Part shown: one piece after another, positions 1 to 64,000 of the stretch
Layout of the letters: every line of letters begins with the position of its first letter
Numbering within the stretch: position 1 is the first letter of the stretch
IMG/VR virus record: IMGVR_UViG_3300030116_004255
Span: 1-64,000 of that record
Source of the DNA: a virus
DNA: 64,000 bases
Strand: one strand, 5' to 3'
Position numbers and translations under genes: made by a program
Notes under the pieces: model-generated
Seen by the model: only the letters and a program-made list of their open reading frames with translations
What the model was told of the DNA's origin: nothing
Databases searched by the model: none

Positions 1-1118
1 TTATCTACCCACGGTAAAGTAAACTCTGTCGTTGAAGTGTCAGTAGATCTATAAACTTCAGCCCAAGTATTAGCACTGTAATCAGCGTCATAAGTAGTAG
101 CGATCAAAACTCTATATCCACCTATGGCGGTACCATTATCGGCTGGTGTGTCCCAGTCCACCTTTACACCGCTTGTAGTTTCTGTAATTGTATAATTACT
201 TCCTACACCGTTTGGTGTTGGTGGTGTATTAGATACTTGCAATTCTGTTGTAGCTGAGGCCGAACTGTAAATACTGTTTTCATTGTCATATCCAACAATA
301 TAAAATTTGTAAGTATCGTCTGGTAATGAACTGTAAGGTATCGTACACTCTGTCACTAACACTGTACATATAATTTGTGCATTTTGTTGATTGTCTACTT
401 GGTAATAATATACTTCCCAACTTTCTGCTACTTGATTACCAGTGTCAGTAGCGTCCCAATCAATCAAAACTCCTGTTCCATAAGTTTGTGAGGAAGTCAC
501 ATTTATAGGTGCGCCCAATACTGGAGGTTGAGTAGTGGTTGTTGTAGTAGCAGCAAAACTACCAGTAGATACAGCATCGTCATATTGAAAATACATATCG
601 TCAAAGCTAGACCAATCGTGTATGTCAATAACAAACTTGGTAATAAATTTATCTGTATTGTTTTCATCTGCATTGTTATCAGTAAAAGATTTGTAAAATG
701 TGTCATACATATCTGCACCATTACTTCCATAAGACTGTGCAGTCTTGTTTTCTGTTTCGGTTGTATTATCTGAATAATGGAAAGTGACTGAATATGCTTG
801 ATTTACTGCACCTACTTCAAAACCTACTTCATATACATCTATATCGCTAGAAAATTCAAAAGTATATTCGTGTGTACAACCACTATGAACTTGATGACAC
901 AAACTTAGAAATTGTCCCTGCGTTCCGTAATTACTACTTTCTGTATAAACAGTATTGTGTGAACTACCATCTTCTCTTGTAATAGTAAAATAGCCATCCC
1001 AATCTTGATCACTAAAACCCTCGTTTACTGTGACTTCAGTTGCAACTGCTATTGGAAAAGGATATATCAGTAAGCCAACAATTAATAAACGAACTAAGGT
1101 ATTGAACTTACGAAGCAC
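1..1118 (-). CDS. Secreted/surface protein with fibronectin type III-like domains (3' end runs off the window)
   Basis: Not in the ORF track. Hand translation from GTG at 1118 is open to the window edge: MLRKFNTLVRLLIVGLLIYPFPIAVA (signal peptide-like), Thr linker (AATTTTTTQPP), and two FN3-like units (GVLIDWD...YKFYIVGY; GVKVDWDTPADNGTAIGGYRV). Confidence 0.7.
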   Translation of the reverse strand, partial: MLRKFNTLVRLLIVGLLIYPFPIAVATEVTVNEGFSDQDWDGYFTITREDGSSHNTVYTESSNYGTQGQFLSLCHQVHSGCTHEYTFEFSSDIDVYEVGFEVGAVNQAYSVTFHYSDNTTETENKTAQSYGSNGADMYDTFYKSFTDNNADENNTDKFITKFVIDIHDWSSFDDMYFQYDDAVSTGSFAATTTTTTQPPVLGAPINVTSSQTYGTGVLIDWDATDTGNQVAESWEVYYYQVDNQQNAQIICTVLVTECTIPYSSLPDDTYKFYIVGYDNENSIYSSASATTELQVSNTPPTPNGVGSNYTITETTSGVKVDWDTPADNGTAIGGYRVLIATTYDADYSANTWAEVYRSTDTSTTEFTLPWVD

Positions 1119-1132
1119 TCTCTCATCACTTC

Positions 1133-1477
1133 CTACCTCTTCCCACCATCATATATAGTTGCGTGTCCTTCTTTTACAAGAAGATCATTTATATTTACTT
1201 TGTCTTTATAAATTACACCTAAAACACGACCATATTTACCAACGCCAAAAGATTGCATTTCTAGATCTGATTTTTCGTCTGTTAGAAGTTCGATAAGTCT
1301 AGCTTTAGCCGCAAGTCCCAGGGCTTTTTCTTCGAGATCTCTAGTTCTAGACTCAGGTGCGTTAATTCCCTGGAGCCTAACACGAGATTTATGCCACACA
1401 TCAAAACCCAAATCAATTCTAACATCAACGGTATCTCCATCTACTACCTTTAATACTTCTATTTTATAATAATACAT
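1133..1477 (-). CDS. Thermonuclease (SNase-like) family nuclease
   Basis: VVDGDTV, RVRLQGINAPES, GKYGRVLG and LVKEGHA motifs. Confidence 0.9.
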   Translation of the reverse strand: MYYYKIEVLKVVDGDTVDVRIDLGFDVWHKSRVRLQGINAPESRTRDLEEKALGLAAKARLIELLTDEKSDLEMQSFGVGKYGRVLGVIYKDKVNINDLLVKEGHATIYDGGKR

Positions 1478-1538
1478 AAATGATCTCCTATATAGTAAAG
1501 GGGGAAATAATCCCCCTAAACCATAAAATTTTGTTTAA

Positions 1539-1763
1539 TTAGCCTTTAGGCATATTAGACATAAATTTGAAAGGTGCTTCTTCTAAAACATTTTGCAATG
1601 CTGAGAAAAACGCAGCACCACCTGCTACTACTGCACCTTCAACGACTGACATATCTAGCCAGCCTGATTGAGCAGCTAGTATTACTCCAAGACCTGCTTG
1701 TAGTCCAGTTCTTACTGCTCTAATTAATGACACTTTAAAAGCGTCTGTTAATTCCCAATTCAT
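1539..1763 (-). CDS. Holin (actinophage type)
   Basis: Two hydrophobic helices and RAVRTGLQA motif, directly after the endolysin. Likely start is MNWEL at 1763, with AGGAG upstream. Confidence 0.7.
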   Translation of the reverse strand: MNWELTDAFKVSLIRAVRTGLQAGLGVILAAQSGWLDMSVVEGAVVAGGAAFFSALQNVLEEAPFKFMSNMPKG

Positions 1764-1773
1764 ATTGGATCTC

Positions 1774-2571
1774 CTAACTTTCTTTTGCAAAAGAAATGTC
1801 CCAAGTTTTTTTACCTAAGACACCATCTTGTTGTAGCCCAAACTCTTTTTGAAGTTCGAGTACCTTTTTCCTAGATCCATTCCCATACCAACCGTCAGGA
1901 CTTAAACCAACAGCTTTCTGCCATTCTTTTAGTTCATCTGATTGAATCATAGGTACTTGTACCTTATAGTATATTCCTGGCCATTTAGGAAAATCTTTAG
2001 AAAAATCATAAACTTCTGTTTCTGGCTTTGGTTGATCAGTAGGACTTACAGAGTAAACTGGCTCATTTCCAGATACAGCAATGTACTCATTGTCACCTGT
2101 GTCGTCAAAATCTACATACTTGACCATAACTTTTTCACCAGACAATATTGCATCTCTCACTTTTGGATATACAAATTTATATGCTGAAACGCTACTTCCC
2201 ACCCAGCCGTCAGGTTTTATCAAATTACTTTCTTGATTTTGTCCTAAAATTAAACAACCACTGGTCGCCTCGTCATTATTACCTGTGTGCCAAAGAATAT
2301 ATTCGAAATTAGGGACATTATTGACATAGATCATGCCACGATGCCAGTCAGGTCCATATTTCTTTAAGTAGCGTGAGTGAAAGCCACCTTCGCTACGAAG
2401 CGTTAATTCATACACACCAGCAGGTATTCTGGTTTCATGTTTCTGCTTAACAGCCCTATATTCGTCCTCAACCGTGTAGCAGAGGAATTTTCGTTTATTG
2501 TCTGTTATATCAAATAGTATTCCACTAGTGGAATCTTTTTGTGAACTTATCCTTAATACTTCTAAAAACAT
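1774..2571 (-). CDS. Endolysin: DUF5675-like catalytic domain plus C-terminal peptidoglycan-binding domain
   Basis: CYTVED...RIPAGVY...ILWHTGN...TSGCLILG motif; C-terminal WQKAVGLSPDGWYG...QKEFGLQQDGVLGKKTW. Confidence 0.8.
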   Translation of the reverse strand: MFLEVLRISSQKDSTSGILFDITDNKRKFLCYTVEDEYRAVKQKHETRIPAGVYELTLRSEGGFHSRYLKKYGPDWHRGMIYVNNVPNFEYILWHTGNNDEATSGCLILGQNQESNLIKPDGWVGSSVSAYKFVYPKVRDAILSGEKVMVKYVDFDDTGDNEYIAVSGNEPVYSVSPTDQPKPETEVYDFSKDFPKWPGIYYKVQVPMIQSDELKEWQKAVGLSPDGWYGNGSRKKVLELQKEFGLQQDGVLGKKTWDISFAKES

Positions 2572-2611
2572 ACAATTTCATCATAAATGATGTAAATGTC
2601 GTTTCAGGTAT

Positions 2612-3853
2612 TTAACTCTCGAAAGGAAAATATTCTTCGTTTCTTACAAAATATCCGCCAGATTTACTACTAATTGTAAAGCTGACCTGTCCTGGTGGTG
2701 CTTCATCCCCAGTCATATCTTTAAACCACTTAGATCCGTCGTCCATTGACGGTGCTTGTATAAACCATCTACCACGATTTGGATATTTTATATAGTGATG
2801 AAAATGTCCCCATACAAGTAGATCAGCGTCGCCAATAGGTGCGCGCCCCATACATTGACCAGCAAACCACTTTATTCCTTTATCAAAAGCAAATCTACCA
2901 GTTTTCACTGAAACTCCAGATCTAAATTGGTGGCCGTGAGCAAATCCAACTATCTTTCCTGATATTTCTATTGTTGCTGATAATTCCTCTTCTGGTATGT
3001 AAAACTTAACATGACCAAATGCTTTAGGGTTTTGTTCAAGTATTTCCTGTACTTGCTCGACAACTGCAACATCGTGATTGTCTGCAAAATTAGTAAAGGT
3101 CTTACCATTATCACGATTTTCACCGTGATTACCAGCTATTGCACATACAACTACATTTTTAAATAAAGGTGACCACTCCGTAAGAGCTTTTACCATTATT
3201 CTACGAGCTACCTTAACCTGATCACGAAGATTGAGCTCGACTCCATAGGTCATGTTGGCGTAGAATCCTGCGCAATTTTCGATAATATCCCCTAAAGATA
3301 ATATGTATAAATTCTCGATCTTCTTACCACTTGCTCTTAGAGTTTCAACATGAGTTATAAAATCAGGTATCATTCTTGTCAAACGATCAACAATAGCCTC
3401 TGTACCTTTACCATCTGGTTTACCGATCTGCCAGTCACTCCAGCAAAACACAATGCTTTCGCCTTTATCAACTGCTATTTTCTTTGGTTTTTTAACTTTC
3501 TTTACTTCTTTAAGTAAAGCGTCATAATCAGGATCATCCTTTGATACTGGTTGTAGTGATTGTATCCTCGCTTTGTAGTAAAAAAGCCTAGTCCCCCCAT
3601 CAGTCGGACTGTCCCAAGATCTTACCTCAACTGGTTCTATGACCTCATATTTTTTTGGATCAAGCTCCAGTTGTTTTAAAATATCATCGTAATGATTGAT
3701 ATTGCTTTCTTTTTGTGGCTCTGATACTATTTCGCCTTTGTCACCTTTTATCCTATAACCAGGCTCAAATCCAGTTGGATGATCTCTTTTCTTTCTACCT
3801 TTAGGCTTTGGTGCATTAGATTTGTTCTTGTTGTATTCTTCAAGACTTGACAT
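2612..3853 (-). CDS. Calcineurin-like metallophosphoesterase / Mre11-like exonuclease of actinophages
   Basis: SDWQIGK, LGDIIE, GNHGE, HGHQ and GHFHH motifs. Confidence 0.85.
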   Translation of the reverse strand: MSSLEEYNKNKSNAPKPKGRKKRDHPTGFEPGYRIKGDKGEIVSEPQKESNINHYDDILKQLELDPKKYEVIEPVEVRSWDSPTDGGTRLFYYKARIQSLQPVSKDDPDYDALLKEVKKVKKPKKIAVDKGESIVFCWSDWQIGKPDGKGTEAIVDRLTRMIPDFITHVETLRASGKKIENLYILSLGDIIENCAGFYANMTYGVELNLRDQVKVARRIMVKALTEWSPLFKNVVVCAIAGNHGENRDNGKTFTNFADNHDVAVVEQVQEILEQNPKAFGHVKFYIPEEELSATIEISGKIVGFAHGHQFRSGVSVKTGRFAFDKGIKWFAGQCMGRAPIGDADLLVWGHFHHYIKYPNRGRWFIQAPSMDDGSKWFKDMTGDEAPPGQVSFTISSKSGGYFVRNEEYFPFES

Positions 3854-4079
3854 AATGTTCCATAGTGTTTCGGATAGCACATCGTATAGAGTCAACTGTT
3901 AAAGGACAATCTTTGTGTTCTTTAAGCCATTTAGCAGCAGTTGCTGCTGTGACATTACCAGACTTGACACCTTCACACGCTTCTACCCACGCAGCCCTGT
4001 TAGACTCATTTAAATCTCTCCAAGCTACTGATCCAGCTTTGCTTGGATTTGATTGTGAGTATTCTGTCAAAGAAGTCAT
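3840..4079 (-). CDS. Hypothetical protein, possible HTH
   Basis: Coupled ORF in the operon. Confidence 0.55.
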   Translation of the reverse strand: MTSLTEYSQSNPSKAGSVAWRDLNESNRAAWVEACEGVKSGNVTAATAAKWLKEHKDCPLTVDSIRCAIRNTMEHYVKS

Positions 4080-4318
4080 TACTCTTCTTCTGATTTAACT
4101 TCTGCTGGTTCTACTGGTGTCGTAGTACCACTAGAGGCCTGCAATACTTCTTGTAAAGCTCTGTTTTGAACTTTTAATTCAGAGTTTTTTAACTCTAATT
4201 GTGCAATTTTTTCAGCAGTGTCATTTAACATAGCTCTGAAAGTTTTATTTTCAGCTACTAATTTATTCACTAAATCTGCTGTTTGTTCTGCACTAAGTTG
4301 TTGCGTTTCTTCAGCCAT
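4079..4318 (-). CDS. Coiled-coil hypothetical protein
   Basis: Heptad pattern; AAGGAG RBS. Confidence 0.65.
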   Translation of the reverse strand: MAEETQQLSAEQTADLVNKLVAENKTFRAMLNDTAEKIAQLELKNSELKVQNRALQEVLQASSGTTTPVEPAEVKSEEE

Positions 4319-4387
4319 AAATTACTCCTTCTATATTCAGTAATATAATCAATAGTATATACTAATTAAGACAATTTTTCTGTGTTT

Positions 4388-4531
4388 TTAGGATTGTTTT
4401 ATACAACCACATTTACAATGATCTGAATTGTAAATATGCGAAAATGACTCTTCTGTGATTGTTCTTGGGGATCTAGTAGTAATTCTGCTTTTTTTAAGCA
4501 GTTCCTCTTCAAGATTATAATTACTTACCAT
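4388..4531 (-). CDS. Small 47-aa protein with C-terminal HCKCGC
   Basis: Hand translation; TATAAT 5 nt upstream of ATG (leaderless). Confidence 0.45.
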   Translation of the reverse strand: MVSNYNLEEELLKKSRITTRSPRTITEESFSHIYNSDHCKCGCIKQS

Positions 4532-4568
4532 ACTCAATTATAAACTTATAATTAGCGTTTACCGGTCT

Positions 4569-4802
4569 TTAGTCGTCACCAGCCCAGTTAGGATTACCTC
4601 TATATTCGTCATATATAGTTCTTTCATAGAGATCTTCCATAGATAAGTATATCTTTTTAGCAGTAATGTAGCCCTTTGTGATCAACCACTTATATGGCGC
4701 AGTAAATATCTTGTTTTCCCACTCTAAAAACTTATCAAACACCACACATACCTTCGCACTCATCATCAAATAAAGATCCCTGATAATCTTTTGGTTCTGC
4801 AA
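4569..4802 (-). CDS. Hypothetical protein (true start probably downstream)
   Basis: Fills the gap in the minus-strand operon. Confidence 0.4.
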   Translation of the reverse strand: MQNQKIIRDLYLMMSAKVCVVFDKFLEWENKIFTAPYKWLITKGYITAKKIYLSMEDLYERTIYDEYRGNPNWAGDD

Positions 4803-5619
4803 ATGTAGCCTCTCTTAGAGGTATTTTAGATCTATATAAGTATTGCTCTGAACCATCGTCATACTTTTTAAAGTTGGTTAAGGCAGCGGACTCGGAATTA
4901 GGGTTTCTTAACCACTCGTCAAACTCAACAGCATAAGCAAACTCTTCTGGGTAATGTTCTTTTAATCGTTTCCACTCTACATCATTGTGGTATGGACAAA
5001 TAATACAAGCAGATCTTGGTGGTTTCGGATAACCCTCTTTCTGTGTCCAGTCTATTATGTCTTGTCTTGTAATTTCCTCTTGTATATATGGATAGCAGTT
5101 AACCTGCCATTTTGTCATAGGCTCTTTTACTCTTTGTATTTCGTCAAAGGAAATACCCATAACCATTTCTACATATTTATTTCTTAAATTCTTAACACCT
5201 AAAATTTCTCTAACTTTTTCTTGTATTGGCCTGATCTTGTATTCAGCAGTACAAGTCCTTCTACCAAAACCCATTTTTCCGTCTGATTTTTTTATATAAA
5301 CAGGAATTAGTGCGTATCTACCTTCCTTAGCTTTGTAGTCGTTAATTATATGTCCTGTATTCATAGAGTTTCTTACAACTTCAAACTCAACACGGCCTTT
5401 CATTATCTTTTTTAAATATTTAAGCCACTCGTAAACTTCTTTAGGCTCATTACCAGTATCAGCAAACATTGCAATATCGACTGGTTCTATTTCTTCTCTA
5501 AGTAATTTAAAAACTAAAGCAGAGCTTTGTACTCCAGCACCTAAAGATAAAACTCTTAGATCTCGATCTCTTTCTAGTGTTTTTTCGTCACCAACTTTTA
5601 ATTCCTGCATATAAGCCAT
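4735..5619 (-). CDS. PAPS-reductase-like (PP-loop adenine nucleotide alpha-hydrolase) Fe-S protein
   Basis: LSLGAGVQS PP-loop, FADTGNE, RTCTAEYKIRP, PRSACIICPY and C-terminal ECEGMCGV. Confidence 0.8.
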   Translation of the reverse strand: MAYMQELKVGDEKTLERDRDLRVLSLGAGVQSSALVFKLLREEIEPVDIAMFADTGNEPKEVYEWLKYLKKIMKGRVEFEVVRNSMNTGHIINDYKAKEGRYALIPVYIKKSDGKMGFGRRTCTAEYKIRPIQEKVREILGVKNLRNKYVEMVMGISFDEIQRVKEPMTKWQVNCYPYIQEEITRQDIIDWTQKEGYPKPPRSACIICPYHNDVEWKRLKEHYPEEFAYAVEFDEWLRNPNSESAALTNFKKYDDGSEQYLYRSKIPLREATFAEPKDYQGSLFDDECEGMCGV

Positions 5620-5620
5620 A

Positions 5621-5869
5621 TCAGTTCCCCTCTATAAATATACACTCTCCTGGACACTCCTCCGCAGACTCAATAACCAAACTTTCTTTACCTTTAGGAA
5701 CAACAGCTTGACCTTCTGCCCCCTGTGGATTACCGAGATCTTCTGCAAATATTTTGTCACCCTCTTTAACATAAGCTAGTCCATCATTTTGCATTACAAA
5801 AACTTCTGGACATATCTCTGCACATAAACCATCTCCTGTACATAAATCTTGATCAATCCAAACTTTCAT
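5621..5869 (-). CDS. Ferredoxin (3Fe-4S/4Fe-4S, actinobacterial type)
   Basis: IDQDLCTGDGLCAEICPEVF...AEECPGECI. Confidence 0.9.
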   Translation of the reverse strand: MKVWIDQDLCTGDGLCAEICPEVFVMQNDGLAYVKEGDKIFAEDLGNPQGAEGQAVVPKGKESLVIESAEECPGECIFIEGN

Positions 5870-6605
5870 TTTTGTTTCTTCTTGTTATTTCCCTATATCC
5901 GCCTGTAAACTTAGATCTTAATCGAAAAGACTCATTATCTATGGCTTTGTGTTCAGTATCACTAAAAAGCTCCACCGCTAACTCAGTTTTTTCTCTTTTA
6001 AACGGTATGCAGTGTAAAAAAGGTGTTCCTCTTTTAATAATAGTGTCACCTTCAGCATGCCAGATACTAGGAAAATTTACTTGATGGAAACTGTCTGTTT
6101 CAACAATTCCAGGAATTACGGTAAAGTCGTCATTTTTATGTAATAAAGGTGGTATAAAAAGTGTTGACCAACCTGGTGGTGTCCAAAAAAACCAGGGACT
6201 AGTAAATTTTACAGCTCTTTTATAATCGCTATCTTCAAGAGGATAAGTAGAAAACTGCTCATTGTCGTGAAATTCTATATGACTGCTTGGTAAGTTTATT
6301 TGGTTTGTTTCAAAATGAAATGTATCACCGTGTCTTTGTACCAGCATGTCGTACCACATAGGTATAATGTATCCCTGCGTAAAGTAGTCAACAACTGCTG
6401 GACATTTTTTAATTGTATGACTGTTGTAATCTTTAAGCATTTCCCCCATTTTTGGAAATGGTTGTATATCTAGTCTAGCTAGATCAAGTGGTAAGTTTTG
6501 GAACCAATCAGGGATCATCTGTCCTGCTGGTACTGGTGGTGCAGTGTCAATTAAAGCTGGCGACATAGTTGCAAACTTTATTTCATTTTTTTTAATCCAT
6601 TTCAT
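5853..6605 (-). CDS. DUF6065-like (dUTPase-like beta-clip) protein, paralog 1
   Basis: KKCPAVVDYFTQGYIIPMW, PW.FWTPPGWS, PGIVETD and RGTPFL..IPFKRE shared with 7915 and 25421. Confidence 0.6.
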   Translation of the reverse strand: MKWIKKNEIKFATMSPALIDTAPPVPAGQMIPDWFQNLPLDLARLDIQPFPKMGEMLKDYNSHTIKKCPAVVDYFTQGYIIPMWYDMLVQRHGDTFHFETNQINLPSSHIEFHDNEQFSTYPLEDSDYKRAVKFTSPWFFWTPPGWSTLFIPPLLHKNDDFTVIPGIVETDSFHQVNFPSIWHAEGDTIIKRGTPFLHCIPFKREKTELAVELFSDTEHKAIDNESFRLRSKFTGGYREITRRNKNESLD

Positions 6606-7110
6606 TTATACCTCTTTTAAAAAACCAATGATCAGGCTCCGCATAATGCAAAAACAACATACCAACTTGATTTGTTTCTGGATTAGGGAACTTTGATCTC
6701 CAATGCTCTTGATCTTCACCATAAAAAGCTAAGGCCTGATTGTCCCCTAAAGTATATTCTTTACCCTCTACATATAAAGGCCACGGTGTATTTTGATACA
6801 AACACAGATCTAAAGTATATGTACAAGCGTTATCGTCTTTATGTGGTAATAACTCTGCCTCTGTACCTTCGTAATGTGCAAACAATATGTAAGTCTTTTT
6901 TAAAGTATCAGAGTTAAATATTTTTTTAGCTTTTTGTTCTACGCTTGACAAATATGTGCGCATTTCTGGATAATCGTAATCAGATACAGAATATCGACCA
7001 AAATAACTATCATAACTAAATGTCTTATGTTTACTTTTAAGTAGATTTCTAACATAATTAAAACTACCAAAATCTAGTAGGCTATCAATAACCTTTACTT
7101 CTTGAACCAT
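6592..7110 (-). CDS. 2OG-Fe(II) oxygenase
   Basis: HKD...EHWR...LHY facial-triad pattern. Confidence 0.8.
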   Translation of the reverse strand: MVQEVKVIDSLLDFGSFNYVRNLLKSKHKTFSYDSYFGRYSVSDYDYPEMRTYLSSVEQKAKKIFNSDTLKKTYILFAHYEGTEAELLPHKDDNACTYTLDLCLYQNTPWPLYVEGKEYTLGDNQALAFYGEDQEHWRSKFPNPETNQVGMLFLHYAEPDHWFFKRGINEMD

Positions 7111-7928
7111 TTTTTCTTCGGTAATAATTTTTTTGGTCTACGAGCAAGTGCGTCAGTGTATAAAGTATTTGTTTCTCTTCTGTTTATTGCTGAACCTACA
7201 ATCATATTCCATCTTTTACTAAATTTTTCGTTCCACTCTACAAACTCTATTTTCACTGGTTTAGAAAAGAGTATGTTAAACATTACAGTATCGTGGTTTA
7301 ATTCAAGTGTATCTTGTGTTGTGTCTGTCCACTCAAAAGCCCAAGATAAACCCCTAGTCCAAGCGTGTATAGGCATAAAACCACCAATTAAAGATATTGG
7401 TAGATTTTTACCTGCGTTTCTATCACTAGGCACTACATCAAGCCAAACTTCTGGATCATCTGTAAAAAACATAAAAGGCATAGTTATTTGCATAACAGGT
7501 TGATTAGGATTAGCCCAGGCCTCTTTTTCCTCCATAATTACATCATTAAAAGGTCCGTGATGTTTTACAGCACCGTGATAATTAGCAGAAAAATTAAAAC
7601 CACCAAAACGATCAACCTCGTCAGCAAATTGATTTTTACCTAAATTTACTTTTACATGACTATAAGGGAAGTACATTTCATAAAGTCTATTTCTTTGAAA
7701 CTGTGTAGATACACAACCATTTGGAGCTTTTACAAACTTACGAGGCATACCATAATTAATTACAGGGATACTTCTTTCTTCTTCGTGTTCCTTACCAGCT
7801 ACATCTGCAAGTGGTTGAGGTATTGTAAATGCAACGACTGGTAAATTTCTATTACTTTCCCTTAATGGTTTTTCCCAAATACTTGCTATATCAGGTATTT
7901 TTATTGGGCATTTGTTAAATAATCCCAT
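7095..7928 (-). CDS. Divergent DUF6065-like paralog
   Basis: Weaker GC...GGFMPIHAWTRGL similarity; likely start MGLFNK at 7928. Confidence 0.45.
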   Translation of the reverse strand: MGLFNKCPIKIPDIASIWEKPLRESNRNLPVVAFTIPQPLADVAGKEHEEERSIPVINYGMPRKFVKAPNGCVSTQFQRNRLYEMYFPYSHVKVNLGKNQFADEVDRFGGFNFSANYHGAVKHHGPFNDVIMEEKEAWANPNQPVMQITMPFMFFTDDPEVWLDVVPSDRNAGKNLPISLIGGFMPIHAWTRGLSWAFEWTDTTQDTLELNHDTVMFNILFSKPVKIEFVEWNEKFSKRWNMIVGSAINRRETNTLYTDALARRPKKLLPKKKWFKK

Positions 7929-8727
7929 CTTCTTCCCACCTCTTTCTATTTTTTTGAGTAAGCCAACGGTAATAACCGTTTTGTCTAGTTCTTTCCGCAG
8001 CCCTACTCTTATCATAATATTCTTTATCTTGTTCGTCCATAACCCTTACATCTAAATTTGGTAGAGTTTCTCTTTTAAATGGTATAACTTGTATCAATGG
8101 CATACCCTGTCTAAATATTCTTTCACCTGTACCGTGATAGATAAAAGGTATATTCATTTGATGATATGAGTCTGTTTCAACTAAAGCTGGCATAATTTCT
8201 AGATCTAGATTTCTGTGATACCACGGATCTACTATCATAACAGACCAACCTGGAGGTGTGACTATATCCCAGGGATTTTCAAATTTTAGAGCAGTATTAA
8301 ATGAGTGTTCTAAGTAAGGCATCTCACCTATTGATTTGCGATCATGGAAAGTTATTGTGTTTTCAAAAGCGTGTTTGTTATACCAGTTCAAACCAGTTTC
8401 TTTTGTATGATCTATTTTTAAATCCAGCCACAGGGGTATGATGTATCCTTCATACATTATATCTTTAACACTAGGACACTTTTTAAGTGAGTTATCCTTA
8501 TATGGAACAGTATTCCAACTTTCATCTTTCAAAGCACCGTCTTTACCGTCACGCATTTCAGTCCACTCACGCTGTAAATTTTTATACCAAGCTGGTACAA
8601 ACTCTTTAGCTGGTCTTGGCGGTGCTAGATCAATATACTCTGGTTTCTGTGTTAAAAATTCTATTGTATCAAATTTTAGTTTGTGCTTTTTTGTTTCTAA
8701 AAATCTGTTGTACTTTTTCCCCATCAC
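7915..8727 (-). CDS. DUF6065-like protein, paralog 2
   Basis: LKKCPSVKD...GYIIPLW, NPWDIVTPPGWS, ETDSYH and QVIPFKRE. Confidence 0.6.
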   Translation of the reverse strand: MMGKKYNRFLETKKHKLKFDTIEFLTQKPEYIDLAPPRPAKEFVPAWYKNLQREWTEMRDGKDGALKDESWNTVPYKDNSLKKCPSVKDIMYEGYIIPLWLDLKIDHTKETGLNWYNKHAFENTITFHDRKSIGEMPYLEHSFNTALKFENPWDIVTPPGWSVMIVDPWYHRNLDLEIMPALVETDSYHQMNIPFIYHGTGERIFRQGMPLIQVIPFKRETLPNLDVRVMDEQDKEYYDKSRAAERTRQNGYYRWLTQKNRKRWEEDGII

Positions 8728-8734
8728 TATATTC

Positions 8735-9442
8735 CTACTCCAGTAATAGATCCGCAGTCATTACTGCTTGTAAGTGATCTTCAGTTTGAGCAGTAAATTG
8801 TTCTTTTAGTGATATTGTGTCATCAGACTCCCAGTGAATAATATTTACACTAGAAAAATTACTTTGCAAATATGAAATAGCAGTATTAAGAGAAGTTATC
8901 AGATCAGGCCTCCAATTTATTACTACTTTTACACCAGTATTGTTTGCAATAGTAGTTTCTGCACCTTTTAGTACATCTAACTCTTGTCCATTTACATTTA
9001 TAACAATTAGATCAAGATCGGTTAGTCCTAAACTATCAACCGTAATAATATCTACTTCTTCATTTGCGTCACCAAAAATTAGATCTAACAAAGCACCAGA
9101 TTTATTGTCTGCAAAATAATACATATTACCTGTACCGCTCTCATTACTACAAGCCTTTTCTATATTTGTTGCAGTATCAAAATTACCATTCAATATAGTA
9201 AACCTTTCGCTTACTGGTTCTATATTTATAGTTTCAACAGACTCAGCTTCCAATATACCAGTTGCTACACCTACACCAGCACCCACAATTAGTGCTTTTG
9301 AAAAGCTACTTGCATTTTCTTTAAGCCAAAACTCAACAGACGGATTTATGTGTCCAAGTAAATCTACTCTTCCAAATTCTGTATGGTCAGTTTCGTCAAT
9401 ATTAATAGTTATACCATTTCTAAATAGTTGTGATTGTGTCAT
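8735..9442 (-). CDS. FkbM-family methyltransferase (degenerate motifs)
   Basis: IVGAGVG, IEPV, ITVDSL and DLIVINVNGQELDVLKGA (canonical KIDVEGxE altered). Confidence 0.65.
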   Translation of the reverse strand: MTQSQLFRNGITINIDETDHTEFGRVDLLGHINPSVEFWLKENASSFSKALIVGAGVGVATGILEAESVETINIEPVSERFTILNGNFDTATNIEKACSNESGTGNMYYFADNKSGALLDLIFGDANEEVDIITVDSLGLTDLDLIVINVNGQELDVLKGAETTIANNTGVKVVINWRPDLITSLNTAISYLQSNFSSVNIIHWESDDTISLKEQFTAQTEDHLQAVMTADLLLE

Positions 9443-9446
9443 AAAT

Positions 9447-10148
9447 CTATCCTAACATTTCTTGTGGTAAATTAGAACCTTCTGGAAAGTACATAGGTGG
9501 CATACCATCAAAGTCTAACTTATGTCCTAACCAAGTCACGATAGCATACTTAGTACCACTAATAACAGGCATAGCTTGATGTGCGTAAGCCCAATTACTT
9601 GGAAACAATACTAGTGCTGGTTTTTCTGGTTTTACCATTTCGTCAAAGTGAGTAAAGTATGTACCACCACCCTGATATTCAGAGGGGTTTAAAAGTATTA
9701 GCGCTGATAAATGACGAGGGTTATGTGGTGCATAATCACAGTGAGCTTTATACTCTTGTCCACCCTGATAACGCAATAATGTATATCCTTCGTCAAAATG
9801 TATATTCACTTCATACTTATTACAATATTCATTTACATAATCTTGTAATTTTGTTGCTAAAAGTGTTTGTATATCTTTTAAAGCAGAAAATTCTTTATCT
9901 TTACCGTGCTTAACCATTTGTCTTACAGTCCTGTGTTCAGGTGGTAAGGTAGCATATTTACTTATAGGAAATAACTTATTACTTCTTATTTGACCGCCTT
10001 TATGTCCTTTACCTATACCTGCGTCTTCAAACTTAATTTCAATATTTTCGTCTTGATCAATGTTTTCTATAACATCTATTATTTTTTTAGACACCTCGTC
10101 ACTTAAAAAATCCTCGTATATCTCTACACAACCCATTACTATTTTCAT
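9447..10148 (-). CDS. 2OG-Fe(II) oxygenase (prolyl-4-hydroxylase-like)
   Basis: LLRY..GQEYKAHCD, YQGGGTYF and FPSNWAYAHQAMPVISGTKYAIVTW. Confidence 0.9.
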   Translation of the reverse strand: MKIVMGCVEIYEDFLSDEVSKKIIDVIENIDQDENIEIKFEDAGIGKGHKGGQIRSNKLFPISKYATLPPEHRTVRQMVKHGKDKEFSALKDIQTLLATKLQDYVNEYCNKYEVNIHFDEGYTLLRYQGGQEYKAHCDYAPHNPRHLSALILLNPSEYQGGGTYFTHFDEMVKPEKPALVLFPSNWAYAHQAMPVISGTKYAIVTWLGHKLDFDGMPPMYFPEGSNLPQEMLG

Positions 10149-10852
10149 AATATTTGTCTCCCTGATAAGTTTTCTAGATCCTCTCCGTCTAAATATGAAT
10201 CTAAATCAAATCCACTAGAGCAGGATACTAAAAAAGCTGACTTTCTACCATTAAGTAAAGGTGTTGTAGCGTGAGAAAAAACAAATGAACTAGGCATAAT
10301 AACAACTGTTCCTGCTGGTGGTTTATAAGCACCATTATCAAAATATCTAAAATCTAAACCACCACCCTTAAAATTATCGTTTAAATATGTAAGTATTGTT
10401 ATACGCCTAAGAAATGGTGCGTTCCAAAATCTACCTGTTTCAGGATTTCTAGTAGATCTATTGTCGCCATGATAATTCATAAATTTTGGTGGTCTGTAAG
10501 TTATATACTGGTATTGCTCCATCCAATGTATTTCGTCTTTAACATCTGGGTATACATCACAATACTCATTTATTTTATCCAGTGCATTTTGTTGAACTTG
10601 CCAAAAAAAATCTTGACTTTCTTTGTGTCTAAATTCTCTTTCTGGATCAAACCTTATAGGACCATTTACATTTTTTACAGTTTGATTATTTCCAGGCTGG
10701 CTTAGATCTTCCTCTGTTAAATTGTCTTTCCACCTATCTACTTCTGAATCCATTAAATCAACAATACCCTCTGGAACTTCTAAACACTTTTCCCAAGCTA
10801 ATACACCAGGAACTATTTTTTTAATTTCAGCTTGTTTCCAAAGTCTATTCAT
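10145..10852 (-). CDS. 2OG-Fe(II) oxygenase (prolyl-4-hydroxylase-like)
   Basis: YHGD, YLNDNFKGGGLDF and MPSSFVFSH...GRK. Confidence 0.88.
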   Translation of the reverse strand: MNRLWKQAEIKKIVPGVLAWEKCLEVPEGIVDLMDSEVDRWKDNLTEEDLSQPGNNQTVKNVNGPIRFDPEREFRHKESQDFFWQVQQNALDKINEYCDVYPDVKDEIHWMEQYQYITYRPPKFMNYHGDNRSTRNPETGRFWNAPFLRRITILTYLNDNFKGGGLDFRYFDNGAYKPPAGTVVIMPSSFVFSHATTPLLNGRKSAFLVSCSSGFDLDSYLDGEDLENLSGRQIL

Positions 10853-11319
10853 TCCTCTTCCCCAACAAGTTCAAAAACTGATAGTTCTGAGTCAGCACAT
10901 AATTTATCATCTTTGAAAAATTTTAGAATATACCAACCTGGATCTAGCCTTATATGATCAGTTCCCCATCTACTTTTTTGATGTGTATAACTTAATGGAT
11001 GCTTGCTTACTAATTTATGATCTTTTTGTGGATTGTCATAATCTTTAGACCATATTTCTAATTTAAATACTGGGTTCTCTTCAAACTCTGCGAAATCATC
11101 ATGAAGTAAAAATTTTGTAAAATCGGTATTAGCACAGGTATCAGGCACTAACAAATGTTGATATTCAGGTATTTCAAAGCTGTGTTCTTTGTCTTCAAAC
11201 TTTATATAATGTTTGTTATTTTCTGATACACCGTGGTGTATTTCTTGAAACTTACCTTCCCACTGATCTTTACAGTCGGCTAAAGACTTATCTTTAGGTA
11301 CAAAATATACCTTCTTCAT
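10849..11319 (-). CDS. Hypothetical protein
   Basis: GGAGG RBS; coupled to the oxygenases. Confidence 0.65.
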   Translation of the reverse strand: MKKVYFVPKDKSLADCKDQWEGKFQEIHHGVSENNKHYIKFEDKEHSFEIPEYQHLLVPDTCANTDFTKFLLHDDFAEFEENPVFKLEIWSKDYDNPQKDHKLVSKHPLSYTHQKSRWGTDHIRLDPGWYILKFFKDDKLCADSELSVFELVGEEE

Positions 11320-11339
11320 GATCTCCTCCCTTTACAGAT

Positions 11340-12251
11340 CTAAACTAGATTTGGTCTTGTTGTAAGTAATTCTTCAAGATAGTCAACGGTGTTCGCTAAT
11401 ACATCGCTTTTAGTTGCTTTGTATGCTGCTACATCGGCTTGAAAAGCATCTTCGTCAAAATCTGCTGGTACTTCACCGAGTTTATAAAGACAATTAGCAA
11501 TCGCTTTGTCAACCATTTGTAATGCGTCAGCTTTTTCAACATTTAAAGCGTCTGCGTCTATTGATAAGTCCATACTTTCTCCTATATCGTAAGTATTACC
11601 ACACAAGTATAACATTAAAACTGTCGAGATTAAGTCCATATCATGACCTACTTCTAGGTCTAATGTTTCTTGCGGTATTTGTATTGTAGTAGATTTTCTA
11701 TAAGTATTGTAGATTTTTGCATAGGTATAATGTAGTTCAGTATCTACACCAGGATTTCCGTGTTCTACTGTGTCGTGTAGTGTTTCGTCATCATCAGATA
11801 CTTCTTCGCTATATTGTAAAACAATTCTTTGAGGGGCTATTGCCGAATAAGTATTGTCTGTAAATAAATATTCTGAATCTTCTTTTATAAATACTTCTGA
11901 ATAGTATGTTTCACCAACTATATATTTATAACCTGTTTCTCCACAGAAACCGCATAATGGTTCAGTACAAAATGAACCGCATAATTCTTTACCGTACTCT
12001 ATACCAAAGTCTTTTCTGCGAATATAAACATCAGCTACCTTTGATCCGTTAAAGTCTAGATCTACATAGCCAAGATCTCCTTCAACTGTAAAATCTAAAC
12101 CAGTTCTAGGAAATTCGTGAAACTCGCCGTCTGTGTCATTATCAGGAAACAAAAGATCTTTATCACCCTGATGTTCTCCAGGCATATAATACAACTGGTA
12201 GTCATCGTAATTTTCGTCTGATCTTTTATAGTGGATTCTAACTGTCGCCAT
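11340..12251 (-). CDS. Acidic protein with CBM41/pullulanase-N-like start and Cys cluster
   Basis: VRIHYKRSDENYDDYQLY resembles the CBM41 N-terminus; CGSFCTEPLCGFC. Confidence 0.5.
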   Translation of the reverse strand: MATVRIHYKRSDENYDDYQLYYMPGEHQGDKDLLFPDNDTDGEFHEFPRTGLDFTVEGDLGYVDLDFNGSKVADVYIRRKDFGIEYGKELCGSFCTEPLCGFCGETGYKYIVGETYYSEVFIKEDSEYLFTDNTYSAIAPQRIVLQYSEEVSDDDETLHDTVEHGNPGVDTELHYTYAKIYNTYRKSTTIQIPQETLDLEVGHDMDLISTVLMLYLCGNTYDIGESMDLSIDADALNVEKADALQMVDKAIANCLYKLGEVPADFDEDAFQADVAAYKATKSDVLANTVDYLEELLTTRPNLV

Positions 12252-12333
12252 TTTCTACCTCTGTATCTGGTTTGTCGTGTAAACCCACGCAGTATCCAGT
12301 TGGACTTTTACCACAGGTACATTTCTTAGCCAT
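12238..12333 (-). CDS. 31-aa CDGSH-like metal/Fe-S micro-protein
   Basis: Hand translation MAKKCTCGKSPTGYCVGLHDKPDTEVENGDS; fills the gap exactly. Confidence 0.55.
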   Translation of the reverse strand: MAKKCTCGKSPTGYCVGLHDKPDTEVENGDS

Positions 12334-12335
12334 TG

Positions 12336-13019
12336 TTATACCTTAAATGTCTTGACTGTACCAGCCGCGTATCCTGTCACATCAGTAGCTACACCTGTCA
12401 AAGGTATGCTTTGAGAAACTATAAATATTACACCACCACCAGTAGTCGTTTCACCACTAGCTTCAATAGTTCCATACCCCTGTAATTTTCTTGCACAGAG
12501 AATAACAATTCCACCACCGTGATTAACACTATCTCCAGCGCCACCCTGTAATGCTTCTGCTGTTGTTTGGCCACCGTGATGTACAAGAGCTTGTATAGCA
12601 ATGTCAGGATGATTAAAGTATTCTGCACCTTCGCCTGGTGCGGTAGCTGTATAACCATTACCATTACCACCTAAAGAGTTTGTGACATTACCAATAGCAC
12701 CACCTCTTAATGTTCCTGAAGTAGAAACACCGCCTACTCGTCCAATTTTCGTATCACTTTGGTTTGATGAAGTAGGTGCTAAAGCACATACATTTCTTAC
12801 AAAAACTCTATACCCTGCTGTATCTAAAACTATTCCTGGATTTACTGTCAAATTGTTATAGTGCATATCTCTGGTCAAAGTTGTATTAGAAGATATTGTG
12901 ACATTACCATCCATACCAGATCCATAAATGCTATCTGGTATCACATCATAGGTTGTGTAATCTGGTGGTATATAACCGTATTCTTTTATATTGTATTCAC
13001 CTGTTCTTGATATTGGCAT
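12336..13019 (-). CDS. Gly-rich tail/virion protein, paralog of 13028..14368
   Basis: IYGSGMDGNVTISSNTTLTRDMHYNNLT matches IYGYGQDGDVTIAANTTLSRDMYYNDLT; GGGIVIL repeats. Confidence 0.7.
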   Translation of the reverse strand: MPISRTGEYNIKEYGYIPPDYTTYDVIPDSIYGSGMDGNVTISSNTTLTRDMHYNNLTVNPGIVLDTAGYRVFVRNVCALAPTSSNQSDTKIGRVGGVSTSGTLRGGAIGNVTNSLGGNGNGYTATAPGEGAEYFNHPDIAIQALVHHGGQTTAEALQGGAGDSVNHGGGIVILCARKLQGYGTIEASGETTTGGGVIFIVSQSIPLTGVATDVTGYAAGTVKTFKV

Positions 13020-13027
13020 AATTACTC

Positions 13028-14368
13028 CTATGATCCTGGATCAGTATCGTTTGCATTGATGTTATATACTGTCACGACTGATCCTGCTGTTGCTGTTCCT
13101 GAACCACCTGTACCTGCTGCTGCTGCAACTGTTAAACCGCTAGGTAGTGGTTTCTTACCTGATATTAAAACTACTGCACCACCACCAGCGTTATAAGATA
13201 CTGATGCTGTGCCTTTTGATCCGCCTGCGCCACCTGGGTGATAGTTTGTTGGATTAGAGTCATAGTTTGTTGGATTGTTGTTTCCACCATAAGAATATCC
13301 ATAAGAATATCCATAGCTATACCCATAGCTATATCCGTAAGAATAGTTGTTTCCAGGATACGAATAGTTATTTCCTGGATAGGAATAGTTATTACCTGGA
13401 TGATAATGTGCGTAATGATAATGATAAAAACCACCAGGAAAGTTATTTATTGGTGGACTTGGGTGCCAATGATAATGTGTATGTGAGCTACCTGGATTAG
13501 ATCCATAGTTTGTAGAGTTAGATCCATAGTTGGTTGGATTTGATCCTGAGTTTGAACCATAGTTTGCACCGTAATTTGCTCCATAGTTTGCACCATAGTT
13601 GGTTGGGTTAGTATTTCCAGGATAAGAATAATTATTACCTGGTGTTTGTGCGTCTGGTGCTGGTGCGCCGTCTGTTCCGTCAGAACTTGCTGTCGAGTCG
13701 TCAGCGTCAGCTCTAATTACACCATCTCCTACAATATTTTTTGCTACGATTAATACAACACCACCGCCGACTGCACCTGTGCCTGCTGTGGCTGCATTAC
13801 CGTCTGCACCTCTACCACCATCAGCACCGACAGTCTGATAATCAGACCAGTTAGTATCACTACCGTCTGAACCACTTGTTGGGGTTCCTGTTATCGCACC
13901 GTCGTCTGCGCCTGATCCACCACCTAAAAATTTAAATGTATCTGTTGCTTGATCAAACTTTTTACCTGCTAAAGCTGTTGTTAAGTTAAAAAATTCACTT
14001 GATCCGTCAAAAAATTGATTGTTGTTATGATCACTATCAGTTTGTTCTGATGATCTACCACCTAAAGTATCTGTTGCTGCTGTTCCTTTAGCAAAACCAC
14101 CTTTTAAAGTACCAGCAGTTGATTTATTACTAAACCTACCGATACGAGAGGTACCGTCTGTAAATGTTAATGTACCACGAACAAATAAACGATAACCGTT
14201 AGTATCTAGTGTGCAACTAGAGTTTATTGTTAGATCGTTGTAATACATATCTCTTGACAAAGTAGTATTAGCAGCGATAGTGACATCGCCGTCTTGACCA
14301 TAGCCGTATATCTCGTCTCCGCCTAGTCTGTCAATAAAGACTGGCTCTGGTACATCTATAATGGCCAT
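13028..14368 (-). CDS. Gly-rich tail/receptor-binding protein with His/Tyr/Asn repeat insertion
   Basis: Start MAIID overlaps the upstream stop; Gly-rich scaffold with a ~135-aa repeat insert. Confidence 0.7.
   Translation of the reverse strand: MAIIDVPEPVFIDRLGGDEIYGYGQDGDVTIAANTTLSRDMYYNDLTINSSCTLDTNGYRLFVRGTLTFTDGTSRIGRFSNKSTAGTLKGGFAKGTAATDTLGGRSSEQTDSDHNNNQFFDGSSEFFNLTTALAGKKFDQATDTFKFLGGGSGADDGAITGTPTSGSDGSDTNWSDYQTVGADGGRGADGNAATAGTGAVGGGVVLIVAKNIVGDGVIRADADDSTASSDGTDGAPAPDAQTPGNNYSYPGNTNPTNYGANYGANYGANYGSNSGSNPTNYGSNSTNYGSNPGSSHTHYHWHPSPPINNFPGGFYHYHYAHYHPGNNYSYPGNNYSYPGNNYSYGYSYGYSYGYSYGYSYGGNNNPTNYDSNPTNYHPGGAGGSKGTASVSYNAGGGAVVLISGKKPLPSGLTVAAAAGTGGSGTATAGSVVTVYNINANDTDPGS
13235..13642 (-). 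repeat. Coding tandem repeats (12-nt GANY/GYSY and 21-nt PGNNYSY/GSNPTNY units)
   Basis: Directly visible in DNA and protein. Confidence 0.9.
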
Positions 14369-14697
14369 TATGTCACCTCGACACCAGAAATATGTATATT
14401 CACGGAAGTAGCTGCTGAACATTTTGCTGCTACTGAAGCGCTAGCTGGTATAACCATAGCCAAGTCAATAACTGTGGTTGTATTAGCTGATACAGTAATA
14501 TCACCAAAAATGATATGTTGATCTCCTGTTGTATCCCCTGAAGGAATAATTTTGATCTCTACTGTTCTATCAGTAGCGGTATAGTTCGCTAACATAATTT
14601 GCTTGATAATACACTTATTAGAATTACTGAATACTTGTGCTTCAGAAGTTCCTAATGCTGTGACCTCTGCTAACTCCGCTGCATTATATATCGCCAT
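14368..14697 (-). CDS. Small beta-rich virion structural protein
   Basis: Beta-strand pattern ending NIHISGVEVT; lies among tail genes. Confidence 0.6.
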   Translation of the reverse strand: MAIYNAAELAEVTALGTSEAQVFSNSNKCIIKQIMLANYTATDRTVEIKIIPSGDTTGDQHIIFGDITVSANTTTVIDLAMVIPASASVAAKCSAATSVNIHISGVEVT

Positions 14698-14705
14698 TTA
14701 TTCTC

Positions 14706-15161
14706 CTATAATCCCATCCATACCAACGCTTCATTTGTGAATAGTTGGACTGGATTTACTTTTTTCATTGCTGTTGCTGAATTGTCATATAACATGACTA
14801 AATCGTTATCTTCGTCAACATCTATTGATGTACCGTCTGTTAATCTTGTAGCGTCAATCGCTATATCGACAGCACCGCTTGTTGCACCACCAGAAATACC
14901 TGAAGTTGCACCAGTTGTGACACCTGTGACATCACCAACATCTAGTTGCAACCAAGCGCTTGAAGTTCGCACTTCTAGTCGGTCATCGTCAGTATTGTAG
15001 ATCACCATACCTTCAGTTGCAGTTGTTATAGCATCTCTTTCGGTTTCTGTATAGGCAGGTATTAAAGGTCCGCCGTCTACATGGCCATTTTGAAATTCTG
15101 CTAGACCTGTTGAATCAGATCCAGTCATTGCTACTCTTATTAATTGTTGTCTATCAGCCAT
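14706..15161 (-). CDS. Short tail fibre-like protein
   Basis: TETERDAITTATEGMVIYNT and GDVTGVTTG...GGATSGAV fibre modules. Confidence 0.65.
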   Translation of the reverse strand: MADRQQLIRVAMTGSDSTGLAEFQNGHVDGGPLIPAYTETERDAITTATEGMVIYNTDDDRLEVRTSSAWLQLDVGDVTGVTTGATSGISGGATSGAVDIAIDATRLTDGTSIDVDEDNDLVMLYDNSATAMKKVNPVQLFTNEALVWMGL

Positions 15162-15163
15162 AT

Positions 15164-15376
15164 TTATCTACCTTTTCCTAAATAGTTTTCTGGATCAAAC
15201 TTGGAATCTACATAATCCGCAAGTGTTTTCCCACCACCATTATTATATTCTAAAGATTTGTGATCTACGGCTTTTCGCTCTTGCTCAGACAATTTCTTTA
15301 TTTTAGTCCAATCAGTAGGCGCACCATTATAAGTAGGTGTTAATGCTTTATACTTCATTCTTCCTCTTCTCCCCAC
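15164..15376 (-). CDS. Hypothetical protein
   Basis: ORF in operon orientation. Confidence 0.5.
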   Translation of the reverse strand: MGRRGRMKYKALTPTYNGAPTDWTKIKKLSEQERKAVDHKSLEYNNGGGKTLADYVDSKFDPENYLGKGR

Positions 15377-15440
15377 TCGACATAATCGTTATCGTGTGTT
15401 GCTCTATGAATATGAAAATTAGCGTGTGAATACAAAGTCA

Positions 15441-15764
15441 TTATTCACCTGGTTTCGGATTGTCAGATTTTACTTGTTCTATATGATCTTTCCATGTTGT
15501 AGTGCCATTTATTTGATCTTTATACTGCATATCTAACTGATCTTCAATCGAGGCATACGCATTACGCCTAGCATCTATATAAGAAAACTCTTGATCCTCG
15601 TAATTTTGCCACGCATTGTCTTTTATAGCTTGTTCATAATCTTCTTCAGTAAATTCCATACGAACATTATTTACTGTTTTATACATCCCATCACCACCAT
15701 TAGCAGTTTTCTTTGCTTCAATGTCAGTTCTTGCTTGATCTGTAAATTCTTCTAATGTAGCCAT
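15441..15764 (-). CDS. Tail fibre-associated/assembly protein
   Basis: RRNAYASIEDQLDMQY...WKDHIEQVKSDNPKP motif, common next to aquatic-phage fibres. Confidence 0.6.
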   Translation of the reverse strand: MATLEEFTDQARTDIEAKKTANGGDGMYKTVNNVRMEFTEEDYEQAIKDNAWQNYEDQEFSYIDARRNAYASIEDQLDMQYKDQINGTTTWKDHIEQVKSDNPKPGE

Positions 15765-15785
15765 AATTCTCCTATCTTAACATAT

Positions 15786-16307
15786 TTATTCTTCGACTTT
15801 GTACAAGCTAAATACACCAGAGGAAATATTGGCACCTCCAATATTCAGCATTTGTACGCCATCGTGAGTTCCTGTACTTTGTAATATTCCACCACCATGA
15901 AAACTTCCCATTCTTCCCTGTGATGTATTCCTGTGGATATTTTCATAAACTATGTAGCTGTATTGTGAGCTGTCGTTAAAGTTGTGTAAATAAGCTACCA
16001 TATTAAAAGCATTATTCATAGATGTACCAAGTCCTTGACTAAGATCAATATTTCCTGTGTTGTCAATGATTGTTCCACCTGAGCTTGCATCGTTATACAA
16101 TGTGTAGTGTCTGTAATCGTAATCAGAAGAAGTGACAGCACTACCACTTGCAGTAAACCTTATTCTTATATCTTGATTTGTTCCATCCATATACAACCCC
16201 TGAACAACGAGCATATATACATTTGTGCTGTCTATACCTGTTAATATGACTTGGGCTGTATCGCTACTGACAGTAGTAGTTGTTATAAGATTTAGTTTCC
16301 CTGCCAT
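15786..16307 (-). CDS. Tail fibre head-like beta-sandwich protein, paralog 3
   Basis: LNLITTTTVS...YMLV...GVFSLY pattern shared with the next two genes. Confidence 0.6.
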   Translation of the reverse strand: MAGKLNLITTTTVSSDTAQVILTGIDSTNVYMLVVQGLYMDGTNQDIRIRFTASGSAVTSSDYDYRHYTLYNDASSGGTIIDNTGNIDLSQGLGTSMNNAFNMVAYLHNFNDSSQYSYIVYENIHRNTSQGRMGSFHGGGILQSTGTHDGVQMLNIGGANISSGVFSLYKVEE

Positions 16308-16846
16308 TACTGTTCCAATCCATATATTCTGCAAGTAAGAGTTTCAATATCATAGCTATCTCTATTTGTAAAAGATATACCTGTAATACTTGTGTTAGCT
16401 TTATGAACACCACCACCTCTAATATGTACTCCTATTTTTGTTGAAGATGGATATGCCATAGATCCTGTTTCTTGAAAACTTTGGTATGTGTAATTACTAC
16501 CAAATGGATCATAGATCCACATTGATCCATTACCATTACCATGATTATCATCTTTGTCGTGATATATCAAAGCAAACTCATCTCTATTACTACCACCCAA
16601 ATCAAATGGTGCATTTGTATATCCACGAAACATTAAATTTCTATGATCATAGTTAGCTGTAATTTCTGTTCCTGTGCTATCTACTAACCTAACATCCATA
16701 CTATTGTTTTCTCTTTGTGTATCAGCACTTGTATTGTTGAATTGAACAAAATAGACTTTGTAGTCAGCAGAAAATACAGGATTAATAGTAATCTTGTTTG
16801 CATTTCCCTGCGTCACTTCTGTAGTGCTAATTAATTTTAAACTCAT
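16307..16846 (-). CDS. Tail fibre head-like protein, paralog 2
   Basis: LKLISTTEV...FSADYKVY...ITGISF...RIYGL. Confidence 0.6.
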   Translation of the reverse strand: MSLKLISTTEVTQGNANKITINPVFSADYKVYFVQFNNTSADTQRENNSMDVRLVDSTGTEITANYDHRNLMFRGYTNAPFDLGGSNRDEFALIYHDKDDNHGNGNGSMWIYDPFGSNYTYQSFQETGSMAYPSSTKIGVHIRGGGVHKANTSITGISFTNRDSYDIETLTCRIYGLEQ

Positions 16847-17400
16847 TGTTTCAATCCATATAAACTTGCATCTAAAACATCTATTGTTCCTGATATAGGG
16901 TACAACCTGATTCCGTCGACATTACTAAATTGTGGTAAATATCCACCACCGAAAACTACACGAAATCCACCTGTGCTATGTATTTGACCATGCATCATGT
17001 TTTGATAACTTTGTGTCGAACTACCACCTAATTCATAAAACCATGAATGACCACTACCACTTTCCCCTGCTGCGTTTCCTGTACTATAAATTGCTCTTAT
17101 TCTGCTGTAAGTTGTAGTTAAACTATTGGCTGTTCCTGTGTCCATATATTTATAACCAAATTGATAAACTGAATCACTTTCTAAAGTTCCATTTTCAAAA
17201 AATCTTATTCCTAGTGCTTTACTGTCAGTATTAGGTTGAAAATTCGTGACAGTCAAAAGATGAGCTTTATAACTACTTTCTTGAATATCGCTAAAATCCA
17301 TAACACTATCGCCTGTTGTAGCTGATTGATGTTGTATGAGTTCTAAATCCCCACTTGCTACTGCACCTAGAAGTCCAAATCTTGCGCTACCTAATGGCAT
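16843..17400 (-). CDS. Tail fibre head-like protein, paralog 1
   Basis: LELIQHQSA...YKAHLL...DGIRLY...SLYGL. Confidence 0.6.
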   Translation of the reverse strand: MPLGSARFGLLGAVASGDLELIQHQSATTGDSVMDFSDIQESSYKAHLLTVTNFQPNTDSKALGIRFFENGTLESDSVYQFGYKYMDTGTANSLTTTYSRIRAIYSTGNAAGESGSGHSWFYELGGSSTQSYQNMMHGQIHSTGGFRVVFGGGYLPQFSNVDGIRLYPISGTIDVLDASLYGLKQ

Positions 17401-17408
17401 AACTACTC

Positions 17409-20400
17409 CTAACTAAAGTTTTGTTGAGCATTGAGTAGAGGTGTTCCTGCATCGACAAATAAAAATGTTATAAGATCAATAGATCCTGATCCTGTGGTCA
17501 TTGTATATCCTGCGCCCCCTACTGTTTTTGCAGTCACATCGCTACCACCATTTATAGTCACAGCGTTTATTGCAACAGTTCTGTCTGTGCTGTCTTGTGT
17601 AAGTTGAAGTGTAAATGTGGCTACACCTGAAGTAGGTACATTTGTAAAGTCTATGTCTGTTATGTTTTCTGAAAGAGTTATAGCACCTGTATTACCTGCT
17701 GACATATCTATTGCAACTACACCTGAAGAAGAAGTGACAGTTTGTTTTGTTTCTGAATATGCTTTTAGATTATTACCTTTAAAATCAAACACACCTGCAC
17801 TAGAAATATTTAATCTTTCTGTGCCTGCTGTGTGCATTTCTATTTCATCATTATCAGAACTTGAACTTTCTACTCTTATAAATGTATCTGTATCACCATC
17901 TCTAAATGTTGTTGCTGAGTTTGAAGTTCCTGTAATATTTATTGGATCAACAGTTCCGTCTGCAAGAGTTAGATCAAGATCCGTTGCTGATGTACCGACA
18001 TTTGTAAATTCTATAGGATCTGAACTACCATCAGCTAAGGTAAGTGGCATTTCGTCATTAACGCTAAATGTTGCGCTTGCTGCAAAGTTAGACTTAGCTA
18101 CTTTCTTTAGTGCATTAGCGCTTCCGTCATAAACAACAATAAGATCTGTTTCTGCTGGCGAACTATCTTCTGTTAAAGCTGTAATAGCAGCAGTTGTTAT
18201 ACCAGTTGCATTACCCTCAAATGTACCTGCAACAAATGTTTCAGATCCAACAGTCCACTTGTCTGTTGATTCGTTCCATATAAGTGTTTTATTAGTATCG
18301 TCACCTCTTTCAATTTCAATACCACCGTTCTCTGAAGCAGAGCCAGTTGCATTGGAATTGATAACTATGACATTATCAGCTAAGTTTATTGTTTCTGTAT
18401 TAACAGTTGTTGTTGTACCTGATACAGTTAAGTTTCCTGATACTACTAGATCATTGAAAGTCACATTAGAAGTTGTAGCAACAGCCTGTCCAATAGCTAC
18501 TTCACCAGAAGAAATAGTCACTCCTGTACCGCCTGTGACATAACTATCTATCTTGGTTTGTACTCTTGCATCTGTGTAATATAGATTTGAAGATCCCTCA
18601 CTAAGATTATCTGTGTCCTTTGTAGCAAGTCTTGTATCAAACGCAGTATTTACTCTTGCGTCTGTGTAATACAAGTTTGTTGAACCTTCGCCAATATCGT
18701 CGGTATCAGCAGTAAAGTTAACAAAAGCAGAACCATTATATTTAATTAACTGACCATTTGAAGGGGAAGTTATTGTTGTATCAGTCAAACCTGACAAAGT
18801 TGCTGTGACATCTCCAGGCTCAAATCTAGAGTTAGAGGAACTATAAACTAGTGCTTGTCCGTCTGATACAGAAGTAGTAATTACATCGCTTAGATCTGCA
18901 ATAGAAACAGTACCAAAGTCTATATCTATTTCGTCATTTGTAGTATCGTTTGTGACAGTTATTTTGGCGGATCCAGCATTGATACCTCTAAATTCAAGAT
19001 CTTCACCTGTCTTTTGTTTAAATACTCCAATACCTGCTGTGTTTTGATTAGATGCTGTATTAACTTCACCTGATCCAGATAAGCCACCAAGAGAGGACAG
19101 AACGAAACCACCAGAAGTGTCGCTATAAGAAACAACTTTTGCGTCGTCGCTTGATGTTGGATCGCTAAACAATACATCGTTTAGATCGTTTAGATCGGCT
19201 GCTGCAATTCTTGCGTCTGCTCTAGCGTTAGTAAAGTAAAGGTTTGTTCCACCTTCAGCAAGACTATCTGTAAAGCTAGGTACATCTGTTGTGTATGCAA
19301 CAGTTCCAGATTGATTTTTAAATGTTATTGTTCTATCAGCAGTTGGATTAGCAACTGTTAATTTTGTTTCAAAACCATTTAAAGAACTACCTTCAAATTT
19401 AATAGTTCTTCCTGCGTGTAAATGTAAGCCATCATCGTTAAATTCTGCTACTTTACTTGAACTTGTGACTATTTCTAAAGCACCTTTGCTACCAACTGTA
19501 TCTATTCGTCCCTGTATACTTGCATACTTAAAGTCGCCACCATCACCTGAACCAGATGAATTACCATAAAAGTTTATTGTTCCTAATGTGTCGCCTGAAC
19601 CACCAATGTCTGTTCCACCACCAGCAGGACTATCGCTGTCTGTATAAAAATCTAAAGCTGGTCCAAAGAAAGTATTGCTACCACTAGCATATAATCTTGT
19701 TCCTGTACCAAAAATAGGTGTATCTGTATTAACCCAAGCTGAACCATTGTAAGCAAGTATTTCGTTTGTTGCTAAAGAGCTTATTGTTGTATCGCTTAAA
19801 CCTGTAAGACTTGAAGTGACATCACCAGGTTCAAATTCACTATTGCTTGCGTTCCATACTAGAGCTTGACCACTAGTAGGTGCAGATGTTGTTATATCTA
19901 CATCTGATAGATCACCGACACTTGCAGCAGATATTCTTGCGTCAGCTCTAGTGTCTGTGTAATAAAGATTATTAGGACCTTCACTGAGATTATCAGTATT
20001 TTTAGTAGCCAACCTAGTGTCAAAAGCTGAATTGACACGAGTATCTGTGTAATATAAATTGCTTGAACCTTCTGACAAGCTGTCAGTATCGTGATTGGAA
20101 ATACTGCTTACTGTTCCTGTGACATTACCAGTCACATTACCAGTTAAGTTTCCTGTAAATGTAGAGTAGATACTTCCTGCATCAAATCTTTCTGAGCCAA
20201 CAGTCCATTTATCATCTGATTCATCCCAAATTAAAGTTTTATTTGTAGAAGTACCACGCTCTATTTCTATACCTGCGTTTTCACTTGGCGTTCCTGTGAC
20301 ATTGTTATTTAAAACTATTATGTTGTCGTCAACTGTTAATGTTTCAGTATTAATTGTTGTTGTTGTTCCACTTACAGTAAGATCTCCAGATACAGTCAGA

Positions 20401-23400
20401 TCATTAAAAGTGACATCACTTGTAGTTCCTACTGCTTGACCAATACTTATTTGACCTGAAGATAAAGTGACGCCTGTTCCAGCACTAAAGTGTGATCTAA
20501 CTTCGCTTGCACTAGGTCCTGTATAAGTTATAACACCAGTGCTTGAATTGTATGCTAAAGATCCGTCACCACCACTATCAGTGACACTTATAGCACTTCT
20601 TGATCTTGCGTCTGTATAGTAAAGATTGCTACTACCTTCTGTAAGGTTGTCTGTTGTACTTGCACTTAAACTTGAACCAGCAACAGAAACGACAGAGTCT
20701 CCACCCATACCTGAGTGTGCAGAACAGTAATAGTATAGAGTGTCTGGTGTTGCTGCGTTAACGACTATTTGAGTATATGCACCTGAAGATCCTGGTGATC
20801 CATTTGTTGTGACACTAGTTGTATATGCAGATCCAGAGTTATGTGTACCGTCTTTAGTTGTAGACAATACTAATGGGTGTCCATTGTTAGAACTGTCGCT
20901 TTGATCAAACCTATATGTGACACCAGGTATAAGCTGTATGCTTGCAGCAGTTTCTCCGTCTAAATGATATTTGTTTCCACTAACATTTGCTACTGTGACT
21001 GCAAATTCAATTATTGCAGTATTGCTTTCAAAATTAACTGTTTTATTGGTTAGTGTGTCTGTGCTTGTAGGTGTAAAATCTGCGCTCAGTGATCCTGAAG
21101 AATAGGTAAGTCCAGTTCCAATTTCGTTTTCGCCTATTAACTCAACCCAGTTTCCTGCGTGTGCGTAATATGCTCTACCTGTGCCGTGAACATGAGCAAA
21201 CATACCATGATAAGTTGAGGCGCTAGGTAGATCACTCTCATTTGAATATATGTTTGCAAATAATACTTTTTGTCCATTCATATCAAGATCTGAACTATTA
21301 TCAAAAGCTATTGTTCCAGAACTAAAACTTATATTTGTACCACCACTAAAACTAGAAAGAGTTGTAAAAGCAGAAGTAGAGTTGTCATAGTTTGACAAGT
21401 CATTATCTACAACAAAGTCATAATTATTATTTGCATCGTCATAAGTAATAGTAATAAGTGTCTGTGTTCCCATAGTAAGAGCTGTTCCAAGTGCGTCTTG
21501 TGCTCTTTCATTTGTAAAGTATAGATTTGTAGAACCTTCAGATAAATTGTCAGTATCAAACGCTGACATATTGACAGCAACAGTTGGGGTAGCTGTTTCA
21601 CCACTGTTGTTAGAAAGTGTTATACCTGTTCCAGCAACAAGACTTGCTACATAAGCACCCTCAGTATCAGTTCCCAAGTTAAGAGGTTCATTTACAAAAG
21701 CAGAACCGTTATATCTAAGTATGTCACCTGTTGTAGTTGAAGTCAGTGTGACATCTGTTAGATCTCCAATACTAGCTGCTGCTATACGAGCATCTGCTCT
21801 AGCGTTTGTATAATAAAGATTTGTGCTACCTTCTGATAAGTCGTCAGTATCTTTTGTTGCGAGTCTAGTATCAAAAGCACTGTTGACTCTGGCATCTGTA
21901 TAATAAAGGTTTGTACTTCCCTCACTTAAATCATCTGTGTCTTTAGCTGTAAATGCACTATCAAATCTTGCTTGTGTGTAGTAAAGGTTGCTTGATCCTT
22001 CAGAGAGATCGTCGGTAGTATTGTTAGAAAGATCATCCTCAGTTGCAGATATTGTTAATGTTCCAGCAGCGTCATCATAAGTAAGACTTACATTTGATCC
22101 TGCTGTTAATAATGTATTAACTTGATCATCTACTCGTTCAGCAGTGAAGTATAAATTAGAAGATCCTTCACTCAAACTATCTGTATCGTGATTTGAAATA
22201 CTAGAAACTGTACCAGTGACAGTACCTTCTAAGTTTGCGATTAATGTACCAACAGTGTGTCCAGTTGCAGTTATGTCAACAGTAGAGGTTGGCTCAGTCT
22301 GTAATCCGTGAAATAATCTAAATTTATCAGATTGGCTTGCGTCCCAAACTAAACCTGCATATTTTGTTGTTGATGATTGTACATATTCACCATAGAAACC
22401 AATATCAACTGAGTTTCCAGAGTTTTCGTCAGCATACTTAAATAATGGATCATTGACAGTCACAGTAGTTGAGTCAACTGTTGTAGTAGTTCCCTGTACT
22501 GTTAAGTTTCCTGTAATTGTTGCATTACCAGCAACACTAATATTTGTAGATGTAATGTCGTCAGAAGTTAATGTTCCGTCAACTTGTACATTGTTAAACT
22601 GTACATTATCAGTAGTTCCTACGGCCTGACCAATAGATATTTCGCCAGACGAAATACCAACACCTGTTCCTGCACTAAAATGCGCTCTGACCTCTGATGC
22701 TGATGGACCTGTGTAAGTAAACACTCCTGTCGTGTTGTCATAACTTAGCGATCCATCTCCACCAGCATCAGAAACAGATAAACCTGTTAATGTAATAAAT
22801 GCTGAATTTGTATTTGAATAGTTTGCTAGATCATTATCTACAACAAAATCAAATCTGTCATTTGTGTCGTCAAAAGATACTGTAATTAAAGTTTCTGTTC
22901 CGCCAGTGACCATTGCACCAACTTTATCTGTAAAACTTTCGTCTATTTCAGTTAGATCTACAACAAAAGATAAAGTACCTGAGCTTTCAGTAATATCTAC
23001 ACCTGCACCACCAGTAAAGGTAATAGTATTACCTAAAGCAATATCAGTTGAATTGCTACCGTCAGTGACAGTTATAGAGCTATTAGTAAAAGCTGAGTTT
23101 GGTAAATTAGTAATTGTATTACTAGCACCACTTATTGTTTTGTTAGTTAATGTATCAGTTGAGCTTTGTGTAATAAGTTCGTCATAAGATTGATTTTCGC
23201 CAGCAACCCAACGATTAGCTGAAACATCATAAAATATTCTTGCGTCGTCTGTGTCGCTTGTTTCGACAATAATACCGCTATCTACTTCGCCATTACCATT
23301 ATTTAATTTTATAAACGCGTCATCAACATATACGACTTCAGCAGAAGTATTTAAAAATTCACCAGCAACACTTAAATTACCACCTATTGTCACAGATCCA

Positions 23401-23741
23401 GAAGTTGTTAATGTATTAAAAGTGACATCATCGCTTGTACCAAGACTTAAACTATCTCGTGCTGTTGAACCACTTTCTACAACCCATTGTGTTCCGTCTG
23501 AAACTATAAAAGATCCGTCTGCGTGTACTAAGTTAGCTAGTGTAGTGAGATCGGCGTCATAGGCTTGTACATCAGATCCAATTTGTAGACCTATACCAAT
23601 TCTTAATGCAGCTAGAGTAGCATAACTTGCACCAGTACCACCATCGTCTAAACCAATGTAATCTGCCGATTGAAACTCCGCAAAACCGTCAGGATTTCCT
23701 TCGCTATCAATATTCAGCCTTATGGGGTTTTTTTCTGCCAT
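17409..23741 (-). CDS. Giant modular long tail fibre (2110 aa)
   Basis: Ser/Thr/Gly-rich; 11 copies of TDxLxEGxxNLY(Y/F)T and repeated GNLTVxGTTTT modules. Confidence 0.85.
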   Translation of the reverse strand: MAEKNPIRLNIDSEGNPDGFAEFQSADYIGLDDGGTGASYATLAALRIGIGLQIGSDVQAYDADLTTLANLVHADGSFIVSDGTQWVVESGSTARDSLSLGTSDDVTFNTLTTSGSVTIGGNLSVAGEFLNTSAEVVYVDDAFIKLNNGNGEVDSGIIVETSDTDDARIFYDVSANRWVAGENQSYDELITQSSTDTLTNKTISGASNTITNLPNSAFTNSSITVTDGSNSTDIALGNTITFTGGAGVDITESSGTLSFVVDLTEIDESFTDKVGAMVTGGTETLITVSFDDTNDRFDFVVDNDLANYSNTNSAFITLTGLSVSDAGGDGSLSYDNTTGVFTYTGPSASEVRAHFSAGTGVGISSGEISIGQAVGTTDNVQFNNVQVDGTLTSDDITSTNISVAGNATITGNLTVQGTTTTVDSTTVTVNDPLFKYADENSGNSVDIGFYGEYVQSSTTKYAGLVWDASQSDKFRLFHGLQTEPTSTVDITATGHTVGTLIANLEGTVTGTVSSISNHDTDSLSEGSSNLYFTAERVDDQVNTLLTAGSNVSLTYDDAAGTLTISATEDDLSNNTTDDLSEGSSNLYYTQARFDSAFTAKDTDDLSEGSTNLYYTDARVNSAFDTRLATKDTDDLSEGSTNLYYTNARADARIAAASIGDLTDVTLTSTTTGDILRYNGSAFVNEPLNLGTDTEGAYVASLVAGTGITLSNNSGETATPTVAVNMSAFDTDNLSEGSTNLYFTNERAQDALGTALTMGTQTLITITYDDANNNYDFVVDNDLSNYDNSTSAFTTLSSFSGGTNISFSSGTIAFDNSSDLDMNGQKVLFANIYSNESDLPSASTYHGMFAHVHGTGRAYYAHAGNWVELIGENEIGTGLTYSSGSLSADFTPTSTDTLTNKTVNFESNTAIIEFAVTVANVSGNKYHLDGETAASIQLIPGVTYRFDQSDSSNNGHPLVLSTTKDGTHNSGSAYTTSVTTNGSPGSSGAYTQIVVNAATPDTLYYYCSAHSGMGGDSVVSVAGSSLSASTTDNLTEGSSNLYYTDARSRSAISVTDSGGDGSLAYNSSTGVITYTGPSASEVRSHFSAGTGVTLSSGQISIGQAVGTTSDVTFNDLTVSGDLTVSGTTTTINTETLTVDDNIIVLNNNVTGTPSENAGIEIERGTSTNKTLIWDESDDKWTVGSERFDAGSIYSTFTGNLTGNVTGNVTGTVSSISNHDTDSLSEGSSNLYYTDTRVNSAFDTRLATKNTDNLSEGPNNLYYTDTRADARISAASVGDLSDVDITTSAPTSGQALVWNASNSEFEPGDVTSSLTGLSDTTISSLATNEILAYNGSAWVNTDTPIFGTGTRLYASGSNTFFGPALDFYTDSDSPAGGGTDIGGSGDTLGTINFYGNSSGSGDGGDFKYASIQGRIDTVGSKGALEIVTSSSKVAEFNDDGLHLHAGRTIKFEGSSLNGFETKLTVANPTADRTITFKNQSGTVAYTTDVPSFTDSLAEGGTNLYFTNARADARIAAADLNDLNDVLFSDPTSSDDAKVVSYSDTSGGFVLSSLGGLSGSGEVNTASNQNTAGIGVFKQKTGEDLEFRGINAGSAKITVTNDTTNDEIDIDFGTVSIADLSDVITTSVSDGQALVYSSSNSRFEPGDVTATLSGLTDTTITSPSNGQLIKYNGSAFVNFTADTDDIGEGSTNLYYTDARVNTAFDTRLATKDTDNLSEGSSNLYYTDARVQTKIDSYVTGGTGVTISSGEVAIGQAVATTSNVTFNDLVVSGNLTVSGTTTTVNTETINLADNVIVINSNATGSASENGGIEIERGDDTNKTLIWNESTDKWTVGSETFVAGTFEGNATGITTAAITALTEDSSPAETDLIVVYDGSANALKKVAKSNFAASATFSVNDEMPLTLADGSSDPIEFTNVGTSATDLDLTLADGTVDPINITGTSNSATTFRDGDTDTFIRVESSSSDNDEIEMHTAGTERLNISSAGVFDFKGNNLKAYSETKQTVTSSSGVVAIDMSAGNTGAITLSENITDIDFTNVPTSGVATFTLQLTQDSTDRTVAINAVTINGGSDVTAKTVGGAGYTMTTGSGSIDLITFLFVDAGTPLLNAQQNFS

Positions 23742-24922
23742 TATTCGCTCATATCTATATTTTCTGTTTCCGTAGTCCCATCAGCTTTAGTTCTTGTGAA
23801 AACTAGTGATTTACCGTCTGAGGTTGGGGGCATAATAATTCTGGACAAAGTGCTACCGTCTGCTTGTAGAACTTCTATTGCTCTTGTACTCATAGCCACC
23901 GTTGATCCACCACCATTTACCGATGCTGTCGTTGTGACAGGAATAAAATGATTTTTAAGCGGAACACCACTACTCGAACCAGTTTTCAACGCTAGTGGCA
24001 TTTTACCACTATGACTTAGAGTTATTGGTATCTTGGCTGATAGGTTAACAATCCTTTGCGTTGCGTCAGTTGTTATATCAAGTTTTCCAGATCTTTCAAC
24101 TCTATTTATTGAGGGTGTAAAAGTTTCCAAACTTAAAGTATCTGTGGTGCTACTTGCTGCAACAGTAGTTTCATTTGCTACTGCTATGTTTTGAAATATG
24201 TTTTGTGATCCTGATCCGCTAGCAGTGGAGGTTATAGTTATTTGATCATTGTTAGAATCAGAAGTTAATGTAATACCGCTACCTGCAATAAAAGTAAGTG
24301 TGTCTGAAGAGGAGTCTGCTACTACTGAAGATCCACTAGCACTTCCAGATCCAGCACTTACGCCGAAATTTGTAAAAGCATTTGCTGCTGTGTTGGTGTT
24401 TGCAATAGTGACTTTTTTTGGTGTAGCACTTGTATCCGTGCTGATAGAAATACCAGAACCAGCCTCAAACTCTACATTTTCAGAAGTTGAACTAGCTGAT
24501 ATTGTGGTATTACCATTTACAACAATTCCTGCAAAAGCATATTGTGCTGTTGCTGGTGTTGACCAAGATATATTACCTAACCCATCTGTTGTTAATACTT
24601 GTCCAGAATCACCGTCAGAACCGTTAATTCTTAATTTAGCTGAAAGAATATCAATTCTTTGTGAACTATCAATTTTTAAAGCCTCAGTGCTTGCAGTACC
24701 AAATTTTATATATGTATTTGACGCAGTAGTACCAATAGATAAATTACCGTCTGATACTACTGTTTGTCCGTCAAGATATAAGTTATCGTTTAAAGATACG
24801 ATTTGCACAGTTGCATTTGATAGGGTATATCCTTCGCCAGAACTAGAGCTGTCGAAAAAATCGTCTTGTGTTGTTAAATTGTTTATTTCTAAAGTTGATC
24901 TGCTATGTGTTGTTAAAGACAT
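23741..24922 (-). CDS. Tail fibre protein
   Basis: GDSGQVLTTDGLGNISW and repeated ADSSSDTLTFIAGSGITL modules. Confidence 0.75.
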   Translation of the reverse strand: MSLTTHSRSTLEINNLTTQDDFFDSSSSGEGYTLSNATVQIVSLNDNLYLDGQTVVSDGNLSIGTTASNTYIKFGTASTEALKIDSSQRIDILSAKLRINGSDGDSGQVLTTDGLGNISWSTPATAQYAFAGIVVNGNTTISASSTSENVEFEAGSGISISTDTSATPKKVTIANTNTAANAFTNFGVSAGSGSASGSSVVADSSSDTLTFIAGSGITLTSDSNNDQITITSTASGSGSQNIFQNIAVANETTVAASSTTDTLSLETFTPSINRVERSGKLDITTDATQRIVNLSAKIPITLSHSGKMPLALKTGSSSGVPLKNHFIPVTTTASVNGGGSTVAMSTRAIEVLQADGSTLSRIIMPPTSDGKSLVFTRTKADGTTETENIDMSE

Positions 24923-25160
24923 TGCTTAACTCCTGTATGTCGTAAGAACCCCCTAAACTTACATATACATCTTTTAAATTCTTTGTTTTACTTTTAAGGT
25001 CTTCTAACTGATATTTCCACTCTTCATAATCAGGGTGAGATTGATCAAGTGGTTCTAATAAAATAGTGAATATCTGGACTTCGCTTTGTAGTATTTGATC
25101 AATTAAAAATCTTCTTTTTAATTTGTCGTTAAATACATTAAATTCATAAGATTCAGACAT
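24903..25160 (-). CDS. Small helical hypothetical protein
   Basis: GGGAG RBS; overlaps the next gene. Confidence 0.6.
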   Translation of the reverse strand: MSESYEFNVFNDKLKRRFLIDQILQSEVQIFTILLEPLDQSHPDYEEWKYQLEDLKSKTKNLKDVYVSLGGSYDIQELSNVFNNT

Positions 25161-25219
25161 AGACTCCCTATTAGATACTTTTTATATTACTTAGGGATTT
25201 TTGGATTTAAGGTTTTTGG

Positions 25220-25411
25220 TTATTCCTGCAATTCAGTAAGTTTAGCTTTTAGATCTGTAATTCTATCTGTAAGAATAGCAATTTCATTATCGTGGCCACC
25301 TTCAGCATTTGAAAGTTCCATTTCAAATATTCTTTCCTCTTCACTTTTAATTCTTGCTTGAACGAAAGCTATTTGATCTTCAGTTGATAAGTATTCGTAT
25401 GTATAAGGCAT
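25220..25411 (-). CDS. Small acidic coiled-coil protein
   Basis: Resembles 26182..26394. Confidence 0.6.
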   Translation of the reverse strand: MPYTYEYLSTEDQIAFVQARIKSEEERIFEMELSNAEGGHDNEIAILTDRITDLKAKLTELQE

Positions 25412-25420
25412 AGTTAAATA

Positions 25421-26185
25421 CTACCTTTTATCTTTAAATCTTTGAGTAATTGCTCTATAAGAGTTTTTGAATTTAGAATTAAGTTCACTCTTTTCAACTC
25501 TATCTAAATCTATATCTTTTTGTGTCATTTGATCAACTTTAAAATCCCAATCTTCTCTTTTAAAAGGTATGACTTGTATAAAAGGCGTTCCTCTGTCTAT
25601 GACTACATCTTTTGTTGAGTGCCATATTGTAGGAAAGTTTATGTGGTGATAGTGATCTGTTTCTACTATGCCAGGCAACACAGTAAATCTTTTTTCAAAC
25701 TGATACACAGGTTGCATAAATAAAACTGAATATCCTGGTGGTGTGTAAATGCGCCACGGATTATTAAATTTTACCCCTTCTTTAAAATCTGTTTTCTTTA
25801 ATGGCCAATTATATATTTGTTGATTCGAGTGAAAATCTATACCATATTGGGACATACCTTTATTGTCCCACTCCAAAGTTTCCATATCTCTTTGAACTAA
25901 AAAGTCAGCCCACATTGGAATAATATAACCCTGAGTTATTAGATCGACAATAGCAGGACATCTTTTTACTGTTCCACCACTCCATTTAATAGCCGTTTCT
26001 TTTGATTTTCCAAAGTAATTTGGTTTACCTTTTTCGTGAACAGCTTCTTGAATTATGTATTCATTCATACTTTTAAACCAATTAGGTATAAAAAATTTAG
26101 ATGGTTTTATACGAGCATAATTTTCAAGACCTGCAACATCCGTCTTAAATTCTATAAACTTGTTTCCCCCCAAATCAAATTTCAA
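25421..26185 (-). CDS. DUF6065-like protein, paralog 3
   Basis: VKRCPAIVDLITQGYIIPMW, NPWRIYTPPGYS, PGIVETD and RGTPFIQVIPFKRE. Confidence 0.6.
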   Translation of the reverse strand: MKFDLGGNKFIEFKTDVAGLENYARIKPSKFFIPNWFKSMNEYIIQEAVHEKGKPNYFGKSKETAIKWSGGTVKRCPAIVDLITQGYIIPMWADFLVQRDMETLEWDNKGMSQYGIDFHSNQQIYNWPLKKTDFKEGVKFNNPWRIYTPPGYSVLFMQPVYQFEKRFTVLPGIVETDHYHHINFPTIWHSTKDVVIDRGTPFIQVIPFKREDWDFKVDQMTQKDIDLDRVEKSELNSKFKNSYRAITQRFKDKR

Positions 26186-26394
26186 TCGAATGTACCTCCT
26201 GCATCAGTATATTCAGTAGCTTTAGCGTTAATTTCATTTTCTATTTCGGTAAGAATGTCATCTTCTTTATCAGTTCTATTTTTGTAATTGTAATGTTTCA
26301 TTTCAAGTTCTTGCAATTCATCTTTAAGTCTTTCAAGTAATTCTTCATTAGACTCTGATTCTGGCTCTTCAAAAATTTTATATGTTATAGTCAT
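26182..26394 (-). CDS. Small acidic coiled-coil protein
   Basis: Coupled to the central fibre gene. Confidence 0.6.
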   Translation of the reverse strand: MTITYKIFEEPESESNEELLERLKDELQELEMKHYNYKNRTDKEDDILTEIENEINAKATEYTDAGGTFD

Positions 26395-29300
26395 TAAGCA
26401 CCTTCTAGCTCATCTATTCTTGCTTCTAATACATCTATCTTAGCTGATAATTGCTGAACTGCTTTTACTAATGGTCCTACAAATTGTGTATAGTCGACTC
26501 TTCCAAAGTCATCTGAATCACTTGTATAACTTTTATCTGTTTCAGTTATATCACCTATCTTTAAGCCACCAAAAGCATTATTACTCCCTGTTTCTGCAAA
26601 CACAGCACTTTTAACTTCCTGTGCTATAAAACCCTGTTGAGTATTTCCAACTAAACTTTTATATTTAGATGCTTCATCGTTATCATCGCTATACTCATTG
26701 TCTAAATATGATGATTTCCAATTAAAATCTCTTGGTTGTAATCTATTAATGAAATCAAGACCTAATGTTATGTCTGTAATATTTTCTTTAAGTCTTTCAT
26801 CAGAGTGACTCACATCAAATCTGTGTTGAGTGATTTGTCCATTTACATAGTTTTGATTTGCGTAGTTTGAGTGATTATGATTATTACCTGTTATTCCGTG
26901 TGGGTTTGTGGAGTTCATAACATGGCTAACTGAAAGTAAGCCGTTATGTGTATTGTGTATTCCACTATGATTGTGTGCGTTTCCATCTATATTATTGTTT
27001 GTTAAGTTTGAATTACCATTTCCATTTCCATTACCATTACCAGTTCCGTATGGGTGATTATGTCCTGCTGAAATATTAGTGCTATTATTTCCAAAACTTA
27101 AATTTATATTTCCATTTGAATTGTTAATGGTTATACCATTTGAGTTGTTAGAAAAGTTAGAAGTTGTTTCGACATTACCCCAAGACATACCATTTCCATT
27201 ACTTTTTAACACTTGACCTGAATTACCTGTATTACCTGATAATGACAAAGCTGTACTAACAGGTGTATAAATAGTCAAATTTGAAGTTGATGATCCTGAT
27301 AGTGTAAGACCTTCTGCTCTAAGTTCCATATCACCCTGACCAGATAATCCACCTGCATATATCTGTATATCATCCCCTATTTCATAACCATAAATTCTAA
27401 ATATATCAGTTCCAACAGCTTCTATAATTCCTCTTGTTCCTGAACTATAAATAAAGTCAATAGCAGAGCCTAAAGCAGCACCTATTTTTACTCTATTAGC
27501 ACCTGTCGAAGATTGTATAATTCCATTAGATCCACCACTTAAAGATGTGTCAACAGTTCCACTTATTGTTCCCCTAGCAGTCACATCATTAAAGAAAGCA
27601 TCGCCATCTGACTCAATGCGGAAACCCTGACTAGAACTATAATTTGTAGTTCTTATATTGTCGCTATCAATAGTTATTCCACCTAAAGTTCCACTTGTTA
27701 AAGCATCACCATCTTGAAAAGGTGTAAAATTTAGTTGGTTAGTTGTTATAGTGCTTGAAGCTATTTGACTTGCTGTAATAGAGTCAGCAGTAATTTTACC
27801 ACCATCAATAGTCGTAGAGTTTGAGTTTACATCACTTGCTGCACCACTAACTTGAATAAAACTAGTATTTAATAAAGAAGCATTTAAAGTTCCTGTTGTA
27901 ATATCACTAGCGTTTAGTGATCCTCTTATAGTTGCATTTTGAAACTCAGCGCTACCATCAGAATTTATAGACCAACCTGCTGATCCTGTTGAATAATTAG
28001 ATGATTTTATAATAGAGTCATTACCAGTATCGCCACTAGCGTCAAGAATTATTGTCTGTCCTGATATTGTACCTGCGGTGACTTTGCCTGCTGAAACATC
28101 AGCAACTTTTAAATCTGTTATTGCTGCATTAGCTATAAGTGCATTTGTGACAGCTAGGTTTGCAATATTTTGTGAATCAACTAAATCTGCACTACCGCTT
28201 TGTTCGTCAGAGGGTTCAGACTCATTACCAGAACTATCAACTGCTGTCACTCTAAAGTAATGAGTATCTGCATTATCTAGATCTATGTAGCCAACAGCAG
28301 CAATACTATTTTGTATATGTGCAGATGTTGCAACTAACTCACCAATTTTAAAACCTGTTTGTGTGACTTTTTTTGTTGTTGAGTTATATTCAAGATCAAA
28401 ACCAGTAGTGGTTGAAGCATATATATTTAAATGGCTAATATCTTTTGCAAGTGTAAAGTTTACAACTGGACTTACTGCATTACCATTGCTATCTTTTGCT
28501 TGTCCTAAGTTATGTACAAATTGAACTCTTAGTGGATTTGAGGCAATAGTTGCAAATCCGTCTGGTTTGTTTGGTGCGCCTGAGTCAGCAGGGGTTTGTA
28601 TTGAACTAACTGTTGAGTATGCACTGTCAAAACCTGCTAAGTCAACTGCTTGAACACCTATCTCATAATAAGTATTAGGTGAAAGATCATAAATAATAAA
28701 TTCTCTTGTATCAAACTCAACTGCTGAATATACATATTGAGTAGCTTGGTTATCATTAGTGTCAATAATATTATTACCGTCACTATCTTGAACTACACGC
28801 CATCTAATTCTGTAATAATCACCGTCAGTAATTGTAGATCCGTCAGTGTTGGTCGGTTGATTCCAAGTGACTTTTACAAATGCTTTAGATATACCATTAC
28901 CGTCTGAGTAAACACCAGCAACAGTATCTATACCATTATTACCAGCAGAGTTAACAGGTTGATCTGGAATAGACTTATCTGGGGAACCTGTTTGGTCAAC
29001 AGTATAACCACTCATTCCCAAACTCTCGCCAATAGTAGGTGCGACATCGCCAATTTCTAATTGGACATCTCCACTTTCCCAAAGTACATAATCAGTAAGT
29101 TCTGTATAGTTTCCATCTTTATCTCTGTAAAAAACACCATAACCCTGTTTCACAGGCCAAGTGACACCTAATATTCTTATCTTTGACGGATTAAGTATTT
29201 GTCCCTGATAAACAGTTTCGTGTAATGAAGATCTCCCATCTTCTATTCTGTCTGCTTCTGTATCTACAAAACCTATATCAGGATCAAAAATAAAAATTTT

Positions 29301-30248
29301 ATCGCCGACTGTAAAGTCTCCAGATATGTCATACTCCTCTAAAGAAACATTTAAAGTTTTCTTTAGTTCGTTCATTTCATTTAAATATGAAGTAGCCCTA
29401 GTAGTTTTGTTTTCACTTGTAGTTTGTGGATCTGAAACATATTGGGTTCTTGATAAAGCTGATCCAAATAAATCTTTGTATGGATTACTACTTACAGTTG
29501 CTTGTCCAATATTTGCTTCTGCACCATACTTATTAGCTATTAACTCTACTGATTTTACAAACTCACTAGCGTCATACTGAGCAACTAAAGTTGTTGTGTT
29601 TATACCAGAAATATTAGGATCGTCACCACTTTGTCCTCTCACAATAATTGTGGAGGGATCACTTGTGTGTCCAGAAAATATAGCGCCTACCGGTCCAGCG
29701 TCAATGAAACCTTTATTATCTACTTTAAATTCAACATTTAAATCTTGACATACATACTTAATTGCTTTTATTGCTGATTCTGCATAATGTTTACCAGTAT
29801 ATTTTTTGCTGTCAGTTGGCTCTGTTATAGTACCTTTTCTAATAGGTCCCTGACCACCAGATTCGTCCCTTAATAATCCTCTTGGTGTTCCTGTAAAATC
29901 TAATGTGTCCTCTAATGTTTTATTTTTATATGACCTAACACCAGTAGGACCACCTGTTTGAGCTATTGGCATACCTCTTGTGTCACTGTCACCTAAATAA
30001 GCAATCAAGCCCTGACCAGTTATTAAAACACTCTCGTCATCTCCTATTTCTAAAGAATAAACAATACCTGTGTATTCTGACGCTGATAGCAAAACACTAT
30101 CAGAAAATTCTTGCACATTTAGATCTCCTGGAACTATAACTATATGTCCCCAAGCATCTATTGTATTTATAACTGAGTTAGGTGTTATCTCTTTATTTAA
30201 AGACAAACTAAATTGTCCTGGAGCCATTAATTTTTCGGTGACAGACAT
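26394..30248 (-). CDS. Baseplate hub/central tail fibre with FN3 domains and C-terminal peptidase S74 intramolecular chaperone
   Basis: Position after the distal tail gene; FN3 (LSPNTYYEIGVQAVD, YFRVTAVDSSGNES); SDERLKENI...LVKAVQQLSAKI. Confidence 0.85.
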   Translation of the reverse strand: MSVTEKLMAPGQFSLSLNKEITPNSVINTIDAWGHIVIVPGDLNVQEFSDSVLLSASEYTGIVYSLEIGDDESVLITGQGLIAYLGDSDTRGMPIAQTGGPTGVRSYKNKTLEDTLDFTGTPRGLLRDESGGQGPIRKGTITEPTDSKKYTGKHYAESAIKAIKYVCQDLNVEFKVDNKGFIDAGPVGAIFSGHTSDPSTIIVRGQSGDDPNISGINTTTLVAQYDASEFVKSVELIANKYGAEANIGQATVSSNPYKDLFGSALSRTQYVSDPQTTSENKTTRATSYLNEMNELKKTLNVSLEEYDISGDFTVGDKIFIFDPDIGFVDTEADRIEDGRSSLHETVYQGQILNPSKIRILGVTWPVKQGYGVFYRDKDGNYTELTDYVLWESGDVQLEIGDVAPTIGESLGMSGYTVDQTGSPDKSIPDQPVNSAGNNGIDTVAGVYSDGNGISKAFVKVTWNQPTNTDGSTITDGDYYRIRWRVVQDSDGNNIIDTNDNQATQYVYSAVEFDTREFIIYDLSPNTYYEIGVQAVDLAGFDSAYSTVSSIQTPADSGAPNKPDGFATIASNPLRVQFVHNLGQAKDSNGNAVSPVVNFTLAKDISHLNIYASTTTGFDLEYNSTTKKVTQTGFKIGELVATSAHIQNSIAAVGYIDLDNADTHYFRVTAVDSSGNESEPSDEQSGSADLVDSQNIANLAVTNALIANAAITDLKVADVSAGKVTAGTISGQTIILDASGDTGNDSIIKSSNYSTGSAGWSINSDGSAEFQNATIRGSLNASDITTGTLNASLLNTSFIQVSGAASDVNSNSTTIDGGKITADSITASQIASSTITTNQLNFTPFQDGDALTSGTLGGITIDSDNIRTTNYSSSQGFRIESDGDAFFNDVTARGTISGTVDTSLSGGSNGIIQSSTGANRVKIGAALGSAIDFIYSSGTRGIIEAVGTDIFRIYGYEIGDDIQIYAGGLSGQGDMELRAEGLTLSGSSTSNLTIYTPVSTALSLSGNTGNSGQVLKSNGNGMSWGNVETTSNFSNNSNGITINNSNGNINLSFGNNSTNISAGHNHPYGTGNGNGNGNGNSNLTNNNIDGNAHNHSGIHNTHNGLLSVSHVMNSTNPHGITGNNHNHSNYANQNYVNGQITQHRFDVSHSDERLKENITDITLGLDFINRLQPRDFNWKSSYLDNEYSDDNDEASKYKSLVGNTQQGFIAQEVKSAVFAETGSNNAFGGLKIGDITETDKSYTSDSDDFGRVDYTQFVGPLVKAVQQLSAKIDVLEARIDELEGA

Positions 30249-31483
30249 TAGGCTCTAACCAATCTGACAACTTCATAGACATTGTCTAAGTATTGATCTC
30301 TGATCTTGTCAGCAGTATCAATAGAAGTTGCAGATGTCCCATCAAATTCAAAGCCTATAAATGCTTTGAGTGTTGCAGTGTTGCTTGTGCTATTAATACC
30401 ACCATTAGTTGTGTCAACATCAAAGTTGTTTGGTGATCCTAAAACAATTCTATTACCTTCTGTATCGTTAGCTGTTGAGGTTGAATAACTTGTGTTATCA
30501 GTGTAAGCGATAGCAGTAGTTGGCTTTATATTGAATTGAGCAGAAGACCATTGTGACGCAACTATTGAAAAGTGCCTAGCACCTCTTCTTAGTGTCACAT
30601 CAAAAGTTAGTCTTTGATCACGATCAGTAGCGTCGTAATAACTTGTAAGTCTGATTGTTGCTACTTCAGGTTCGTTTTTTAAAATCTTAATTGATCTCCA
30701 ACCCTGCCACTCTGTAAAGCTCGTACCTCTTGAAACAGCAAATTCAGTTGCAGATTTATAACCGTCACCATCATAAGTTTGTATAGTAAACCTAGTTTGT
30801 GCTGTGTTGTTATCAAAAGTCATTTTTACTAAACCATTTTCCAGTATGGTTGATGACGGTGAGTTGTTAGGTGACTCTAGACCACATCTTAGTCTTGACA
30901 CATCAGCAACATCGTCAGTGTATATCTTGCAAGAGTTCTTATAAAAATCGTCAGTATCTATCAAATATTTAGCGTTGTATGATCTTATATCTGACGCATA
31001 CCTTACTATCGTATTACCGTCTGCACCTACTCTTGTAAAGTTTGACGGTGTATTGCTATGGCTATGGTTATATGAGTCAACTGGTCCTGCATAAAACTGT
31101 GTTGTTGTAGAAGTAATAGAGTGATCATTTTCTATCAAACCACCAGAAAACTGGCTTTCAAATTCCAGTTCACCCATATTTCCTAAATAATCTAGATCTA
31201 TATTGTATTCATATCCACCGATCATGACTCTGTTGGTACTAATACCAGCACCCATAACTTTTACATATCCAGACATTGAACTATCCCCAGACCAAATAAA
31301 AGGAACTGTATAATATCCATTTGCACAAGCAAGTAATTCATCCCTTAAATACTTAATAGTGTCTAAGCTACTATCAACAAAAACTCCATTTAAACTTAAA
31401 GAGTGTTCATTACCGCTTTTATTTTGAGTTAAAGATCCTGGTGAAGTAAAAGTTAATCTACCTATTGTTATTGTATTAGACAT
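30248..31483 (-). CDS. Minor tail protein (distal tail-like)
   Basis: First large gene after the tape measure. Confidence 0.65.
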   Translation of the reverse strand: MSNTITIGRLTFTSPGSLTQNKSGNEHSLSLNGVFVDSSLDTIKYLRDELLACANGYYTVPFIWSGDSSMSGYVKVMGAGISTNRVMIGGYEYNIDLDYLGNMGELEFESQFSGGLIENDHSITSTTTQFYAGPVDSYNHSHSNTPSNFTRVGADGNTIVRYASDIRSYNAKYLIDTDDFYKNSCKIYTDDVADVSRLRCGLESPNNSPSSTILENGLVKMTFDNNTAQTRFTIQTYDGDGYKSATEFAVSRGTSFTEWQGWRSIKILKNEPEVATIRLTSYYDATDRDQRLTFDVTLRRGARHFSIVASQWSSAQFNIKPTTAIAYTDNTSYSTSTANDTEGNRIVLGSPNNFDVDTTNGGINSTSNTATLKAFIGFEFDGTSATSIDTADKIRDQYLDNVYEVVRLVRA

Positions 31484-31595
31484 TTCTTAACCTACACTTT
31501 GGACACACTTGATGATTACCCATTTGATAGAAGTAATCACTACAACCATCTTGTTGACAATAAATCATATTTTCTACCTGTTTATTGTCGATCAT
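31476..31595 (-). CDS. 39-aa zinc-ribbon micro-protein
   Basis: Hand translation MIDNKQVENMIYCQQDGCSDYFYQMGNHQVCPKCRLRNV; ATG overlaps the tape measure stop. Confidence 0.5.
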   Translation of the reverse strand: MIDNKQVENMIYCQQDGCSDYFYQMGNHQVCPKCRLRNV

Positions 31596-34500
31596 TATCT
31601 ACCTCTAATACCTGTTCCTATTAATCCTTCTCTATCGAGTTTGGACAATTCTTTTCTAATTGCGATTGCTGCTTTTCTTGCTTGCATTGGATCAGAAGGA
31701 ACACCTGAAACATTTACATTTAAATTTTGTACGCTAATACTACTACCAGTTGTTTTACCTATTGGTGTTATATCAACTCCACCACCAGGTATTGCTCTTA
31801 TCAACTCTGGTCCGTACTCACCAACTAGACCAATTCCAGCGCCCAAGAAACCACCGCCGTAATATCCTGGTATCCTACCGCCTTTGTAATTACCATAAAT
31901 TGTTCCACTACCAGTAGTAAGTTTTATAGTTCTTTCTTGTCCAGTCACTCTTTCTAGATCTTGTTCTATTTGATCTAGTCCAGCATCAAATTGTGATTTA
32001 TCAATATTGATTGTTATTGCTTCTTGCTCTATCTTTAAGTTCGTATTGAAATATTTTTCTGCTATTCCGTCAACTTCATTTGCAAAGTCTTGACCAAGAG
32101 TATCTGCAAGTTCTGATGTCGTATCAACTATTTTGTTTATAACATCATTGTCAATACCTACTACTTGTCCTAGTTTTTTAAATGTTTCAATAGCACCAGG
32201 TCCCATTTGTAGTAATTGAAATGCTTGATTTGCTAAACCAAATTGCTGTTGTGCTAAACGCATTTTTGCGTCTTCTATTTCTTCGTCTAGTTCACTTAAT
32301 CTATTTGCTCTTGCGTTTTCAGCTTTATCCAACTCTTGCTCTGCTAATTGATATTCTGCAAGAGATATGGTGCCTTCTTCGTAAGCAAGTTTTAAGAAAT
32401 CTCTTTTATCTGTGGCGTCCTGTATAGCTTTATTTTGTGCTGCTGTATTACCTTTAAGTAATTCTGTTTGTTCCGATATAAGTTCGTTTAAGTTCTTTTC
32501 AGCTTTTGCTCTACTTCTTTGAGCATTAAATACACCAAATTGAGAACCAAATGCTGAATTAATTTCATTTGTAGCCTCACCAACAGATTGTTTAATTAGA
32601 TCTAAAAAGTCAATCATTGTTCCTTTAAATTCCATTTCTAAATTTGGATAACCCTGTTGTATACCCTCTACAAAACCTAACATTAAGAAATTACCAAGTT
32701 CTTTTGTGACTCTTGATGGTGATCCGAATCCACCCTCTTCTTCTATAACTTTGATAGTATTATCAAAAACTTTTCTCATTGTTTTGTATAATTCTGGTGA
32801 TTCTTCCCTGATACCCTCGATCATACCGCCAATAGTATTACGGCCTAATTCTGTCATTTTATCTACGGCCTCTTCACTTACACCATCAACACTGTCAAAT
32901 AATGCGTCTTTTAATTCGTTAGAGGTAGATAGGTTTGCACCTTCAAGCATTACTTCAAATAGATTTAATTGATCAGCATCGTTTAATAAGTTTTGTATAA
33001 CTTGTGCATATTCAGGTCCTAGAGATGAAAACAATAATGCTGCGTCGTCAAAGCCCTCTTGGACTAAGAAATCAATTTGTTGTTCAAATATTTCTTTAAG
33101 TCTTATTTTGTCAGCTAAATTTTTATTTATTTCTTCAGCAGACATTTGGGCTAATTCCCCAACACCGTCTAAAGTATTAAATAAACCTTCAGCACCAGCT
33201 CTAGCTTGTTCTGCAATTCTTTCAAAAATATTTTCACTATTTTTAACTTCGTCAAATAGACTTGAATAACTATCTTCCGCGTCACCATTTAAACGAATTT
33301 GTTCCATTGTTTGACGGATCATAGTCTCTTGTGCAGGGAACATAACTTCGGTTATACCAAGCTGTTCCATAGCTTGTATTCTTAGTGTTCTTTCTTTTTC
33401 GTCATTGTAAGCCTTTACAACTTGTCTATTTTTTTCAATAGGTCCTAATATTCCATTGTAAAAACTTACTAGTTCTTGATTTTGAGTGACCATCATTGCT
33501 CGTTCTTTTGGACTCATCATTAAGAAATCAAACAAGACAGATTTATCTATATAGTCGTCCTCGTACCCAGCCGTAATGTCTTCAATAAAGGCCTCGACAC
33601 CTTCTCTTGTTTTTGTGACTGTGTTATCAAACCCCTCTATAAAACCACTTTCTAATAGTTTATAACCTTTGCTTGATCCTGGACCGCTAGCTAAAAAGTT
33701 ATTTATATCACCCATAGCTGCTACAAATTGTTGTTCATTTAATATTTGATCTACAAATGCTTCCCAACCGTTTGTATCGCCAGCAATAGCAAAAATTGTT
33801 TTTTCAAGAAAAGCATCTTTATCAAAACCCTCTGGTGCTTTTTCTAAGGCCTCTTGAAACTCCGCGCTGTTAAACAACATTGCTTGTACACCCTGAGCAT
33901 CTGGTCCATCAATACCTGAAAACGCTTCTAATGTACGCCTCATCATTTCTAGCTCACCTGTGGCTGCTGCTGATCTTGCACCTATAATTCCAAGAGTTGT
34001 TCCTAGTAATACAAAGAACCCTGCTGGACCACTAACTAATCCCATAGCTATGGCTTGTACTCTTTGTAGCTGTGCGCCAAAAATAGCTAATGCTAATGTC
34101 AAAGATCCAAGAGCTACTTTCAAAAATCCCATTGCGTTTTCTGACTCAACTATTCCTAATAAAAAGTTTTGTACAAACCTGTTAGCATCTTTAAGAGTTG
34201 GTACTAATTGATCTCCAATTTGTACTTGTAATTCGTTAAATATGTTTTTAGTTATTTGTAATTGTGATTCTAAAGTTGCATATTTCTTTAAGGCCTCTTC
34301 TGTTGCTGCTGTGTTCTCTATCATTGCTTTTGTAGCTAGATCTAGAGTTTCGCCAACCAAACCACCTGCTTCAGCAAGACCAAGAAGTGCAAGCATTGTT
34401 CTACGCTGTGACAGGCCTAGCTTATCTAATAATCCAACTACATCTGTACCACTATCATTTAAAGCACCTAATCCTTCAATAAAGGCCTGTACTGCTCTTG

Positions 34501-35341
34501 CAGGATCGTCTTGGAAAAATGCGGAAAAAGCCTCAGTGACAGATCCACCAAAGTCAGAAAAATCTTGTGTTCCGTTAGCTGCTATTTGTGCAAATAACTG
34601 TACTTCGTCACCAGCAGATATTACAGAAGAGTTAATACTTTGAAATACACGAGCAACCGCAGTACCACCAGCCTGAGCAGGAACACCGATTGCTTGTAAA
34701 GCTGTTGCAAATGCTAACGCATCTTCAGTACCAGCACCTACCTGAGCTGCGGCCTGTTGGATACGCAAAACAGTAGTCATAATTTCTGACTCTGTTGCAG
34801 CAAAGTTGTTTCCTAGATCTACAATTACAGAAGCTATATTTGAAAAAGTTTCGCCATTTGTTTGTGCAATAGCATCTAACCTAGCAAGACCTAGTGCTGC
34901 GTTTTCAACTGTTAAGTTAGTTGTGACAGCTAATTGAGATACAACTTGAATAAATGATGGTAAGTTTTCTACCGCTACACCTAACTGTCCACCAAGCTCA
35001 CCAATTCTATTTAAGTCGTCAGTGCTGACTGGTGATATTGTAGATAATTCTTTTACAGATTCAGCTAAGGCATCAAATTGTTCTTCAGTAGCCTCTACTG
35101 TTTTTCTAATACCAGCAAAGCTAGCTTCAAAAGCTATAGCAGATTGAGCAGCTTTAAAAAATTCAATAGTGATTGCGCCGATACCGATCATTGCAGCAGA
35201 GGCAGCTTTCGCAGCTTGGGCTGCTACCATTTGTTGCTTTTGTGCAGTTTTCTCTACTACATCATCAACATCTTTTTTAAGTTCAACAAAGCCCTTTTGT
35301 TCTATGGGGGTATATACATTAATTACTGCTGGTCTGGTCAT
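31595..35341 (-). CDS. Tape measure protein (TP901 family)
   Basis: FEASFAGIRKTV...LGNNFAATESEI...AGGTA; follows the chaperones. Confidence 0.92.
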   Translation of the reverse strand: MTRPAVINVYTPIEQKGFVELKKDVDDVVEKTAQKQQMVAAQAAKAASAAMIGIGAITIEFFKAAQSAIAFEASFAGIRKTVEATEEQFDALAESVKELSTISPVSTDDLNRIGELGGQLGVAVENLPSFIQVVSQLAVTTNLTVENAALGLARLDAIAQTNGETFSNIASVIVDLGNNFAATESEIMTTVLRIQQAAAQVGAGTEDALAFATALQAIGVPAQAGGTAVARVFQSINSSVISAGDEVQLFAQIAANGTQDFSDFGGSVTEAFSAFFQDDPARAVQAFIEGLGALNDSGTDVVGLLDKLGLSQRRTMLALLGLAEAGGLVGETLDLATKAMIENTAATEEALKKYATLESQLQITKNIFNELQVQIGDQLVPTLKDANRFVQNFLLGIVESENAMGFLKVALGSLTLALAIFGAQLQRVQAIAMGLVSGPAGFFVLLGTTLGIIGARSAAATGELEMMRRTLEAFSGIDGPDAQGVQAMLFNSAEFQEALEKAPEGFDKDAFLEKTIFAIAGDTNGWEAFVDQILNEQQFVAAMGDINNFLASGPGSSKGYKLLESGFIEGFDNTVTKTREGVEAFIEDITAGYEDDYIDKSVLFDFLMMSPKERAMMVTQNQELVSFYNGILGPIEKNRQVVKAYNDEKERTLRIQAMEQLGITEVMFPAQETMIRQTMEQIRLNGDAEDSYSSLFDEVKNSENIFERIAEQARAGAEGLFNTLDGVGELAQMSAEEINKNLADKIRLKEIFEQQIDFLVQEGFDDAALLFSSLGPEYAQVIQNLLNDADQLNLFEVMLEGANLSTSNELKDALFDSVDGVSEEAVDKMTELGRNTIGGMIEGIREESPELYKTMRKVFDNTIKVIEEEGGFGSPSRVTKELGNFLMLGFVEGIQQGYPNLEMEFKGTMIDFLDLIKQSVGEATNEINSAFGSQFGVFNAQRSRAKAEKNLNELISEQTELLKGNTAAQNKAIQDATDKRDFLKLAYEEGTISLAEYQLAEQELDKAENARANRLSELDEEIEDAKMRLAQQQFGLANQAFQLLQMGPGAIETFKKLGQVVGIDNDVINKIVDTTSELADTLGQDFANEVDGIAEKYFNTNLKIEQEAITINIDKSQFDAGLDQIEQDLERVTGQERTIKLTTGSGTIYGNYKGGRIPGYYGGGFLGAGIGLVGEYGPELIRAIPGGGVDITPIGKTTGSSISVQNLNVNVSGVPSDPMQARKAAIAIRKELSKLDREGLIGTGIRGR

Positions 35342-35669
35342 AGTCTTCCTTAACTACTCTTTTTTGATCTTCCAAAAGTTGATCAACAGAAGTAGGAACA
35401 CGATTTCTATTTCTACCCATTCTGCGATCAAGCTCTTCTTTATACCAGCCTGGTGGTGGATCATCGCCTTCAGCTTCTTTACTGTTAGAGAGTTCTTCCA
35501 TAGCAGGCCTAAAGAAGTTTGATTGTTCTAAGGGCATTTTACCAAGTAATCTATAAAATTTGCGCCATTCAACTTCTAGGGGTTCATGTAGATTATAAAA
35601 TCTGAGAAAGTCAGATTCCACATCAGACCATCGATCTACTATGTCAATGATCTTGTATGTTATTTTGGG
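35319..35669 (-). CDS. Tail assembly chaperone GT extension (-1 frameshift product)
   Basis: The -1 frame from CCCAAAA reads PKITYKIIDIVDRWSDVESDFL... into the ORF at 35621. Confidence 0.85.
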   Translation of the reverse strand, partial: PKITYKIIDIVDRWSDVESDFLRFYNLHEPLEVEWRKFYRLLGKMPLEQSNFFRPAMEELSNSKEAEGDDPPPGWYKEELDRRMGRNRNRVPTSVDQLLEDQKRVVKEDYDQTSSN

Positions 35670-36013
35670 GAATCAGCGTCATCCTCATCAGTTGGCAGTT
35701 CTTGATCTTGGACTACATCTGCGCCTAGGCCATATTGTTCCATTAGCCAAGCTGATATTTCTTGTAGGGTTTTGAAATCGACTTCTTTTTCTAGTGCGAC
35801 TAAATTTTCAAGACCGAAAATTGAACTAAACCATTGTTTTAAATTTGAGGCTGCTAGCGAGCCATCGTCATTCATCCAAGTCATTTGATCTAAAACAACT
35901 TTGGCTGATAAGAATGGTGGAAAGTTATATTCTTTTCCATTTACCTTAACCACTATTGGTTCGGTATTACTCGCTTCTTTAGCAGCATCAAAATCTTTAA
36001 AACGCTTACTCAT
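35660..36013 (-). CDS. Tail assembly chaperone G
   Basis: Between tail tube and tape measure; ends at the slippery site. Confidence 0.85.
   Translation of the reverse strand: MSKRFKDFDAAKEASNTEPIVVKVNGKEYNFPPFLSAKVVLDQMTWMNDDGSLAASNLKQWFSSIFGLENLVALEKEVDFKTLQEISAWLMEQYGLGADVVQDQELPTDEDDADSPK
35663..35669 (-). other. Programmed -1 ribosomal frameshift slippery site C CCA AAA
   Basis: X XXY YYZ heptamer immediately before the chaperone stop, at the canonical position. Confidence 0.85.
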
Positions 36014-36040
36014 TGTATCCTCCCATCTTAATTAAGCATT

Positions 36041-36697
36041 TTAGTTGACGGAACCTTCAGTTGTACTGTTGGTGTTGTCAACAATTCTAAACAGATTGTT
36101 CTTACCGTCAGTAGTTCCTACTGCGGTTGATGAGCTATCTGGTACTAATATTTTAAACTCAACAGCAATAAGCACTTTTTGAGGTGCTTTTTGGTGAGCC
36201 ATAGAAAAAGCTCCAACATTGACAGCACGAGGGATCTGTATGTGACGGATAGCGCCACTTGGACCACTTGTGACCAACAATAAGGCTTTTTCACCAAAAG
36301 TAGTTGTTGCAGGTGGAACTAATGAATCATAACCAGTTCCATAAGTTGCATCGTTTTCACTTAATTGTGAAGATGTACCACCAAAAGCAACATTTAAATT
36401 TGCTAAACTAGCTTGTGCTAGAGTACCAGTTAGTCGAACTTCTTGTGCAGTCTTTACAGACTTAATAGGATCAATTTCTTCTGCGACCATAATGTCTTCA
36501 AAAGTCTTGTCATATTCAAGAGTCCAGCCATCTTCAGAGTATCCTATGTCGCCCCAGGAAGAGCTATTGTCTGCCCATTCAGTAGCAGTTGTACTGTCTG
36601 CGCCTGGAAATGCTGTTCCTTTATCTGCTGTATATAGAACACCTGTACCAATAAGAACATCGGATATAGTACCTGATGTATTATATGTTGTTGGCAT
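36041..36697 (-). CDS. Major tail tube protein
   Basis: WGDIGYSEDGWTLEY motif and synteny. Confidence 0.85.
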   Translation of the reverse strand: MPTTYNTSGTISDVLIGTGVLYTADKGTAFPGADSTTATEWADNSSSWGDIGYSEDGWTLEYDKTFEDIMVAEEIDPIKSVKTAQEVRLTGTLAQASLANLNVAFGGTSSQLSENDATYGTGYDSLVPPATTTFGEKALLLVTSGPSGAIRHIQIPRAVNVGAFSMAHQKAPQKVLIAVEFKILVPDSSSTAVGTTDGKNNLFRIVDNTNSTTEGSVN

Positions 36698-36744
36698 ATA
36701 TTCTCCTAACTTAACTTATACTTTTAATATGTTTGCAAACATAT

Positions 36745-37053
36745 CTATTCTTCCTCAGAGAACCAATCCTCTTCGGAAACAGTGTCATCTACCTCATCGC
36801 TAGATTTATCGTCATTGTCTTCTGATAAAACAGTCTGACTGACTTCTTTGACTTCCCAATCTGATCCTTCTTCAATGAATTTAGGTATCCCTAGAGTACC
36901 GTTCCATTGACGACCAGTTGACTCTTTAAGTCTTTTCCAATCAGTCCCATTAACTTCTGTCCACTCATCTTTCGTAAATGTCAACCCAGTAATTTCATCA
37001 CCGATTGTCCCTGCTGGGTACAAAGGGTTAACTTTTATTTTTACTTTAGCCAT
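36745..37053 (-). CDS. Hypothetical acidic protein
   Basis: AGGAG RBS. Confidence 0.6.
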   Translation of the reverse strand: MAKVKIKVNPLYPAGTIGDEITGLTFTKDEWTEVNGTDWKRLKESTGRQWNGTLGIPKFIEEGSDWEVKEVSQTVLSEDNDDKSSDEVDDTVSEEDWFSEEE

Positions 37054-37099
37054 AATTTACTCCTGAGATTATATTAGAGGATTTTTTTGCAGATTAGTG

Positions 37100-37579
37100 T
37101 TATTCAGTATATCGATAAGTCATTGCAACACTGATTTGGAATTGTGCTACTTGTATATCTCTTTGTTCTACTCTTGTAGGGGCTACTTGTACTTCAAAAT
37201 CGTAAATGAGAGCTTTAACTCCAGATCCAGTTGTGACTTCTATTTGTCCCTCAGTAAAGGCCTCTTTAAATATTATCTGTGCAATATTACTAGCAGTAGT
37301 AAAGTCTGGTTCTGATTTAGTACCATCACTACCCCATCTACCTGCATATACGATCATTGTCATGTCAGCTATATTGACTGCTGATTGAGAAGCTGGATCT
37401 AATAAAGAATTTCCGTTATTTGTTATAACAATAAAAGGTAATGTAGGACTACTAGGTAATCTAGTAGATATTCTTGTTGACACCTCGTCTGTTATGCTTG
37501 TTTTACTTAAAAGCCACGCCCTTAATACAATTTCAGGATCAGGTGGCATATTTGCGTTATCATTTATTCCAAAACCCAT
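37100..37579 (-). CDS. Tail terminator
   Basis: LRAWLL...RISTRLP...PFIVI pattern and synteny. Confidence 0.7.
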   Translation of the reverse strand: MGFGINDNANMPPDPEIVLRAWLLSKTSITDEVSTRISTRLPSSPTLPFIVITNNGNSLLDPASQSAVNIADMTMIVYAGRWGSDGTKSEPDFTTASNIAQIIFKEAFTEGQIEVTTGSGVKALIYDFEVQVAPTRVEQRDIQVAQFQISVAMTYRYTE

Positions 37580-38559
37580 TAGAAAGGAACCTCTCCACTA
37601 CCGCTTACAAATTCTATTGCTTGTGTTTCACCAGCATTTTCTACACTTAATTCATCTGCATCTTGCGGTGGTCTTACTGGCTGATAAGACATATAATTCA
37701 TCTTATTAGACATTTTCTTACCATTTACTACTAAATCATAATCAACTTGTGGAAAATAATGGGTTAATGCGGCCATAAGAGATTTACCTAACCAACCAAA
37801 GTTTCTTGCAGGACTAAAACTTTCTCTACCAGGATACCAACCACCATAAACAGTTTTCCACCAGTATGGAGCTTGATCCGCCTCACGAAGATTACCACCT
37901 GGTCCTGATCCAATACTAATACGACCAGTTGCTACTGATCTTGCGTCGCTAAAATAAATACCCCTAATTCTTATACTATCTCTTAAATTACCAGTGACAA
38001 TAGGTGCCTCTCTATTACCATCAGCATTACCAGTCTTCACTCCACCAATCATGTTGTACTGTATATCCCTAAGTAAGTTGGGCATACTAAACTCTTCAAT
38101 CGTCAAACCTTTTTTTTGCATATCCTTTAGAGCCTTTAAATATTCACGCTCTAACTTACCACCCATTTCTTTATTAATTTTTGCTTTTACATCTTCAGTT
38201 AATACTTGTCCAAACACTTGCGTTTTTTGTTGAACTTTGTTGTTATAGTAATTCTGCACTTTTTGTGTTGCAATTTTTCCGTAAAACCTATTTGCAATAC
38301 GAGTTGCTACACCCATAGTTTGAGGTATAACAGTTTGTCCAATACGACCAGATATTCTACCTGCAACTCTTCTTTGTATACGCAAAGAAGCACCCTGTCC
38401 TCTAGGTGTTAAAGATTTTAAGTCAGCACCAATTCTTGCATATTGTAGGCCTAAACTTCTTATAGGACGCAAGCCCTGATCAAGAACATTAAGAGATATA
38501 ACATCGCCAATACCTATGGAAGTTTGGTATAAAAGATCTGTAAAACGATTGCTAGCCAT
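37579..38559 (-). CDS. HK97 gp10-like neck protein with basic N-terminal extension
   Basis: APIVTGNLRDSI...APYW motif. Confidence 0.65.
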   Translation of the reverse strand: MASNRFTDLLYQTSIGIGDVISLNVLDQGLRPIRSLGLQYARIGADLKSLTPRGQGASLRIQRRVAGRISGRIGQTVIPQTMGVATRIANRFYGKIATQKVQNYYNNKVQQKTQVFGQVLTEDVKAKINKEMGGKLEREYLKALKDMQKKGLTIEEFSMPNLLRDIQYNMIGGVKTGNADGNREAPIVTGNLRDSIRIRGIYFSDARSVATGRISIGSGPGGNLREADQAPYWWKTVYGGWYPGRESFSPARNFGWLGKSLMAALTHYFPQVDYDLVVNGKKMSNKMNYMSYQPVRPPQDADELSVENAGETQAIEFVSGSGEVPF

Positions 38560-38891
38560 TAGCTACTCTTTCTTACTTGTAGCCTTTTTATAACTGCACT
38601 TCCGTGTCTATTTTTCATAATACTAATACCAATGATTTCGTAATATGTTGAACCAATAGCAATACGATTACCATTATTTACAGTGACGCTAGCTGGTATG
38701 TAAAGATCATATTCGTCAACAAGAAGTTCTTTATTCTCTTGTGTTTCATCAGATCTTTGGGTGACTAATCTACCCTTAGTTGTAGTTGAAGTTGTCCAAC
38801 TAGAACTATACAAACCTCTGTCATCTACTGAAGAGGTATCTACTGTTTGAACTGTTATATCTTCTTTAAGATTTTTTGTATATACTGACAT
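38559..38891 (-). CDS. Head closure/stopper protein
   Basis: Size, synteny and GNRIAIGSTYYEI. Confidence 0.7.
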   Translation of the reverse strand: MSVYTKNLKEDITVQTVDTSSVDDRGLYSSSWTTSTTTKGRLVTQRSDETQENKELLVDEYDLYIPASVTVNNGNRIAIGSTYYEIIGISIMKNRHGSAVIKRLQVRKSS

Positions 38892-38930
38892 ATCATTACT
38901 TTAGTAAGCAATTCCAGAATCATAAGGATT

Positions 38931-39464
38931 TTAGTTTTCTAGTTTTTTTCTTAATTTTTCTAGAGTTTCTCTTTTTTTCTGTATGTCAGCTAATTTACCG
39001 CTAGGATTTTCTAAACAATTTTTACAAACTTTTTGTCTACCGTCTTTGTATTTTTGTGTCTTACCAAAACTTTTTATAGGTACTATATCACCACATTTAG
39101 CACATTGTTTTTCTGTTGGGTTCCAACTTTGTTTTTCTACATACTGCTGTGCTTCTTTGACGCCAAGCCAAATAGCAGGATCTTCTTTCATCCAACTTAA
39201 AAACTTTTCTAGGCCTATTGGTAGATCTTCATACAATTCTCTAACAGTAAGGCCGTATTTACCATCTCTAATTCTGTCAATAACAGTAATTGCTACTTGA
39301 TGATCTATTGCAGATATAGGATCAAAGCCTGCTTGTTCTCTTAATTGTCTAACTCTTTCGTGTGAACACTCCCACTCTCTAGCCCAATCACTTAAAGGTT
39401 TGTGTGGATCAGCTTTAAATAATTCATAAGCCTTTTCAACATTAGGTACTTTTCTACTTGGCAT
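38931..39464 (-). CDS. HTH plus zinc-finger DNA-binding protein
   Basis: AREWECSHERVRQL HTH; KQCAKC...CKNC. Confidence 0.65.
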   Translation of the reverse strand: MPSRKVPNVEKAYELFKADPHKPLSDWAREWECSHERVRQLREQAGFDPISAIDHQVAITVIDRIRDGKYGLTVRELYEDLPIGLEKFLSWMKEDPAIWLGVKEAQQYVEKQSWNPTEKQCAKCGDIVPIKSFGKTQKYKDGRQKVCKNCLENPSGKLADIQKKRETLEKLRKKLEN

Positions 39465-39744
39465 CTTTCCTCTTTCTAGTTAGTCCTCTTTCTTTTCTAA
39501 TTTTCCTACGCTCTCTTTCTGATAGTCCACCCCATATACCAAACTTTTCATTATTCACTATGGAATATTCTAAACAGTGTTCTTGGGCAACACAGGAATT
39601 ACATAATTCTTTTGCTTTTCTTGTGCTTGCACCTCTATCTGGAAAAAATAGATCAGGATCTTCGCCTATGCAGTTGGCATCAACCTGCCACCATAACTCT
39701 TGTAGTCTTAGTAGATTACTTAGAGCTTCCTGTTTATAGTCCAC
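39454..39744 (-). CDS. whiB: WhiB-family Fe-S transcription factor
   Basis: W...ANC...DPDLFFP...AKELCNSC...HCLEY...GIWGGLSERERR. Confidence 0.95.
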   Translation of the reverse strand: MDYKQEALSNLLRLQELWWQVDANCIGEDPDLFFPDRGASTRKAKELCNSCVAQEHCLEYSIVNNEKFGIWGGLSERERRKIRKERGLTRKRKDAK

Positions 39745-39893
39745 TGTTCACCCTTAATGATTTCATCAAATTGTTTGTTTACTTCTATCATTTGATTCAC
39801 ATTTTTTCTTGTGTACTCATTAAGGTGTGCGTGTAGCAAACCGTGGTAATTTAAAAATCCAATTAGCCAAGTGTATGTTGCTAGATCTAGCAT
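39720..39893 (-). CDS. 57-aa hypothetical protein
   Basis: Hand translation MLDLATYTWLIGFLNYH...; ATG overlaps the upstream stop. Confidence 0.5.
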   Translation of the reverse strand: MLDLATYTWLIGFLNYHGLLHAHLNEYTRKNVNQMIEVNKQFDEIIKGEQWTINRKL

Positions 39894-40531
39894 TAAACAA
39901 ACACCTGTTTTTTATAAGGTGCTAATAATAACTTATCACTTTCTCTAAGTAATGGTCCATCGAAATATGCTAAAGGATCAGCATACTTTACATCTAAATC
40001 GCCGATGCGTTCTTCAATAACTGTGTTCATATTTGCCCCATTGGTCGAGTCCGCTAAATGAGTGTTCACAGCACCACTATCAGCGTTTGAACTTAAATTC
40101 AAACTCGACAATATTATTCTTGCACATATTCTTGCGCTTGTAAACTTTATATCGTCAGGAATTGTTGAATAGCCTGCATTGTAAGATACTGATATATTCT
40201 TAGGTTTAGCACCTGACCAACGACCTAATACTCTTTCTACTCTACCGTTAGAGTGAAATACAAAATCATTTTCATTACCTTCAGTAAGAGCATTACCATC
40301 TTCAGTGATAGAGCTGACAGAGTTTACAGGAATATGTTTTAAATTAATTTCTCTGTTATTGTCACCAAATAGTGTTTCAGTTTGATTTGCTGCCTCAACA
40401 TCATATCCTAGATATGTTTTAATTATTTGATCAGCAAAGGGAATGATCGAATTGGTCACAGTTGTTTCAACTGTTGAACTTAGATCTACACCTAATATAG
40501 TTTCGACATCAGTGTAAGCGCAAAGAGCCAT
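39893..40531 (-). CDS. Head-tail connector/adaptor
   Basis: IKTYLG...VSYNAGYSTIPDDIK...LLAPYK. Confidence 0.8.
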   Translation of the reverse strand: MALCAYTDVETILGVDLSSTVETTVTNSIIPFADQIIKTYLGYDVEAANQTETLFGDNNREINLKHIPVNSVSSITEDGNALTEGNENDFVFHSNGRVERVLGRWSGAKPKNISVSYNAGYSTIPDDIKFTSARICARIILSSLNLSSNADSGAVNTHLADSTNGANMNTVIEERIGDLDVKYADPLAYFDGPLLRESDKLLLAPYKKQVFV

Positions 40532-40542
40532 TTAGGATCTCC

Positions 40543-40785
40543 TTACTTATTTTCAGATGGTTTAACTGCTTTTGTTTCTACTTTTTTCTTTGGAGCTTCT
40601 TTTTTCTTAGCAGGAGCTTTTTTACCCCAACCTTTTTCTTTTAACCAGCTTTCTGGATATGTTTTTCCAGCTCCACCAATTTTAGAAGCATTTGATTTAG
40701 GAAGTTCAGCTTTAGGTCCTTCAAATAAAGTACCATCGCCTAATTCCCAAAGATCTTTTTCCAATTTAACGAATTTTTCACTCAT
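40543..40785 (-). CDS. Small Lys-rich head-region protein
   Basis: KAVKPSENK C-terminus; follows the capsid. Confidence 0.6.
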   Translation of the reverse strand: MSEKFVKLEKDLWELGDGTLFEGPKAELPKSNASKIGGAGKTYPESWLKEKGWGKKAPAKKKEAPKKKVETKAVKPSENK

Positions 40786-40808
40786 AATTATTTAATCCTA
40801 ACTTATTT

Positions 40809-40871
40809 TTATCTCTTTTTAGGTCTTTTACCCATAGGCTTTTTTTTCTTTGGCTTATTATGATAAGGCAT
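40809..40871 (-). CDS. 20-aa highly basic micropeptide
   Basis: MPYHNKPKKKKPMGKRPKKR with GAAAGGAA RBS. Confidence 0.5.
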   Translation of the reverse strand: MPYHNKPKKKKPMGKRPKKR

Positions 40872-40959
40872 AATATTCCTTTCTGTCGTGGTAGGTGGCT
40901 AAGTATGCCCTTACTTTATATCGCTTTGAAACCTACCGATTGTATACAATCTAAAAAAA

Positions 40960-40988
40960 TATAGGGGCTATTGCTAACCCCTATATTT
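40960..40988 (-). terminator. Intrinsic terminator after the capsid gene
   Basis: ATAGGGG...CCCCTAT stem with a T-tract on the minus strand. Confidence 0.7.
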
Positions 40989-41002
40989 AAAGTTAAATGC
41001 TA

Positions 41003-42244
41003 TTAAGCACTTGTGATCTTGTGGAAAGCCTCTTGTCTGTAAACAGGGAATCCAACGCGCATTGTAGCTCTGATCACCATGATGTTCTTTGTAAAGTTTT
41101 CACCGTGGGAATCGCTAACTGCGACATCAATACCTTGCCTCATTACGACATGAGCTGCTTCACCGCCACCGAACTTACCAACTAGGATAGTTCCTTCAGA
41201 GATTGCAGTTGTTGGAACAACTTTTAATCCCCAAAGTTGGTTAGCTACTGCACCAGCGTATCCGCCTGCGGATGTGAACACTGGAGCTTTTGCTGCATAA
41301 CCAGCAGATGATGTGCCAGCAAAATCTTCGTCTAATTGAAGAACGATTTGTGACCAATCATTTGGGTGGATTACGATAGCATCTGGCTCTGTGAAAGCAT
41401 TTACTCTAATATCTGTAATTGCTCCATAGATTGCGCCAATTCTACCAAGTCCGCCTGCATAAGATCCATAAGCAGTAGATCCAACATTGGATTTTCCTGC
41501 GTCTAATAGACCTTCTAGGTTAGGTGATGTACCATCACCAGCAATAAGCTGACCGTCTAGTCTTAATCTCATCATGGTTTGTAGTCTAGAGTTCAAATAT
41601 GATTCTAAACCGCTAACATCTTGCATCAACTCATCTGTGACTGGAATGTTAACACCAAGTTTTGAGATTGTGGCTGTTCTCTCGGTGAATGCTAATGCTG
41701 CTTCTCCAACTGCTGCTGCTTCTGCGGCTTCAGCTGCGTTATTTGTGAAAGTAGTTTCTTCCAAATATACGAAAGCATTTTGATCTGTTTGAATTTGATC
41801 AAACAAGTTAATTACTGCATTAGGATCACGAAGAGCTGTTTCTAAAATACCAGGTTGTCTTAATGACTCTGGTGGGTATCCTGTTGTAGTTAAGTTTGTT
41901 TTTAACTCAAAAGGAACTGTGGATTGAATATTCTTCGCACCATTTTCGACATAGCTTTTGTAAGCTGCTGATTTCATAACCTCAGCACCGAAAGATCCAA
42001 CTTTTGGCTCTTCTGATGGGTTAGGAACAGATGCTACTGCATTATCAGAAAGATCTAATTTAGATTTAGCTTCAGCTACTTTTAAATCATCTCTTAAAGA
42101 TGCAAGTTCTTCATTTCTGTCAATGATTGCTTGCTTTTGCTCAGGGGTAGCACCACCTTCTTGACCTTTAACTTCGTCAAAAAGATTTTTTAATTCACCA
42201 GACTTTTGCGCTATATCATCACGAGTTTTTACAACTTCGCTCAT
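41003..42244 (-). CDS. Major capsid protein (HK97 fold, N-terminal delta domain)
   Basis: VTDELMQD, QLIAGDGTSPNLEGL, IVIHPNDW, LWGLKVV and FTKNIMVIRATMR. Confidence 0.95.
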   Translation of the reverse strand: MSEVVKTRDDIAQKSGELKNLFDEVKGQEGGATPEQKQAIIDRNEELASLRDDLKVAEAKSKLDLSDNAVASVPNPSEEPKVGSFGAEVMKSAAYKSYVENGAKNIQSTVPFELKTNLTTTGYPPESLRQPGILETALRDPNAVINLFDQIQTDQNAFVYLEETTFTNNAAEAAEAAAVGEAALAFTERTATISKLGVNIPVTDELMQDVSGLESYLNSRLQTMMRLRLDGQLIAGDGTSPNLEGLLDAGKSNVGSTAYGSYAGGLGRIGAIYGAITDIRVNAFTEPDAIVIHPNDWSQIVLQLDEDFAGTSSAGYAAKAPVFTSAGGYAGAVANQLWGLKVVPTTAISEGTILVGKFGGGEAAHVVMRQGIDVAVSDSHGENFTKNIMVIRATMRVGFPVYRQEAFHKITSA

Positions 42245-42249
42245 AATAT

Positions 42250-43740
42250 TTACTCCTCAATAATCTCGTTATCTTGTACTTCTACATCGACTAATATTGA
42301 GTCTGTTAAGATTTCTTGTGATTCAAGCCATAGCTTGTCCAACTCGTCATCTAGGACTTCTTCTGTTGGTAATTCAGCTTCGTCAATAGGATCTTCCTCT
42401 GTTCTTTCGTCCCCTGTGTCTACTTCTGGTTCAGGATCTGCCACAACGGTTTCTACTTCAGCTTGCGCCTCAACAGTTTCCTCTGCTTTAGGTTCTTCCT
42501 CAGTTGTATCTACTGGTTCTGTTTGAACTTCGGTTTCCTCGACTTCTACTTCATTTACAACTTCTGCTGTTTCTGACAAATCGCCCTCACTTCCAAATTC
42601 ATCTACGAATTTATCTATTTCCGCAAAAGCGTCTGAAACGCTTTCTTGGACTGCTCTGAGAGCTTCTGTCGCTGAAACTCCCAACTTCCTACCATTCTTT
42701 TGCCTGAGTTCCCCAATGGATTGAACTCTGGCCACTAGGCTATTCAATGCAGCAAGCACATCTTTTACCTCATCAGAAAATCGCTTACCTTGCACGCTGG
42801 CACGATCTTCTAAAACCTCTTCGCCTTTTACTACTGACATTTTTTTTGCTATTTCATTTAACAGATCTAGCGAGTCTTGATCTGTTGGTACTTCTTTGAG
42901 TATGTCTTTCATATTCAAAGCTATGTCATTTAAAACTTCCATAGCTTTTTTGGTTTTACCCATTACTTTGTCATAGTCTTCGTGTGTAGCACACGGCATA
43001 TAAAAAATTTGTCCATCTGCGTCATGAGTATGTGATCCACTGCAACCTAATTGTTTAGCACGATCTTCAGCTTCTTCTGCTGACATATACATATCGCCAG
43101 TAGGTTTTGCTTTTTCTTCTTTCATACCCTCTTTAGCACATTTACCTGTCTTGTCGTAATCACACTCACCATATCCTTTTTCTTCCTCTTCAGGATCTTC
43201 TTTTTGGATACTGTCGTGTGATAAAACACCTTTTTGATCTGTATCATCTTTTTGACTTTTTATAGCCATAGTAAATGTTTCTTGATTAGCACCGACTAAT
43301 ACTGGGCTTACTTCATAAACGCTTAGATCTTTTAAGTATCTAACATCTTGTTCTTCGTCATTTGCACTTTTAGCAAACTTACCATATTCACTGTCATTTA
43401 CTCTAAAACCAAATGACCATTGTTGTAGATTACCCATATTCTTGACGAGCTTGTAGGCCTCTGCACCAGACTCGGTGTCCATAAAAAATTCACCGTCAAA
43501 AATTGCTTTCTCTTCGTCTTTTACAATTTTACCTTTACCGATTGGTTTATCCCATTGGTGCGCCCAGACCATTGGTACTGTTTCTGATTCTTTATCAAAG
43601 CCTGATTTGATAGCTTGTGGTAATACAACATCGCCATCTGTATCAATGTCGTTGAACAGTGAGAATACTGCTGCAACCTTTCCTTTTTCCTCGTCACCTT
43701 CTTTAAATTCTACTTGTATTTTTTTATACTCGTCTGACAT
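42250..43740 (-). CDS. Prohead protease fused to acidic scaffold-like extension
   Basis: IDTDGDVV, MVWAHQWDKPIG, WSFGF and YEVSPVLVGAN. Confidence 0.9.
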   Translation of the reverse strand: MSDEYKKIQVEFKEGDEEKGKVAAVFSLFNDIDTDGDVVLPQAIKSGFDKESETVPMVWAHQWDKPIGKGKIVKDEEKAIFDGEFFMDTESGAEAYKLVKNMGNLQQWSFGFRVNDSEYGKFAKSANDEEQDVRYLKDLSVYEVSPVLVGANQETFTMAIKSQKDDTDQKGVLSHDSIQKEDPEEEEKGYGECDYDKTGKCAKEGMKEEKAKPTGDMYMSAEEAEDRAKQLGCSGSHTHDADGQIFYMPCATHEDYDKVMGKTKKAMEVLNDIALNMKDILKEVPTDQDSLDLLNEIAKKMSVVKGEEVLEDRASVQGKRFSDEVKDVLAALNSLVARVQSIGELRQKNGRKLGVSATEALRAVQESVSDAFAEIDKFVDEFGSEGDLSETAEVVNEVEVEETEVQTEPVDTTEEEPKAEETVEAQAEVETVVADPEPEVDTGDERTEEDPIDEAELPTEEVLDDELDKLWLESQEILTDSILVDVEVQDNEIIEE

Positions 43741-43860
43741 AGCATTTAACTCCAATTCAAAAATATATTTTCTATCGCTATTATGCAATATTAACTAAAA
43801 ATTTTTTACTTTTGTGTATTTACGATAGCCAACAGTAAATACTCAAATGTTGCATACTAG

Positions 43861-43869
43861 TGGTATAAT
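43861..43869 (+). promoter_or_regulatory. Extended -10 promoter (TGGTATAAT) for a leaderless plus-strand pair
   Basis: TGnTATAAT ends 5 nt before the ATG at 43875. Confidence 0.6.
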
Positions 43870-43874
43870 TGCCT

Positions 43875-44114
43875 ATGGACGATATATTAGTGATTGCGAC
43901 ACTTCATATCTCCTCTGGAAGTTTCCAGATGACTGTAAAGTCTGACAAGACTGCGACTGCGGAAATTTTCGGTGAATTAATCACATTAAAAATGATTAAT
44001 AATAAAATAGAAATATCAGACAAGTTCAGCGCTAGTCAATTTAAAGGCGGTGCTGAAGAAAGAGATGAATTAATCAAATGGCTGAAACAAACAATGAAAG
44101 AAGCGCTAGCATAG
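43875..44114 (+). CDS. Hypothetical protein (counter-oriented insert)
   Basis: Occupies the portal-protease gap. Confidence 0.6.
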   Translation: MDDILVIATLHISSGSFQMTVKSDKTATAEIFGELITLKMINNKIEISDKFSASQFKGGAEERDELIKWLKQTMKEALA

Positions 44115-44308
44115 ATAGTTCAAATGACAACTTTGCTCTTTTTATGGACGCTATATCAGTATCAGATCGATCCAACAGAAATAAAATTATAACTGATTGG
44201 TTGGCTGTTTTATCTGCATCTGATCAAGATAGATTAGTTAACAAACTAAAAAATCGTGGTATTGAATATCAACCAAAAGAAAATTCTAGATTTTTTGAAA
44301 ATTCTTAA
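44078..44308 (+). CDS. Hypothetical protein (counter-oriented insert)
   Basis: Overlaps the previous gene and converges on the portal stop. Confidence 0.6.
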   Translation: MAETNNERSASIDSSNDNFALFMDAISVSDRSNRNKIITDWLAVLSASDQDRLVNKLKNRGIEYQPKENSRFFENS

Positions 44309-46932
44309 TTTCTGAAGTCTTTAATTTTTCTTAATTTAGATATTGGTTGAGTGACTGACCTGTCAGTTTTCTTATGTGATCCATCTTCCATAATAGCCCA
44401 CACAACCATAGTGGCTTCGTTATCAGTGTTATTTACTGAACTAACTATTCCGTGAACAGTTGATGGCGGATCAGGATCTTTATTTATTGACCAAGAAACA
44501 GCATCTCCCACTTTTACTGAATCTGCTTTTTCAGATCTAGCTGAGTTCATTTCTACTTCTGATAAGGCCTCGGCCTCTTCAGTAGATACATTTATTTCCT
44601 CAATAACATCAAAAGCATTTTTCTTAGAACTTAGTGGATGACTGCTAGGTAGTAAATCAGTATCGTATGGTTTTCTTTTAAACTTACCTGTTCTTAAAGC
44701 TCTTAATAGGCCATTCACTCTGGCCATTGCCCACTGGGCTGGACCTGCAACATTACCTCTTACTGATCCAGGGTTATTTTGATACGCTGCTAAACCTCTG
44801 TTATAACAAGCAGTCAACATTCTTAAAGTTGCTCTATGTCTAGGATTTTTAGCGTTATGATCGTCTACTTTTTTCTGCAATGCTTTTCTTGTTGCTGCAC
44901 TAAGAGCTTTAGCTTCTATTTCATCTAGTAAAGCCTCTTGTATCTTTCTTCTTTCACGAATAACTTTTTTGTATTCGTTAACTGTTTTTTTCATAGCACT
45001 AACACCAGTTTTTGTAGTACCGCCCCATTTCATTACAGCAATGTATCCATTTAGTTTTGTATTACCAGAGTGTCTGGCCATAAAACTTTCACGCCTTTTA
45101 ACCCAGTTCAATACTGATTCTGATCTATCGCCAGATCTGTATTTTGTCCACCTGTTGAAAGCATCATTACCAGTAAAAGAGGTTGGTGGATTACCACCTG
45201 TACCAGCTCTACGCCAGATTTCAGGCCAGTTCTCTTTAAGATCTTTTACATAGTTATAATCTGGAAATTGTTTAAATTTGCTATTACTAATCGATATAGT
45301 TTGGTTATCTCCAGAACTTGGAAAGTTTGTTTTCTTTGGTGCTTTACCTTCTTTTTTCATACGACCTAAAGCGTTTCTTGCTTGATCTTCATTTTCATAA
45401 CATTTAATTACTTCGTTAGTATCGTGATCTAATATACACCAAGCACCATTAGGCATTTCAGCAACATACTTTTCCTCATTCAATTCAGTAGGTTTTGGTT
45501 TTAAAATTTGTGATCTAATTGACTCAACATCAACAGAAATAGTTGTCATAACTTTTTCTTTAAGTTCTTGCATATCATTTCTTAGTTTCGCTACTTCTTC
45601 CTCTGTTGTGATTTCTGGTTGTTCTGTTTCCTCAACAGGTTTAGCGTCTATTGATCTTTCAACCATATTCATAGGTCTTAAATATATATCGTGTGTTTCA
45701 TCTGAATTAAGGCCTGCTTGTTTTCTGGCCTCTCCGATTGTGATCCAACCACCCTGAACAGCAGTATTCATTCTTTTATAAATATCATCTTTGTCTTGTG
45801 ATAAAGCCCTTACATCTTCTAAATTGTAATTTACATACATACCCTCAGCGTCATAATCTTTTCTAAGAAGTTGATGTGTTAACTCTGACGCAACTGATTT
45901 CCATAAAGGTACTAATTTTTGTTCTGTAAAAAATTCTCTAAGTTCTCTGGTGTTGTTATAAGTAGCTGCGTCCAAACCAGCACCTAAACCTGCAAGAATA
46001 GCTGGGACACCAAGAACTGCTGATACTCTTTCTTCTGGTAATTTTCTTAACTCTGTTAAATTCATTTGATCAGGTGAGAAAGATACGACTTCTACATTCA
46101 TAGATCCAGATAAGACCATAGGTGCGCCACGATTTTTTCCGCCAAACTTTTGTTTGTACATAGCGGATATTGCTTCGGCCTCTTCTTTTGAGGGTCCGCC
46201 CATTGAGTCATCTTTTGGTGAGAGGATGACACCTGGTACAGCCATGTTATGTAAGAGTGCTGCTGCATACTGTCCTGCGGCCTCGTCACCTAAAATTTCT
46301 CTTAATACAGATTTTAGAGGAGCAAAGCCTCGCCTATGGTTATTTGGATCAATTCCGTTTCGGATATGCACTATATCATTGGTTGGAACGACTATACTAT
46401 TACCCCCAAGTCCACCGTGAGGTGCATACTTGAAGTGAGTTATTAAAGTATCTTCATTACCTTTTGGTTCAACTAAGTTAGGCATCAAAGGAACTAGCTG
46501 TACCACATTTCCATCTGAGTTTCGGTTTTTATATAAAAAAGCATCTCCATAAGCAGATAAAGCAACAACTATGTAATGTGCTAATAGGTTTCCAGAAGTA
46601 AAAGGATTTGGCCTATCAAGTAGTTTTGATAAAGGGTGTTGTTTGACTACTTCTTGATCTCCATCTTCTTGATCAGTTAAAACTCTTATTCTTGGTTCTG
46701 CAAAAGAAGTTGCTAAAACATTTAAACAAGCGACTACTGCTGAGTTATTAGATCCATCACCAATATCATCTAATTGTGAAACAGGCCAATAACCTGAGTC
46801 TGTATTATATCCGTAAACCGCTCTGTCTAAACTTGTTTGTTGATTGTATCTACTGTATTTTTGTTCTTGTCTTTTCGTAGGTGCGTTTAAATAATCTACT
46901 ACTCTTCTGTACCTCGATTTATTCTCAGCCAT
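44305..46932 (-). CDS. Portal protein (HK97 family) with ~440-aa multi-domain C-terminal extension
   Basis: VVACLNVLA, IVHIR, PGVIL, GVPAILAG, ATYNN and ITIGEARK in the N-terminal half. Confidence 0.92.
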   Translation of the reverse strand: MAENKSRYRRVVDYLNAPTKRQEQKYSRYNQQTSLDRAVYGYNTDSGYWPVSQLDDIGDGSNNSAVVACLNVLATSFAEPRIRVLTDQEDGDQEVVKQHPLSKLLDRPNPFTSGNLLAHYIVVALSAYGDAFLYKNRNSDGNVVQLVPLMPNLVEPKGNEDTLITHFKYAPHGGLGGNSIVVPTNDIVHIRNGIDPNNHRRGFAPLKSVLREILGDEAAGQYAAALLHNMAVPGVILSPKDDSMGGPSKEEAEAISAMYKQKFGGKNRGAPMVLSGSMNVEVVSFSPDQMNLTELRKLPEERVSAVLGVPAILAGLGAGLDAATYNNTRELREFFTEQKLVPLWKSVASELTHQLLRKDYDAEGMYVNYNLEDVRALSQDKDDIYKRMNTAVQGGWITIGEARKQAGLNSDETHDIYLRPMNMVERSIDAKPVEETEQPEITTEEEVAKLRNDMQELKEKVMTTISVDVESIRSQILKPKPTELNEEKYVAEMPNGAWCILDHDTNEVIKCYENEDQARNALGRMKKEGKAPKKTNFPSSGDNQTISISNSKFKQFPDYNYVKDLKENWPEIWRRAGTGGNPPTSFTGNDAFNRWTKYRSGDRSESVLNWVKRRESFMARHSGNTKLNGYIAVMKWGGTTKTGVSAMKKTVNEYKKVIRERRKIQEALLDEIEAKALSAATRKALQKKVDDHNAKNPRHRATLRMLTACYNRGLAAYQNNPGSVRGNVAGPAQWAMARVNGLLRALRTGKFKRKPYDTDLLPSSHPLSSKKNAFDVIEEINVSTEEAEALSEVEMNSARSEKADSVKVGDAVSWSINKDPDPPSTVHGIVSSVNNTDNEATMVVWAIMEDGSHKKTDRSVTQPISKLRKIKDFRN

Positions 46933-48177
46933 TTAGTAAGCACTCCATTCTCGTCTTATTTGTGCGCTTATAATTCCATATCCTATTGCGTCTACAATGT
47001 CATCATGATGACCTACTGGAAATGTCATTAATTCTCTTTCCACTTCCACTAACCAAGTAGCGCCCTGTCTGAAATAAACATCTCCAGCTTCCATACGAGC
47101 AGCTAGAGGTAAAGCTCTTGAAACTTTATCTTTATCTGCACGCAACTCTTTAACGGCTAGTCCATCTCGTTTCGCAAACTGAATAAGCGAAAGCTGGAAA
47201 CCTGCTCGTTCCATACCAACCCATTGTAAATCATATTCTGCCATTTTTTGTCTTATTCGAGGTATTATGTCAGGAGCTTCCATACGCTTTCGATCAACAT
47301 CTAAGACTAAAATTTTACCTTTTGGTGTTATTGCAAAGCTAGCTATTACTGTATAATCAGCACCTTTTTCGACAGAAGTAGCTAAGTCAACTGTGCAAAA
47401 TCTAGTACATTCGTATAGATCTATGTTTTCACCACTAGCAAAAAACATACCATTTTTTTCTTTAAAGTACCTTAACCACTCTGGTTGTAGTATTCCCTGT
47501 CCTGCTTCTACAAATTCAGCTAAATATTCTTGTGCAAAAACTATTGATCCTACTTCGTCTTTGGCCTTTTCAACCTCTTCTCTTTCAATAAAAGGATTAT
47601 CCCAAGTAGCAAATTGGAATCTTTCCCAATCAGGTTTATCTTGTGCAAACTCCCATAATTCATAAAACCAATTATTCATACCCATAGGTGTACTAATAAA
47701 TAAAGCTGATCCTCTTCTTTCAGTTAAAGTAGGCCTTAACACCTGGTGCCATACATCTGGTTTTACGAAAGCAGCCTCGTCCATTACTAAGAAATCCAAA
47801 CCCTCACCTCGAAGTCTATGTGGTGTATCTGCTGATCTTACTGCTATTGATCCACCGCCAGGAAACTTAACTTCCATATTAACTAACGATATTTCTGGCT
47901 CTATTGCTTCTGGAAAAGATCTTGCTGCCTCTAAAATATCACGCCAACCAACACGAGCAATAGTATAAGTTGGTGCAACCCACCAAGCTCTTTTACCAGC
48001 TAAAGCAATTTGTAAGCATAATTGGACACCAAGTCTTGATTTTCCAAATCGTCTACCAGCACATAAAATTTTCCAACGAGCATCGCTTTCTGTGACTTTT
48101 AGTTGAGCCTCGTGTAGTGGTGGTAGTTTAGCAATGGCTTTTCTACCATCTTTCATCTTTACTTGTGTTTCCATCAA
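46933..48177 (-). CDS. terL: Terminase large subunit
   Basis: AGRRFGKS Walker A, LVMDEAA Walker B, ISTP and HDDIVDA nuclease motif. Confidence 0.95.
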   Translation of the reverse strand: MMETQVKMKDGRKAIAKLPPLHEAQLKVTESDARWKILCAGRRFGKSRLGVQLCLQIALAGKRAWWVAPTYTIARVGWRDILEAARSFPEAIEPEISLVNMEVKFPGGGSIAVRSADTPHRLRGEGLDFLVMDEAAFVKPDVWHQVLRPTLTERRGSALFISTPMGMNNWFYELWEFAQDKPDWERFQFATWDNPFIEREEVEKAKDEVGSIVFAQEYLAEFVEAGQGILQPEWLRYFKEKNGMFFASGENIDLYECTRFCTVDLATSVEKGADYTVIASFAITPKGKILVLDVDRKRMEAPDIIPRIRQKMAEYDLQWVGMERAGFQLSLIQFAKRDGLAVKELRADKDKVSRALPLAARMEAGDVYFRQGATWLVEVERELMTFPVGHHDDIVDAIGYGIISAQIRREWSAY

Positions 48178-48192
48178 GTAAAGTATAGCGAT

Positions 48193-49254
48193 TTATTTGA
48201 TCAGAACTAGTATGTAGGCGAAGTCGTCTAATAGTTTCTTATTAGCTATTGCTTCTATTTGATCTTCTCTTGTATATTTCTTTTTAGTATGTGTTGCAAT
48301 AAATTCATTAACGCCAAATTCTGTGCTGTCGTAGATTAAAGAAAATGTATTTTCTAATTTCATAGTTTCAAACTCTGGTGATATAACAATCAGCTTTGAT
48401 CCTGTTTTCATATATTGATTAAAGTTTAAAATATTAGCTTTTAAATAATTTTCTGGATCAACCTCTAAAGAACTATCGTCAACAACATCAAGCATATTTA
48501 AAATTACTACATCGGCTTGGGTTATTTCGTCAGGCCACATTTCATTAACAAAATCAAATTTAGAAACTTTTTTAGTTAGTAAGTTTGGGTTTAGATCATA
48601 ACTAGCAACTTTATAACCCATAGCTAAACCTATGTCGTATGTCACTTGGTACTTATCTGATATATCAATAATTTTTGTATTGTCTGGATCGTCACCAAAA
48701 AAGTAAAGCAAATTTGCAATCATTTGAGGTGGTGTCTTTTTAGTGCTGTCATACCCAAACAATTCATTGTTTATTCCAAATGACCAGTTGTTTGTAGGTT
48801 TGAAGTTTATATTAAGCGTATCAAGATCAACATTTGTATTTGTTGATTCTAATTTTTCTACAATCTTTTGTTTTTTTACAAGTGTCCTCAAAGCCTTAAC
48901 ACTCATTTTTTTATCGTAAGCTGTTTTTAAATATTTGTCTTGATCTTGCTCTTGTAAGGACGCTACTTCTTGATGATGAGAAAAAGTAAGTTCTTTTACT
49001 CTACGCTCTGAAGGTATTTTATTAGCCACATAAGAGGCGGTTGCAAATGTTGAATAAGGAATATCCATATCCAAAGCCTGCGCTGCTAATTCGCCGTACT
49101 TTCTTTCGCCAAAATTCCACCAGTCACCAATCCACCACATTATATTTTGAGTGGCCTGAATTAAATTTTTTCCTATTTCTATCCACTGATCATAAGTTGT
49201 ATCGTCAGCAAATACATAGTAATTAGAATCTCTGTGTGTAGTTATCTCTCCCAT
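48193..49254 (-). CDS. LmbU-like DNA-binding domain fused to a degenerate DNA-MTase-like domain
   Basis: WWIGDWWNFGERKYG...LTFSHHQEVASL; the C-terminal TPPQMIANLL segment lacks FxGxG and DPPY. Confidence 0.55.
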   Translation of the reverse strand: MGEITTHRDSNYYVFADDTTYDQWIEIGKNLIQATQNIMWWIGDWWNFGERKYGELAAQALDMDIPYSTFATASYVANKIPSERRVKELTFSHHQEVASLQEQDQDKYLKTAYDKKMSVKALRTLVKKQKIVEKLESTNTNVDLDTLNINFKPTNNWSFGINNELFGYDSTKKTPPQMIANLLYFFGDDPDNTKIIDISDKYQVTYDIGLAMGYKVASYDLNPNLLTKKVSKFDFVNEMWPDEITQADVVILNMLDVVDDSSLEVDPENYLKANILNFNQYMKTGSKLIVISPEFETMKLENTFSLIYDSTEFGVNEFIATHTKKKYTREDQIEAIANKKLLDDFAYILVLIK

Positions 49255-49349
49255 ACTGTTATTTTACTACCTTTCTGTTATATGCAATTAAATAAAAAAA
49301 ATCTGATAGCCCCTAGACAAACAAAGCAAACTAGGGGATACCAGAAATA

Positions 49350-49673
49350 TCAAACAACTATGTGTTTCTTAAAGCTGTCTTTTATGTTTCCAATATTTAC
49401 ATTAGATCTAACCTCTGCGACAGGTACACCTAACTTGAAAGCAATAAATGTAGGTACAGACTGAATTTGATAATGATTTGCTATCGTTGGATTTTTATCA
49501 ATATCTACTGCAACAAACTCACAATCTTGATCAGCCCAGTCATTAGAAAGATCTTCTACTGCTGGGGTGATTTGTTTGCATGGCTGACACCAATCTGCTT
49601 CAAACTTTACAACGGTGGTTGTGTCCCTAAGAACTGCATTTGTAAAATCTTCACCGTTAACTTTTCGAATCAT
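49350..49673 (-). CDS. trxA: Thioredoxin
   Basis: FEADWCQPCK...VDID...IQSVPTF. Confidence 0.9.
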   Translation of the reverse strand: MIRKVNGEDFTNAVLRDTTTVVKFEADWCQPCKQITPAVEDLSNDWADQDCEFVAVDIDKNPTIANHYQIQSVPTFIAFKLGVPVAEVRSNVNIGNIKDSFKKHIVV

Positions 49674-49722
49674 AGTTTTTTAATAATAACATAATTCAGA
49701 AATAATTAAGTAAAATTTAAAT

Positions 49723-49890
49723 ATGAAAATTAGAACAGTACAAAAAAATTATGCACCAACTCTCAATCGTAAAGCGAGAAGACAGCTAGCAAAAAAGATT
49801 AGAAAAGATTTAAAGATTGAACAATCTAGATCTAAAAAAGGCAAGGCTGAACCTCTCGATTCAGCCGATGATGGGAGGAAGTCGGTTTAG
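49723..49890 (+). CDS. 55-aa basic protein
   Basis: Hand translation MKIRTVQKNYAPTLNRKARRQLAKKIRKD...; TAAAAT just upstream. Confidence 0.5.
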   Translation: MKIRTVQKNYAPTLNRKARRQLAKKIRKDLKIEQSRSKKGKAEPLDSADDGRKSV

Positions 49891-49938
49891 TAGCCGACCT
49901 ATTCACTATACAACATCGGACTTTGATTTTAGGTAAAT

Positions 49939-49968
49939 AAAAAGCAGGTGTCTTGGCACCTGCTCTTT
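49939..49968. terminator. Bidirectional intrinsic terminator
   Basis: AAAAAGCAGGTG-tcttgg-CACCTGCTCTTT. Confidence 0.75.
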
Positions 49969-50046
49969 ATATCAGTATTTCCAGAAAGGCTAGTTTATGG
50001 AAAACCTTACTATGACACTTAGCCATAGACGATTACTTAATATATA

Positions 50047-50244
50047 TTACTTCTCTTCAAATTTTTTGCAAATTCCTAGATACAAATTTACTAGATCATC
50101 TGCGTCTTGAACTAAATTAATTCCTTTGATCCTCATATAATTAAATTGCTTTAACACAACTTCTTTTAGATCAGAATCGCTAATAAGTTCGTCTATTGCA
50201 TCTTCTCTTTTTGTACCTGGCGGAAAATCTGGTATCTCTGCCAT
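50047..50244 (-). CDS. Hypothetical protein
   Basis: Coupled ORF. Confidence 0.6.
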   Translation of the reverse strand: MAEIPDFPPGTKREDAIDELISDSDLKEVVLKQFNYMRIKGINLVQDADDLVNLYLGICKKFEEK

Positions 50245-50483
50245 TATGCTGTCCCTTCTGCTTTTATACCAGTATAGGCTTCATTACTATCTGATAAAGC
50301 TGGTCTTATACTACAAGTAGGGAAATCATCTTTACGATAAACAAAATGTTCTAACATTTGTATTTTAAAATTCTTAAAAGCGTCCTCATCATCTTTACCT
50401 TCAACTGTAAAAACAATTTCATAGTCTAAAATCGGTTCACTCATTTGTTCCCTCAATACTTTTATATTTCTTGTGTATGTCAC
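50244..50483 (-). CDS. Hypothetical protein
   Basis: Coupled ORF; may start at MSEP. Confidence 0.55.
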   Translation of the reverse strand: MTYTRNIKVLREQMSEPILDYEIVFTVEGKDDEDAFKNFKIQMLEHFVYRKDDFPTCSIRPALSDSNEAYTGIKAEGTA

Positions 50484-50646
50484 TATGATACTCTATATTG
50501 CTTTGCATTAAGAGATCATTTTGACTTGTTTGTTTAAAATCAAATATTTTTTGTACTTCTTTTAAAGCATCTGATTCATTATCAGCTTCTATAATGTAAT
50601 CTTCAGTTAATTCAAAACTAACCATTATTTTCATTTTTACTGACAC
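50437..50646 (-). CDS. Hypothetical protein
   Basis: GGGAGG RBS upstream. Confidence 0.55.
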   Translation of the reverse strand: MSVKMKIMVSFELTEDYIIEADNESDALKEVQKIFDFKQTSQNDLLMQSNIEYHSDIHKKYKSIEGTNE

Positions 50647-50655
50647 CTCCCAATA

Positions 50656-50737
50656 TCTATTCTACTCTATTCTATTCTTATCTACTCTATTCTACTCTAT
50701 TCTAGGGCGTGACTGTCACAAATGTCACATGTGACAT
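50656..50737. repeat. TCTAT/TCTAC pentamer array plus GTGAC/GTCAC palindromes
   Basis: tctattctactctattctattcttatctactctattctactctattcta, followed by GTGACTGTCAC and TGTCACATGTGACA. Confidence 0.85.
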
Positions 50738-50856
50738 AAAAACTTTGATTTCCTTATTTTTATTGACTTTTTTAAAAGTCGCAGTCGGAAACAGTTAACA
50801 AAAATTTAATACTGAAATATTTGGTTTTCCGAACAAATGTTCTACTATGGTCAGCT

Positions 50857-51003
50857 ATGGATTATTTAATAGGATTTATATTTGGATATTTTGTTAAAGA
50901 AACTTTTGCATTTCTGAAAAGATTAAGCGAATGGGACTGGCAAAATCGTTTGGTTTATGACCAAGATATATTTATGCCTCTTACTGAGGATGATTTACCC
51001 TAA
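50857..51003 (+). CDS. Small membrane protein
   Basis: MDYLIGFIFGYFV hydrophobic N-terminus. Confidence 0.5.
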   Translation: MDYLIGFIFGYFVKETFAFLKRLSEWDWQNRLVYDQDIFMPLTEDDLP

Positions 51004-52446
51004 AACCTCTTGATCAAACACAAGTGTGTCTTGTATCAAAGATCTAATAACTAATCGACCTGTTAATTCTGCAAAATGTGGTACAACTGCATTTCCGAGA
51101 GCTTTAAGTCTATCAATATCGTTTTCTTGTCTTTCTGCAACTCTTAGTATGTTATTTTCCCATTGACTATCTACACCCCAAGAATTTGTCATTCCAAGTT
51201 CAGCCAACCATCTGGGTAGCCCATAAGTCTGTTCACCCAAGCTGGGTTCAGTCGCATACCAATCAATTCTGGATTCCGTTCCCCAACATCCATCTCCAGC
51301 GTAGAGCCGTGTGATCCACTCGCCACTGAGGGAGCTTTCTTGTTTACTGGCTTGCTGGCCTGACTGGCTCTGGGTGTCGAAAATGTCTCCTTTTCCACCC
51401 ACTCTATCACTTCTATTGTCGTCAGTTCTTTCTCGAACTTTATTTCGTTCAAGTGTGGTTTGATCTTGCTCCAGTCCTCCAGACTCGGATAACTGAATCC
51501 GCTCTGATCGTAGCGATACCAATGATCCACTGTCGTTTTCTTTATCTTGGTCAGCTTTGCTAACTTGGTCGCCCCTATCTGACTTCTTATGTAGTCCACC
51601 CAGTCCTTCTGTGGTGGTAGAAGTGGTCGATTGATCATCTCGTGATCCTGATAATAAACCATTAGGCTCGGATCTTTCTCTATCATATCCATCCAAACTT
51701 GATCGCTCAATGTTCTCTGTATCCTGTGGCCTGACGATCTCCTGGTTTTCCCCTGCATTAGTTTCGTCGCGTGTTTCAAGCTGTCGTCTTTCTGATCCAT
51801 TGTCGTTGGTGTTAACCAAATCTTTGGGTTCTCTCGTAAGTTCCCAGTACCTTTTCTTTTGCTCTTCCTCTCTGGATCTCCACGATACAACGCTCTCTCC
51901 AAAGCGTCCCCTGATCTCGGTTCTAAGTGATCCAAAGTGTTCGGTGTCTCCCACGATTCCAACTCCCACCCATCTTTGTCTTTTGTGTCTTGCTCCAACG
52001 AATTTTGCTGATACAAGTTGCCATTCAAATCGATAGTACCGCATTTTGGCCACACCTTTGAGGACACGGTTAATGGCTTCTCCGTCACTTGCTCTGAGGA
52101 TGTTTGGTACATTTTCCAAGAGGAAGATTGGTGGTCGTAGCTCATCAATAAATCTTTCGACTTCATCCCATAACCATCTTTCATCTTTTACTCCTTTCTG
52201 GTTTCCTGCAACACTTACAGGCTGACATGGAAATCCAGCACTTAATATATCTATTTTAGGTAGATATTTTGTATTTATCTCTTCTACGCTTTTATTTAAA
52301 ACTAAACTATTAGGAAAATTTTGTTGTAAAACCTTTGTACAAAATTCGTCATTGTCTATCTGCCAAGCTACATCTGAAACCAGGCCTGATCTAATAAGGC
52401 CTAACTCTATACCGCCGATACCAGCAAACATACTTCCTAACTTCAT
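50995..52446 (-). CDS. C5-cytosine DNA methyltransferase, alpha polypeptide
   Basis: FAGIGG (I), GFPCQ (IV), ENV (VI), HKRQR (VIII) and LKALGNAVVP (X); motif IX missing. Confidence 0.9.
   Translation of the reverse strand: MKLGSMFAGIGGIELGLIRSGLVSDVAWQIDNDEFCTKVLQQNFPNSLVLNKSVEEINTKYLPKIDILSAGFPCQPVSVAGNQKGVKDERWLWDEVERFIDELRPPIFLLENVPNILRASDGEAINRVLKGVAKMRYYRFEWQLVSAKFVGARHKRQRWVGVGIVGDTEHFGSLRTEIRGRFGESVVSWRSREEEQKKRYWELTREPKDLVNTNDNGSERRQLETRDETNAGENQEIVRPQDTENIERSSLDGYDRERSEPNGLLSGSRDDQSTTSTTTEGLGGLHKKSDRGDQVSKADQDKENDSGSLVSLRSERIQLSESGGLEQDQTTLERNKVRERTDDNRSDRVGGKGDIFDTQSQSGQQASKQESSLSGEWITRLYAGDGCWGTESRIDWYATEPSLGEQTYGLPRWLAELGMTNSWGVDSQWENNILRVAERQENDIDRLKALGNAVVPHFAELTGRLVIRSLIQDTLVFDQEVLG
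51189..52184 (-). CDS. C5 MTase beta polypeptide overprinted in an alternative frame
   Basis: SSSWK...WPKCG, WETP/WLTP/FSTP repeats and terminal RLNPAWVNRLMGYPDGW (motif IX). Confidence 0.8.
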   Translation of the reverse strand: MKDGYGMKSKDLLMSYDHQSSSWKMYQTSSEQVTEKPLTVSSKVWPKCGTIDLNGNLYQQNSLEQDTKDKDGWELESWETPNTLDHLEPRSGDALERALYRGDPERKSKRKGTGNLRENPKIWLTPTTMDQKDDSLKHATKLMQGKTRRSSGHRIQRTLSDQVWMDMIEKDPSLMVYYQDHEMINRPLLPPQKDWVDYIRSQIGATKLAKLTKIKKTTVDHWYRYDQSGFSYPSLEDWSKIKPHLNEIKFEKELTTIEVIEWVEKETFSTPRASQASKPVNKKAPSVASGSHGSTLEMDVGERNPELIGMRLNPAWVNRLMGYPDGWLNLE

Positions 52447-53189
52447 TTAATTCTTTCTTTTGCTATCCTGCAATATTTTTCCATTATTTCTATTCCTATA
52501 AAATTTCTATTAGTGTTTAGACAAGCAACACCAGTAGATCCTGATCCCATTGTAAAATCTAGCACTGTTTGATCTTCAAGCGTATAAGTTTCTATTAAAT
52601 ATTCTAATAAAGCAACTGGTTTTTGTGTTGGGTGATATGACTTCTGATTTTTCTTTTGGTTATCTCTTGGAAAGTAAAGCATGTTGTGTTTTGTTCTGTG
52701 TGTGTAGGTCACATACTTTCTACGGCCATTTTCTAAATTCTTTTTAGCAGTGGAAAAACTCTCGCCACCAGAAATTGTGCGGACTCTAGTTATAGGCTTT
52801 GCTAGTTTTTCCCCCTGCCAATCGTAATCAGGTTGTTCTTTATAAAATATAGATATGTTTTCGTTTTTTCTCATAGGTTGTTTTTTACTAAAGGCCTGAC
52901 CAGTTCCTTTATCTTTTTCCCAGATCCAGTCATATCTATATTCCTCTATGTTAGATAATCTTAAAAAACTACTAAAAGGTTCTAGGCCGAATAAAGCTAT
53001 TGCTGTTCTGTCTTTTCTAATTCTTTTTATCTGACTCCACATTTCCTCTACTGGTACTTGTTTGTCCCAGTCGTATTGAGTAGTTCCGTAAGGAAGATCA
53101 GTTAGTATAAAATCAATAGAGTTGTCGTCAATTAATTTCATAATCTCTAAACAGTTTCCGTTATACAGCTTCAATTCTTTCCTTTGCAA
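52443..53189 (-). CDS. Beta-class N6-adenine/N4-cytosine DNA methyltransferase
   Basis: TDLPYG...HPTQKP...VLDFTMGSGSTG. Confidence 0.92.
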   Translation of the reverse strand: MQRKELKLYNGNCLEIMKLIDDNSIDFILTDLPYGTTQYDWDKQVPVEEMWSQIKRIRKDRTAIALFGLEPFSSFLRLSNIEEYRYDWIWEKDKGTGQAFSKKQPMRKNENISIFYKEQPDYDWQGEKLAKPITRVRTISGGESFSTAKKNLENGRRKYVTYTHRTKHNMLYFPRDNQKKNQKSYHPTQKPVALLEYLIETYTLEDQTVLDFTMGSGSTGVACLNTNRNFIGIEIMEKYCRIAKERIK

Positions 53190-53823
53190 TGTTGTAATAA
53201 TCCTCTACCAGCTCTATTCCTATAAATGCTCTATTTAGTTTTTTACAAACAACTCCAGTAGTCCCTACACCTAAGAAAGGATCAAGTATTAACTGATTTT
53301 CACTTGTAAAGTTTTCTATAAAGTAATGTGCAAGTTGTTCAGGCATAACAGCATTAAAGTCGCCATAGCTTTTTGTTCCTTTTGGTATATCAACAAAGTT
53401 TGTTATGAAATGTGTGTTTGCTTTTACTTTTTTCTTAGAGAAACATAAAATATATTCGACTGAGTTAGTCACATAGTATTGTGCTGAACTAGGTGTAGCA
53501 TTTTTCTTATACCAAATAAAATTTTGTTCTAATAGATCTGCATAATGGCCTATTAATTTAAATACTTGTTTTTTGTTTCTAGCATTTGCTTGTATGTTCC
53601 AGAAAACATAGTGGTCTGTAATTCTTAATAGCTCGTCTATGATTTGTGTACACCAATCAAAATAGTCAGGCCTTTTGTCTTTAAATTGATCGTATTTAGA
53701 TTTTGCTTTAGAGTCTAATTCTTTGTTAAGGCCTATATTGTAAGGTGGACTTGTAAATGTATGATCTACTGTGTTTTCACCGAGTTCTTTTATAATTTCT
53801 AAACAGTCACCGTTATATATCAT
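53161..53823 (-). CDS. Beta-class N4/N6 DNA methyltransferase
   Basis: TSPPYN...ILDPFLGVGTTG. Confidence 0.9.
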   Translation of the reverse strand: MIYNGDCLEIIKELGENTVDHTFTSPPYNIGLNKELDSKAKSKYDQFKDKRPDYFDWCTQIIDELLRITDHYVFWNIQANARNKKQVFKLIGHYADLLEQNFIWYKKNATPSSAQYYVTNSVEYILCFSKKKVKANTHFITNFVDIPKGTKSYGDFNAVMPEQLAHYFIENFTSENQLILDPFLGVGTTGVVCKKLNRAFIGIELVEDYYNIAKERIEAV

Positions 53824-54880
53824 CAACCTGTTCCCAAGTTCTGGTGCGATCACCAAAATGAGAAAATTGACTATCTTTGTAATATTGCACCTGTTTTAAA
53901 TTCAATCTTTCTATTATTGCTTCAGGCCTAAAGTCAAAGCATTGAATAAATTTCTCTATACTTGCACGCCTCTTTTTTTCTGTTCCATTAAAAGCTACAC
54001 TTAGTTCTATTGGGTGTTCCATACCTATTCCATAGGACAACCTAACTAAGGCATCTTCGCACATACCATGTTCTACTAAATTGACAGCTAAGTGTCTAGC
54101 AGCATAAGCGCCAGATCTGTCAACTTTACTTGGATCTTTACCAGAGAAAGCACCACCGCCAACAGGTATTGTAGGTCCGTAGCTATCTACTACTATTTTC
54201 CTACCAGTCACTCCTGTGTCTGCTGCTGGTCCACCTTTTGTAAAAGATCCAGATGGATTTACATGAAGTGTAAAATCTGGACCTATTATATTTTCAACTA
54301 AGCTAACTAACTTACCTTCGTATTCATTTTTTTCTAATTCTGTTTGTACTGAGATAACTACTGTATATCCGCCATTTTCAGTCACTTGTACTTTTGAGTC
54401 CAAGCCATAAAAATAATCATACTTTTGTAGCTCCCATAGATCCATTTGTATTTCTCTAGCTAAATCAAATTCGTGAGGTAAAAGCGTTGATGTTTTATTT
54501 GTTGCAAATCCAATCATAATACCCTGATCTCCTGCACCCTTTTTAGCTACAACTGCATCTCTAATTTCTATACTTTGTGGTGATATATTTTCACTAAGAG
54601 TATATTTATTTAGATCAAATTCTTTATGACTGTTTCTTATGTTTTTTTCTAAAACATCTTTGACTAGATAAGGTATTGTTTGTTTTATTTCGTGATAGGT
54701 AGTTTCTGTCATTTCGCCACCCAACACAACTAATCCTCCACTTTCATTACCAGTAATTAATGTTTCTATTGCTACTTTACAATCTGGATTTTCTACTAAA
54801 GCTCTGTCTAATATTCTGTCAGAAATTTGATCTGCTATTTTATCTGGGTGTCCAGGGGACACAAATTCTGCTGTTTTCAT
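53813..54880 (-). CDS. metK: S-adenosylmethionine synthetase
   Basis: GHPDKIADQISD, GAGDQG, DTGVTGRKI and GGGAFSGKDPSKVDRS. Confidence 0.95.
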   Translation of the reverse strand: MKTAEFVSPGHPDKIADQISDRILDRALVENPDCKVAIETLITGNESGGLVVLGGEMTETTYHEIKQTIPYLVKDVLEKNIRNSHKEFDLNKYTLSENISPQSIEIRDAVVAKKGAGDQGIMIGFATNKTSTLLPHEFDLAREIQMDLWELQKYDYFYGLDSKVQVTENGGYTVVISVQTELEKNEYEGKLVSLVENIIGPDFTLHVNPSGSFTKGGPAADTGVTGRKIVVDSYGPTIPVGGGAFSGKDPSKVDRSGAYAARHLAVNLVEHGMCEDALVRLSYGIGMEHPIELSVAFNGTEKKRRASIEKFIQCFDFRPEAIIERLNLKQVQYYKDSQFSHFGDRTRTWEQVDDI

Positions 54881-55413
54881 TTACTCAACCTTTCCATAAT
54901 GATTTGTTTTGGTAAAAAGTTCCAACAGTAGTAGGAACTAGAAAAAGTAGGGCTACCCATACTCTTACCATCTTTAAAATATTGTATACGCTTATCAAAC
55001 ATAAGTAGTTCTAAATCACGATTTTCAAATAAATACTTAGGTGCGGAGTCATTTAGCCAAGTATTAGACATAAGCAGTGCAAAAGGTTTATTAAAAAATA
55101 AAGCTCTTTCAAATATTTGTCTTTTGTTGGTAAATGGTGGATTACTAACAATAATGTCCCAATGTTCGTCAGGTTCATAGGTATAAAAGTCTTGTCCGTC
55201 AAAAATGTGTGAATTTATAACTTTATTGCGTTCCTGGATCTTTTTTACAAAAAAACTGTGTTCTTGATCAAAAGGACACCAAACTACTGCATTTTCAGGA
55301 ATATATTTTAAAATTGGCTGAACTGCGTATTCTGGGGTATAACACTCGTCATTTTTACCTTTTGAGTATAAAACTTTATTACTTTCTAACCCCCAGCGAT
55401 CAGTTGACTTCAT
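54877..55413 (-). CDS. Small phage N6-adenine DNA methyltransferase
   Basis: DECYTP, VWCPFD and IIVSNPPF. Confidence 0.75.
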   Translation of the reverse strand: MKSTDRWGLESNKVLYSKGKNDECYTPEYAVQPILKYIPENAVVWCPFDQEHSFFVKKIQERNKVINSHIFDGQDFYTYEPDEHWDIIVSNPPFTNKRQIFERALFFNKPFALLMSNTWLNDSAPKYLFENRDLELLMFDKRIQYFKDGKSMGSPTFSSSYYCWNFLPKQIIMERLSK

Positions 55414-55939
55414 TTCCCCAGCTATCCCATCCTTCGGCTGTTTCTCTTGCGAATAATTCTATTCTAGGAAGATCTCCACAAAGTTCAATGATATCGTTCC
55501 TAATTCTGTCAGGTTTCTTGCTGTGTCTTGATCGTGGTTCAATTACTAATTCTTTTACAGCTTTAGAAACTCTGCTTGGTTTTCCTTTTGTAGCTAATAA
55601 ACATAATTCTGGATTACCTCTTGTCCAATAACCTAAACCAGTAAAAAATCCCTCTGACTTAATATTTTTCTTTATCCAGTTAAAAGCTACTGTTTTATAA
55701 GTAAATCCCCAACTATCGATTACTTCAAAGGCCTGTGGTAATGAGTGATTAACTACCCAAAGAAATAAAACACAATTAGTATCTGCAATATCGTTTACTG
55801 GTAATGACTTTATCCAGTTAAGATCTTGTGTTTCGTAATGTTGATTAGGATTTCGTCCCTCGCCTTTTTTACTAAAGTTTTTAAAACTCCACGGTGGATC
55901 TGCATAAATTATGTTGTATTTATTATTTGGGAACTCCAT
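55400..55939 (-). CDS. MT-A70-family adenine methyltransferase
   Basis: IIYADPPW, LFLWV, WGFTYKT, HSKKP and ELFARE..GWDSWGNE. Confidence 0.92.
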   Translation of the reverse strand: MEFPNNKYNIIYADPPWSFKNFSKKGEGRNPNQHYETQDLNWIKSLPVNDIADTNCVLFLWVVNHSLPQAFEVIDSWGFTYKTVAFNWIKKNIKSEGFFTGLGYWTRGNPELCLLATKGKPSRVSKAVKELVIEPRSRHSKKPDRIRNDIIELCGDLPRIELFARETAEGWDSWGNEVN

Positions 55940-56055
55940 AAATAAATTATAGAAATATTACAACTTAAAATCAAGTTATGCTAAATTATATATATAACGA
56001 GAAAGTCAATCTGTACTTCTGTACAAGACTGATCCTTTTTTGTTCGATACTGATC

Positions 56056-56081
56056 AGAGGCCTCACGCAAGTGAGGTCTTT
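56056..56081. terminator. Stem-loop downstream of the small terminase
   Basis: AGAGGCCTCAC-gcaa-GTGAGGTCTT. Confidence 0.5.
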
Positions 56082-56087
56082 GTGATT

Positions 56088-56753
56088 CTAGCTCGAATAA
56101 CGGATTTCAAAGACGATTGGCTTATCACTGTCGTCTTTTTCTTTATGTTCTCGTCTTGACCAATCTTTAGGGTTAGATCTCTCTAAAAACCATGCACTAG
56201 CCTGCCAAACACCATTACTAGCTGCGTCTGTAATCACTGCTAAATGCGAAATTTCGCCATCAACTTTTGCTTTTTTTATAGACTCCCAAAACTCCCATAA
56301 ATTTAAATCATCAGCGTTTTTTATGAGATCTGGATCACCACCGCAGGCCTCATCTATCTTTTGCGCCTCTTGTTGCCACCTATAAAAGGTAGTTTCAGAG
56401 ATCCCTGCAAATGTAGCTGCTTTAGAATTAGCAAGTCCTAATTTCAGTGCTTTATCCAATTTTCCAATAGTATCAGTATTTAATTTACTAGGCCTACCAG
56501 TTGGTTTTCCTAATACTTCAACTTTTTCCTCTATTTCATCAATTTCGGCTGAATTTTCAACGATTTCGACTTCTTGAACCTTATCGTCGACTGTAAATTC
56601 TGTATCCGCCAGCTTTATATCGTCTATACCTAGATCATCTAGCGCTATTGGATCTGGATCCGCTACTGTGTTCTCTTGATCTATATTATCTTGGGAAACT
56701 GGATCATTATCTTGATCATCTTGCATTTGTTTCCAAATATTCGTCATATCCAT
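56088..56753 (-). CDS. Terminase small subunit (HTH type)
   Basis: TGRPSKL...AATFAGISETTFYRW...WQASAWFLERS; first gene of the late arm. Confidence 0.7.
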   Translation of the reverse strand: MDMTNIWKQMQDDQDNDPVSQDNIDQENTVADPDPIALDDLGIDDIKLADTEFTVDDKVQEVEIVENSAEIDEIEEKVEVLGKPTGRPSKLNTDTIGKLDKALKLGLANSKAATFAGISETTFYRWQQEAQKIDEACGGDPDLIKNADDLNLWEFWESIKKAKVDGEISHLAVITDAASNGVWQASAWFLERSNPKDWSRREHKEKDDSDKPIVFEIRYSS

Positions 56754-57441
56754 AATTATTACTATACATTAGATCTTTGATTCTTTGTGCATATCTGCTG
56801 TTATACATAATTCCATTATTATTAGCGCGCATAGCATAATAATTAGGGCAAAAAAATTTTTTTTTAAAAAATATGGGGTATTGGGATAGGAAATGGCTGG
56901 TAATGGGAGGAAATTCATACCCCTGGGTAGGGGGGCTAGGCCTAGGGTAAAGGAGGCGAAACCCCTAAGCCTAACCGTGCATCTAAGTTTATTTTAGTGT
57001 GTCGATCTTGATCTTAGGGATATAAGAAAAGGGACTACCGTGTCCATACAATAGTCCCTATCTCTTCGCAACTGTGAATCGCTTATAGATCATAGTAATA
57101 CCAGATCTTCATATTGTATAGTATCGACTTGTATTTTTATTGCCGATCTGCTGACGCAATCAATTTCCATTATGATCGTGCTGGGGTATATTTTTGCTCG
57201 CATTAATTTTCAATAGCGATTTTTTTAACTACCCCTACCCCTAGCAGTCCATAAGATTCTAAAGCTGAGGACCAGGTCCCCTGTGGACCTCAAATCAAAT
57301 TAGCCGAAGTTGATCCAGAACAGCTACATTTTTGGTCTTTCGTAGATCTATTTTAGCTATTTAGATTTTTCTTAGAAAAGGGGTGCATACCTGTGATTTG
57401 CTGTTTAATATGGTTGTATCGGTTAAAGAAAGGTTAGAAAA

Positions 57442-57870
57442 ATGACTGATAAAAAAGTGGTTATAAAGGCGAAAGCTAAGACCAAAAGTAATAGAAAAGC
57501 AGAACGACCAGAAATTAGAATATTTAATTCTGGTAAGTTCAACAATGATACAAATGGGGACAAAGAGGTTTTTAGAAATCTAAAGTCCTCTAGTATCTGT
57601 TCTCTTAAAATGGAACGCACTAGCGAAACTACTTGTAAAGTGTTCGTTGGGTTCGTTGGTTATACTACCGTTGAGGGCGACAAGAAAGACGATACTTTGT
57701 ATGTCGTTCACGCTGTCCCTCTAGCTGAGTGGCGTAAACTTCGTTCAAGTATCCTTAAAGGTAATAGCGTTGGTCGTGCTTACGGTAAGTTCAATAGTCC
57801 TATTGAAAGTATTAACGACAACCACGAAATTGAAAAGACACCACGATACGAAACAGAAAGACTAAAGTAA
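57442..57870 (+). CDS. KTSC-like domain early protein
   Basis: SSSI...Y...VP...SVGRAY pattern; AGAAAGGTTAG RBS. Confidence 0.55.
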   Translation: MTDKKVVIKAKAKTKSNRKAERPEIRIFNSGKFNNDTNGDKEVFRNLKSSSICSLKMERTSETTCKVFVGFVGYTTVEGDKKDDTLYVVHAVPLAEWRKLRSSILKGNSVGRAYGKFNSPIESINDNHEIEKTPRYETERLK

Positions 57871-58010
57871 TGGAGTTTTATTGTTTCGTTTGTGATAAGG
57901 AAGTGGGCGACAATCAAGCACAATATTGCGACTGGGATAATATCCCAGTTGCATTTTGTCCTGACTGTAATGTTTCACTAAATAGAATAGTTATGAAAGT
58001 AGGTAAATAA
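57870..58010 (+). CDS. 46-aa zinc-finger protein
   Basis: Hand translation MEFYCFVCDK...AFCPDCN; TAATG coupling. Confidence 0.6.
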   Translation: MEFYCFVCDKEVGDNQAQYCDWDNIPVAFCPDCNVSLNRIVMKVGK

Positions 58011-58157
58011 ATGTTATCAATACAGGGACTAATATTAGTTTCAATGTTTTTCTTTGCAGTAGGCTTTTTCACTGCTGAGGGAATTTGGATACTAAAAGAT
58101 TATAAATTAGATAGAGAAGTCAAAAAGACTTATAAAGATATGGGGGTGCATAGTTGA
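58011..58157 (+). CDS. 48-aa single-pass membrane protein
   Basis: MLSIQGLILVSMFFFAVGFFTAEGIWIL. Confidence 0.55.
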   Translation: MLSIQGLILVSMFFFAVGFFTAEGIWILKDYKLDREVKKTYKDMGVHS

Positions 58158-58242
58158 GGTTCTTATTTAAAATATTAGAACACACACTCAACCCACCACC
58201 ACCGAAAAGAAAGTATAAAAAGAAAAAGCAATAGGACAGAAA

Positions 58243-58276
58243 GTCCCCTCTAGGAAACTAGGGGGGATTTTTTTTA
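58243..58276 (+). terminator. Intrinsic terminator
   Basis: GTCCCCTCTAG-gaaa-CTAGGGGGGAT plus T-tract. Confidence 0.8.
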
Positions 58277-58312
58277 TGCTTTGATATGCGTGTCGCTGAT
58301 CAGATTTCGCTA

Positions 58313-58340
58313 GATTAAGGGAAATTTTCAATCTCGTTTT
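58313..58340 (+). repeat. Intergenic repeat copy 1
   Basis: gATTAA gggaa ATTTTCAATCTCGTTTT. Confidence 0.9.
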
Positions 58341-58395
58341 AGAAATCTCGGAGCATGATCTGATTCAGCTAAATTTATAAATCCACCTTTAATAC

Positions 58396-58424
58396 TTGAC
58401 GATCTTGCGTCGCTAGATCACAAT
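58396..58424 (+). promoter_or_regulatory. Sigma70-type early promoter
   Basis: TTGACG-17-CACAAT, then AGAAAGGTTAG RBS. Confidence 0.65.
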
Positions 58425-58445
58425 AAGAGTAGAAAGGTTAGGTAT

Positions 58446-58628
58446 ATGATTAGAAAAAAGTGGTTATCTTTTGTTAGTCGTTTAAGTGATATTATTATCG
58501 CTTATCTACTTGAAAGAGAAATACCAATTTATTTTGACAGTTCTTTTATTTGCACAGAGGAAATATTAGATAGCTGTTATGTTGAACAAAAACACGACTG
58601 CAAGTATTGGGGGTATGACAATGACTAA
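58446..58628 (+). CDS. Hypothetical early protein
   Basis: Strong RBS. Confidence 0.6.
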   Translation: MIRKKWLSFVSRLSDIIIAYLLEREIPIYFDSSFICTEEILDSCYVEQKHDCKYWGYDND

Positions 58629-59193
58629 AAGCAGAGGCGACAGAGTAGAAATCTGCAAGAAGTGTAGGTCTATCAGTTCTCTTTACAAAGGGTTCTGGTT
58701 AGGTCTTAACTTTGGAACTCCTGGCGGTCCAGTAGAGGAAGTTGACCTATATTGTTCGCAATGTAGTTCTTTAGAACCTGAAACAGTGGAAGTCTACGCA
58801 AGACAATGCACTTTTTGTTCTAAAGGTTTTAGTCAGGGTTATCTAAGTGGGGACGAATACTTTTGTAATCAAGAGTGTGAAGTCAACCAATGTATTAAAA
58901 GACAAAGTTGCAAGTGCTTTGAAGTTCTTGTAAAAGAAATTGATACAACTAAGTTAGCGACTTCTGATCCTCAATGGTTAAAAATGACTATTAAGGGTGC
59001 GTTAGCTAAAGACTTGGGACAGATTGAACTAACTTCTAAACAATGGTATGAATTTATTGAAACAGAAATCGGTTCAGACTATTTTGAAAAGTTAGACAAT
59101 GAGTGGTGGTATTGGTCAGAGTGGGACTTGTCAGATTGTATTGGCGATATGGTTTATACAAGTAAAGGTAAGGAATACTTTTTAGAGGACTAA
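58621..59193 (+). CDS. Cys-rich multi-zinc-finger early protein
   Basis: Several CxxC pairs. Confidence 0.65.
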   Translation: MTKSRGDRVEICKKCRSISSLYKGFWLGLNFGTPGGPVEEVDLYCSQCSSLEPETVEVYARQCTFCSKGFSQGYLSGDEYFCNQECEVNQCIKRQSCKCFEVLVKEIDTTKLATSDPQWLKMTIKGALAKDLGQIELTSKQWYEFIETEIGSDYFEKLDNEWWYWSEWDLSDCIGDMVYTSKGKEYFLED

Positions 59194-59210
59194 ACCAGCT
59201 TTAGCAGTAG

Positions 59211-59242
59211 AAAAAGAGGGACCTGGTGTCCCTCTTTTTTTT
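59211..59242. terminator. Bidirectional intrinsic terminator
   Basis: AAAAAGAGGGAC-ctggt-GTCCCTCTTTTTTT. Confidence 0.85.
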
Positions 59243-59359
59243 AGCGTAAGGAGATCTCCTGGTCCTCTGATCAGAAATCGCTAGTTAGCGTTTTCCGGTC
59301 TTGGCTTTTATAGATCTACATAAGAGTTGGATATTCTCTTTCTTTTTTTTTTCTCATTT

Positions 59360-59387
59360 CATTAATTCACATTTTCAATCTCGTTTT
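59360..59387 (+). repeat. Intergenic repeat copy 2
   Basis: CATTAA ttcac ATTTTCAATCTCGTTTT. Confidence 0.9.
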
Positions 59388-59537
59388 CTGTGGGGTTGGG
59401 TTAAGGTCTGATTTTTTTAAACGCTTAAATCGGTTTTAAATGGTCTGTTTATTTTAGAAAATCTTAATTTTTAGTGATTTTACGAAAAAACGAGTATATA
59501 ATTGAATCTAGTATCGGTTAAAAAAAGGAAAACGATT

Positions 59538-59894
59538 ATGAGTAAAGAAATACAGGAATTGTTTGACGCTGACGACTTAGGACTAGACATAACTGGTTTT
59601 AAGTTTATGGGTAAAGTCCCAGTTGATAGCGGTTCTGTTTTAATTACTGACGGTTGTTATACAAAATATATTGAGAGTGAAAATGAAACTTTTGATAAAT
59701 GGTATGACAAATATTGTAAGACATTAGACAACAACGGTGGTCGAGGTGGAAATATGGACGACAAACTTATGTTTGCAAGTCCTACTTCTCACGGCGACGG
59801 ACATTTTCCAGTTTATAGAGTTATGGACGAGGAAAATGGGTTTAGAGGTCTGTTCGTTGATTTCTGTGATTATGGGGACGCGTTCAATGTCTAA
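59538..59894 (+). CDS. DUF4241-like protein
   Basis: GKVPVDSGSVLITDGCY...HGDGHFPVY. Confidence 0.6.
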   Translation: MSKEIQELFDADDLGLDITGFKFMGKVPVDSGSVLITDGCYTKYIESENETFDKWYDKYCKTLDNNGGRGGNMDDKLMFASPTSHGDGHFPVYRVMDEENGFRGLFVDFCDYGDAFNV

Positions 59895-60117
59895 AAACGA
59901 TTTAACCCCAGAACAAATTAAAAACATAAAGGAATTTGAGGCGAAAATTCCAGACGAAATTAAGCGACTAACAGAAAAGGTTGGGGACTTAACAGAACTT
60001 ATCAATGAGTTAAGGTGGGACAATTACAACCCAGAATACATTGAAAAAAAACAACAAGAGAGATTCGAGTTAAACCAAGAAATTGAAAAACTAAAATCTC
60101 AATATAGGTCGTCTTAG
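59887..60117 (+). CDS. Coiled-coil hypothetical protein
   Basis: Likely start MSKND overlapping the upstream gene. Confidence 0.6.
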   Translation: MSKNDLTPEQIKNIKEFEAKIPDEIKRLTEKVGDLTELINELRWDNYNPEYIEKKQQERFELNQEIEKLKSQYRSS

Positions 60118-60145
60118 TTTCTAACCACTACTAAGACACTTACGG

Positions 60146-60174
60146 AAAAGGGACTGACGCCTCAGTCCCTTTTT
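60146..60174. terminator. Intrinsic terminator
   Basis: AAAAGGGACTGA-cgcc-TCAGTCCCTTTTT. Confidence 0.85.
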
Positions 60175-60239
60175 CTTTTGTCCAAAATTTAAAGCTGTTG
60201 ATCAACTTTGAGAATTTATTATTGATTTTATTTTTATTA

Positions 60240-60315
60240 CATTAATGCTCATTTTCAATCTCGTTTTAAGGGGATCAATTTCTTTTTTAATTCATTATTG
60301 GGCATTCTCAATCCC
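60240..60315 (+). repeat. Intergenic repeat copy 3 (60240-60267) plus degenerate copy (60293-60315)
   Basis: CATTAA tgctc ATTTTCAATCTCGTTTT; CATTAT tgggc ATTCTCAATCcc. Confidence 0.88.
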
Positions 60316-60349
60316 AAAAAAAAACAACCCCAGAATTTCTGGGGCTGTC
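60316..60349 (-). terminator. Terminator of the ArdC-like gene
   Basis: CCCCAG-aattt-CTGGGG stem; the A-tract on its left is a U-tract on the minus strand. Confidence 0.75.
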
Positions 60350-60369
60350 TTTTGTTTATCGGTTATTGG

Positions 60370-61230
60370 TTAGGTTAAAGCGTCTATTATTTTATTAGCT
60401 GTATTGTAAATATTGCTTAATGAGTTCTTGAAGGTTTTTTTATCGTCCTCCTGCCAGCCTGCAATATATTTAAGGCTGTAATCGTCTGTTTTAAATCCAA
60501 AGTAATTTAAAACTATGTAAGCAACAGACTCAGCCTCCACTTCTGCAATTTCTCGGCATTCTAAATAATTAAGTTCTTTGTGCATCAACTTGTGGGCAAC
60601 TTCGTGGGCTAGCGTCTTTGTTTTTTGTAATTGACTCATATCCTTTTGAATTTGAATTAATTTCTGGGTAAAGTTTGTGAAGCCGTTGCTTGCGTCATAG
60701 TAATTGACTACACGAAGGTGCCACTGATCAGCCTCAATTAATTTCTCTTGTATAGCAGTGAATAATTCGGCACTGTCCTCCCCTTTTAACAGTTCTGGCA
60801 TATAAGGGTTTACAATCTCTATGCCGTCATCGTTTAATGGTTCAGTATCTTTTAAATCAAATACATAATAAGCCCTATAATAAATTCTTTTGTCCTCTTC
60901 CTTTTGATTCTTATCTTCGATTATTATCGGTCTAAATTGTGGAATCTTTAAAGGGGCTAGGCGTTCCTTACATTTACATTCTTTATTTTTAAAAGCTCTG
61001 CAAGTGATACAAGCAACAACGATTCTATTTTTTTCTATCCATTGTTTATAAGTTAAAACAAGCTGGGCTTCTTTGTTATAGATAAAAATTAAAAATGTAT
61101 TGTTAAATGATCGGCGTCGGTCATTGGACTTTACAAAATTTAAATAATTTAAATATTGCTGTTCGTCAATAACAATAGAATTTAATTTAGTTTCTAATTC
61201 GTCAGTAATTTTTTTAATAACTGGATTCAT
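60370..61230 (-). CDS. ArdC-like ssDNA-binding/antirestriction protein with zincin (HExxH) domain
   Basis: SFNNTFLI...TYKQW...YVFD..DT; TLAHEVAH...EVEAESVAY...YSLKYIAGW. Confidence 0.85.
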   Translation of the reverse strand: MNPVIKKITDELETKLNSIVIDEQQYLNYLNFVKSNDRRRSFNNTFLIFIYNKEAQLVLTYKQWIEKNRIVVACITCRAFKNKECKCKERLAPLKIPQFRPIIIEDKNQKEEDKRIYYRAYYVFDLKDTEPLNDDGIEIVNPYMPELLKGEDSAELFTAIQEKLIEADQWHLRVVNYYDASNGFTNFTQKLIQIQKDMSQLQKTKTLAHEVAHKLMHKELNYLECREIAEVEAESVAYIVLNYFGFKTDDYSLKYIAGWQEDDKKTFKNSLSNIYNTANKIIDALT

Positions 61231-61405
61231 TTTTTAACCTTCTTTTATTACGATACTTATTTAATTATATAAAGGTTTTTTAAATATATCTAATAAAATA
61301 AAATTTTTTCTGTTCTCTGGATCTATTTCTGAATTAGATCTGTAAAAGGTAAAGCTGACCGTGAAATTTTACTTTGATTGTTGTGTTTCTTTTTTTTTCT
61401 CATTG

Positions 61406-61433
61406 CATTAGTTCAGATTCTCAATCTCGTTTT
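61406..61433 (+). repeat. Intergenic repeat copy 4
   Basis: CATTAG ttcag ATTCTCAATCTCGTTTT. Confidence 0.9.
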
Positions 61434-61526
61434 TAAAAGGTCTTAAAAATTAATTTGTTTTAATACTTGTATTATCTCTGAAGTTGATCAATAATTATAT
61501 AAGTATCGTATAAATTAGGAGGACTT

Positions 61527-61862
61527 ATGAAGGCTTTTAGTTTAGAAAACTTAAAAGACTACATTGAGAATCACGAAAAAACTATGTCTAAAGATTATGA
61601 CATAAGTGCTGACGACATTGATAGAGTTATGAAAAATAATGTTGAAATGGATGTCAGTTGGGAAGTTGGATTCTTAAAAGGAATGGAGCATATAGTCAAG
61701 ACCTTTGACATAGAAAGTTATGAAAAAGGTAGAGAGGGCTTACAAGAGGCTTATTCTTTTGCGTTAGAGTTGTTAAGCGAAAGAGAGTTAGAGATACACA
61801 ACAAATGGTCTGATGCTGATCCAGAAGAGAGAAAGCATATTGAAGACACTTGGGAAGTGTAA
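61527..61862 (+). CDS. Hypothetical early protein
   Basis: AGGAGG RBS. Confidence 0.7.
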   Translation: MKAFSLENLKDYIENHEKTMSKDYDISADDIDRVMKNNVEMDVSWEVGFLKGMEHIVKTFDIESYEKGREGLQEAYSFALELLSERELEIHNKWSDADPEERKHIEDTWEV

Positions 61863-61863
61863 G

Positions 61864-62184
61864 ATGCCTACATTCTATATAACTGAAACAGATAAAACCA
61901 CTTACGAAATTGAAGCGTCCAGTGAAGAGGACGCTTTGAAAAAGTTTGAAGACAGTTATGATATGAAACCTAGCAACTTTGAGAGAATTGACTTTTCTAT
62001 TAAGGAAGTTGGGGCTAAAGATAACTGGGTTTATGTTTGCACAGATTGTAAAGGGACTGAAGTATATACAGATATATGGCAGAACATTAACGATGAATCA
62101 GAGTTAAGTGAGGGTGCAGGCGAAAGATATTGTCAAGATTGTGCGTCATCGTGCAAGACAGAATATATATTAGAGGAGGAATAG
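61864..62184 (+). CDS. Zinc-ribbon early protein
   Basis: YEIEASSEEDA; CTDC...CQDC. Confidence 0.65.
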   Translation: MPTFYITETDKTTYEIEASSEEDALKKFEDSYDMKPSNFERIDFSIKEVGAKDNWVYVCTDCKGTEVYTDIWQNINDESELSEGAGERYCQDCASSCKTEYILEEE

Positions 62185-62729
62185 TGAGTAGAGAGAGAAT
62201 TAGGTTAGAAATAGACCTAGATTTTAGTAGGTTATTCTCTGGTTCATTTCAGTCAGCATTTGACGAAGTGGACTTTGAAAATAGCAGTATAAAAGAAATT
62301 GGGGATTCTATATCTAGTGAAATAATATCAACAGTGCAGGACGGTCTTAAAGACTGCAATATAAAAGTTAGGTGGTTTGATACAGTATATTTTTGGAATG
62401 AGTTTAAAAATGAAGATCACTTGCAAGACTGCATTAAGGATATGCTGGAGGAATACCTAGCAGAAGTTGGGTGTAAGGAATTAGACGAAAACGAAGTCGG
62501 TATGAACAGTCGCAGGTTTGATTTGTTTGCTGAGTCATTGGGCGTAGACTTTGACAGAGATAACGCTTATGAACCGTCTAAGGATACGAGATTCATCGAA
62601 GGTCTAATGGCTTTGAATAAATCTTGTGAGTATCCAGTAATTAAAGATAAATTTAATGAAATCTTTAAATATATGGAGTCAATGGGGTTTGATATATTTG
62701 ACCAATACCAAGACTGGTTAAACGAATAA
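62184..62729 (+). CDS. Acidic hypothetical protein
   Basis: GTG start after GAGGAGG. Confidence 0.65.
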   Translation: MSRERIRLEIDLDFSRLFSGSFQSAFDEVDFENSSIKEIGDSISSEIISTVQDGLKDCNIKVRWFDTVYFWNEFKNEDHLQDCIKDMLEEYLAEVGCKELDENEVGMNSRRFDLFAESLGVDFDRDNAYEPSKDTRFIEGLMALNKSCEYPVIKDKFNEIFKYMESMGFDIFDQYQDWLNE

Positions 62730-62750
62730 CCAACACCACTTAATTAATTA

Positions 62751-62783
62751 AAGACTGGGGATCACAATCCCCAGTTTTTTTTT
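62751..62783 (+). terminator. Intrinsic terminator
   Basis: ACTGGGGAT-caca-ATCCCCAGT plus T-tract. Confidence 0.85.
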
Positions 62784-62851
62784 GGATTGAAAACGAGTCA
62801 TAATGGTTGGGATTGGGATTGTAAATCTAATATAATGGATATTTTTTATTT

Positions 62852-62960
62852 CATTAATGCAGATTCTCAATCTCGGTTTTGGATTGGATTAGGAATATAA
62901 TGGTAATGGCGTAAGTTCTTTCTTTCTGTATTTCATTATTGCTGATTTTCAATCTCGTTT
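62852..62960 (+). repeat. Intergenic repeat copies 5 (62852-62880) and 6 (62934-62960)
   Basis: CATTAA tgcag ATTCTCAATCTCGGTTTT; CATTAT tgctg ATTTTCAATCTCGTTT. Confidence 0.9.
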
Positions 62961-63069
62961 GATCAGTGCTACCGATCCAGCTACGCTACCAAAATAGATC
63001 TAAACAGCAAGACGATCAGTTCCCAGCTTTAAGACGATTTTTCCTTTCTACTGCTATTTTTAATTTGTG

Positions 63070-63097
63070 TTGCATACCGATAATCTGCAACTATAAT
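63070..63097 (+). promoter_or_regulatory. Sigma70-type early promoter
   Basis: TTGCAT-16-TATAAT, then AGAAAGGTTAG RBS. Confidence 0.65.
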
Positions 63098-63117
63098 TAA
63101 ATTTAGAAAGGTTAGAT

Positions 63118-63405
63118 ATGAACGATATTCAAAACAAAAACAAAGTTGAAGTCATTAACCCTAGAACTAACGAAGTAATGATTCTAGAAAATGACTTGCT
63201 TGATTTGGTTGAGGGAATTAATTATATCTGTGATTTTTACAGAAATAAAAAAGGCTTTGACCAAAATAAAGTTCTGGATACTTTTATCAAAGTGAGAGAG
63301 ATCGAGAGGCTAAGAGGCTTCAACACCTCTCAATCGTTTTCTATTGATAGTTTCAGTAGAGAACAAGTCTTTGAGTTAGTGACCAGAGAAATGGACAATG
63401 GGTAA
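63118..63405 (+). CDS. Hypothetical early protein
   Basis: RBS and promoter present. Confidence 0.7.
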   Translation: MNDIQNKNKVEVINPRTNEVMILENDLLDLVEGINYICDFYRNKKGFDQNKVLDTFIKVREIERLRGFNTSQSFSIDSFSREQVFELVTREMDNG

Positions 63406-63548
63406 TGAGTGACCTTTACAGAACTTATACTGTTGAGAAAACTATTACCCAGACCTGTGAGATATGTTTATCCAGCGATTACGAAATGGCTTTGGACAAA
63501 ACTGACACAGGTTTTAAACACGAGGAGTGTAATTATGGGGACGATTGA
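63405..63548 (+). CDS. 47-aa zinc-finger-like protein
   Basis: Hand translation MSDLYRTY...TCEIC...HEEC; TAATG coupling. Confidence 0.55.
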   Translation: MSDLYRTYTVEKTITQTCEICLSSDYEMALDKTDTGFKHEECNYGDD

Positions 63549-63732
63549 AGTAGACATAGAGGTCTATGATCAAATCAGTAAGGTTAGGGAATCAGGTGTC
63601 ACTAATATGCTGGACAAGAAAAGAGTTAGCGAATTAGTAAATGATAGAACTAAACAATGGATAACCGATAACCCTGAAATGTATTTATCAGGGATTATGT
63701 TAGGTTTCACTGTTATCACGGATACTACCTAA
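63535..63732 (+). CDS. DUF5049-like protein
   Basis: QISKVRESGVTNMLD motif; GAGGAG RBS before the ATG at 63535. Confidence 0.6.
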   Translation: MGTIEVDIEVYDQISKVRESGVTNMLDKKRVSELVNDRTKQWITDNPEMYLSGIMLGFTVITDTT

Positions 63733-63753
63733 CCTAGTATACGATACGAAAAG

Positions 63754-63785
63754 AAAACCCCAGACTTAAAAATCTGGGGTTTTTC
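63754..63785. terminator. Bidirectional intrinsic terminator
   Basis: AAAACCCCAGA-cttaaaaa-TCTGGGGTTTTT. Confidence 0.85.
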
Positions 63786-63875
63786 TTATTTACTGCTATC
63801 CGTTTGGGATAACCGTGTTGATTAGATCTATTTATCTTGACATTGCATAACCTCCAGTTTGTTTATTTTTTATTG

Positions 63876-63903
63876 CATTAATAGTGATTCTCAATCTCGT
63901 TTT
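63876..63903 (+). repeat. Intergenic repeat copy 7
   Basis: CATTAA tagtg ATTCTCAATCTCGTTTT. Confidence 0.9.
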
Positions 63904-64000
63904 GGATCTTGATCACTTACTACAAATAAGACTGTATGAGTTTTTTGATTTTCTTTGAATTAATTTTATTTTCTTTATATAATGGGTTTTAGTATTGGAC

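What the first reader, a model, noticed from the sequence alone, without database searches (positions are those of the whole stretch)
13235..13642. Mirror-symmetric His/Tyr/Asn hairpin needle inserted in a tail protein
Seen: the outgoing arm is PGNNYSY, PGNTNPTNY, four tetrads (GANY x3, GSNS), three heptads (GSNPTNY, GSNSTNY, GSNPGSS) and HTHYHWH. After a PSPPINNFPGGF turn, the return arm is YHYHYAHYH, three heptads (PGNNYSY x3), four tetrads (GYSY x4), GGNNNPTNY and DSNPTNY. Unit lengths and copy numbers mirror each other about the turn although the arm sequences differ, which implies co-expansion of paired strands. The adjacent paralog (12336) has the same scaffold without the insert. Established: HxH motifs bind metal in trimeric fibre needles such as T4 gp37. 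Inference: a length-tunable antiparallel beta-needle with a metal-bound receptor-binding tip and dense Asn/His/Pro/Tyr modification sites.
Basis: partly seen in the sequence, partly recalled or inferred. Interest (0 to 1): 0.75.

Follow-up and report, generated by a model that had tools for sequence, protein, structure and literature searches.

The report
Fold-back repeat needle on phage fibre
A tail-region protein of an uncultured marine phage carries a tyrosine/asparagine/histidine-rich insert whose two halves have stayed exactly length-matched and mirror-ordered through dozens of independent changes, so the chain almost certainly runs out to a tip and folds back on itself as a thin projection of adjustable length.

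Summary
The gene (13028..14368, minus strand, 446 aa) holds a 138-aa insert: arm, HTHYHWH, 13-residue tip, HYHYAHYH, arm. The two arms mirror each other in unit lengths.

Comparative data support the fold-back reading.
- In 65 of 69 distinct homologous inserts the N-terminal arm is exactly 2 residues longer than the C-terminal arm, over 17 length classes (43-70).
- On a tree built from the scaffold alone, arm lengths changed at least 38 and 36 times, but their difference changed only 4 times.
- Unit boundaries coincide in mirror order (161 of 225). Tyr never faces Tyr (0 of 3294 facing pairs).
- All 8 His are invariant, and every tip keeps [IVLA]N[NS].
- No DNA or RNA pairing explains the mirror.

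Several points are not shown. AlphaFold2 monomer models leave the insert unresolved (pLDDT 31-50). Oligomer state, metal binding, receptor binding and modification are inferred only. The gene sits in a conserved cassette with two 2OG-Fe(II) oxygenases.

The closest known analogue is the T4 gp37 needle (50/50 stem inserted in a collar domain, HxH-iron sites). No sequence or fold homology to it was found.

This scan has met the same family, and other mirror-armed fibre needles, before on other DNA.

The parts
13028..14368 (-). Needle gene, 446 aa plus stop. The ORF is open up to 14422, but the likely start is the ATG at 14368.
   Evidence: Homologues start at the equivalent MxEIxIPEP. No Pfam or PHROG family.
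13652..14368 (-). Scaffold, N-terminal part (aa 1-239). Ends in the strand GGGVVLIVAKNIVGDGVIRADA and the linker ..APAPD.
   Evidence: AlphaFold2 pLDDT is mostly above 90 for aa 20-247. Aligns to the paralog with E 3.3e-25.
13484..13651 (-). Outgoing arm (aa 240-295, 56 residues): AQT, PGNNYSY, PGNTNPTNY, GANY x3, GSNS, GSNPTNY, GSNSTNY, GSNPGSS.
   Evidence: DNA periods 12 and 21.
13463..13483 (-). His motif 1, HTHYHWH (HxHxHxH).
   Evidence: All four His are invariant in 69 of 69 distinct inserts.
13424..13462 (-). Tip loop PSPPINNFPGGFY (13 residues) with the conserved [IVLA]N[NS] core.
   Evidence: 48 of 48 distinct tips hold [IVLA]N[NS]. Tip lengths are 12-15 or 21.
13400..13423 (-). His motif 2, HYHYAHYH (HxHxxHxH).
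   Evidence: All four His are invariant in 69 of 69. The order of the 7- and 8-residue motifs is swapped in 23 of 69.
13238..13399 (-). Return arm (aa 324-377, 54 residues): PGNNYSY x3, GYSY x4, GGNNNPTNY, DSNPTNY, H.
   Evidence: DNA periods 21 and 12.
13031..13237 (-). Scaffold, C-terminal part (aa 378-446): PGGAGG.., strand GGGAVVLISG, C-terminus.
   Evidence: pLDDT 82-97 for aa 370-440.
12336..13019 (-). Paralog with the same scaffold and no insert (227 aa).
   Evidence: Present next to the needle gene in 38 of 38 close loci.
14368..14697 (-). Conserved 109-aa upstream gene (unknown; partner or chaperone candidate). Its stop overlaps the needle gene's start.
   Evidence: tblastn match directly upstream in 38 of 38 close loci and in most of the 42 distant loci.
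14706..15161 (-). Conserved 151-aa upstream gene (phrog_1325, unknown function).
   Evidence: Present in 38 of 38 close loci.
9447..10852 (-). Two 2OG-Fe(II) oxygenase genes (10145..10852 and 9447..10148). Conserved neighbours and candidate modifiers.
   Evidence: PF13640 with E 1.1e-6 and 2.4e-14. Present in 36 of 38 close loci, the other two being cut by the contig end. An oxygenase match is present in 35 of 42 distant loci, the other seven having short downstream flanks.
8735..9442 (-). FkbM-type methyltransferase, part of the conserved cassette.
   Evidence: PF05050 E 3.7e-5. phrog_8156. Synteny.

Best explanation
The insert is a fold-back projection, a 'needle'. The chain leaves a compact scaffold domain and runs out about 63 residues (56-residue arm plus HxHxHxH). 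It turns in a 12-14-residue loop with a conserved hydrophobic-Asn-Asn core. It then returns about 62 residues (HxHxxHxH plus 54-residue arm), packed in register against the outgoing arm.

Shown:
- The register is kept unit by unit. 4-, 7-, 9- and 10-residue units face units of the same length.
- Tyr of one arm faces Gly, Asn or Pro of the other.
- YSY-type units mostly face TNY-type units.
- The arms grow and shrink by gain and loss of short repeat units, and only changes matched in the facing unit of the other arm persist. Length is therefore tunable (arms of 43-70 residues).

Inferred:
- The eight invariant His next to the tip form a clasp. By analogy with HxH sites of trimeric phage fibres, this most likely binds metal, probably iron, around a three-fold axis.
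- The needle would then be six-stranded, like the T4 gp37 stem, roughly 20 nm long if extended.
- The variable tip loop makes the host contact.
- The conserved oxygenase and methyltransferase genes downstream may modify the needle.
For: Arm matching:
- The outgoing arm is 2 residues longer than the return arm in 37 of 41 distinct arm pairs from the protein database. 10000 permutations gave a mean of 3.9 and a maximum of 13.
- The same holds in 37 of 37 parsed IMG/VR loci, an independent fetch.
- Combined, 65 of 69 distinct inserts match, over 17 length classes from 43 to 70.

Independence of the changes:
- On a FastTree tree of the scaffold alone (79 proteins), Fitch parsimony gives at least 38 changes of outgoing-arm length and 36 of return-arm length. 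The difference changes only 4 times.
- L029 and L030 (tree distance 0.027) differ by one residue in each arm, in the facing units: PGNNYSY/TNNYSY against GSNNTNY/GSSTNY.

Mirror order of units:
- 161 of 225 boundaries coincide at shift 0, against at most 51 at other shifts. Shuffles of unit order gave a mean of 39.2 and a maximum of 61.
- Boundary overlap (Jaccard index) is 0.577 within a protein and 0.093 across proteins.
- A protein's own return arm is the best or tied-best partner for its outgoing arm in 26 of 37.

Packing code (3294 facing pairs): Y-Y 0, G-G 3, Y-G 446, S-S 245.

Swapping of arms:
- Arm types are swapped between homologues: YSY-type on the outgoing arm in 50, on the return arm in 18, mixed in 11, with at least 12 switches on the tree.
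- The two His motifs are swapped in 23 of 69.

No nucleic-acid explanation: there is one 13-nt, 85% complementary inverted repeat, and the RNA minimum-energy fold does not pair the arms with each other.

Same design elsewhere on this scaffold (read directly):
- L041: three 9-mers, PRGGG, three 9-mers.
- L057: units of 7, 7, 9, 9, then a tip, then 9, 9, 7, 7.
- L043: 12-13-residue charged units on both sides of a turn.

Analogy:
- The gp37 needle D11 is an insertion into collar D10. Its stem arms are 882-931 and 960-1009, its tip is 932-959, and it holds seven iron atoms (PMC6957217 passages).
- HxH from three chains gives an octahedral Fe site in pyocin fibres, gp37 and the P2 and phi92 spikes (PMC6116203 passages).

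Context: the gene lies in the late module after the tape-measure, tail-tip fibre and large fibre genes, and before a lysis-type gene.
Against: - AlphaFold2 (monomer, 42-sequence alignment) gives pLDDT 31-50 and no secondary structure for aa 248-369. A second model, of a distant homologue with a charged repeat insert, is equally unresolved (pLDDT about 30).
- The arms hold 10.5% Pro and no aliphatic core. A regular two-stranded beta-ribbon is therefore unlikely.
- 4 of 69 inserts have unmatched arms: P0015 20/52, P0017 52/41, P0020 22/68, P0049 31/43.
- There is no sequence or fold similarity to gp37 or any solved fibre.
- The His residues are clustered beside the tip rather than spaced along the stem as in gp37.
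- Trimer state, metal, receptor contact and modification have no direct evidence here.
- Mutual information by offset peaks broadly at +1 to +3, not sharply at 0. Facing statistics at shift +2 are nearly as clean as at 0. The exact residue register is therefore uncertain by about 2.
Confidence: 0.62

Rival explanations
1. The fold-back is the same, but the projection is a single-chain two-armed ribbon on a monomeric scaffold. The eight His lie on one face and bind metal within one chain (His4-type sites), or act as a pH-sensitive or stacking clasp.
For: All covariation data need only intrachain pairing. AlphaFold2 folds the scaffold confidently as a monomer (pLDDT above 90). The window protein has no collagen or coiled-coil trimerisation signal.
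Against: A roughly 60-residue two-stranded ribbon without an aliphatic core is hard to stabilise alone. AlphaFold2 does not form it. Known HxH fibre sites are inter-chain and trimeric. 3 of 42 family members hit Pfam Collagen (best E 3.7e-4), and collagen repeats form trimers (own knowledge).
Confidence: 0.2
2. The arms are paired, but the mature needle is held by enzyme-made chemistry rather than by metal. The neighbouring 2OG-Fe(II) oxygenases and methyltransferase would hydroxylate or methylate the arms (X-Pro-Gly, Asn, His), possibly leading to cross-links. This is not exclusive of the best explanation.
For: - The cassette of needle, paralog, two 2OG oxygenases, FkbM methyltransferase and DUF6065-like genes is kept in 36 of 38 close loci. 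Oxygenase and DUF6065-like genes also sit next to scaffold genes in 35 of 42 distant loci.
- The window insert holds 7 Pro-Gly dipeptides, and the family mean is 5.4.
- Iyer et al. 2010 proposed that dioxygenases co-encoded with collagen-like or tail-collar proteins hydroxylate them. They also described cyanophage dioxygenase arrays with a dUTPase-fold protein (PMC2938197 passages).
Against: No chemistry is shown. The oxygenases also accompany scaffold genes whose inserts have 0-3 His and different repeats (L041-L045, L049, L050), so the link is not specific to this sequence. The eight His are invariant, which fits metal or catalysis-independent packing at least as well.
Confidence: 0.12
3. 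The insert is an unstructured low-complexity linker or adhesive bristle (Tyr/Asn/Gly/Ser-rich), and the mirror is not due to physical pairing.
For: Low pLDDT and no secondary structure in two AlphaFold2 models. The composition is N 21%, Y 18%, G 12.5%, S 12%, P 10.5%, with almost no charged or aliphatic residues. Four inserts have unmatched arms.
Against: A disordered tether gives no reason for arm lengths to change together at least 34 times, for unit lengths to mirror, or for Tyr never to face Tyr. It also gives no reason for eight invariant His and a conserved tip core.
Confidence: 0.05
4. The mirror is an assembly artefact of a repeat-rich region.
For: Logan contigs of four marine runs all break inside the arms, and no record spans the insert. 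The repeat DNA is up to 90% self-similar.
Against: L003, from another IMG/VR record, gives the same arms at 99% identity. 65 distinct inserts from many samples obey the same rule. Random misassembly would break the match between arms, not create it.
Confidence: 0.01

Closest known systems
Receptor-binding needle of phage T4 long tail fibre protein gp37 (domain D11 inserted in collar D10; PDB 2XGF as named in PMC6116203)
   Same: Both are an elongated out-and-back insertion into a compact domain with equal-length arms. The gp37 stem is 882-931 and 960-1009, 50 residues each. Here the arms plus His motifs are 63 and 62 residues. Both have a small tip at the far end and HxH motifs (PMC6957217 passages).
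   Different: - No sequence match, even with a family profile at E up to 10, and no Foldseek match.
- The scaffold did not match the collar domain.
- His residues form two dense motifs beside the tip, not seven spaced HxH sites.
- The arms are tandem 4/7/9-residue Tyr/Asn/Gly units that vary in number between close relatives.
- The tip is a 12-14-residue loop (15 or 21 residues in one subfamily), not a 28-residue subdomain.
- Trimer state and iron are unproven here.
HxH iron sites of R-type pyocin fibres and of the phage P2 gpV and phi92 central spikes
   Same: HxH motifs are present. In those proteins, three chains give six His to one buried Fe, thought to help folding and registration of the trimer (PMC6116203 passages).
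   Different: Those proteins have one site per fibre or spike, in an unrelated fold. Here there are up to four non-overlapping HxH per chain in a fold-back. Metal was not tested.
HxH-rich tail fibres of marine phages (Alteromonas phage R22Y; the 'Ferrojan/Trojan horse' idea)
   Same: A marine phage fibre-module protein with several conserved HxH motifs, proposed as an iron ligand (PMC11705849 abstract and passages). The window's central fibre also has four spaced HxH-type motifs.
   Different: R22Y's motifs are spaced along an N-terminal shaft of a podovirus fibre. It has no mirrored repeat arms. Iron binding is likewise only predicted there.
Dioxygenase gene arrays linked to fibre-like or collagen-like substrates (Iyer, Abhiman, de Souza, Aravind 2010, PMC2938197)
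   Same: 2OG-Fe(II) dioxygenases are clustered with a putative protein substrate in phage or bacterial genomes. A dUTPase-fold protein lies in the cyanophage Syn9 array (passages). Here two oxygenases and DUF6065-like genes follow the needle gene.
   Different: That paper proposes secondary-metabolite roles for the phage arrays, and names collagen-like or tail-collar proteins as substrates in bacteria. This scaffold family and its mirrored insert did not appear in the passages I read.

Membership tests
T4 gp37-type fibre needle (collar D10 + needle D11) | Out-and-back elongated insertion in a compact domain, with equal arms | tested here: met
   Arms are matched in 65 of 69 distinct inserts. 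The insertion point lies between two scaffold strands that are adjacent in the insert-free paralog. The gp37 topology is taken from PMC6957217.
T4 gp37-type fibre needle (collar D10 + needle D11) | HxH motifs | tested here: met
   HTHYHWH and HYHYAHYH. All eight His are invariant in 69 of 69.
T4 gp37-type fibre needle (collar D10 + needle D11) | Sequence or fold homology to the gp37 collar or needle | tested here: not met
   phmmer found 0 hits at E up to 1. The profile search found only antibody and BMS1 chance hits at E up to 10. Foldseek against PDB found nothing below E 3.9.
T4 gp37-type fibre needle (collar D10 + needle D11) | Homotrimer with Fe(II) held octahedrally by six His | not testable with these tools
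   Only monomer AlphaFold2 was available. No metal or oligomer assay.
Collagen-like triple helix proteins (PF01391) | Gly-X-Y repeat region matching the Pfam model | tested here: not met
   The window protein has 0 Pfam families at E up to 1. Only 3 of 42 family members hit Collagen, best E 3.7e-4. The BFVD 'collagen-like' structural hits have TM 0.18-0.39.
Mtd-type tropism determinant (Mtd_N, PF18454) | Mtd_N domain | tested here: not met
   Not found in the window protein. It is present only in the distant hit P0074 and in one Atlas cluster at score 0.83, a lead only.
Intrinsically disordered low-complexity region | No position-specific constraint between distant segments | tested here: not met
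   Length, unit order and residue class are coupled between the arms. The low pLDDT is compatible with disorder but does not prove it.

The most novel reading that the evidence does not exclude
The needle is a protein 'stem' that evolves like an RNA helix, by compensatory insertions and deletions in facing repeat units. It may also be an enzymatically tailored, iron-loaded device. In that reading, the conserved downstream oxygenase and methyltransferase cassette hydroxylates the X-Pro-Gly/Asn/His-rich arms, and the invariant His clasp beside the tip loads up to four metal ions per trimer. This would give an abundant marine phage lineage a fibre of adjustable length, chemically hardened and carrying iron.
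Probability: 0.2. Interest if true: 0.85.

Novelty: new variant of a known kind. Interest (0 to 1): 0.7.

Why it matters
The out-and-back needle of T4 gp37 is the textbook receptor-binding tip. This family reaches the same topology with unrelated sequence and a modular repeat code.

- The evolutionary record (at least 34 compensated length changes, swapped arm types, Tyr-over-Gly packing) gives a residue-level contact map without a structure. That is rare for proteins.
- It offers a natural system for studying how fibre length and register are set.
- It offers a design principle for length-tunable protein rods.
- It is a concrete, widespread marine candidate for testing the idea that phage fibres carry iron. 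17 runs held at least half of the sampled words of the stretch, and the 20 holding rows came from 12 studies. The family profile found 3087 cluster representatives at E up to 0.001, of which 88 at E up to 1e-30.
- The conserved oxygenase cassette makes post-translational tailoring of a virion protein directly testable.

Tried and rejected
**Approaches that gave nothing**
- Pfam, PHROGs and tblastn against 50,697 phage records gave nothing for the needle or its paralog.
- The nearest cultured terminase is at most 27% identical, from Thermus phages. No cultured relative or host can be named.
- PDB sequence searches, by single sequence and by profile, gave no real hit. Foldseek against PDB gave nothing. 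BFVD gave only low-TM 'collagen-like' matches, which I regard as matches of extended low-confidence coil.
- The ESM Atlas gave only viral hypothetical clusters. The Mtd_N lead was not confirmed by Pfam.
- AlphaFold2 did not resolve the insert in either job.
- I built a hairpin-only alignment trimmed in register (A2). MAFFT put gaps inside the arms and broke the register, so I did not fold it.
- Mutual information by offset was higher for the antiparallel than for the parallel arrangement (about 1.0-1.27 against 0.75-0.84) but had no sharp peak. I do not lean on it.
- The DNA or RNA pairing explanation was rejected.
- Genome contigs: only the N-terminal ~60-residue module is widespread across phyla. 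The full scaffold was seen only on two contigs of one marine gammaproteobacterial MAG. This is too weak to name a host.
- Sequencing runs: contigs of 4 runs from 4 studies all break inside the arms, and no record spans the insert. A 'goes back 42' joint in 2 runs hints at variants with two more heptads but cannot be linked to the other arm. No conclusion is drawn.

**Literature**
- No paper held DUF6065.
- No paper held any of five motif strings of the insert.
- These two searches, are my only basis for 'not found in print'. Subscription journals and supplementary files were not searched or seen.
- Bartual et al. 2010 (PMC2996694) is not held. What I say of gp37 comes from passages of PMC6957217, PMC6116203 and PMC11705849.
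- Merkel and Regan 1998 ('aromatic rescue of glycine') was seen only as a reference-list entry.
- The figure of about 3.3 Å per residue for an extended chain, and the S16 gp38 and squid-beak comparisons that I considered, are from memory and were not tested.

**Rows dropped before counts**
- Of 74 database hits, 23 were not parsed. These were fragments lacking an anchor (P0004, P0022, P0052-P0057) and the distant hits P0058-P0074.
- Of the 80 IMG/VR loci, L013 (a truncated gene) and L041-L082 (other insert types) were not in the arm counts.
Full report
**The observation**

The finding's coordinates, 13235-13642, are the 136 codons from the first PGNNYSY to ..TNYHP.

The likely start is the ATG at 14368. 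It overlaps the stop of the upstream ORF (TAATG), has GAGGTGA five bases upstream, and gives the N-terminus that all homologues share. This makes a 446-aa protein.

In that numbering the parts are:

| Part | Residues | Sequence or length |
|---|---|---|
| Outgoing arm | aa 240-295 | 56 residues |
| His motif 1 | aa 296-302 | HTHYHWH |
| Tip | aa 303-315 | PSPPINNFPGGFY |
| His motif 2 | aa 316-323 | HYHYAHYH |
| Return arm | aa 324-377 | 54 residues |

Read from the tip outwards, the unit lengths are 7,7,7 / 4,4,4,4 / 9 / 7 in both arms. Tandem Repeats Finder shows the same mirror in the DNA: periods 12 and 21 on one side, 21 and 12 on the other.

**Context**

The window is part of an 81,955-base IMG/VR virus record. 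It has a siphovirus-type late module:
- terminase, portal, prohead protease and HK97-type capsid
- tape-measure protein
- a 1284-aa tail-tip fibre with an S74 chaperone domain
- a 2110-aa ORF

After three small paralogs come a 151-aa gene, a 109-aa gene, the needle gene and a 227-aa paralog. These are followed by a PUD-like protein and a small ORF (10849..11319) without a clear family. Then come two 2OG-Fe(II) oxygenases and an FkbM-type methyltransferase. After those come DUF6065-like proteins with two ORFs of unknown family between them (7095..8015 and 6592..7110). A PAPS-reductase-like protein and a DUF5675/peptidoglycan-binding protein complete the stretch.

The needle protein has no Pfam or PHROG family and no tblastn match in 50,697 phage records. 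The terminase is at most 27% identical to any cultured phage.

hhalign of the family profile against the paralog gives E 3.3e-25 over scaffold columns 17-225. The paralog passes directly from the strand before the insertion point to the strand after it. 'Same scaffold without the insert' is therefore right.

**The comparative test: arm lengths**

The search for homologous proteins returned 74 proteins, of which 51 could be parsed with scaffold anchors and the two His motifs. They give 41 distinct arm pairs. In 37 of these the outgoing arm is exactly 2 residues longer than the return arm, while arm length ranges from 43 to 56. 10000 permutations of return arms among proteins gave a mean of 3.9 matches and a maximum of 13.

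An independent fetch from IMG/VR gave 80 loci. All 37 that carry this insert type obey the same rule and add lengths up to 70/68. Combined, 65 of 69 distinct inserts are matched, over 17 length classes.

**The comparative test: independence of the changes**

On a tree built from the scaffold alone (79 distinct proteins), parsimony needs at least 38 changes of outgoing-arm length and 36 of return-arm length. It needs only 4 changes of their difference.

Matched change has thus happened dozens of times independently. It is not one inherited state.

The closest pair, L029 and L030, differ by one residue in each arm, in units that face each other.

**Register and packing**

- Unit boundaries coincide in mirror order at 161 of 225 boundaries. 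Every other shift from -6 to +6 gives at most 51. Shuffling unit order inside the return arm gives a mean of 39.2, sd 5.8, maximum 61.
- A protein's own return arm is the best or tied-best partner of its outgoing arm in 26 of 37 cases. Boundary overlap (Jaccard index) is 0.577 within proteins and 0.093 across proteins.
- In 3294 facing pairs, Tyr never faces Tyr and Gly faces Gly 3 times. Tyr faces Gly 446 times and Ser faces Ser 245 times, both the highest values over shifts -7 to +7. Shift +2 is nearly as clean, so the exact register is uncertain by two residues.
- YSY-type units (PGNNYSY, GYSY) mostly face TNY-type units (GSNPTNY, GANY).
- Which arm carries which type is swapped among homologues: 50 YSY-out, 18 YSY-return, 11 mixed, with at least 12 switches.
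- The 7-residue and 8-residue His motifs are also swapped, in 23 of 69.

Such swaps keep a pairing but not a sequence. That is what a physical contact predicts.

**Controls against other causes**

The region has only one 13-nt, 85% complementary inverted repeat. The RNA minimum-energy fold (z = -2.09) does not pair the arms with each other. A nucleic-acid structure therefore does not explain the mirror.

A near-identical gene in another IMG/VR record (L003, 99%) has the same arms.

**The four exceptions**

| Protein | Arms (out/return) |
|---|---|
| P0015 | 20/52 |
| P0017 | 52/41 |
| P0020 | 22/68 |
| P0049 | 31/43 |

All four come from contigs of 2.2-9.2 kb. P0015 is 0.006 tree units from P0013, which has 54/52. 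P0020 has nearly the return arm of L030 (68) but a collapsed YSY arm.

Logan contigs of four marine runs all break inside the arms, so repeat collapse in assembly is plausible. Real deletion variants cannot be excluded.

**The wider family**

A profile search of 1.84 billion cluster representatives found 3087 at E up to 0.001 and 88 at E up to 1e-30. Dozens of the 150 listed align over the whole scaffold, with lengths of about 420-740 aa.

Inserts at the same point differ widely but repeat the design:
- L041 has three 9-mers, PRGGG, then three other 9-mers, and no His.
- L057 has units of 7, 7, 9, 9, a Cys-bounded tip, then 9, 9, 7, 7.
- L043 has 12-13-residue charged units on both sides of a turn.

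Only the N-terminal ~60-residue module is widespread in cellular genome bins.

**Structure**

AlphaFold2 with 42 sequences models the scaffold well (216 residues at pLDDT 90 or above). It leaves aa 248-369 at pLDDT 31-50 without secondary structure. A second job, on L043's protein, gave the same result.

No solved or predicted structure matched usefully. The wide VIA-align library was not available.

However, a monomer model built on an alignment that cannot place repeat units in register is weak evidence. It cannot outweigh the coupling between the arms. It does mean that beta structure is not shown. With 10.5% Pro and no aliphatic residues, the arms may be extended strands of a less regular kind.

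**The histidines**

All eight His are invariant in 69 of 69 inserts, and all 48 distinct tips keep [IVLA]N[NS].

In register, HxHxHxH faces HxHxxHxH. This gives two His-His pairs, then a one-residue bulge, then two more. This step is inference.

From the literature (passages read, not whole papers):
- In R-type pyocin fibres, gp37 and the P2 and phi92 spikes, HxH from three chains binds one Fe octahedrally (PMC6116203).
- gp37 has seven such irons, and its iron-binding His are essential (PMC6957217).
- The gp37 needle D11 is an insertion into collar D10, with stem arms 882-931 and 960-1009 and tip 932-959. This is the same topology as here.
- HxH-rich fibres of marine phages have been proposed as iron ligands (PMC11705849).

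The window's own central fibre has four spaced HxH-type motifs before its S74 domain.

**Neighbours**

The order 151-aa gene, 109-aa gene, needle, paralog is kept in 38 of 38 close loci. The rest of the cassette runs from the PUD-like protein through the small protein and both oxygenases to the methyltransferase and the DUF6065-like genes. Both oxygenases are kept in 36 of the 38, and the other two loci end before that region.

In 42 more distant loci, 35 have an oxygenase match near the scaffold genes. The other 7 have short downstream flanks.

The oxygenases also accompany inserts with 0-3 His. Any link is therefore to the scaffold family in general.

Iyer et al. 2010 proposed hydroxylation of co-encoded collagen-like or tail-collar proteins. 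They also described cyanophage dioxygenase arrays with a dUTPase-fold protein (PMC2938197 passages).

Modification of the needle remains an inference from synteny.

**Verdict**

The fold-back, length-tunable, co-evolving-arms reading is strongly supported (I put it at about 0.85).

My overall confidence in the full statement is 0.62. That statement adds a metal clasp, a trimeric six-stranded form and a receptor-binding tip. These rest on analogy and conservation alone.

The protein works like the gp37 needle but is not a detectable member of that family.

This scan has noted the same family on another genome (e1-5871295) and its gene cluster (e1-6088756). It has also noted several other mirror-armed fibre needles. 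I found no published description in the searches listed.

Noticed in passing
window 26394-30248 (-), last ~200 residues before the S74 domain: The 1284-aa tail-tip fibre carries four spaced HxH-type motifs (GHNHP, AHNHS, IHNTH, NHNHS) in an Asn/Gly-rich stretch, just upstream of its Peptidase_S74 intramolecular chaperone domain. A DUF6065-like gene (25421-26185) follows it.
   Followed up: partly
window 4735-12251 (-): A gene cassette lies downstream of the needle and its paralog. It holds a PUD-like protein, a small protein, two 2OG-Fe(II) oxygenases, an FkbM methyltransferase, two DUF6065-like proteins and a PAPS-reductase-like protein. From 5853 to 12251 it is conserved in order across 36 of 38 related viral loci.
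   Followed up: partly
L041, L043, L049, L057 (IMG/VR loci, family ORFs): Distant members of the same scaffold carry quite different inserts at the same point: Phe/Pro/Gly 9-mers, charged NEVRLVEGRVN-type 12-13-mers, about 430 aa of YATNYP-type repeats, and GHNPGGS/HPGNPFHHS units around a Cys-bounded loop. Those I read also show mirrored unit lengths about a turn.
   Followed up: partly
L083-L162 (genome contigs): The N-terminal ~60-residue module of the scaffold (YGxGxDGxVTI..RDMYYxNLT..TNGxRxFV) occurs in genome bins of many bacterial and some archaeal phyla, usually inside longer proteins. The full scaffold was seen only on two contigs of a marine gammaproteobacterial MAG.
   Followed up: no
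window 15786-17400 (-): Three tandem paralogous ORFs of 182, 179 and 185 aa, with no Pfam or PHROG family, lie between the 2110-aa fibre gene and the needle cassette. They are not conserved next to the needle gene in most related loci.
   Followed up: no
window 14365-14372: The needle gene's probable start ATG overlaps the stop of the upstream 109-aa gene (TAATG). The listed ORF start at 14422 adds 18 residues that no homologue has.
   Followed up: yes
window 13358-13399 in runs X2 and X11: Contigs from two marine studies show a 'goes back 42' joint inside the PGNNYSY heptad array. This implies population variants with two more heptads in the return arm. Linkage to the other arm could not be seen.
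   Followed up: no

What the first reader, a model, noticed from the sequence alone, without database searches (positions are those of the whole stretch)
58313..63903. Polar 28-bp repeat punctuates an array of ~1-kb self-contained early gene cassettes
Seen: consensus (T-tract)-CATTAD-N5-ATTYTCAATCTCGTTTT at 58313, 59360, 60240, 61406, 62852, 62934 and 63876, plus a degenerate copy at 60293. There is at least one copy in every spacer, all on the same strand with an invariant 5-nt variable gap, and I saw none in the 56-kb late arm. Each interval holds a unit of promoter, RBS, 1-3 small genes and terminator. The copies at 60240/60293 lie between two convergent terminators, and the repeat keeps its orientation on both sides of the inverted ArdC-like cassette. 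It is therefore not simply a promoter or operator for the next gene. Inference: a DNA-level signal, such as recombination sites that shuffle accessory (anti-defence/host-takeover) cassettes, polar loading sites for DNA entry/replication/packaging, or stoperator-like sites for a phage protein. No recombinase is in the window.
Basis: partly seen in the sequence, partly recalled or inferred. Interest (0 to 1): 0.85.

Follow-up and report, generated by a model that had tools for sequence, protein, structure and literature searches.

The report
Polar boundary repeat between phage cassettes
A conserved, one-directional DNA element of about 45 bases sits at every joint between the small early-gene units of a widespread marine actinobacterial phage group, is most likely the docking site of a phage DNA-binding protein, and is the place where gene units are swapped between phages.

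Summary
The repeat is real. Seven strong copies lie on the + strand only, at 58.3-63.9 kb. Degenerate copies continue beyond the window to a cluster at 66.9-67.2 kb.

The unit is T-tract, CATTA, N6, ATTYTCAATCYC, RTTTT. It is kept in 7 related IMG/VR phage records and 96 marine metagenome contigs: 470 copies on one strand, 19 on the other.

Cassette genes between copies are reshuffled among relatives. Homology breakpoints pile up at the two edges of the element.

Dispersed copies are not sigma-70-type promoters. The last copy of a tandem cluster (22-38 bp spacing) lies 3-4 bases before the -10 of a conserved small terminated transcription unit in 5 of 6 genomes.

No tyrosine or serine recombinase is encoded.

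Best reading: operator- or iteron-like sites of an unidentified phage protein, which also serve as short-homology exchange points. The nearest analogues are PeSLs and stoperators, but it belongs to neither family. What binds it and what it does are untested.

This scan's earlier notes describe similar polar boundary motifs, with other sequences, in freshwater actinobacterial phages.

The parts
58313..58340 (+). Copy 1: core ATTTTCAATCTCGTTTT at 58324-58340. The left half is degenerate (ATTAAG, no CATTA).
59339..59387 (+). Copy 2 with its T-tract: CATTAA at 59360, core at 59371-59387.
60240..60267 (+). Copy 3: CATTAA at 60240, core at 60251-60267. It lies between convergent terminators.
60293..60315 (+). 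Copy 3b, of the CCC subtype: CATTAT at 60293, core ATTCTCAATCCC at 60304-60315, 53 bp after copy 3. It abuts the two-way terminator at 60328-60344.
61385..61433 (+). Copy 4 with its T-tract: CATTAG at 61406, core at 61417-61433.
62852..62879 (+). Copy 5a: core ATTCTCAATCTCGGTTT (1 mismatch).
62934..62961 (+). Copy 5b, 82 bp after 5a: core ATTTTCAATCTCGTTTG (1 mismatch).
63876..63903 (+). Copy 6: CATTAA at 63876, core at 63887-63903.
58396..59243 (+). Cassette 1: promoter-like TTGACG-17-CACAAT (58396-58424), ORFs 58446-58628 and 58579-59193, then a GC hairpin with a T run near 59213-59243.
   Evidence: The hairpin near 59213 was read from the sequence and was not listed by the scan.
59502..60185 (+). 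Cassette 2: ORFs 59502-59894 and 59737-60117, terminator 60144-60175. This cassette has next to no cover in the contigs of run X16.
60328..61292 (-). Inverted cassette: a 286-aa protein (60370-61230) with a Peptidase_M78 match (4.6e-08) and a weak ArdC-N match (0.0038). Its promoter-like site is at 61292-61264 and its terminator at 60344-60328.
61527..62789 (+). Cassette 4: three ORFs (61527-61862, 61813-62184, 62130-62729) and terminator 62750-62779.
63073..63784 (+). Cassette 5: TTGCAT-N16-TATAAT read by eye near 63073-63100, ORFs 63118-63405, 63405-63548 and 63409-63732, terminator 63753-63784.
63955..64000 (+). Start of cassette 6: promoter-like TTGAAT-17-TATAAT at 63955-63983. Its genes run beyond the window to 65581.

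Best explanation
The element is a docking site of about 45 bp for a sequence-specific DNA-binding protein encoded by this phage group.

Anatomy. The site is bipartite and asymmetric: an A/T tract, then CATTA, a 6-base gap and ATTYTCAATCYC, with the conserved blocks about one helical turn apart. It can be stacked head to tail every 22 bp.

Where it sits. A tandem cluster lies at the right end of the early array. The last copy of that cluster fills the -35/spacer region of a conserved promoter that drives a short CU-rich, terminated transcript. There the protein would act as an operator-bound regulator. Single or paired copies sit at every cassette joint, downstream of the previous terminator and at variable distance upstream of the next promoter. 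There the bound protein would mark, insulate or silence the accessory cassettes.

Second role. The element is the only sequence shared by otherwise unrelated cassettes, and all copies point the same way. It is therefore also the short homology at which cassettes are exchanged between co-infecting relatives.

Shown: the anatomy, the conservation, the promoter overlap, the shuffling and the breakpoints.

Inferred: that a protein binds, which protein it is (first candidate the 76-aa HTH_17/Xis-type protein at 68814-69044 on the minus strand; then the 265-aa replication initiator or the ParB-like protein), and what binding does.
For: 1. Conservation far above the surroundings. In 75 sites of six genomes the CATTA positions hold C 60, A 72, T 74, T 73 and A 69 of 75. 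These positions were not used to pick the sites. The core is near invariant. Between genomes whose neighbouring proteins are 26-87% identical, the arrays share little DNA similarity apart from a few genes and islands of about 41-60 bp from about -30 to +18 around the motif, at 82-93% identity.

2. Spread and polarity. There are 12-14 copies on one strand in each of five relatives, and 12 in a sixth. In 96 metagenome contigs (509 kb), 85 have at least 2 copies, with 470 copies on the majority strand against 19 on the other. CATTA stands at -11 in 343 of 446 sites.

3. Tandem arrays. Five to six units stand at 22-bp spacing in 3300030331_005446, and at 24-38 bp in three others. Short spacings are quantised at 22, 38, 54, 62, 78 and 95 bp.

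4. Operator position. In 5 of 6 genomes the last cluster copy ends 3-4 bases before TATAGT, TATGAT or TATAAT, often preceded by TG. About 75-85 bases follow, holding CUCUCUC and a terminator hairpin. The same junction recurs in many metagenome contigs.

5. Not a host chromosomal motif. The strict pattern gives only 9 single hits in the collection of 185,579 species genomes.

6. Candidate binders are kept. The HTH_17 protein is 70-86% identical within the group, and its TVSSW.QR..P helix is kept even in a distant relative. The N-terminal domain of the initiator is near invariant.

7. Exchange at the element.
- Neighbour conservation is 0 of 72 comparisons across motif-bearing junctions, against 12 of 138 across motif-less ones.
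- The share of site pairs with similar downstream flanks, given similar upstream flanks, is 265 of 432 at boundaries against 154 of 185 at mid-cassette controls.
- Of 78 right ends of homology, 23 fall at 0 to +29. Of 55 left starts, 23 fall at -30 to -11.
- In 10 + 7 distinct one-sided pairs the switch lies between about -25 and +16.
Against: - No binding was shown and no binder identified.
- The site is not palindromic, and no homologue of a known asymmetric-site repressor was sought specifically.
- Dispersed copies lie upstream of the cassettes' own promoter-like sites, so a bound protein could stop only read-through, not those promoters.
- In the window's own genome the last cluster copy (67152) does not overlap the small unit's promoter, which lies about 95 bp further on.
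- Promoter predictions are consensus matches only and are not enriched over shuffles: 19 found against 26.3 expected.
- Counts of site pairs and HSPs are not independent events. Only 17 distinct recombinant pairs were resolved. The synteny result rests on 3 adjacencies, all between two close relatives.
- The same data fit origin iterons.
Confidence: 0.45

Rival explanations
1. Replication iterons. The tandem cluster, with its GATC-dense block at 66.85-67.25 kb, is the phage origin and is bound by the 265-aa initiator. The dispersed copies are outlying iterons that titrate or pair with the origin, or that act as polar fork barriers.
For: - Head-to-tail units of 22 bp at 22-38 bp spacing.
- 31 GATC in 700 bp next to the cluster in the window's genome.
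- A replication initiator (phrog_9474, 6.1e-34), a helicase-loader-like protein and SSB are encoded, but no DNA polymerase was found among the proteins scanned.
- No other non-coding tandem array was found in or near the initiator gene, and the only other short tandem repeats in the genome are at 13.2-13.6 kb (coding) and at 50661.
- The initiator's N-terminal domain is near invariant, like the motif.
- That iteron origins with clustered GATC exist (P1 oriR) is recalled, not tested.
Against: - The initiator gene lies about 9 kb from the cluster in this genome.
- The GATC block is peculiar to this genome: 3-11 GATC in the same region of the relatives.
- In the distant relative 3300030380_004565 the initiator gene holds its own three 21-bp repeats of another sequence, while the CATTA...TCAAT element sits elsewhere. 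The two are therefore probably read by different proteins.
- GC skew follows the coding strand and says nothing.
- One copy at every cassette joint over 10 kb is not a known property of iterons.
Confidence: 0.2
2. Factor-dependent promoter. The element is the upstream part of a second promoter class (middle-type), read by host RNA polymerase together with a phage factor such as WhiB. Each cassette would then have tandem promoters.
For: - All copies point along the main direction of early transcription.
- Copies lie 70-190 bp before start codons.
- The cluster-end copy does form the -35/spacer part of a promoter with an extended -10.
- The phage encodes WhiB at 39502-39690 on the minus strand.
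- No phage RNA polymerase was found.
Against: - Dispersed copies in the named records have GTTTT plus variable sequence where the -10 should be.
- Copies occur where only a terminator and a minus-strand gene follow (60251, 60304) and at the 3' ends of minus-strand groups in relatives.
- Tandem arrays at 22 bp are not promoter-like.
- Divergent promoter regions inside cassettes lack the element (3300030116_006028 at 13406-13512).
Confidence: 0.12
3. Dedicated site-specific recombination sites, integron- or dif-like, cut and joined by a host Xer-type enzyme or by an unrecognised phage recombinase.
For: - Cassette repertoire is large: 309 boundaries give 126 downstream and 123 upstream flank clusters.
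- Breakpoints lie at the element.
- The format is bipartite with a fixed 6-base gap.
- A 305-aa protein next to the cluster has no known family. One homologue is labelled 'Recombinase' by a source, and there is a weak Sak single-strand-annealing lead at 0.88.
Against: - No PF00589 or PF00239 match in the genome.
- The two halves are not inverted repeats of each other.
- Breakpoints are spread between the T-tract and the core rather than at one position.
- Tandem 22-bp arrays and the promoter overlap are not features of attC or dif.
- The 305-aa family is common in phages that lack the motif: 525 loci, with motif arrays only in the known relatives.
Confidence: 0.08
4. Packaging or DNA-entry signal: polar sites read by the terminase small subunit or by the ejection machinery.
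For: - Strict polarity.
- A/T tracts in phase, which suggests bent DNA.
- The GATC run recalls the P1 pac site (recalled).
Against: - Ten or more such sites over 10 kb, one per cassette joint, are not expected for pac or cos.
- No read-start pile-ups could be seen, because only contigs were available (table 6: none).
- Contig ends of three assemblies fall in an inverted repeat, not at the motif array.
Confidence: 0.05

Closest known systems
PeSLs (promoter-early stem-loops) of T4-type phages. Arbiol et al. 2010, PMC2839356: abstract and the section on PeSL characteristics read. Comeau et al. 2014, PMC4122927: abstract read.
   Same: Short conserved intergenic motifs concentrated in hypervariable regions of small early genes of unknown function. 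They separate self-contained units. Exchange between copies explains insertions, deletions and replacements between relatives.
   Different: A PeSL is itself a sigma-70-like promoter plus a terminator stem-loop. Here the conserved island holds neither: promoter-like sites and terminators are separate and not conserved. This element also has a bipartite asymmetric core with a fixed gap, strict single orientation, and tandem 22-bp arrays. Mini-circles were not testable.
Operator and stoperator sites of Cluster A mycobacteriophages (L5 and TipsytheTRex repressor). McGinnis et al. 2022, PMC9283540: abstract and Introduction read.
   Same: Actinobacterial phages. An asymmetric site occurs both in a promoter (operator) and in many short intergenic spaces, with orientation tied to the direction of transcription. 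The paper shows that a monomer with two DNA-binding domains can read such a site.
   Different: - Stoperators are 13-mers spread over the whole genome on both arms. This element is 22-28 bp plus an A/T tract and is confined to the 10-kb early array.
- It does not flip beside inverted genes.
- It lies upstream of the cassettes' own promoters.
- It forms tandem arrays.
- No repressor homologue was identified, and the phage shows no integrase.
Iterons of Rep-type plasmid and phage origins (P1 oriR/incA, lambda ori). Recalled, no paper read.
   Same: Direct repeats of about 20 bp, asymmetric, stackable at about two helical turns, with extra copies outside the origin. GATC clusters stand beside the iterons in P1.
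   Different: One copy at each of about ten gene-cassette joints. The cluster is not in or beside the initiator gene. A distant relative keeps separate repeats inside its initiator gene.
KorB operator sites on plasmid RK2. PMC11790492: only the search listing and the start of the abstract were seen.
   Same: A dozen sites for one regulator spread through intergenic regions, acting on promoters at variable and long distance. A ParB-like protein is encoded here.
   Different: KorB sites are palindromes (recalled) and this element is not. The phage ParB-like protein has no recognised DNA-binding domain and no Pfam match.

Membership tests
PeSL (T4-type mobile regulatory cassette) | The repeated motif itself contains a sigma-70-like early promoter. 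| tested here: not met
   Among 87 sites, TANNNT occurs 8 times at +15 and 3 times at +16, at cluster-end copies and a few others. The 37 CTC-G dispersed copies of the named records lack it, with one exception. The best promoter-like sites lie 51-260 bp downstream.
PeSL (T4-type mobile regulatory cassette) | The motif contains a stem-loop that terminates upstream transcription. | tested here: not met
   The conserved island (-30 to +18) has no inverted repeat. Terminator hairpins lie 35-117 bp upstream and differ in sequence.
PeSL (T4-type mobile regulatory cassette) | Concentrated in hypervariable regions of small genes of unknown function, with exchange between copies reshuffling genes. | tested here: met
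   Pfam and PHROG searches are nearly blank for the cassettes. Shuffling and breakpoints at the element are shown.
Stoperator system (Cluster A mycobacteriophages) | An asymmetric site is present at a promoter and in many short intergenic spaces. | tested here: met
   The cluster-end copy overlaps a conserved promoter in 5 of 6 genomes. The other copies are intergenic.
Stoperator system (Cluster A mycobacteriophages) | Site orientation follows the direction of transcription across the whole genome. | tested here: not met
   Copies are confined to 58.3-67.2 kb. None lies in the minus-strand late arm. Orientation stays + beside minus-strand cassettes.
Stoperator system (Cluster A mycobacteriophages) | A monomeric two-domain immunity repressor binds the site. 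| not testable with these tools
No homologue search with an L5-type repressor was made.
Rep-type origin iterons | Tandem direct repeats of about 17-22 bp in helical phase. | tested here: met
   22-bp arrays in 3300030331_005446 and 24-38 bp spacing in others. In the window's own genome only one 22-bp pair (67010/67032) is found; its other cluster copies stand 120-135 bp apart.
Rep-type origin iterons | Located in or beside the initiator gene and bound by the initiator. | tested here: inconclusive
   The initiator is at 76562-77359, 9 kb from the cluster. It is 2 kb away in 3300030116_005269, where the module is inverted. Binding could not be tested.
Integron attC or Xer dif-type sites | A tyrosine recombinase partner is encoded with the array. 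| tested here: not met
   PF00589 gives 0 matches, and PF00239 also gives 0. A host enzyme cannot be excluded.
Integron attC or Xer dif-type sites | Two inverted binding arms around a short central region. | tested here: not met
   CATTA and ATTYTCAATCYC are not reverse complements of each other. Only a weak palindrome, CATTAATG, exists inside the left half.

The most novel reading that the evidence does not exclude
The element is a polar protein-DNA barrier that both insulates each accessory cassette and stalls a fork or polymerase just after the T-tract. This provokes template switching between co-infecting genomes. The result would be an integrase-free, integron-like cassette exchange system, with more than 120 distinct cassette flanks already visible, operating in an abundant group of marine actinobacterial phages. 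The same protein would control a conserved CU-rich small RNA.
Probability: 0.15. Interest if true: 0.85.

Novelty: new variant of a known kind. Interest (0 to 1): 0.62.

Why it matters
Early accessory regions hold most of the unknown genes that phages use against host defences, and how these genes move between phages is poorly understood outside the T4 group. This is a clean, sequence-defined boundary element. It is kept almost letter for letter in many ocean samples, and exchange junctions map to within about 40 bases of it. That makes three things directly testable: which protein reads it, whether it blocks or directs polymerases in one direction, and whether it drives cassette exchange. Together with this scan's similar notes on freshwater actinobacterial phages, it suggests a general way in which actinobacterial phages organise and trade early genes.

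Tried and rejected
- Minus-strand sigma-70 promoter (TTGAGA-18-AAAAAT, listed). Rejected because the '-10' is only the complement of the T-tract, which is replaced by an A-tract in 3300034418_006582 and 3300017727_000091.
- Known phage records. A blastn search of 57000-64000 against 50,697 phage records found no match.
- The 305-aa protein beside the cluster as the motif reader. It belongs to a family with 525 IMG/VR loci, mostly in phages without the motif. It has no Pfam family in 36 members and no PDB relative. Only a weak atlas lead to Sak was found.
- Co-variation of motif and binder. Searches with alignments of the initiator and of the HTH protein gave only one distant relative, too few for a test.
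- Contig 3300001355_000108 looked like a member but has only chance hits.
- 'Joints' in laid contigs. All have short sides (20-32 letters) and map from one motif copy to another. They are cross-matches of the repeat, not proof of deletions or circles. Of the 24 loose ends listed, 5 fall in motif footprints that cover 4.3% of the stretch, but 99 more were not shown.
- Run shares of 0.41-0.48 did not mean missing cassettes. The contigs of X9 and X13 cover nearly the whole stretch at 90-99% identity. Only X16 has next to no cover over L262 3270-4203.
- Rfam found no family in L262 or L279.
- GC skew was uninformative.
- Literature. No paper holding the 12-mers is about phages (13 papers, 10 listed; judged from titles and abstract starts they hold the 12-mers in unrelated contexts, and none was opened). 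A search for marine actinophage intergenic repeats returned 2 papers, and neither title concerns such a repeat.
- Supplementary files were not consulted.

Full report
WHAT IS THERE

The window is bases 1-64000 of an 81,955-bp IMG/VR virus record, classed as linear and estimated 100% complete.

The 17-mer ATTYTCAATCTCGTTTT has 11 matches at up to 3 mismatches, against 1.15 expected. None of 100 shuffles reaches 11. The seven matches with 0-1 mismatch all lie on + between 58324 and 63903.

In the whole record the 16-mer gives 7 forward and 0 reverse matches.

The array goes on beyond the window. Weaker copies stand at 65671, 66875, 67010, 67032 and 67152. The octamer TCAATCYC occurs 12 times on +, all between 58328 and 67156, and once on -.

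The last four copies lie in a block with 31 GATC in 700 bp.

GENOME CONTEXT

- Bases 1-57000 are a minus-strand late arm. It holds an HK97-type capsid protein, a prohead protease, the portal, the large terminase, a tape-measure-like protein and a tail fibre. It also holds five methyltransferases and a SAM synthetase.
- 57.4-66.8 kb is the + strand array of small genes. These are nearly blank in Pfam and PHROGs.
- 67.4-69.3 kb holds three minus-strand genes. One is an HTH_17 protein that is really about 76 aa long.
- 69.5-81.9 kb is a + strand module with a replication initiator (phrog_9474, 6.1e-34), a helicase-loader-like protein, SSB, a ParB-like protein and three more methyltransferases.
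- WhiB is encoded at 39502-39690 on the minus strand, which points to an actinobacterial host.
- No tyrosine or serine recombinase family matches anywhere in the genome.
- No RNA or DNA polymerase was found among the proteins scanned. Four late-arm ORFs lost and many small ORFs were never scanned.

THE ELEMENT IN RELATIVES

Exact-pattern scans of IMG/VR found the same motif, many times and on one strand, in these records:
- 3300030116_005269 (85 kb)
- 3300030116_006028
- 3300030116_008157
- 3300030331_005446
- 3300034418_006582 (78 kb)
- 3300017727_000091

Each carries 12-14 copies within about 10 kb.

A logo of 75 sites from six genomes gives the unit:
- T-tract at -23 to -17. It is an A-tract in two genomes.
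- CATTA at -11 to -7, with counts of C 60, A 72, T 74, T 73 and A 69 of 75. These positions were not used for selection.
- A weakly kept gap, wTGCnc.
- ATTYTCAATCYC at 0 to 11.
- R-TTTT at 12 to 16.

A strict pattern found 96 marine metagenome contigs (509 kb). Of these, 85 have at least two copies. There are 470 copies on the majority strand against 19 on the other, and CATTA is in place in 343 of 446 sites.

The same pattern gave only nine single hits in the collection of 185,579 species genomes.

Contigs of public runs from 11 studies, all labelled marine, seawater or estuary metagenomes, hold the stretch or part of it.

WHAT IT IS NOT

It is not the sigma-70-type promoter of the next gene.
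- Among 87 sites, TANNNT occurs 8 times at +15 and 3 times at +16, at cluster-end copies and a few others. The 37 dispersed CTC-G copies of the named records read GTTTT plus variable sequence there, with one exception.
- The best promoter-like site lies 51-260 bp downstream, at no fixed distance.
- Copies occur where only a terminator and a minus-strand gene follow (60251, 60304).
- Divergent promoter regions inside cassettes of relatives have no copy.

It holds no hairpin.

Its halves are not inverted arms.

A minus-strand promoter reading fails because its '-10' is only the complement of the T-tract.

THE TERMINAL CLUSTER

Every array ends on the right in a tandem cluster: five to six units at 22 bp in 3300030331_005446, and 24-38 bp spacing in others. 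In the 22-bp arrays the CATTA of one unit overlaps the end of the previous core, so 22 bp is the true unit length.

In 5 of 6 genomes the last copy ends 3-4 bases before TATAGT, TATGAT or TATAAT, often preceded by TG. The gap of the motif supplies a -35-like hexamer in some genomes.

About 75-85 bases follow, holding CUCUCUC and a terminator hairpin. Only that hairpin and the CU run are conserved. No Rfam family matches. The same junction recurs in many metagenome contigs.

In the window's own genome the promoter (TTTACG-17-TATAAT, 67236-67264) lies about 95 bp after the last copy, and the terminator is at 67318-67342.

This overlap with a conserved core promoter is the strongest hint that the element is a protein-binding operator.

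CASSETTE EXCHANGE

Gene families of the array are few, only 26-57% identical, and placed in different orders in different genomes. Three families are inverted between genomes while the motif keeps its orientation.

Between genomes, the arrays share little DNA similarity apart from a few genes and islands of about 41-60 bp around the motif.

Synteny test. In seven records, the neighbour of a shared gene is conserved in 0 of 72 comparisons across motif-bearing junctions, and in 12 of 138 across motif-less junctions. The Fisher test gives 0.005 one-sided. The 12 are only 3 adjacencies, all between two close relatives.

Linkage test. With the metagenome contigs added there are 309 boundaries and 188 mid-cassette control points. 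Pairs of sites with similar upstream flanks also have similar downstream flanks in 265 of 432 cases at boundaries, against 154 of 185 at controls. In the other direction the figures are 265 of 409 against 154 of 214.

Breakpoint positions. Among 224 in-register alignments between 175 single-copy boundaries, 121 run through the whole 800 bp. Of the 78 right ends, 23 fall at 0 to +29. Of the 55 left starts, 23 fall at -30 to -11.

Distinct events. In 10 distinct pairs alike only upstream, identity holds to -17 in all and carries through the gap in most. In 7 pairs alike only downstream, identity begins between about -25 and -11. Crossovers therefore lie inside the element, at the T-tract or the core, and not at one fixed base.

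Repertoire. The 309 boundaries have 126 distinct downstream and 123 distinct upstream flanks.

These counts are of pairs, not of independent events.

A DISTANT RELATIVE

Record 3300030380_004565 has an initiator 37% identical and an HTH protein 49% identical. It has no dispersed array. It carries only three diverged copies (CATTA-N7-GAAAATCAATGC) at a convergent gene boundary, plus one inverted copy at the contig start. Three 21-bp repeats of another sequence lie inside its initiator gene.

This suggests two things. The cluster is the older location of the element. And the element is probably not the initiator's own iteron.

INTERPRETATION

Best reading, about 0.45: docking sites of a phage-encoded sequence-specific protein. 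It would act as an operator at the small unit's promoter and as a boundary, insulating or silencing mark at the cassette joints. The sites double as the short homology for cassette exchange.

The first candidate reader is the small HTH_17 protein. Proteins of this fold are known, from recall, to bind head-to-tail direct repeats as monomers. It is 70-86% identical within the group.

Rivals:
- Origin iterons, 0.2
- Factor-dependent promoter, 0.12
- Site-specific recombination site, 0.08
- Packaging or entry signal, 0.05

COMPARISON WITH KNOWN SYSTEMS

The nearest analogues are PeSLs of T4-type phages and the operator/stoperator sites of Cluster A mycobacteriophages.

It works like a PeSL as a boundary and exchange point, but fails both defining features, the promoter and the stem-loop inside the motif.

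It resembles stoperators in asymmetry and in the pairing of an operator with intergenic copies. It differs in length, in distribution, in not following gene orientation, and in lying upstream of the cassette promoters.

Earlier notes of this scan describe polar boundary motifs of other sequences in freshwater actinobacterial phages (unchecked). The kind of thing is therefore recurrent, and this is a marine version with a defined cluster-promoter link.

LIMITS

- No binding, transcript or replication data were available.
- Read data were contigs only.
- Promoter and terminator calls are consensus scans.

Noticed in passing
genome 66850-67250 (beyond the window; L262 10850-11250): A GATC-dense block: 31 GATC in 700 bp, in runs such as GATCCWGATC, interleaved with the last four motif copies. 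Relatives have only 3-11 GATC in the same region. Over 87 sites in seven records GATC is enriched in the spacers, with a peak at +20 to +29 after the motif (26 in that bin against about 12-16 in neighbouring bins).
   Followed up: partly
genome 67236-67351 (L262 11236-11351): A conserved small transcription unit after the motif cluster: a promoter, a CU-rich run (UUCUCUCUC, like an anti-Shine-Dalgarno sequence) and a terminator, about 75-85 bases long. It is present in six genomes and many metagenome contigs. No Rfam match.
   Followed up: partly
genome 67291-67369 and 81877-81955: A perfect 79-bp inverted repeat, cut off by the record's end, flanks the 14.5-kb replication module. The module is inverted in 3300030116_005269. 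Contig 3300009593_002372 is exactly such a module bounded by 205-bp inverted repeats that carry a motif copy. The distant relative has a 70-bp inverted repeat at its contig start. Logan contigs of runs X9 and X13 also break at this repeat. This points to a possible invertible segment or an unresolved assembly.
   Followed up: partly
window 50995-55939 and genome 79104-81607: A heavy load of DNA methylation genes: one C5 methylase, two N6_N4 methylases, one MT-A70 methylase and a SAM synthetase in the window, and three more N6_N4 methylases behind a ParB-like gene near the record's end.
   Followed up: no
window 50650-50740: Runs of CTATT/CTACT units (a 20-bp repeat at 50661) followed by TGTCAC/GTGACA palindromes, which look like an operator, in a stretch with only small ORFs.
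   Followed up: no
genome 67894-68811 (minus strand): A 305-aa protein of a large phage family: 201 hits in the protein search and 525 IMG/VR loci. It has no Pfam family or PDB relative. Invariant residues include W119, M190, A191, Q192, R194 and A195 (part of the consensus SMAQTRA). One homologue is labelled 'Recombinase' by a source, and there is a weak atlas lead to Sak annealing proteins.
   Followed up: partly
L279 12548-12669 and 16150-16450 (3300030380_004565): The distant relative has three 21-bp tandem repeats and a TAGAG-type repeat inside its initiator gene, probably its origin. It also has a GC-rich, structured-looking non-coding stretch after its motif cluster. No Rfam match.
   Followed up: no
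window 59270-60203 (L262 3270-4203): Cassette 2 has next to no cover in the contigs of estuary run X16, while its neighbours are covered. This may be a natural variant lacking or replacing this cassette.
   Followed up: no
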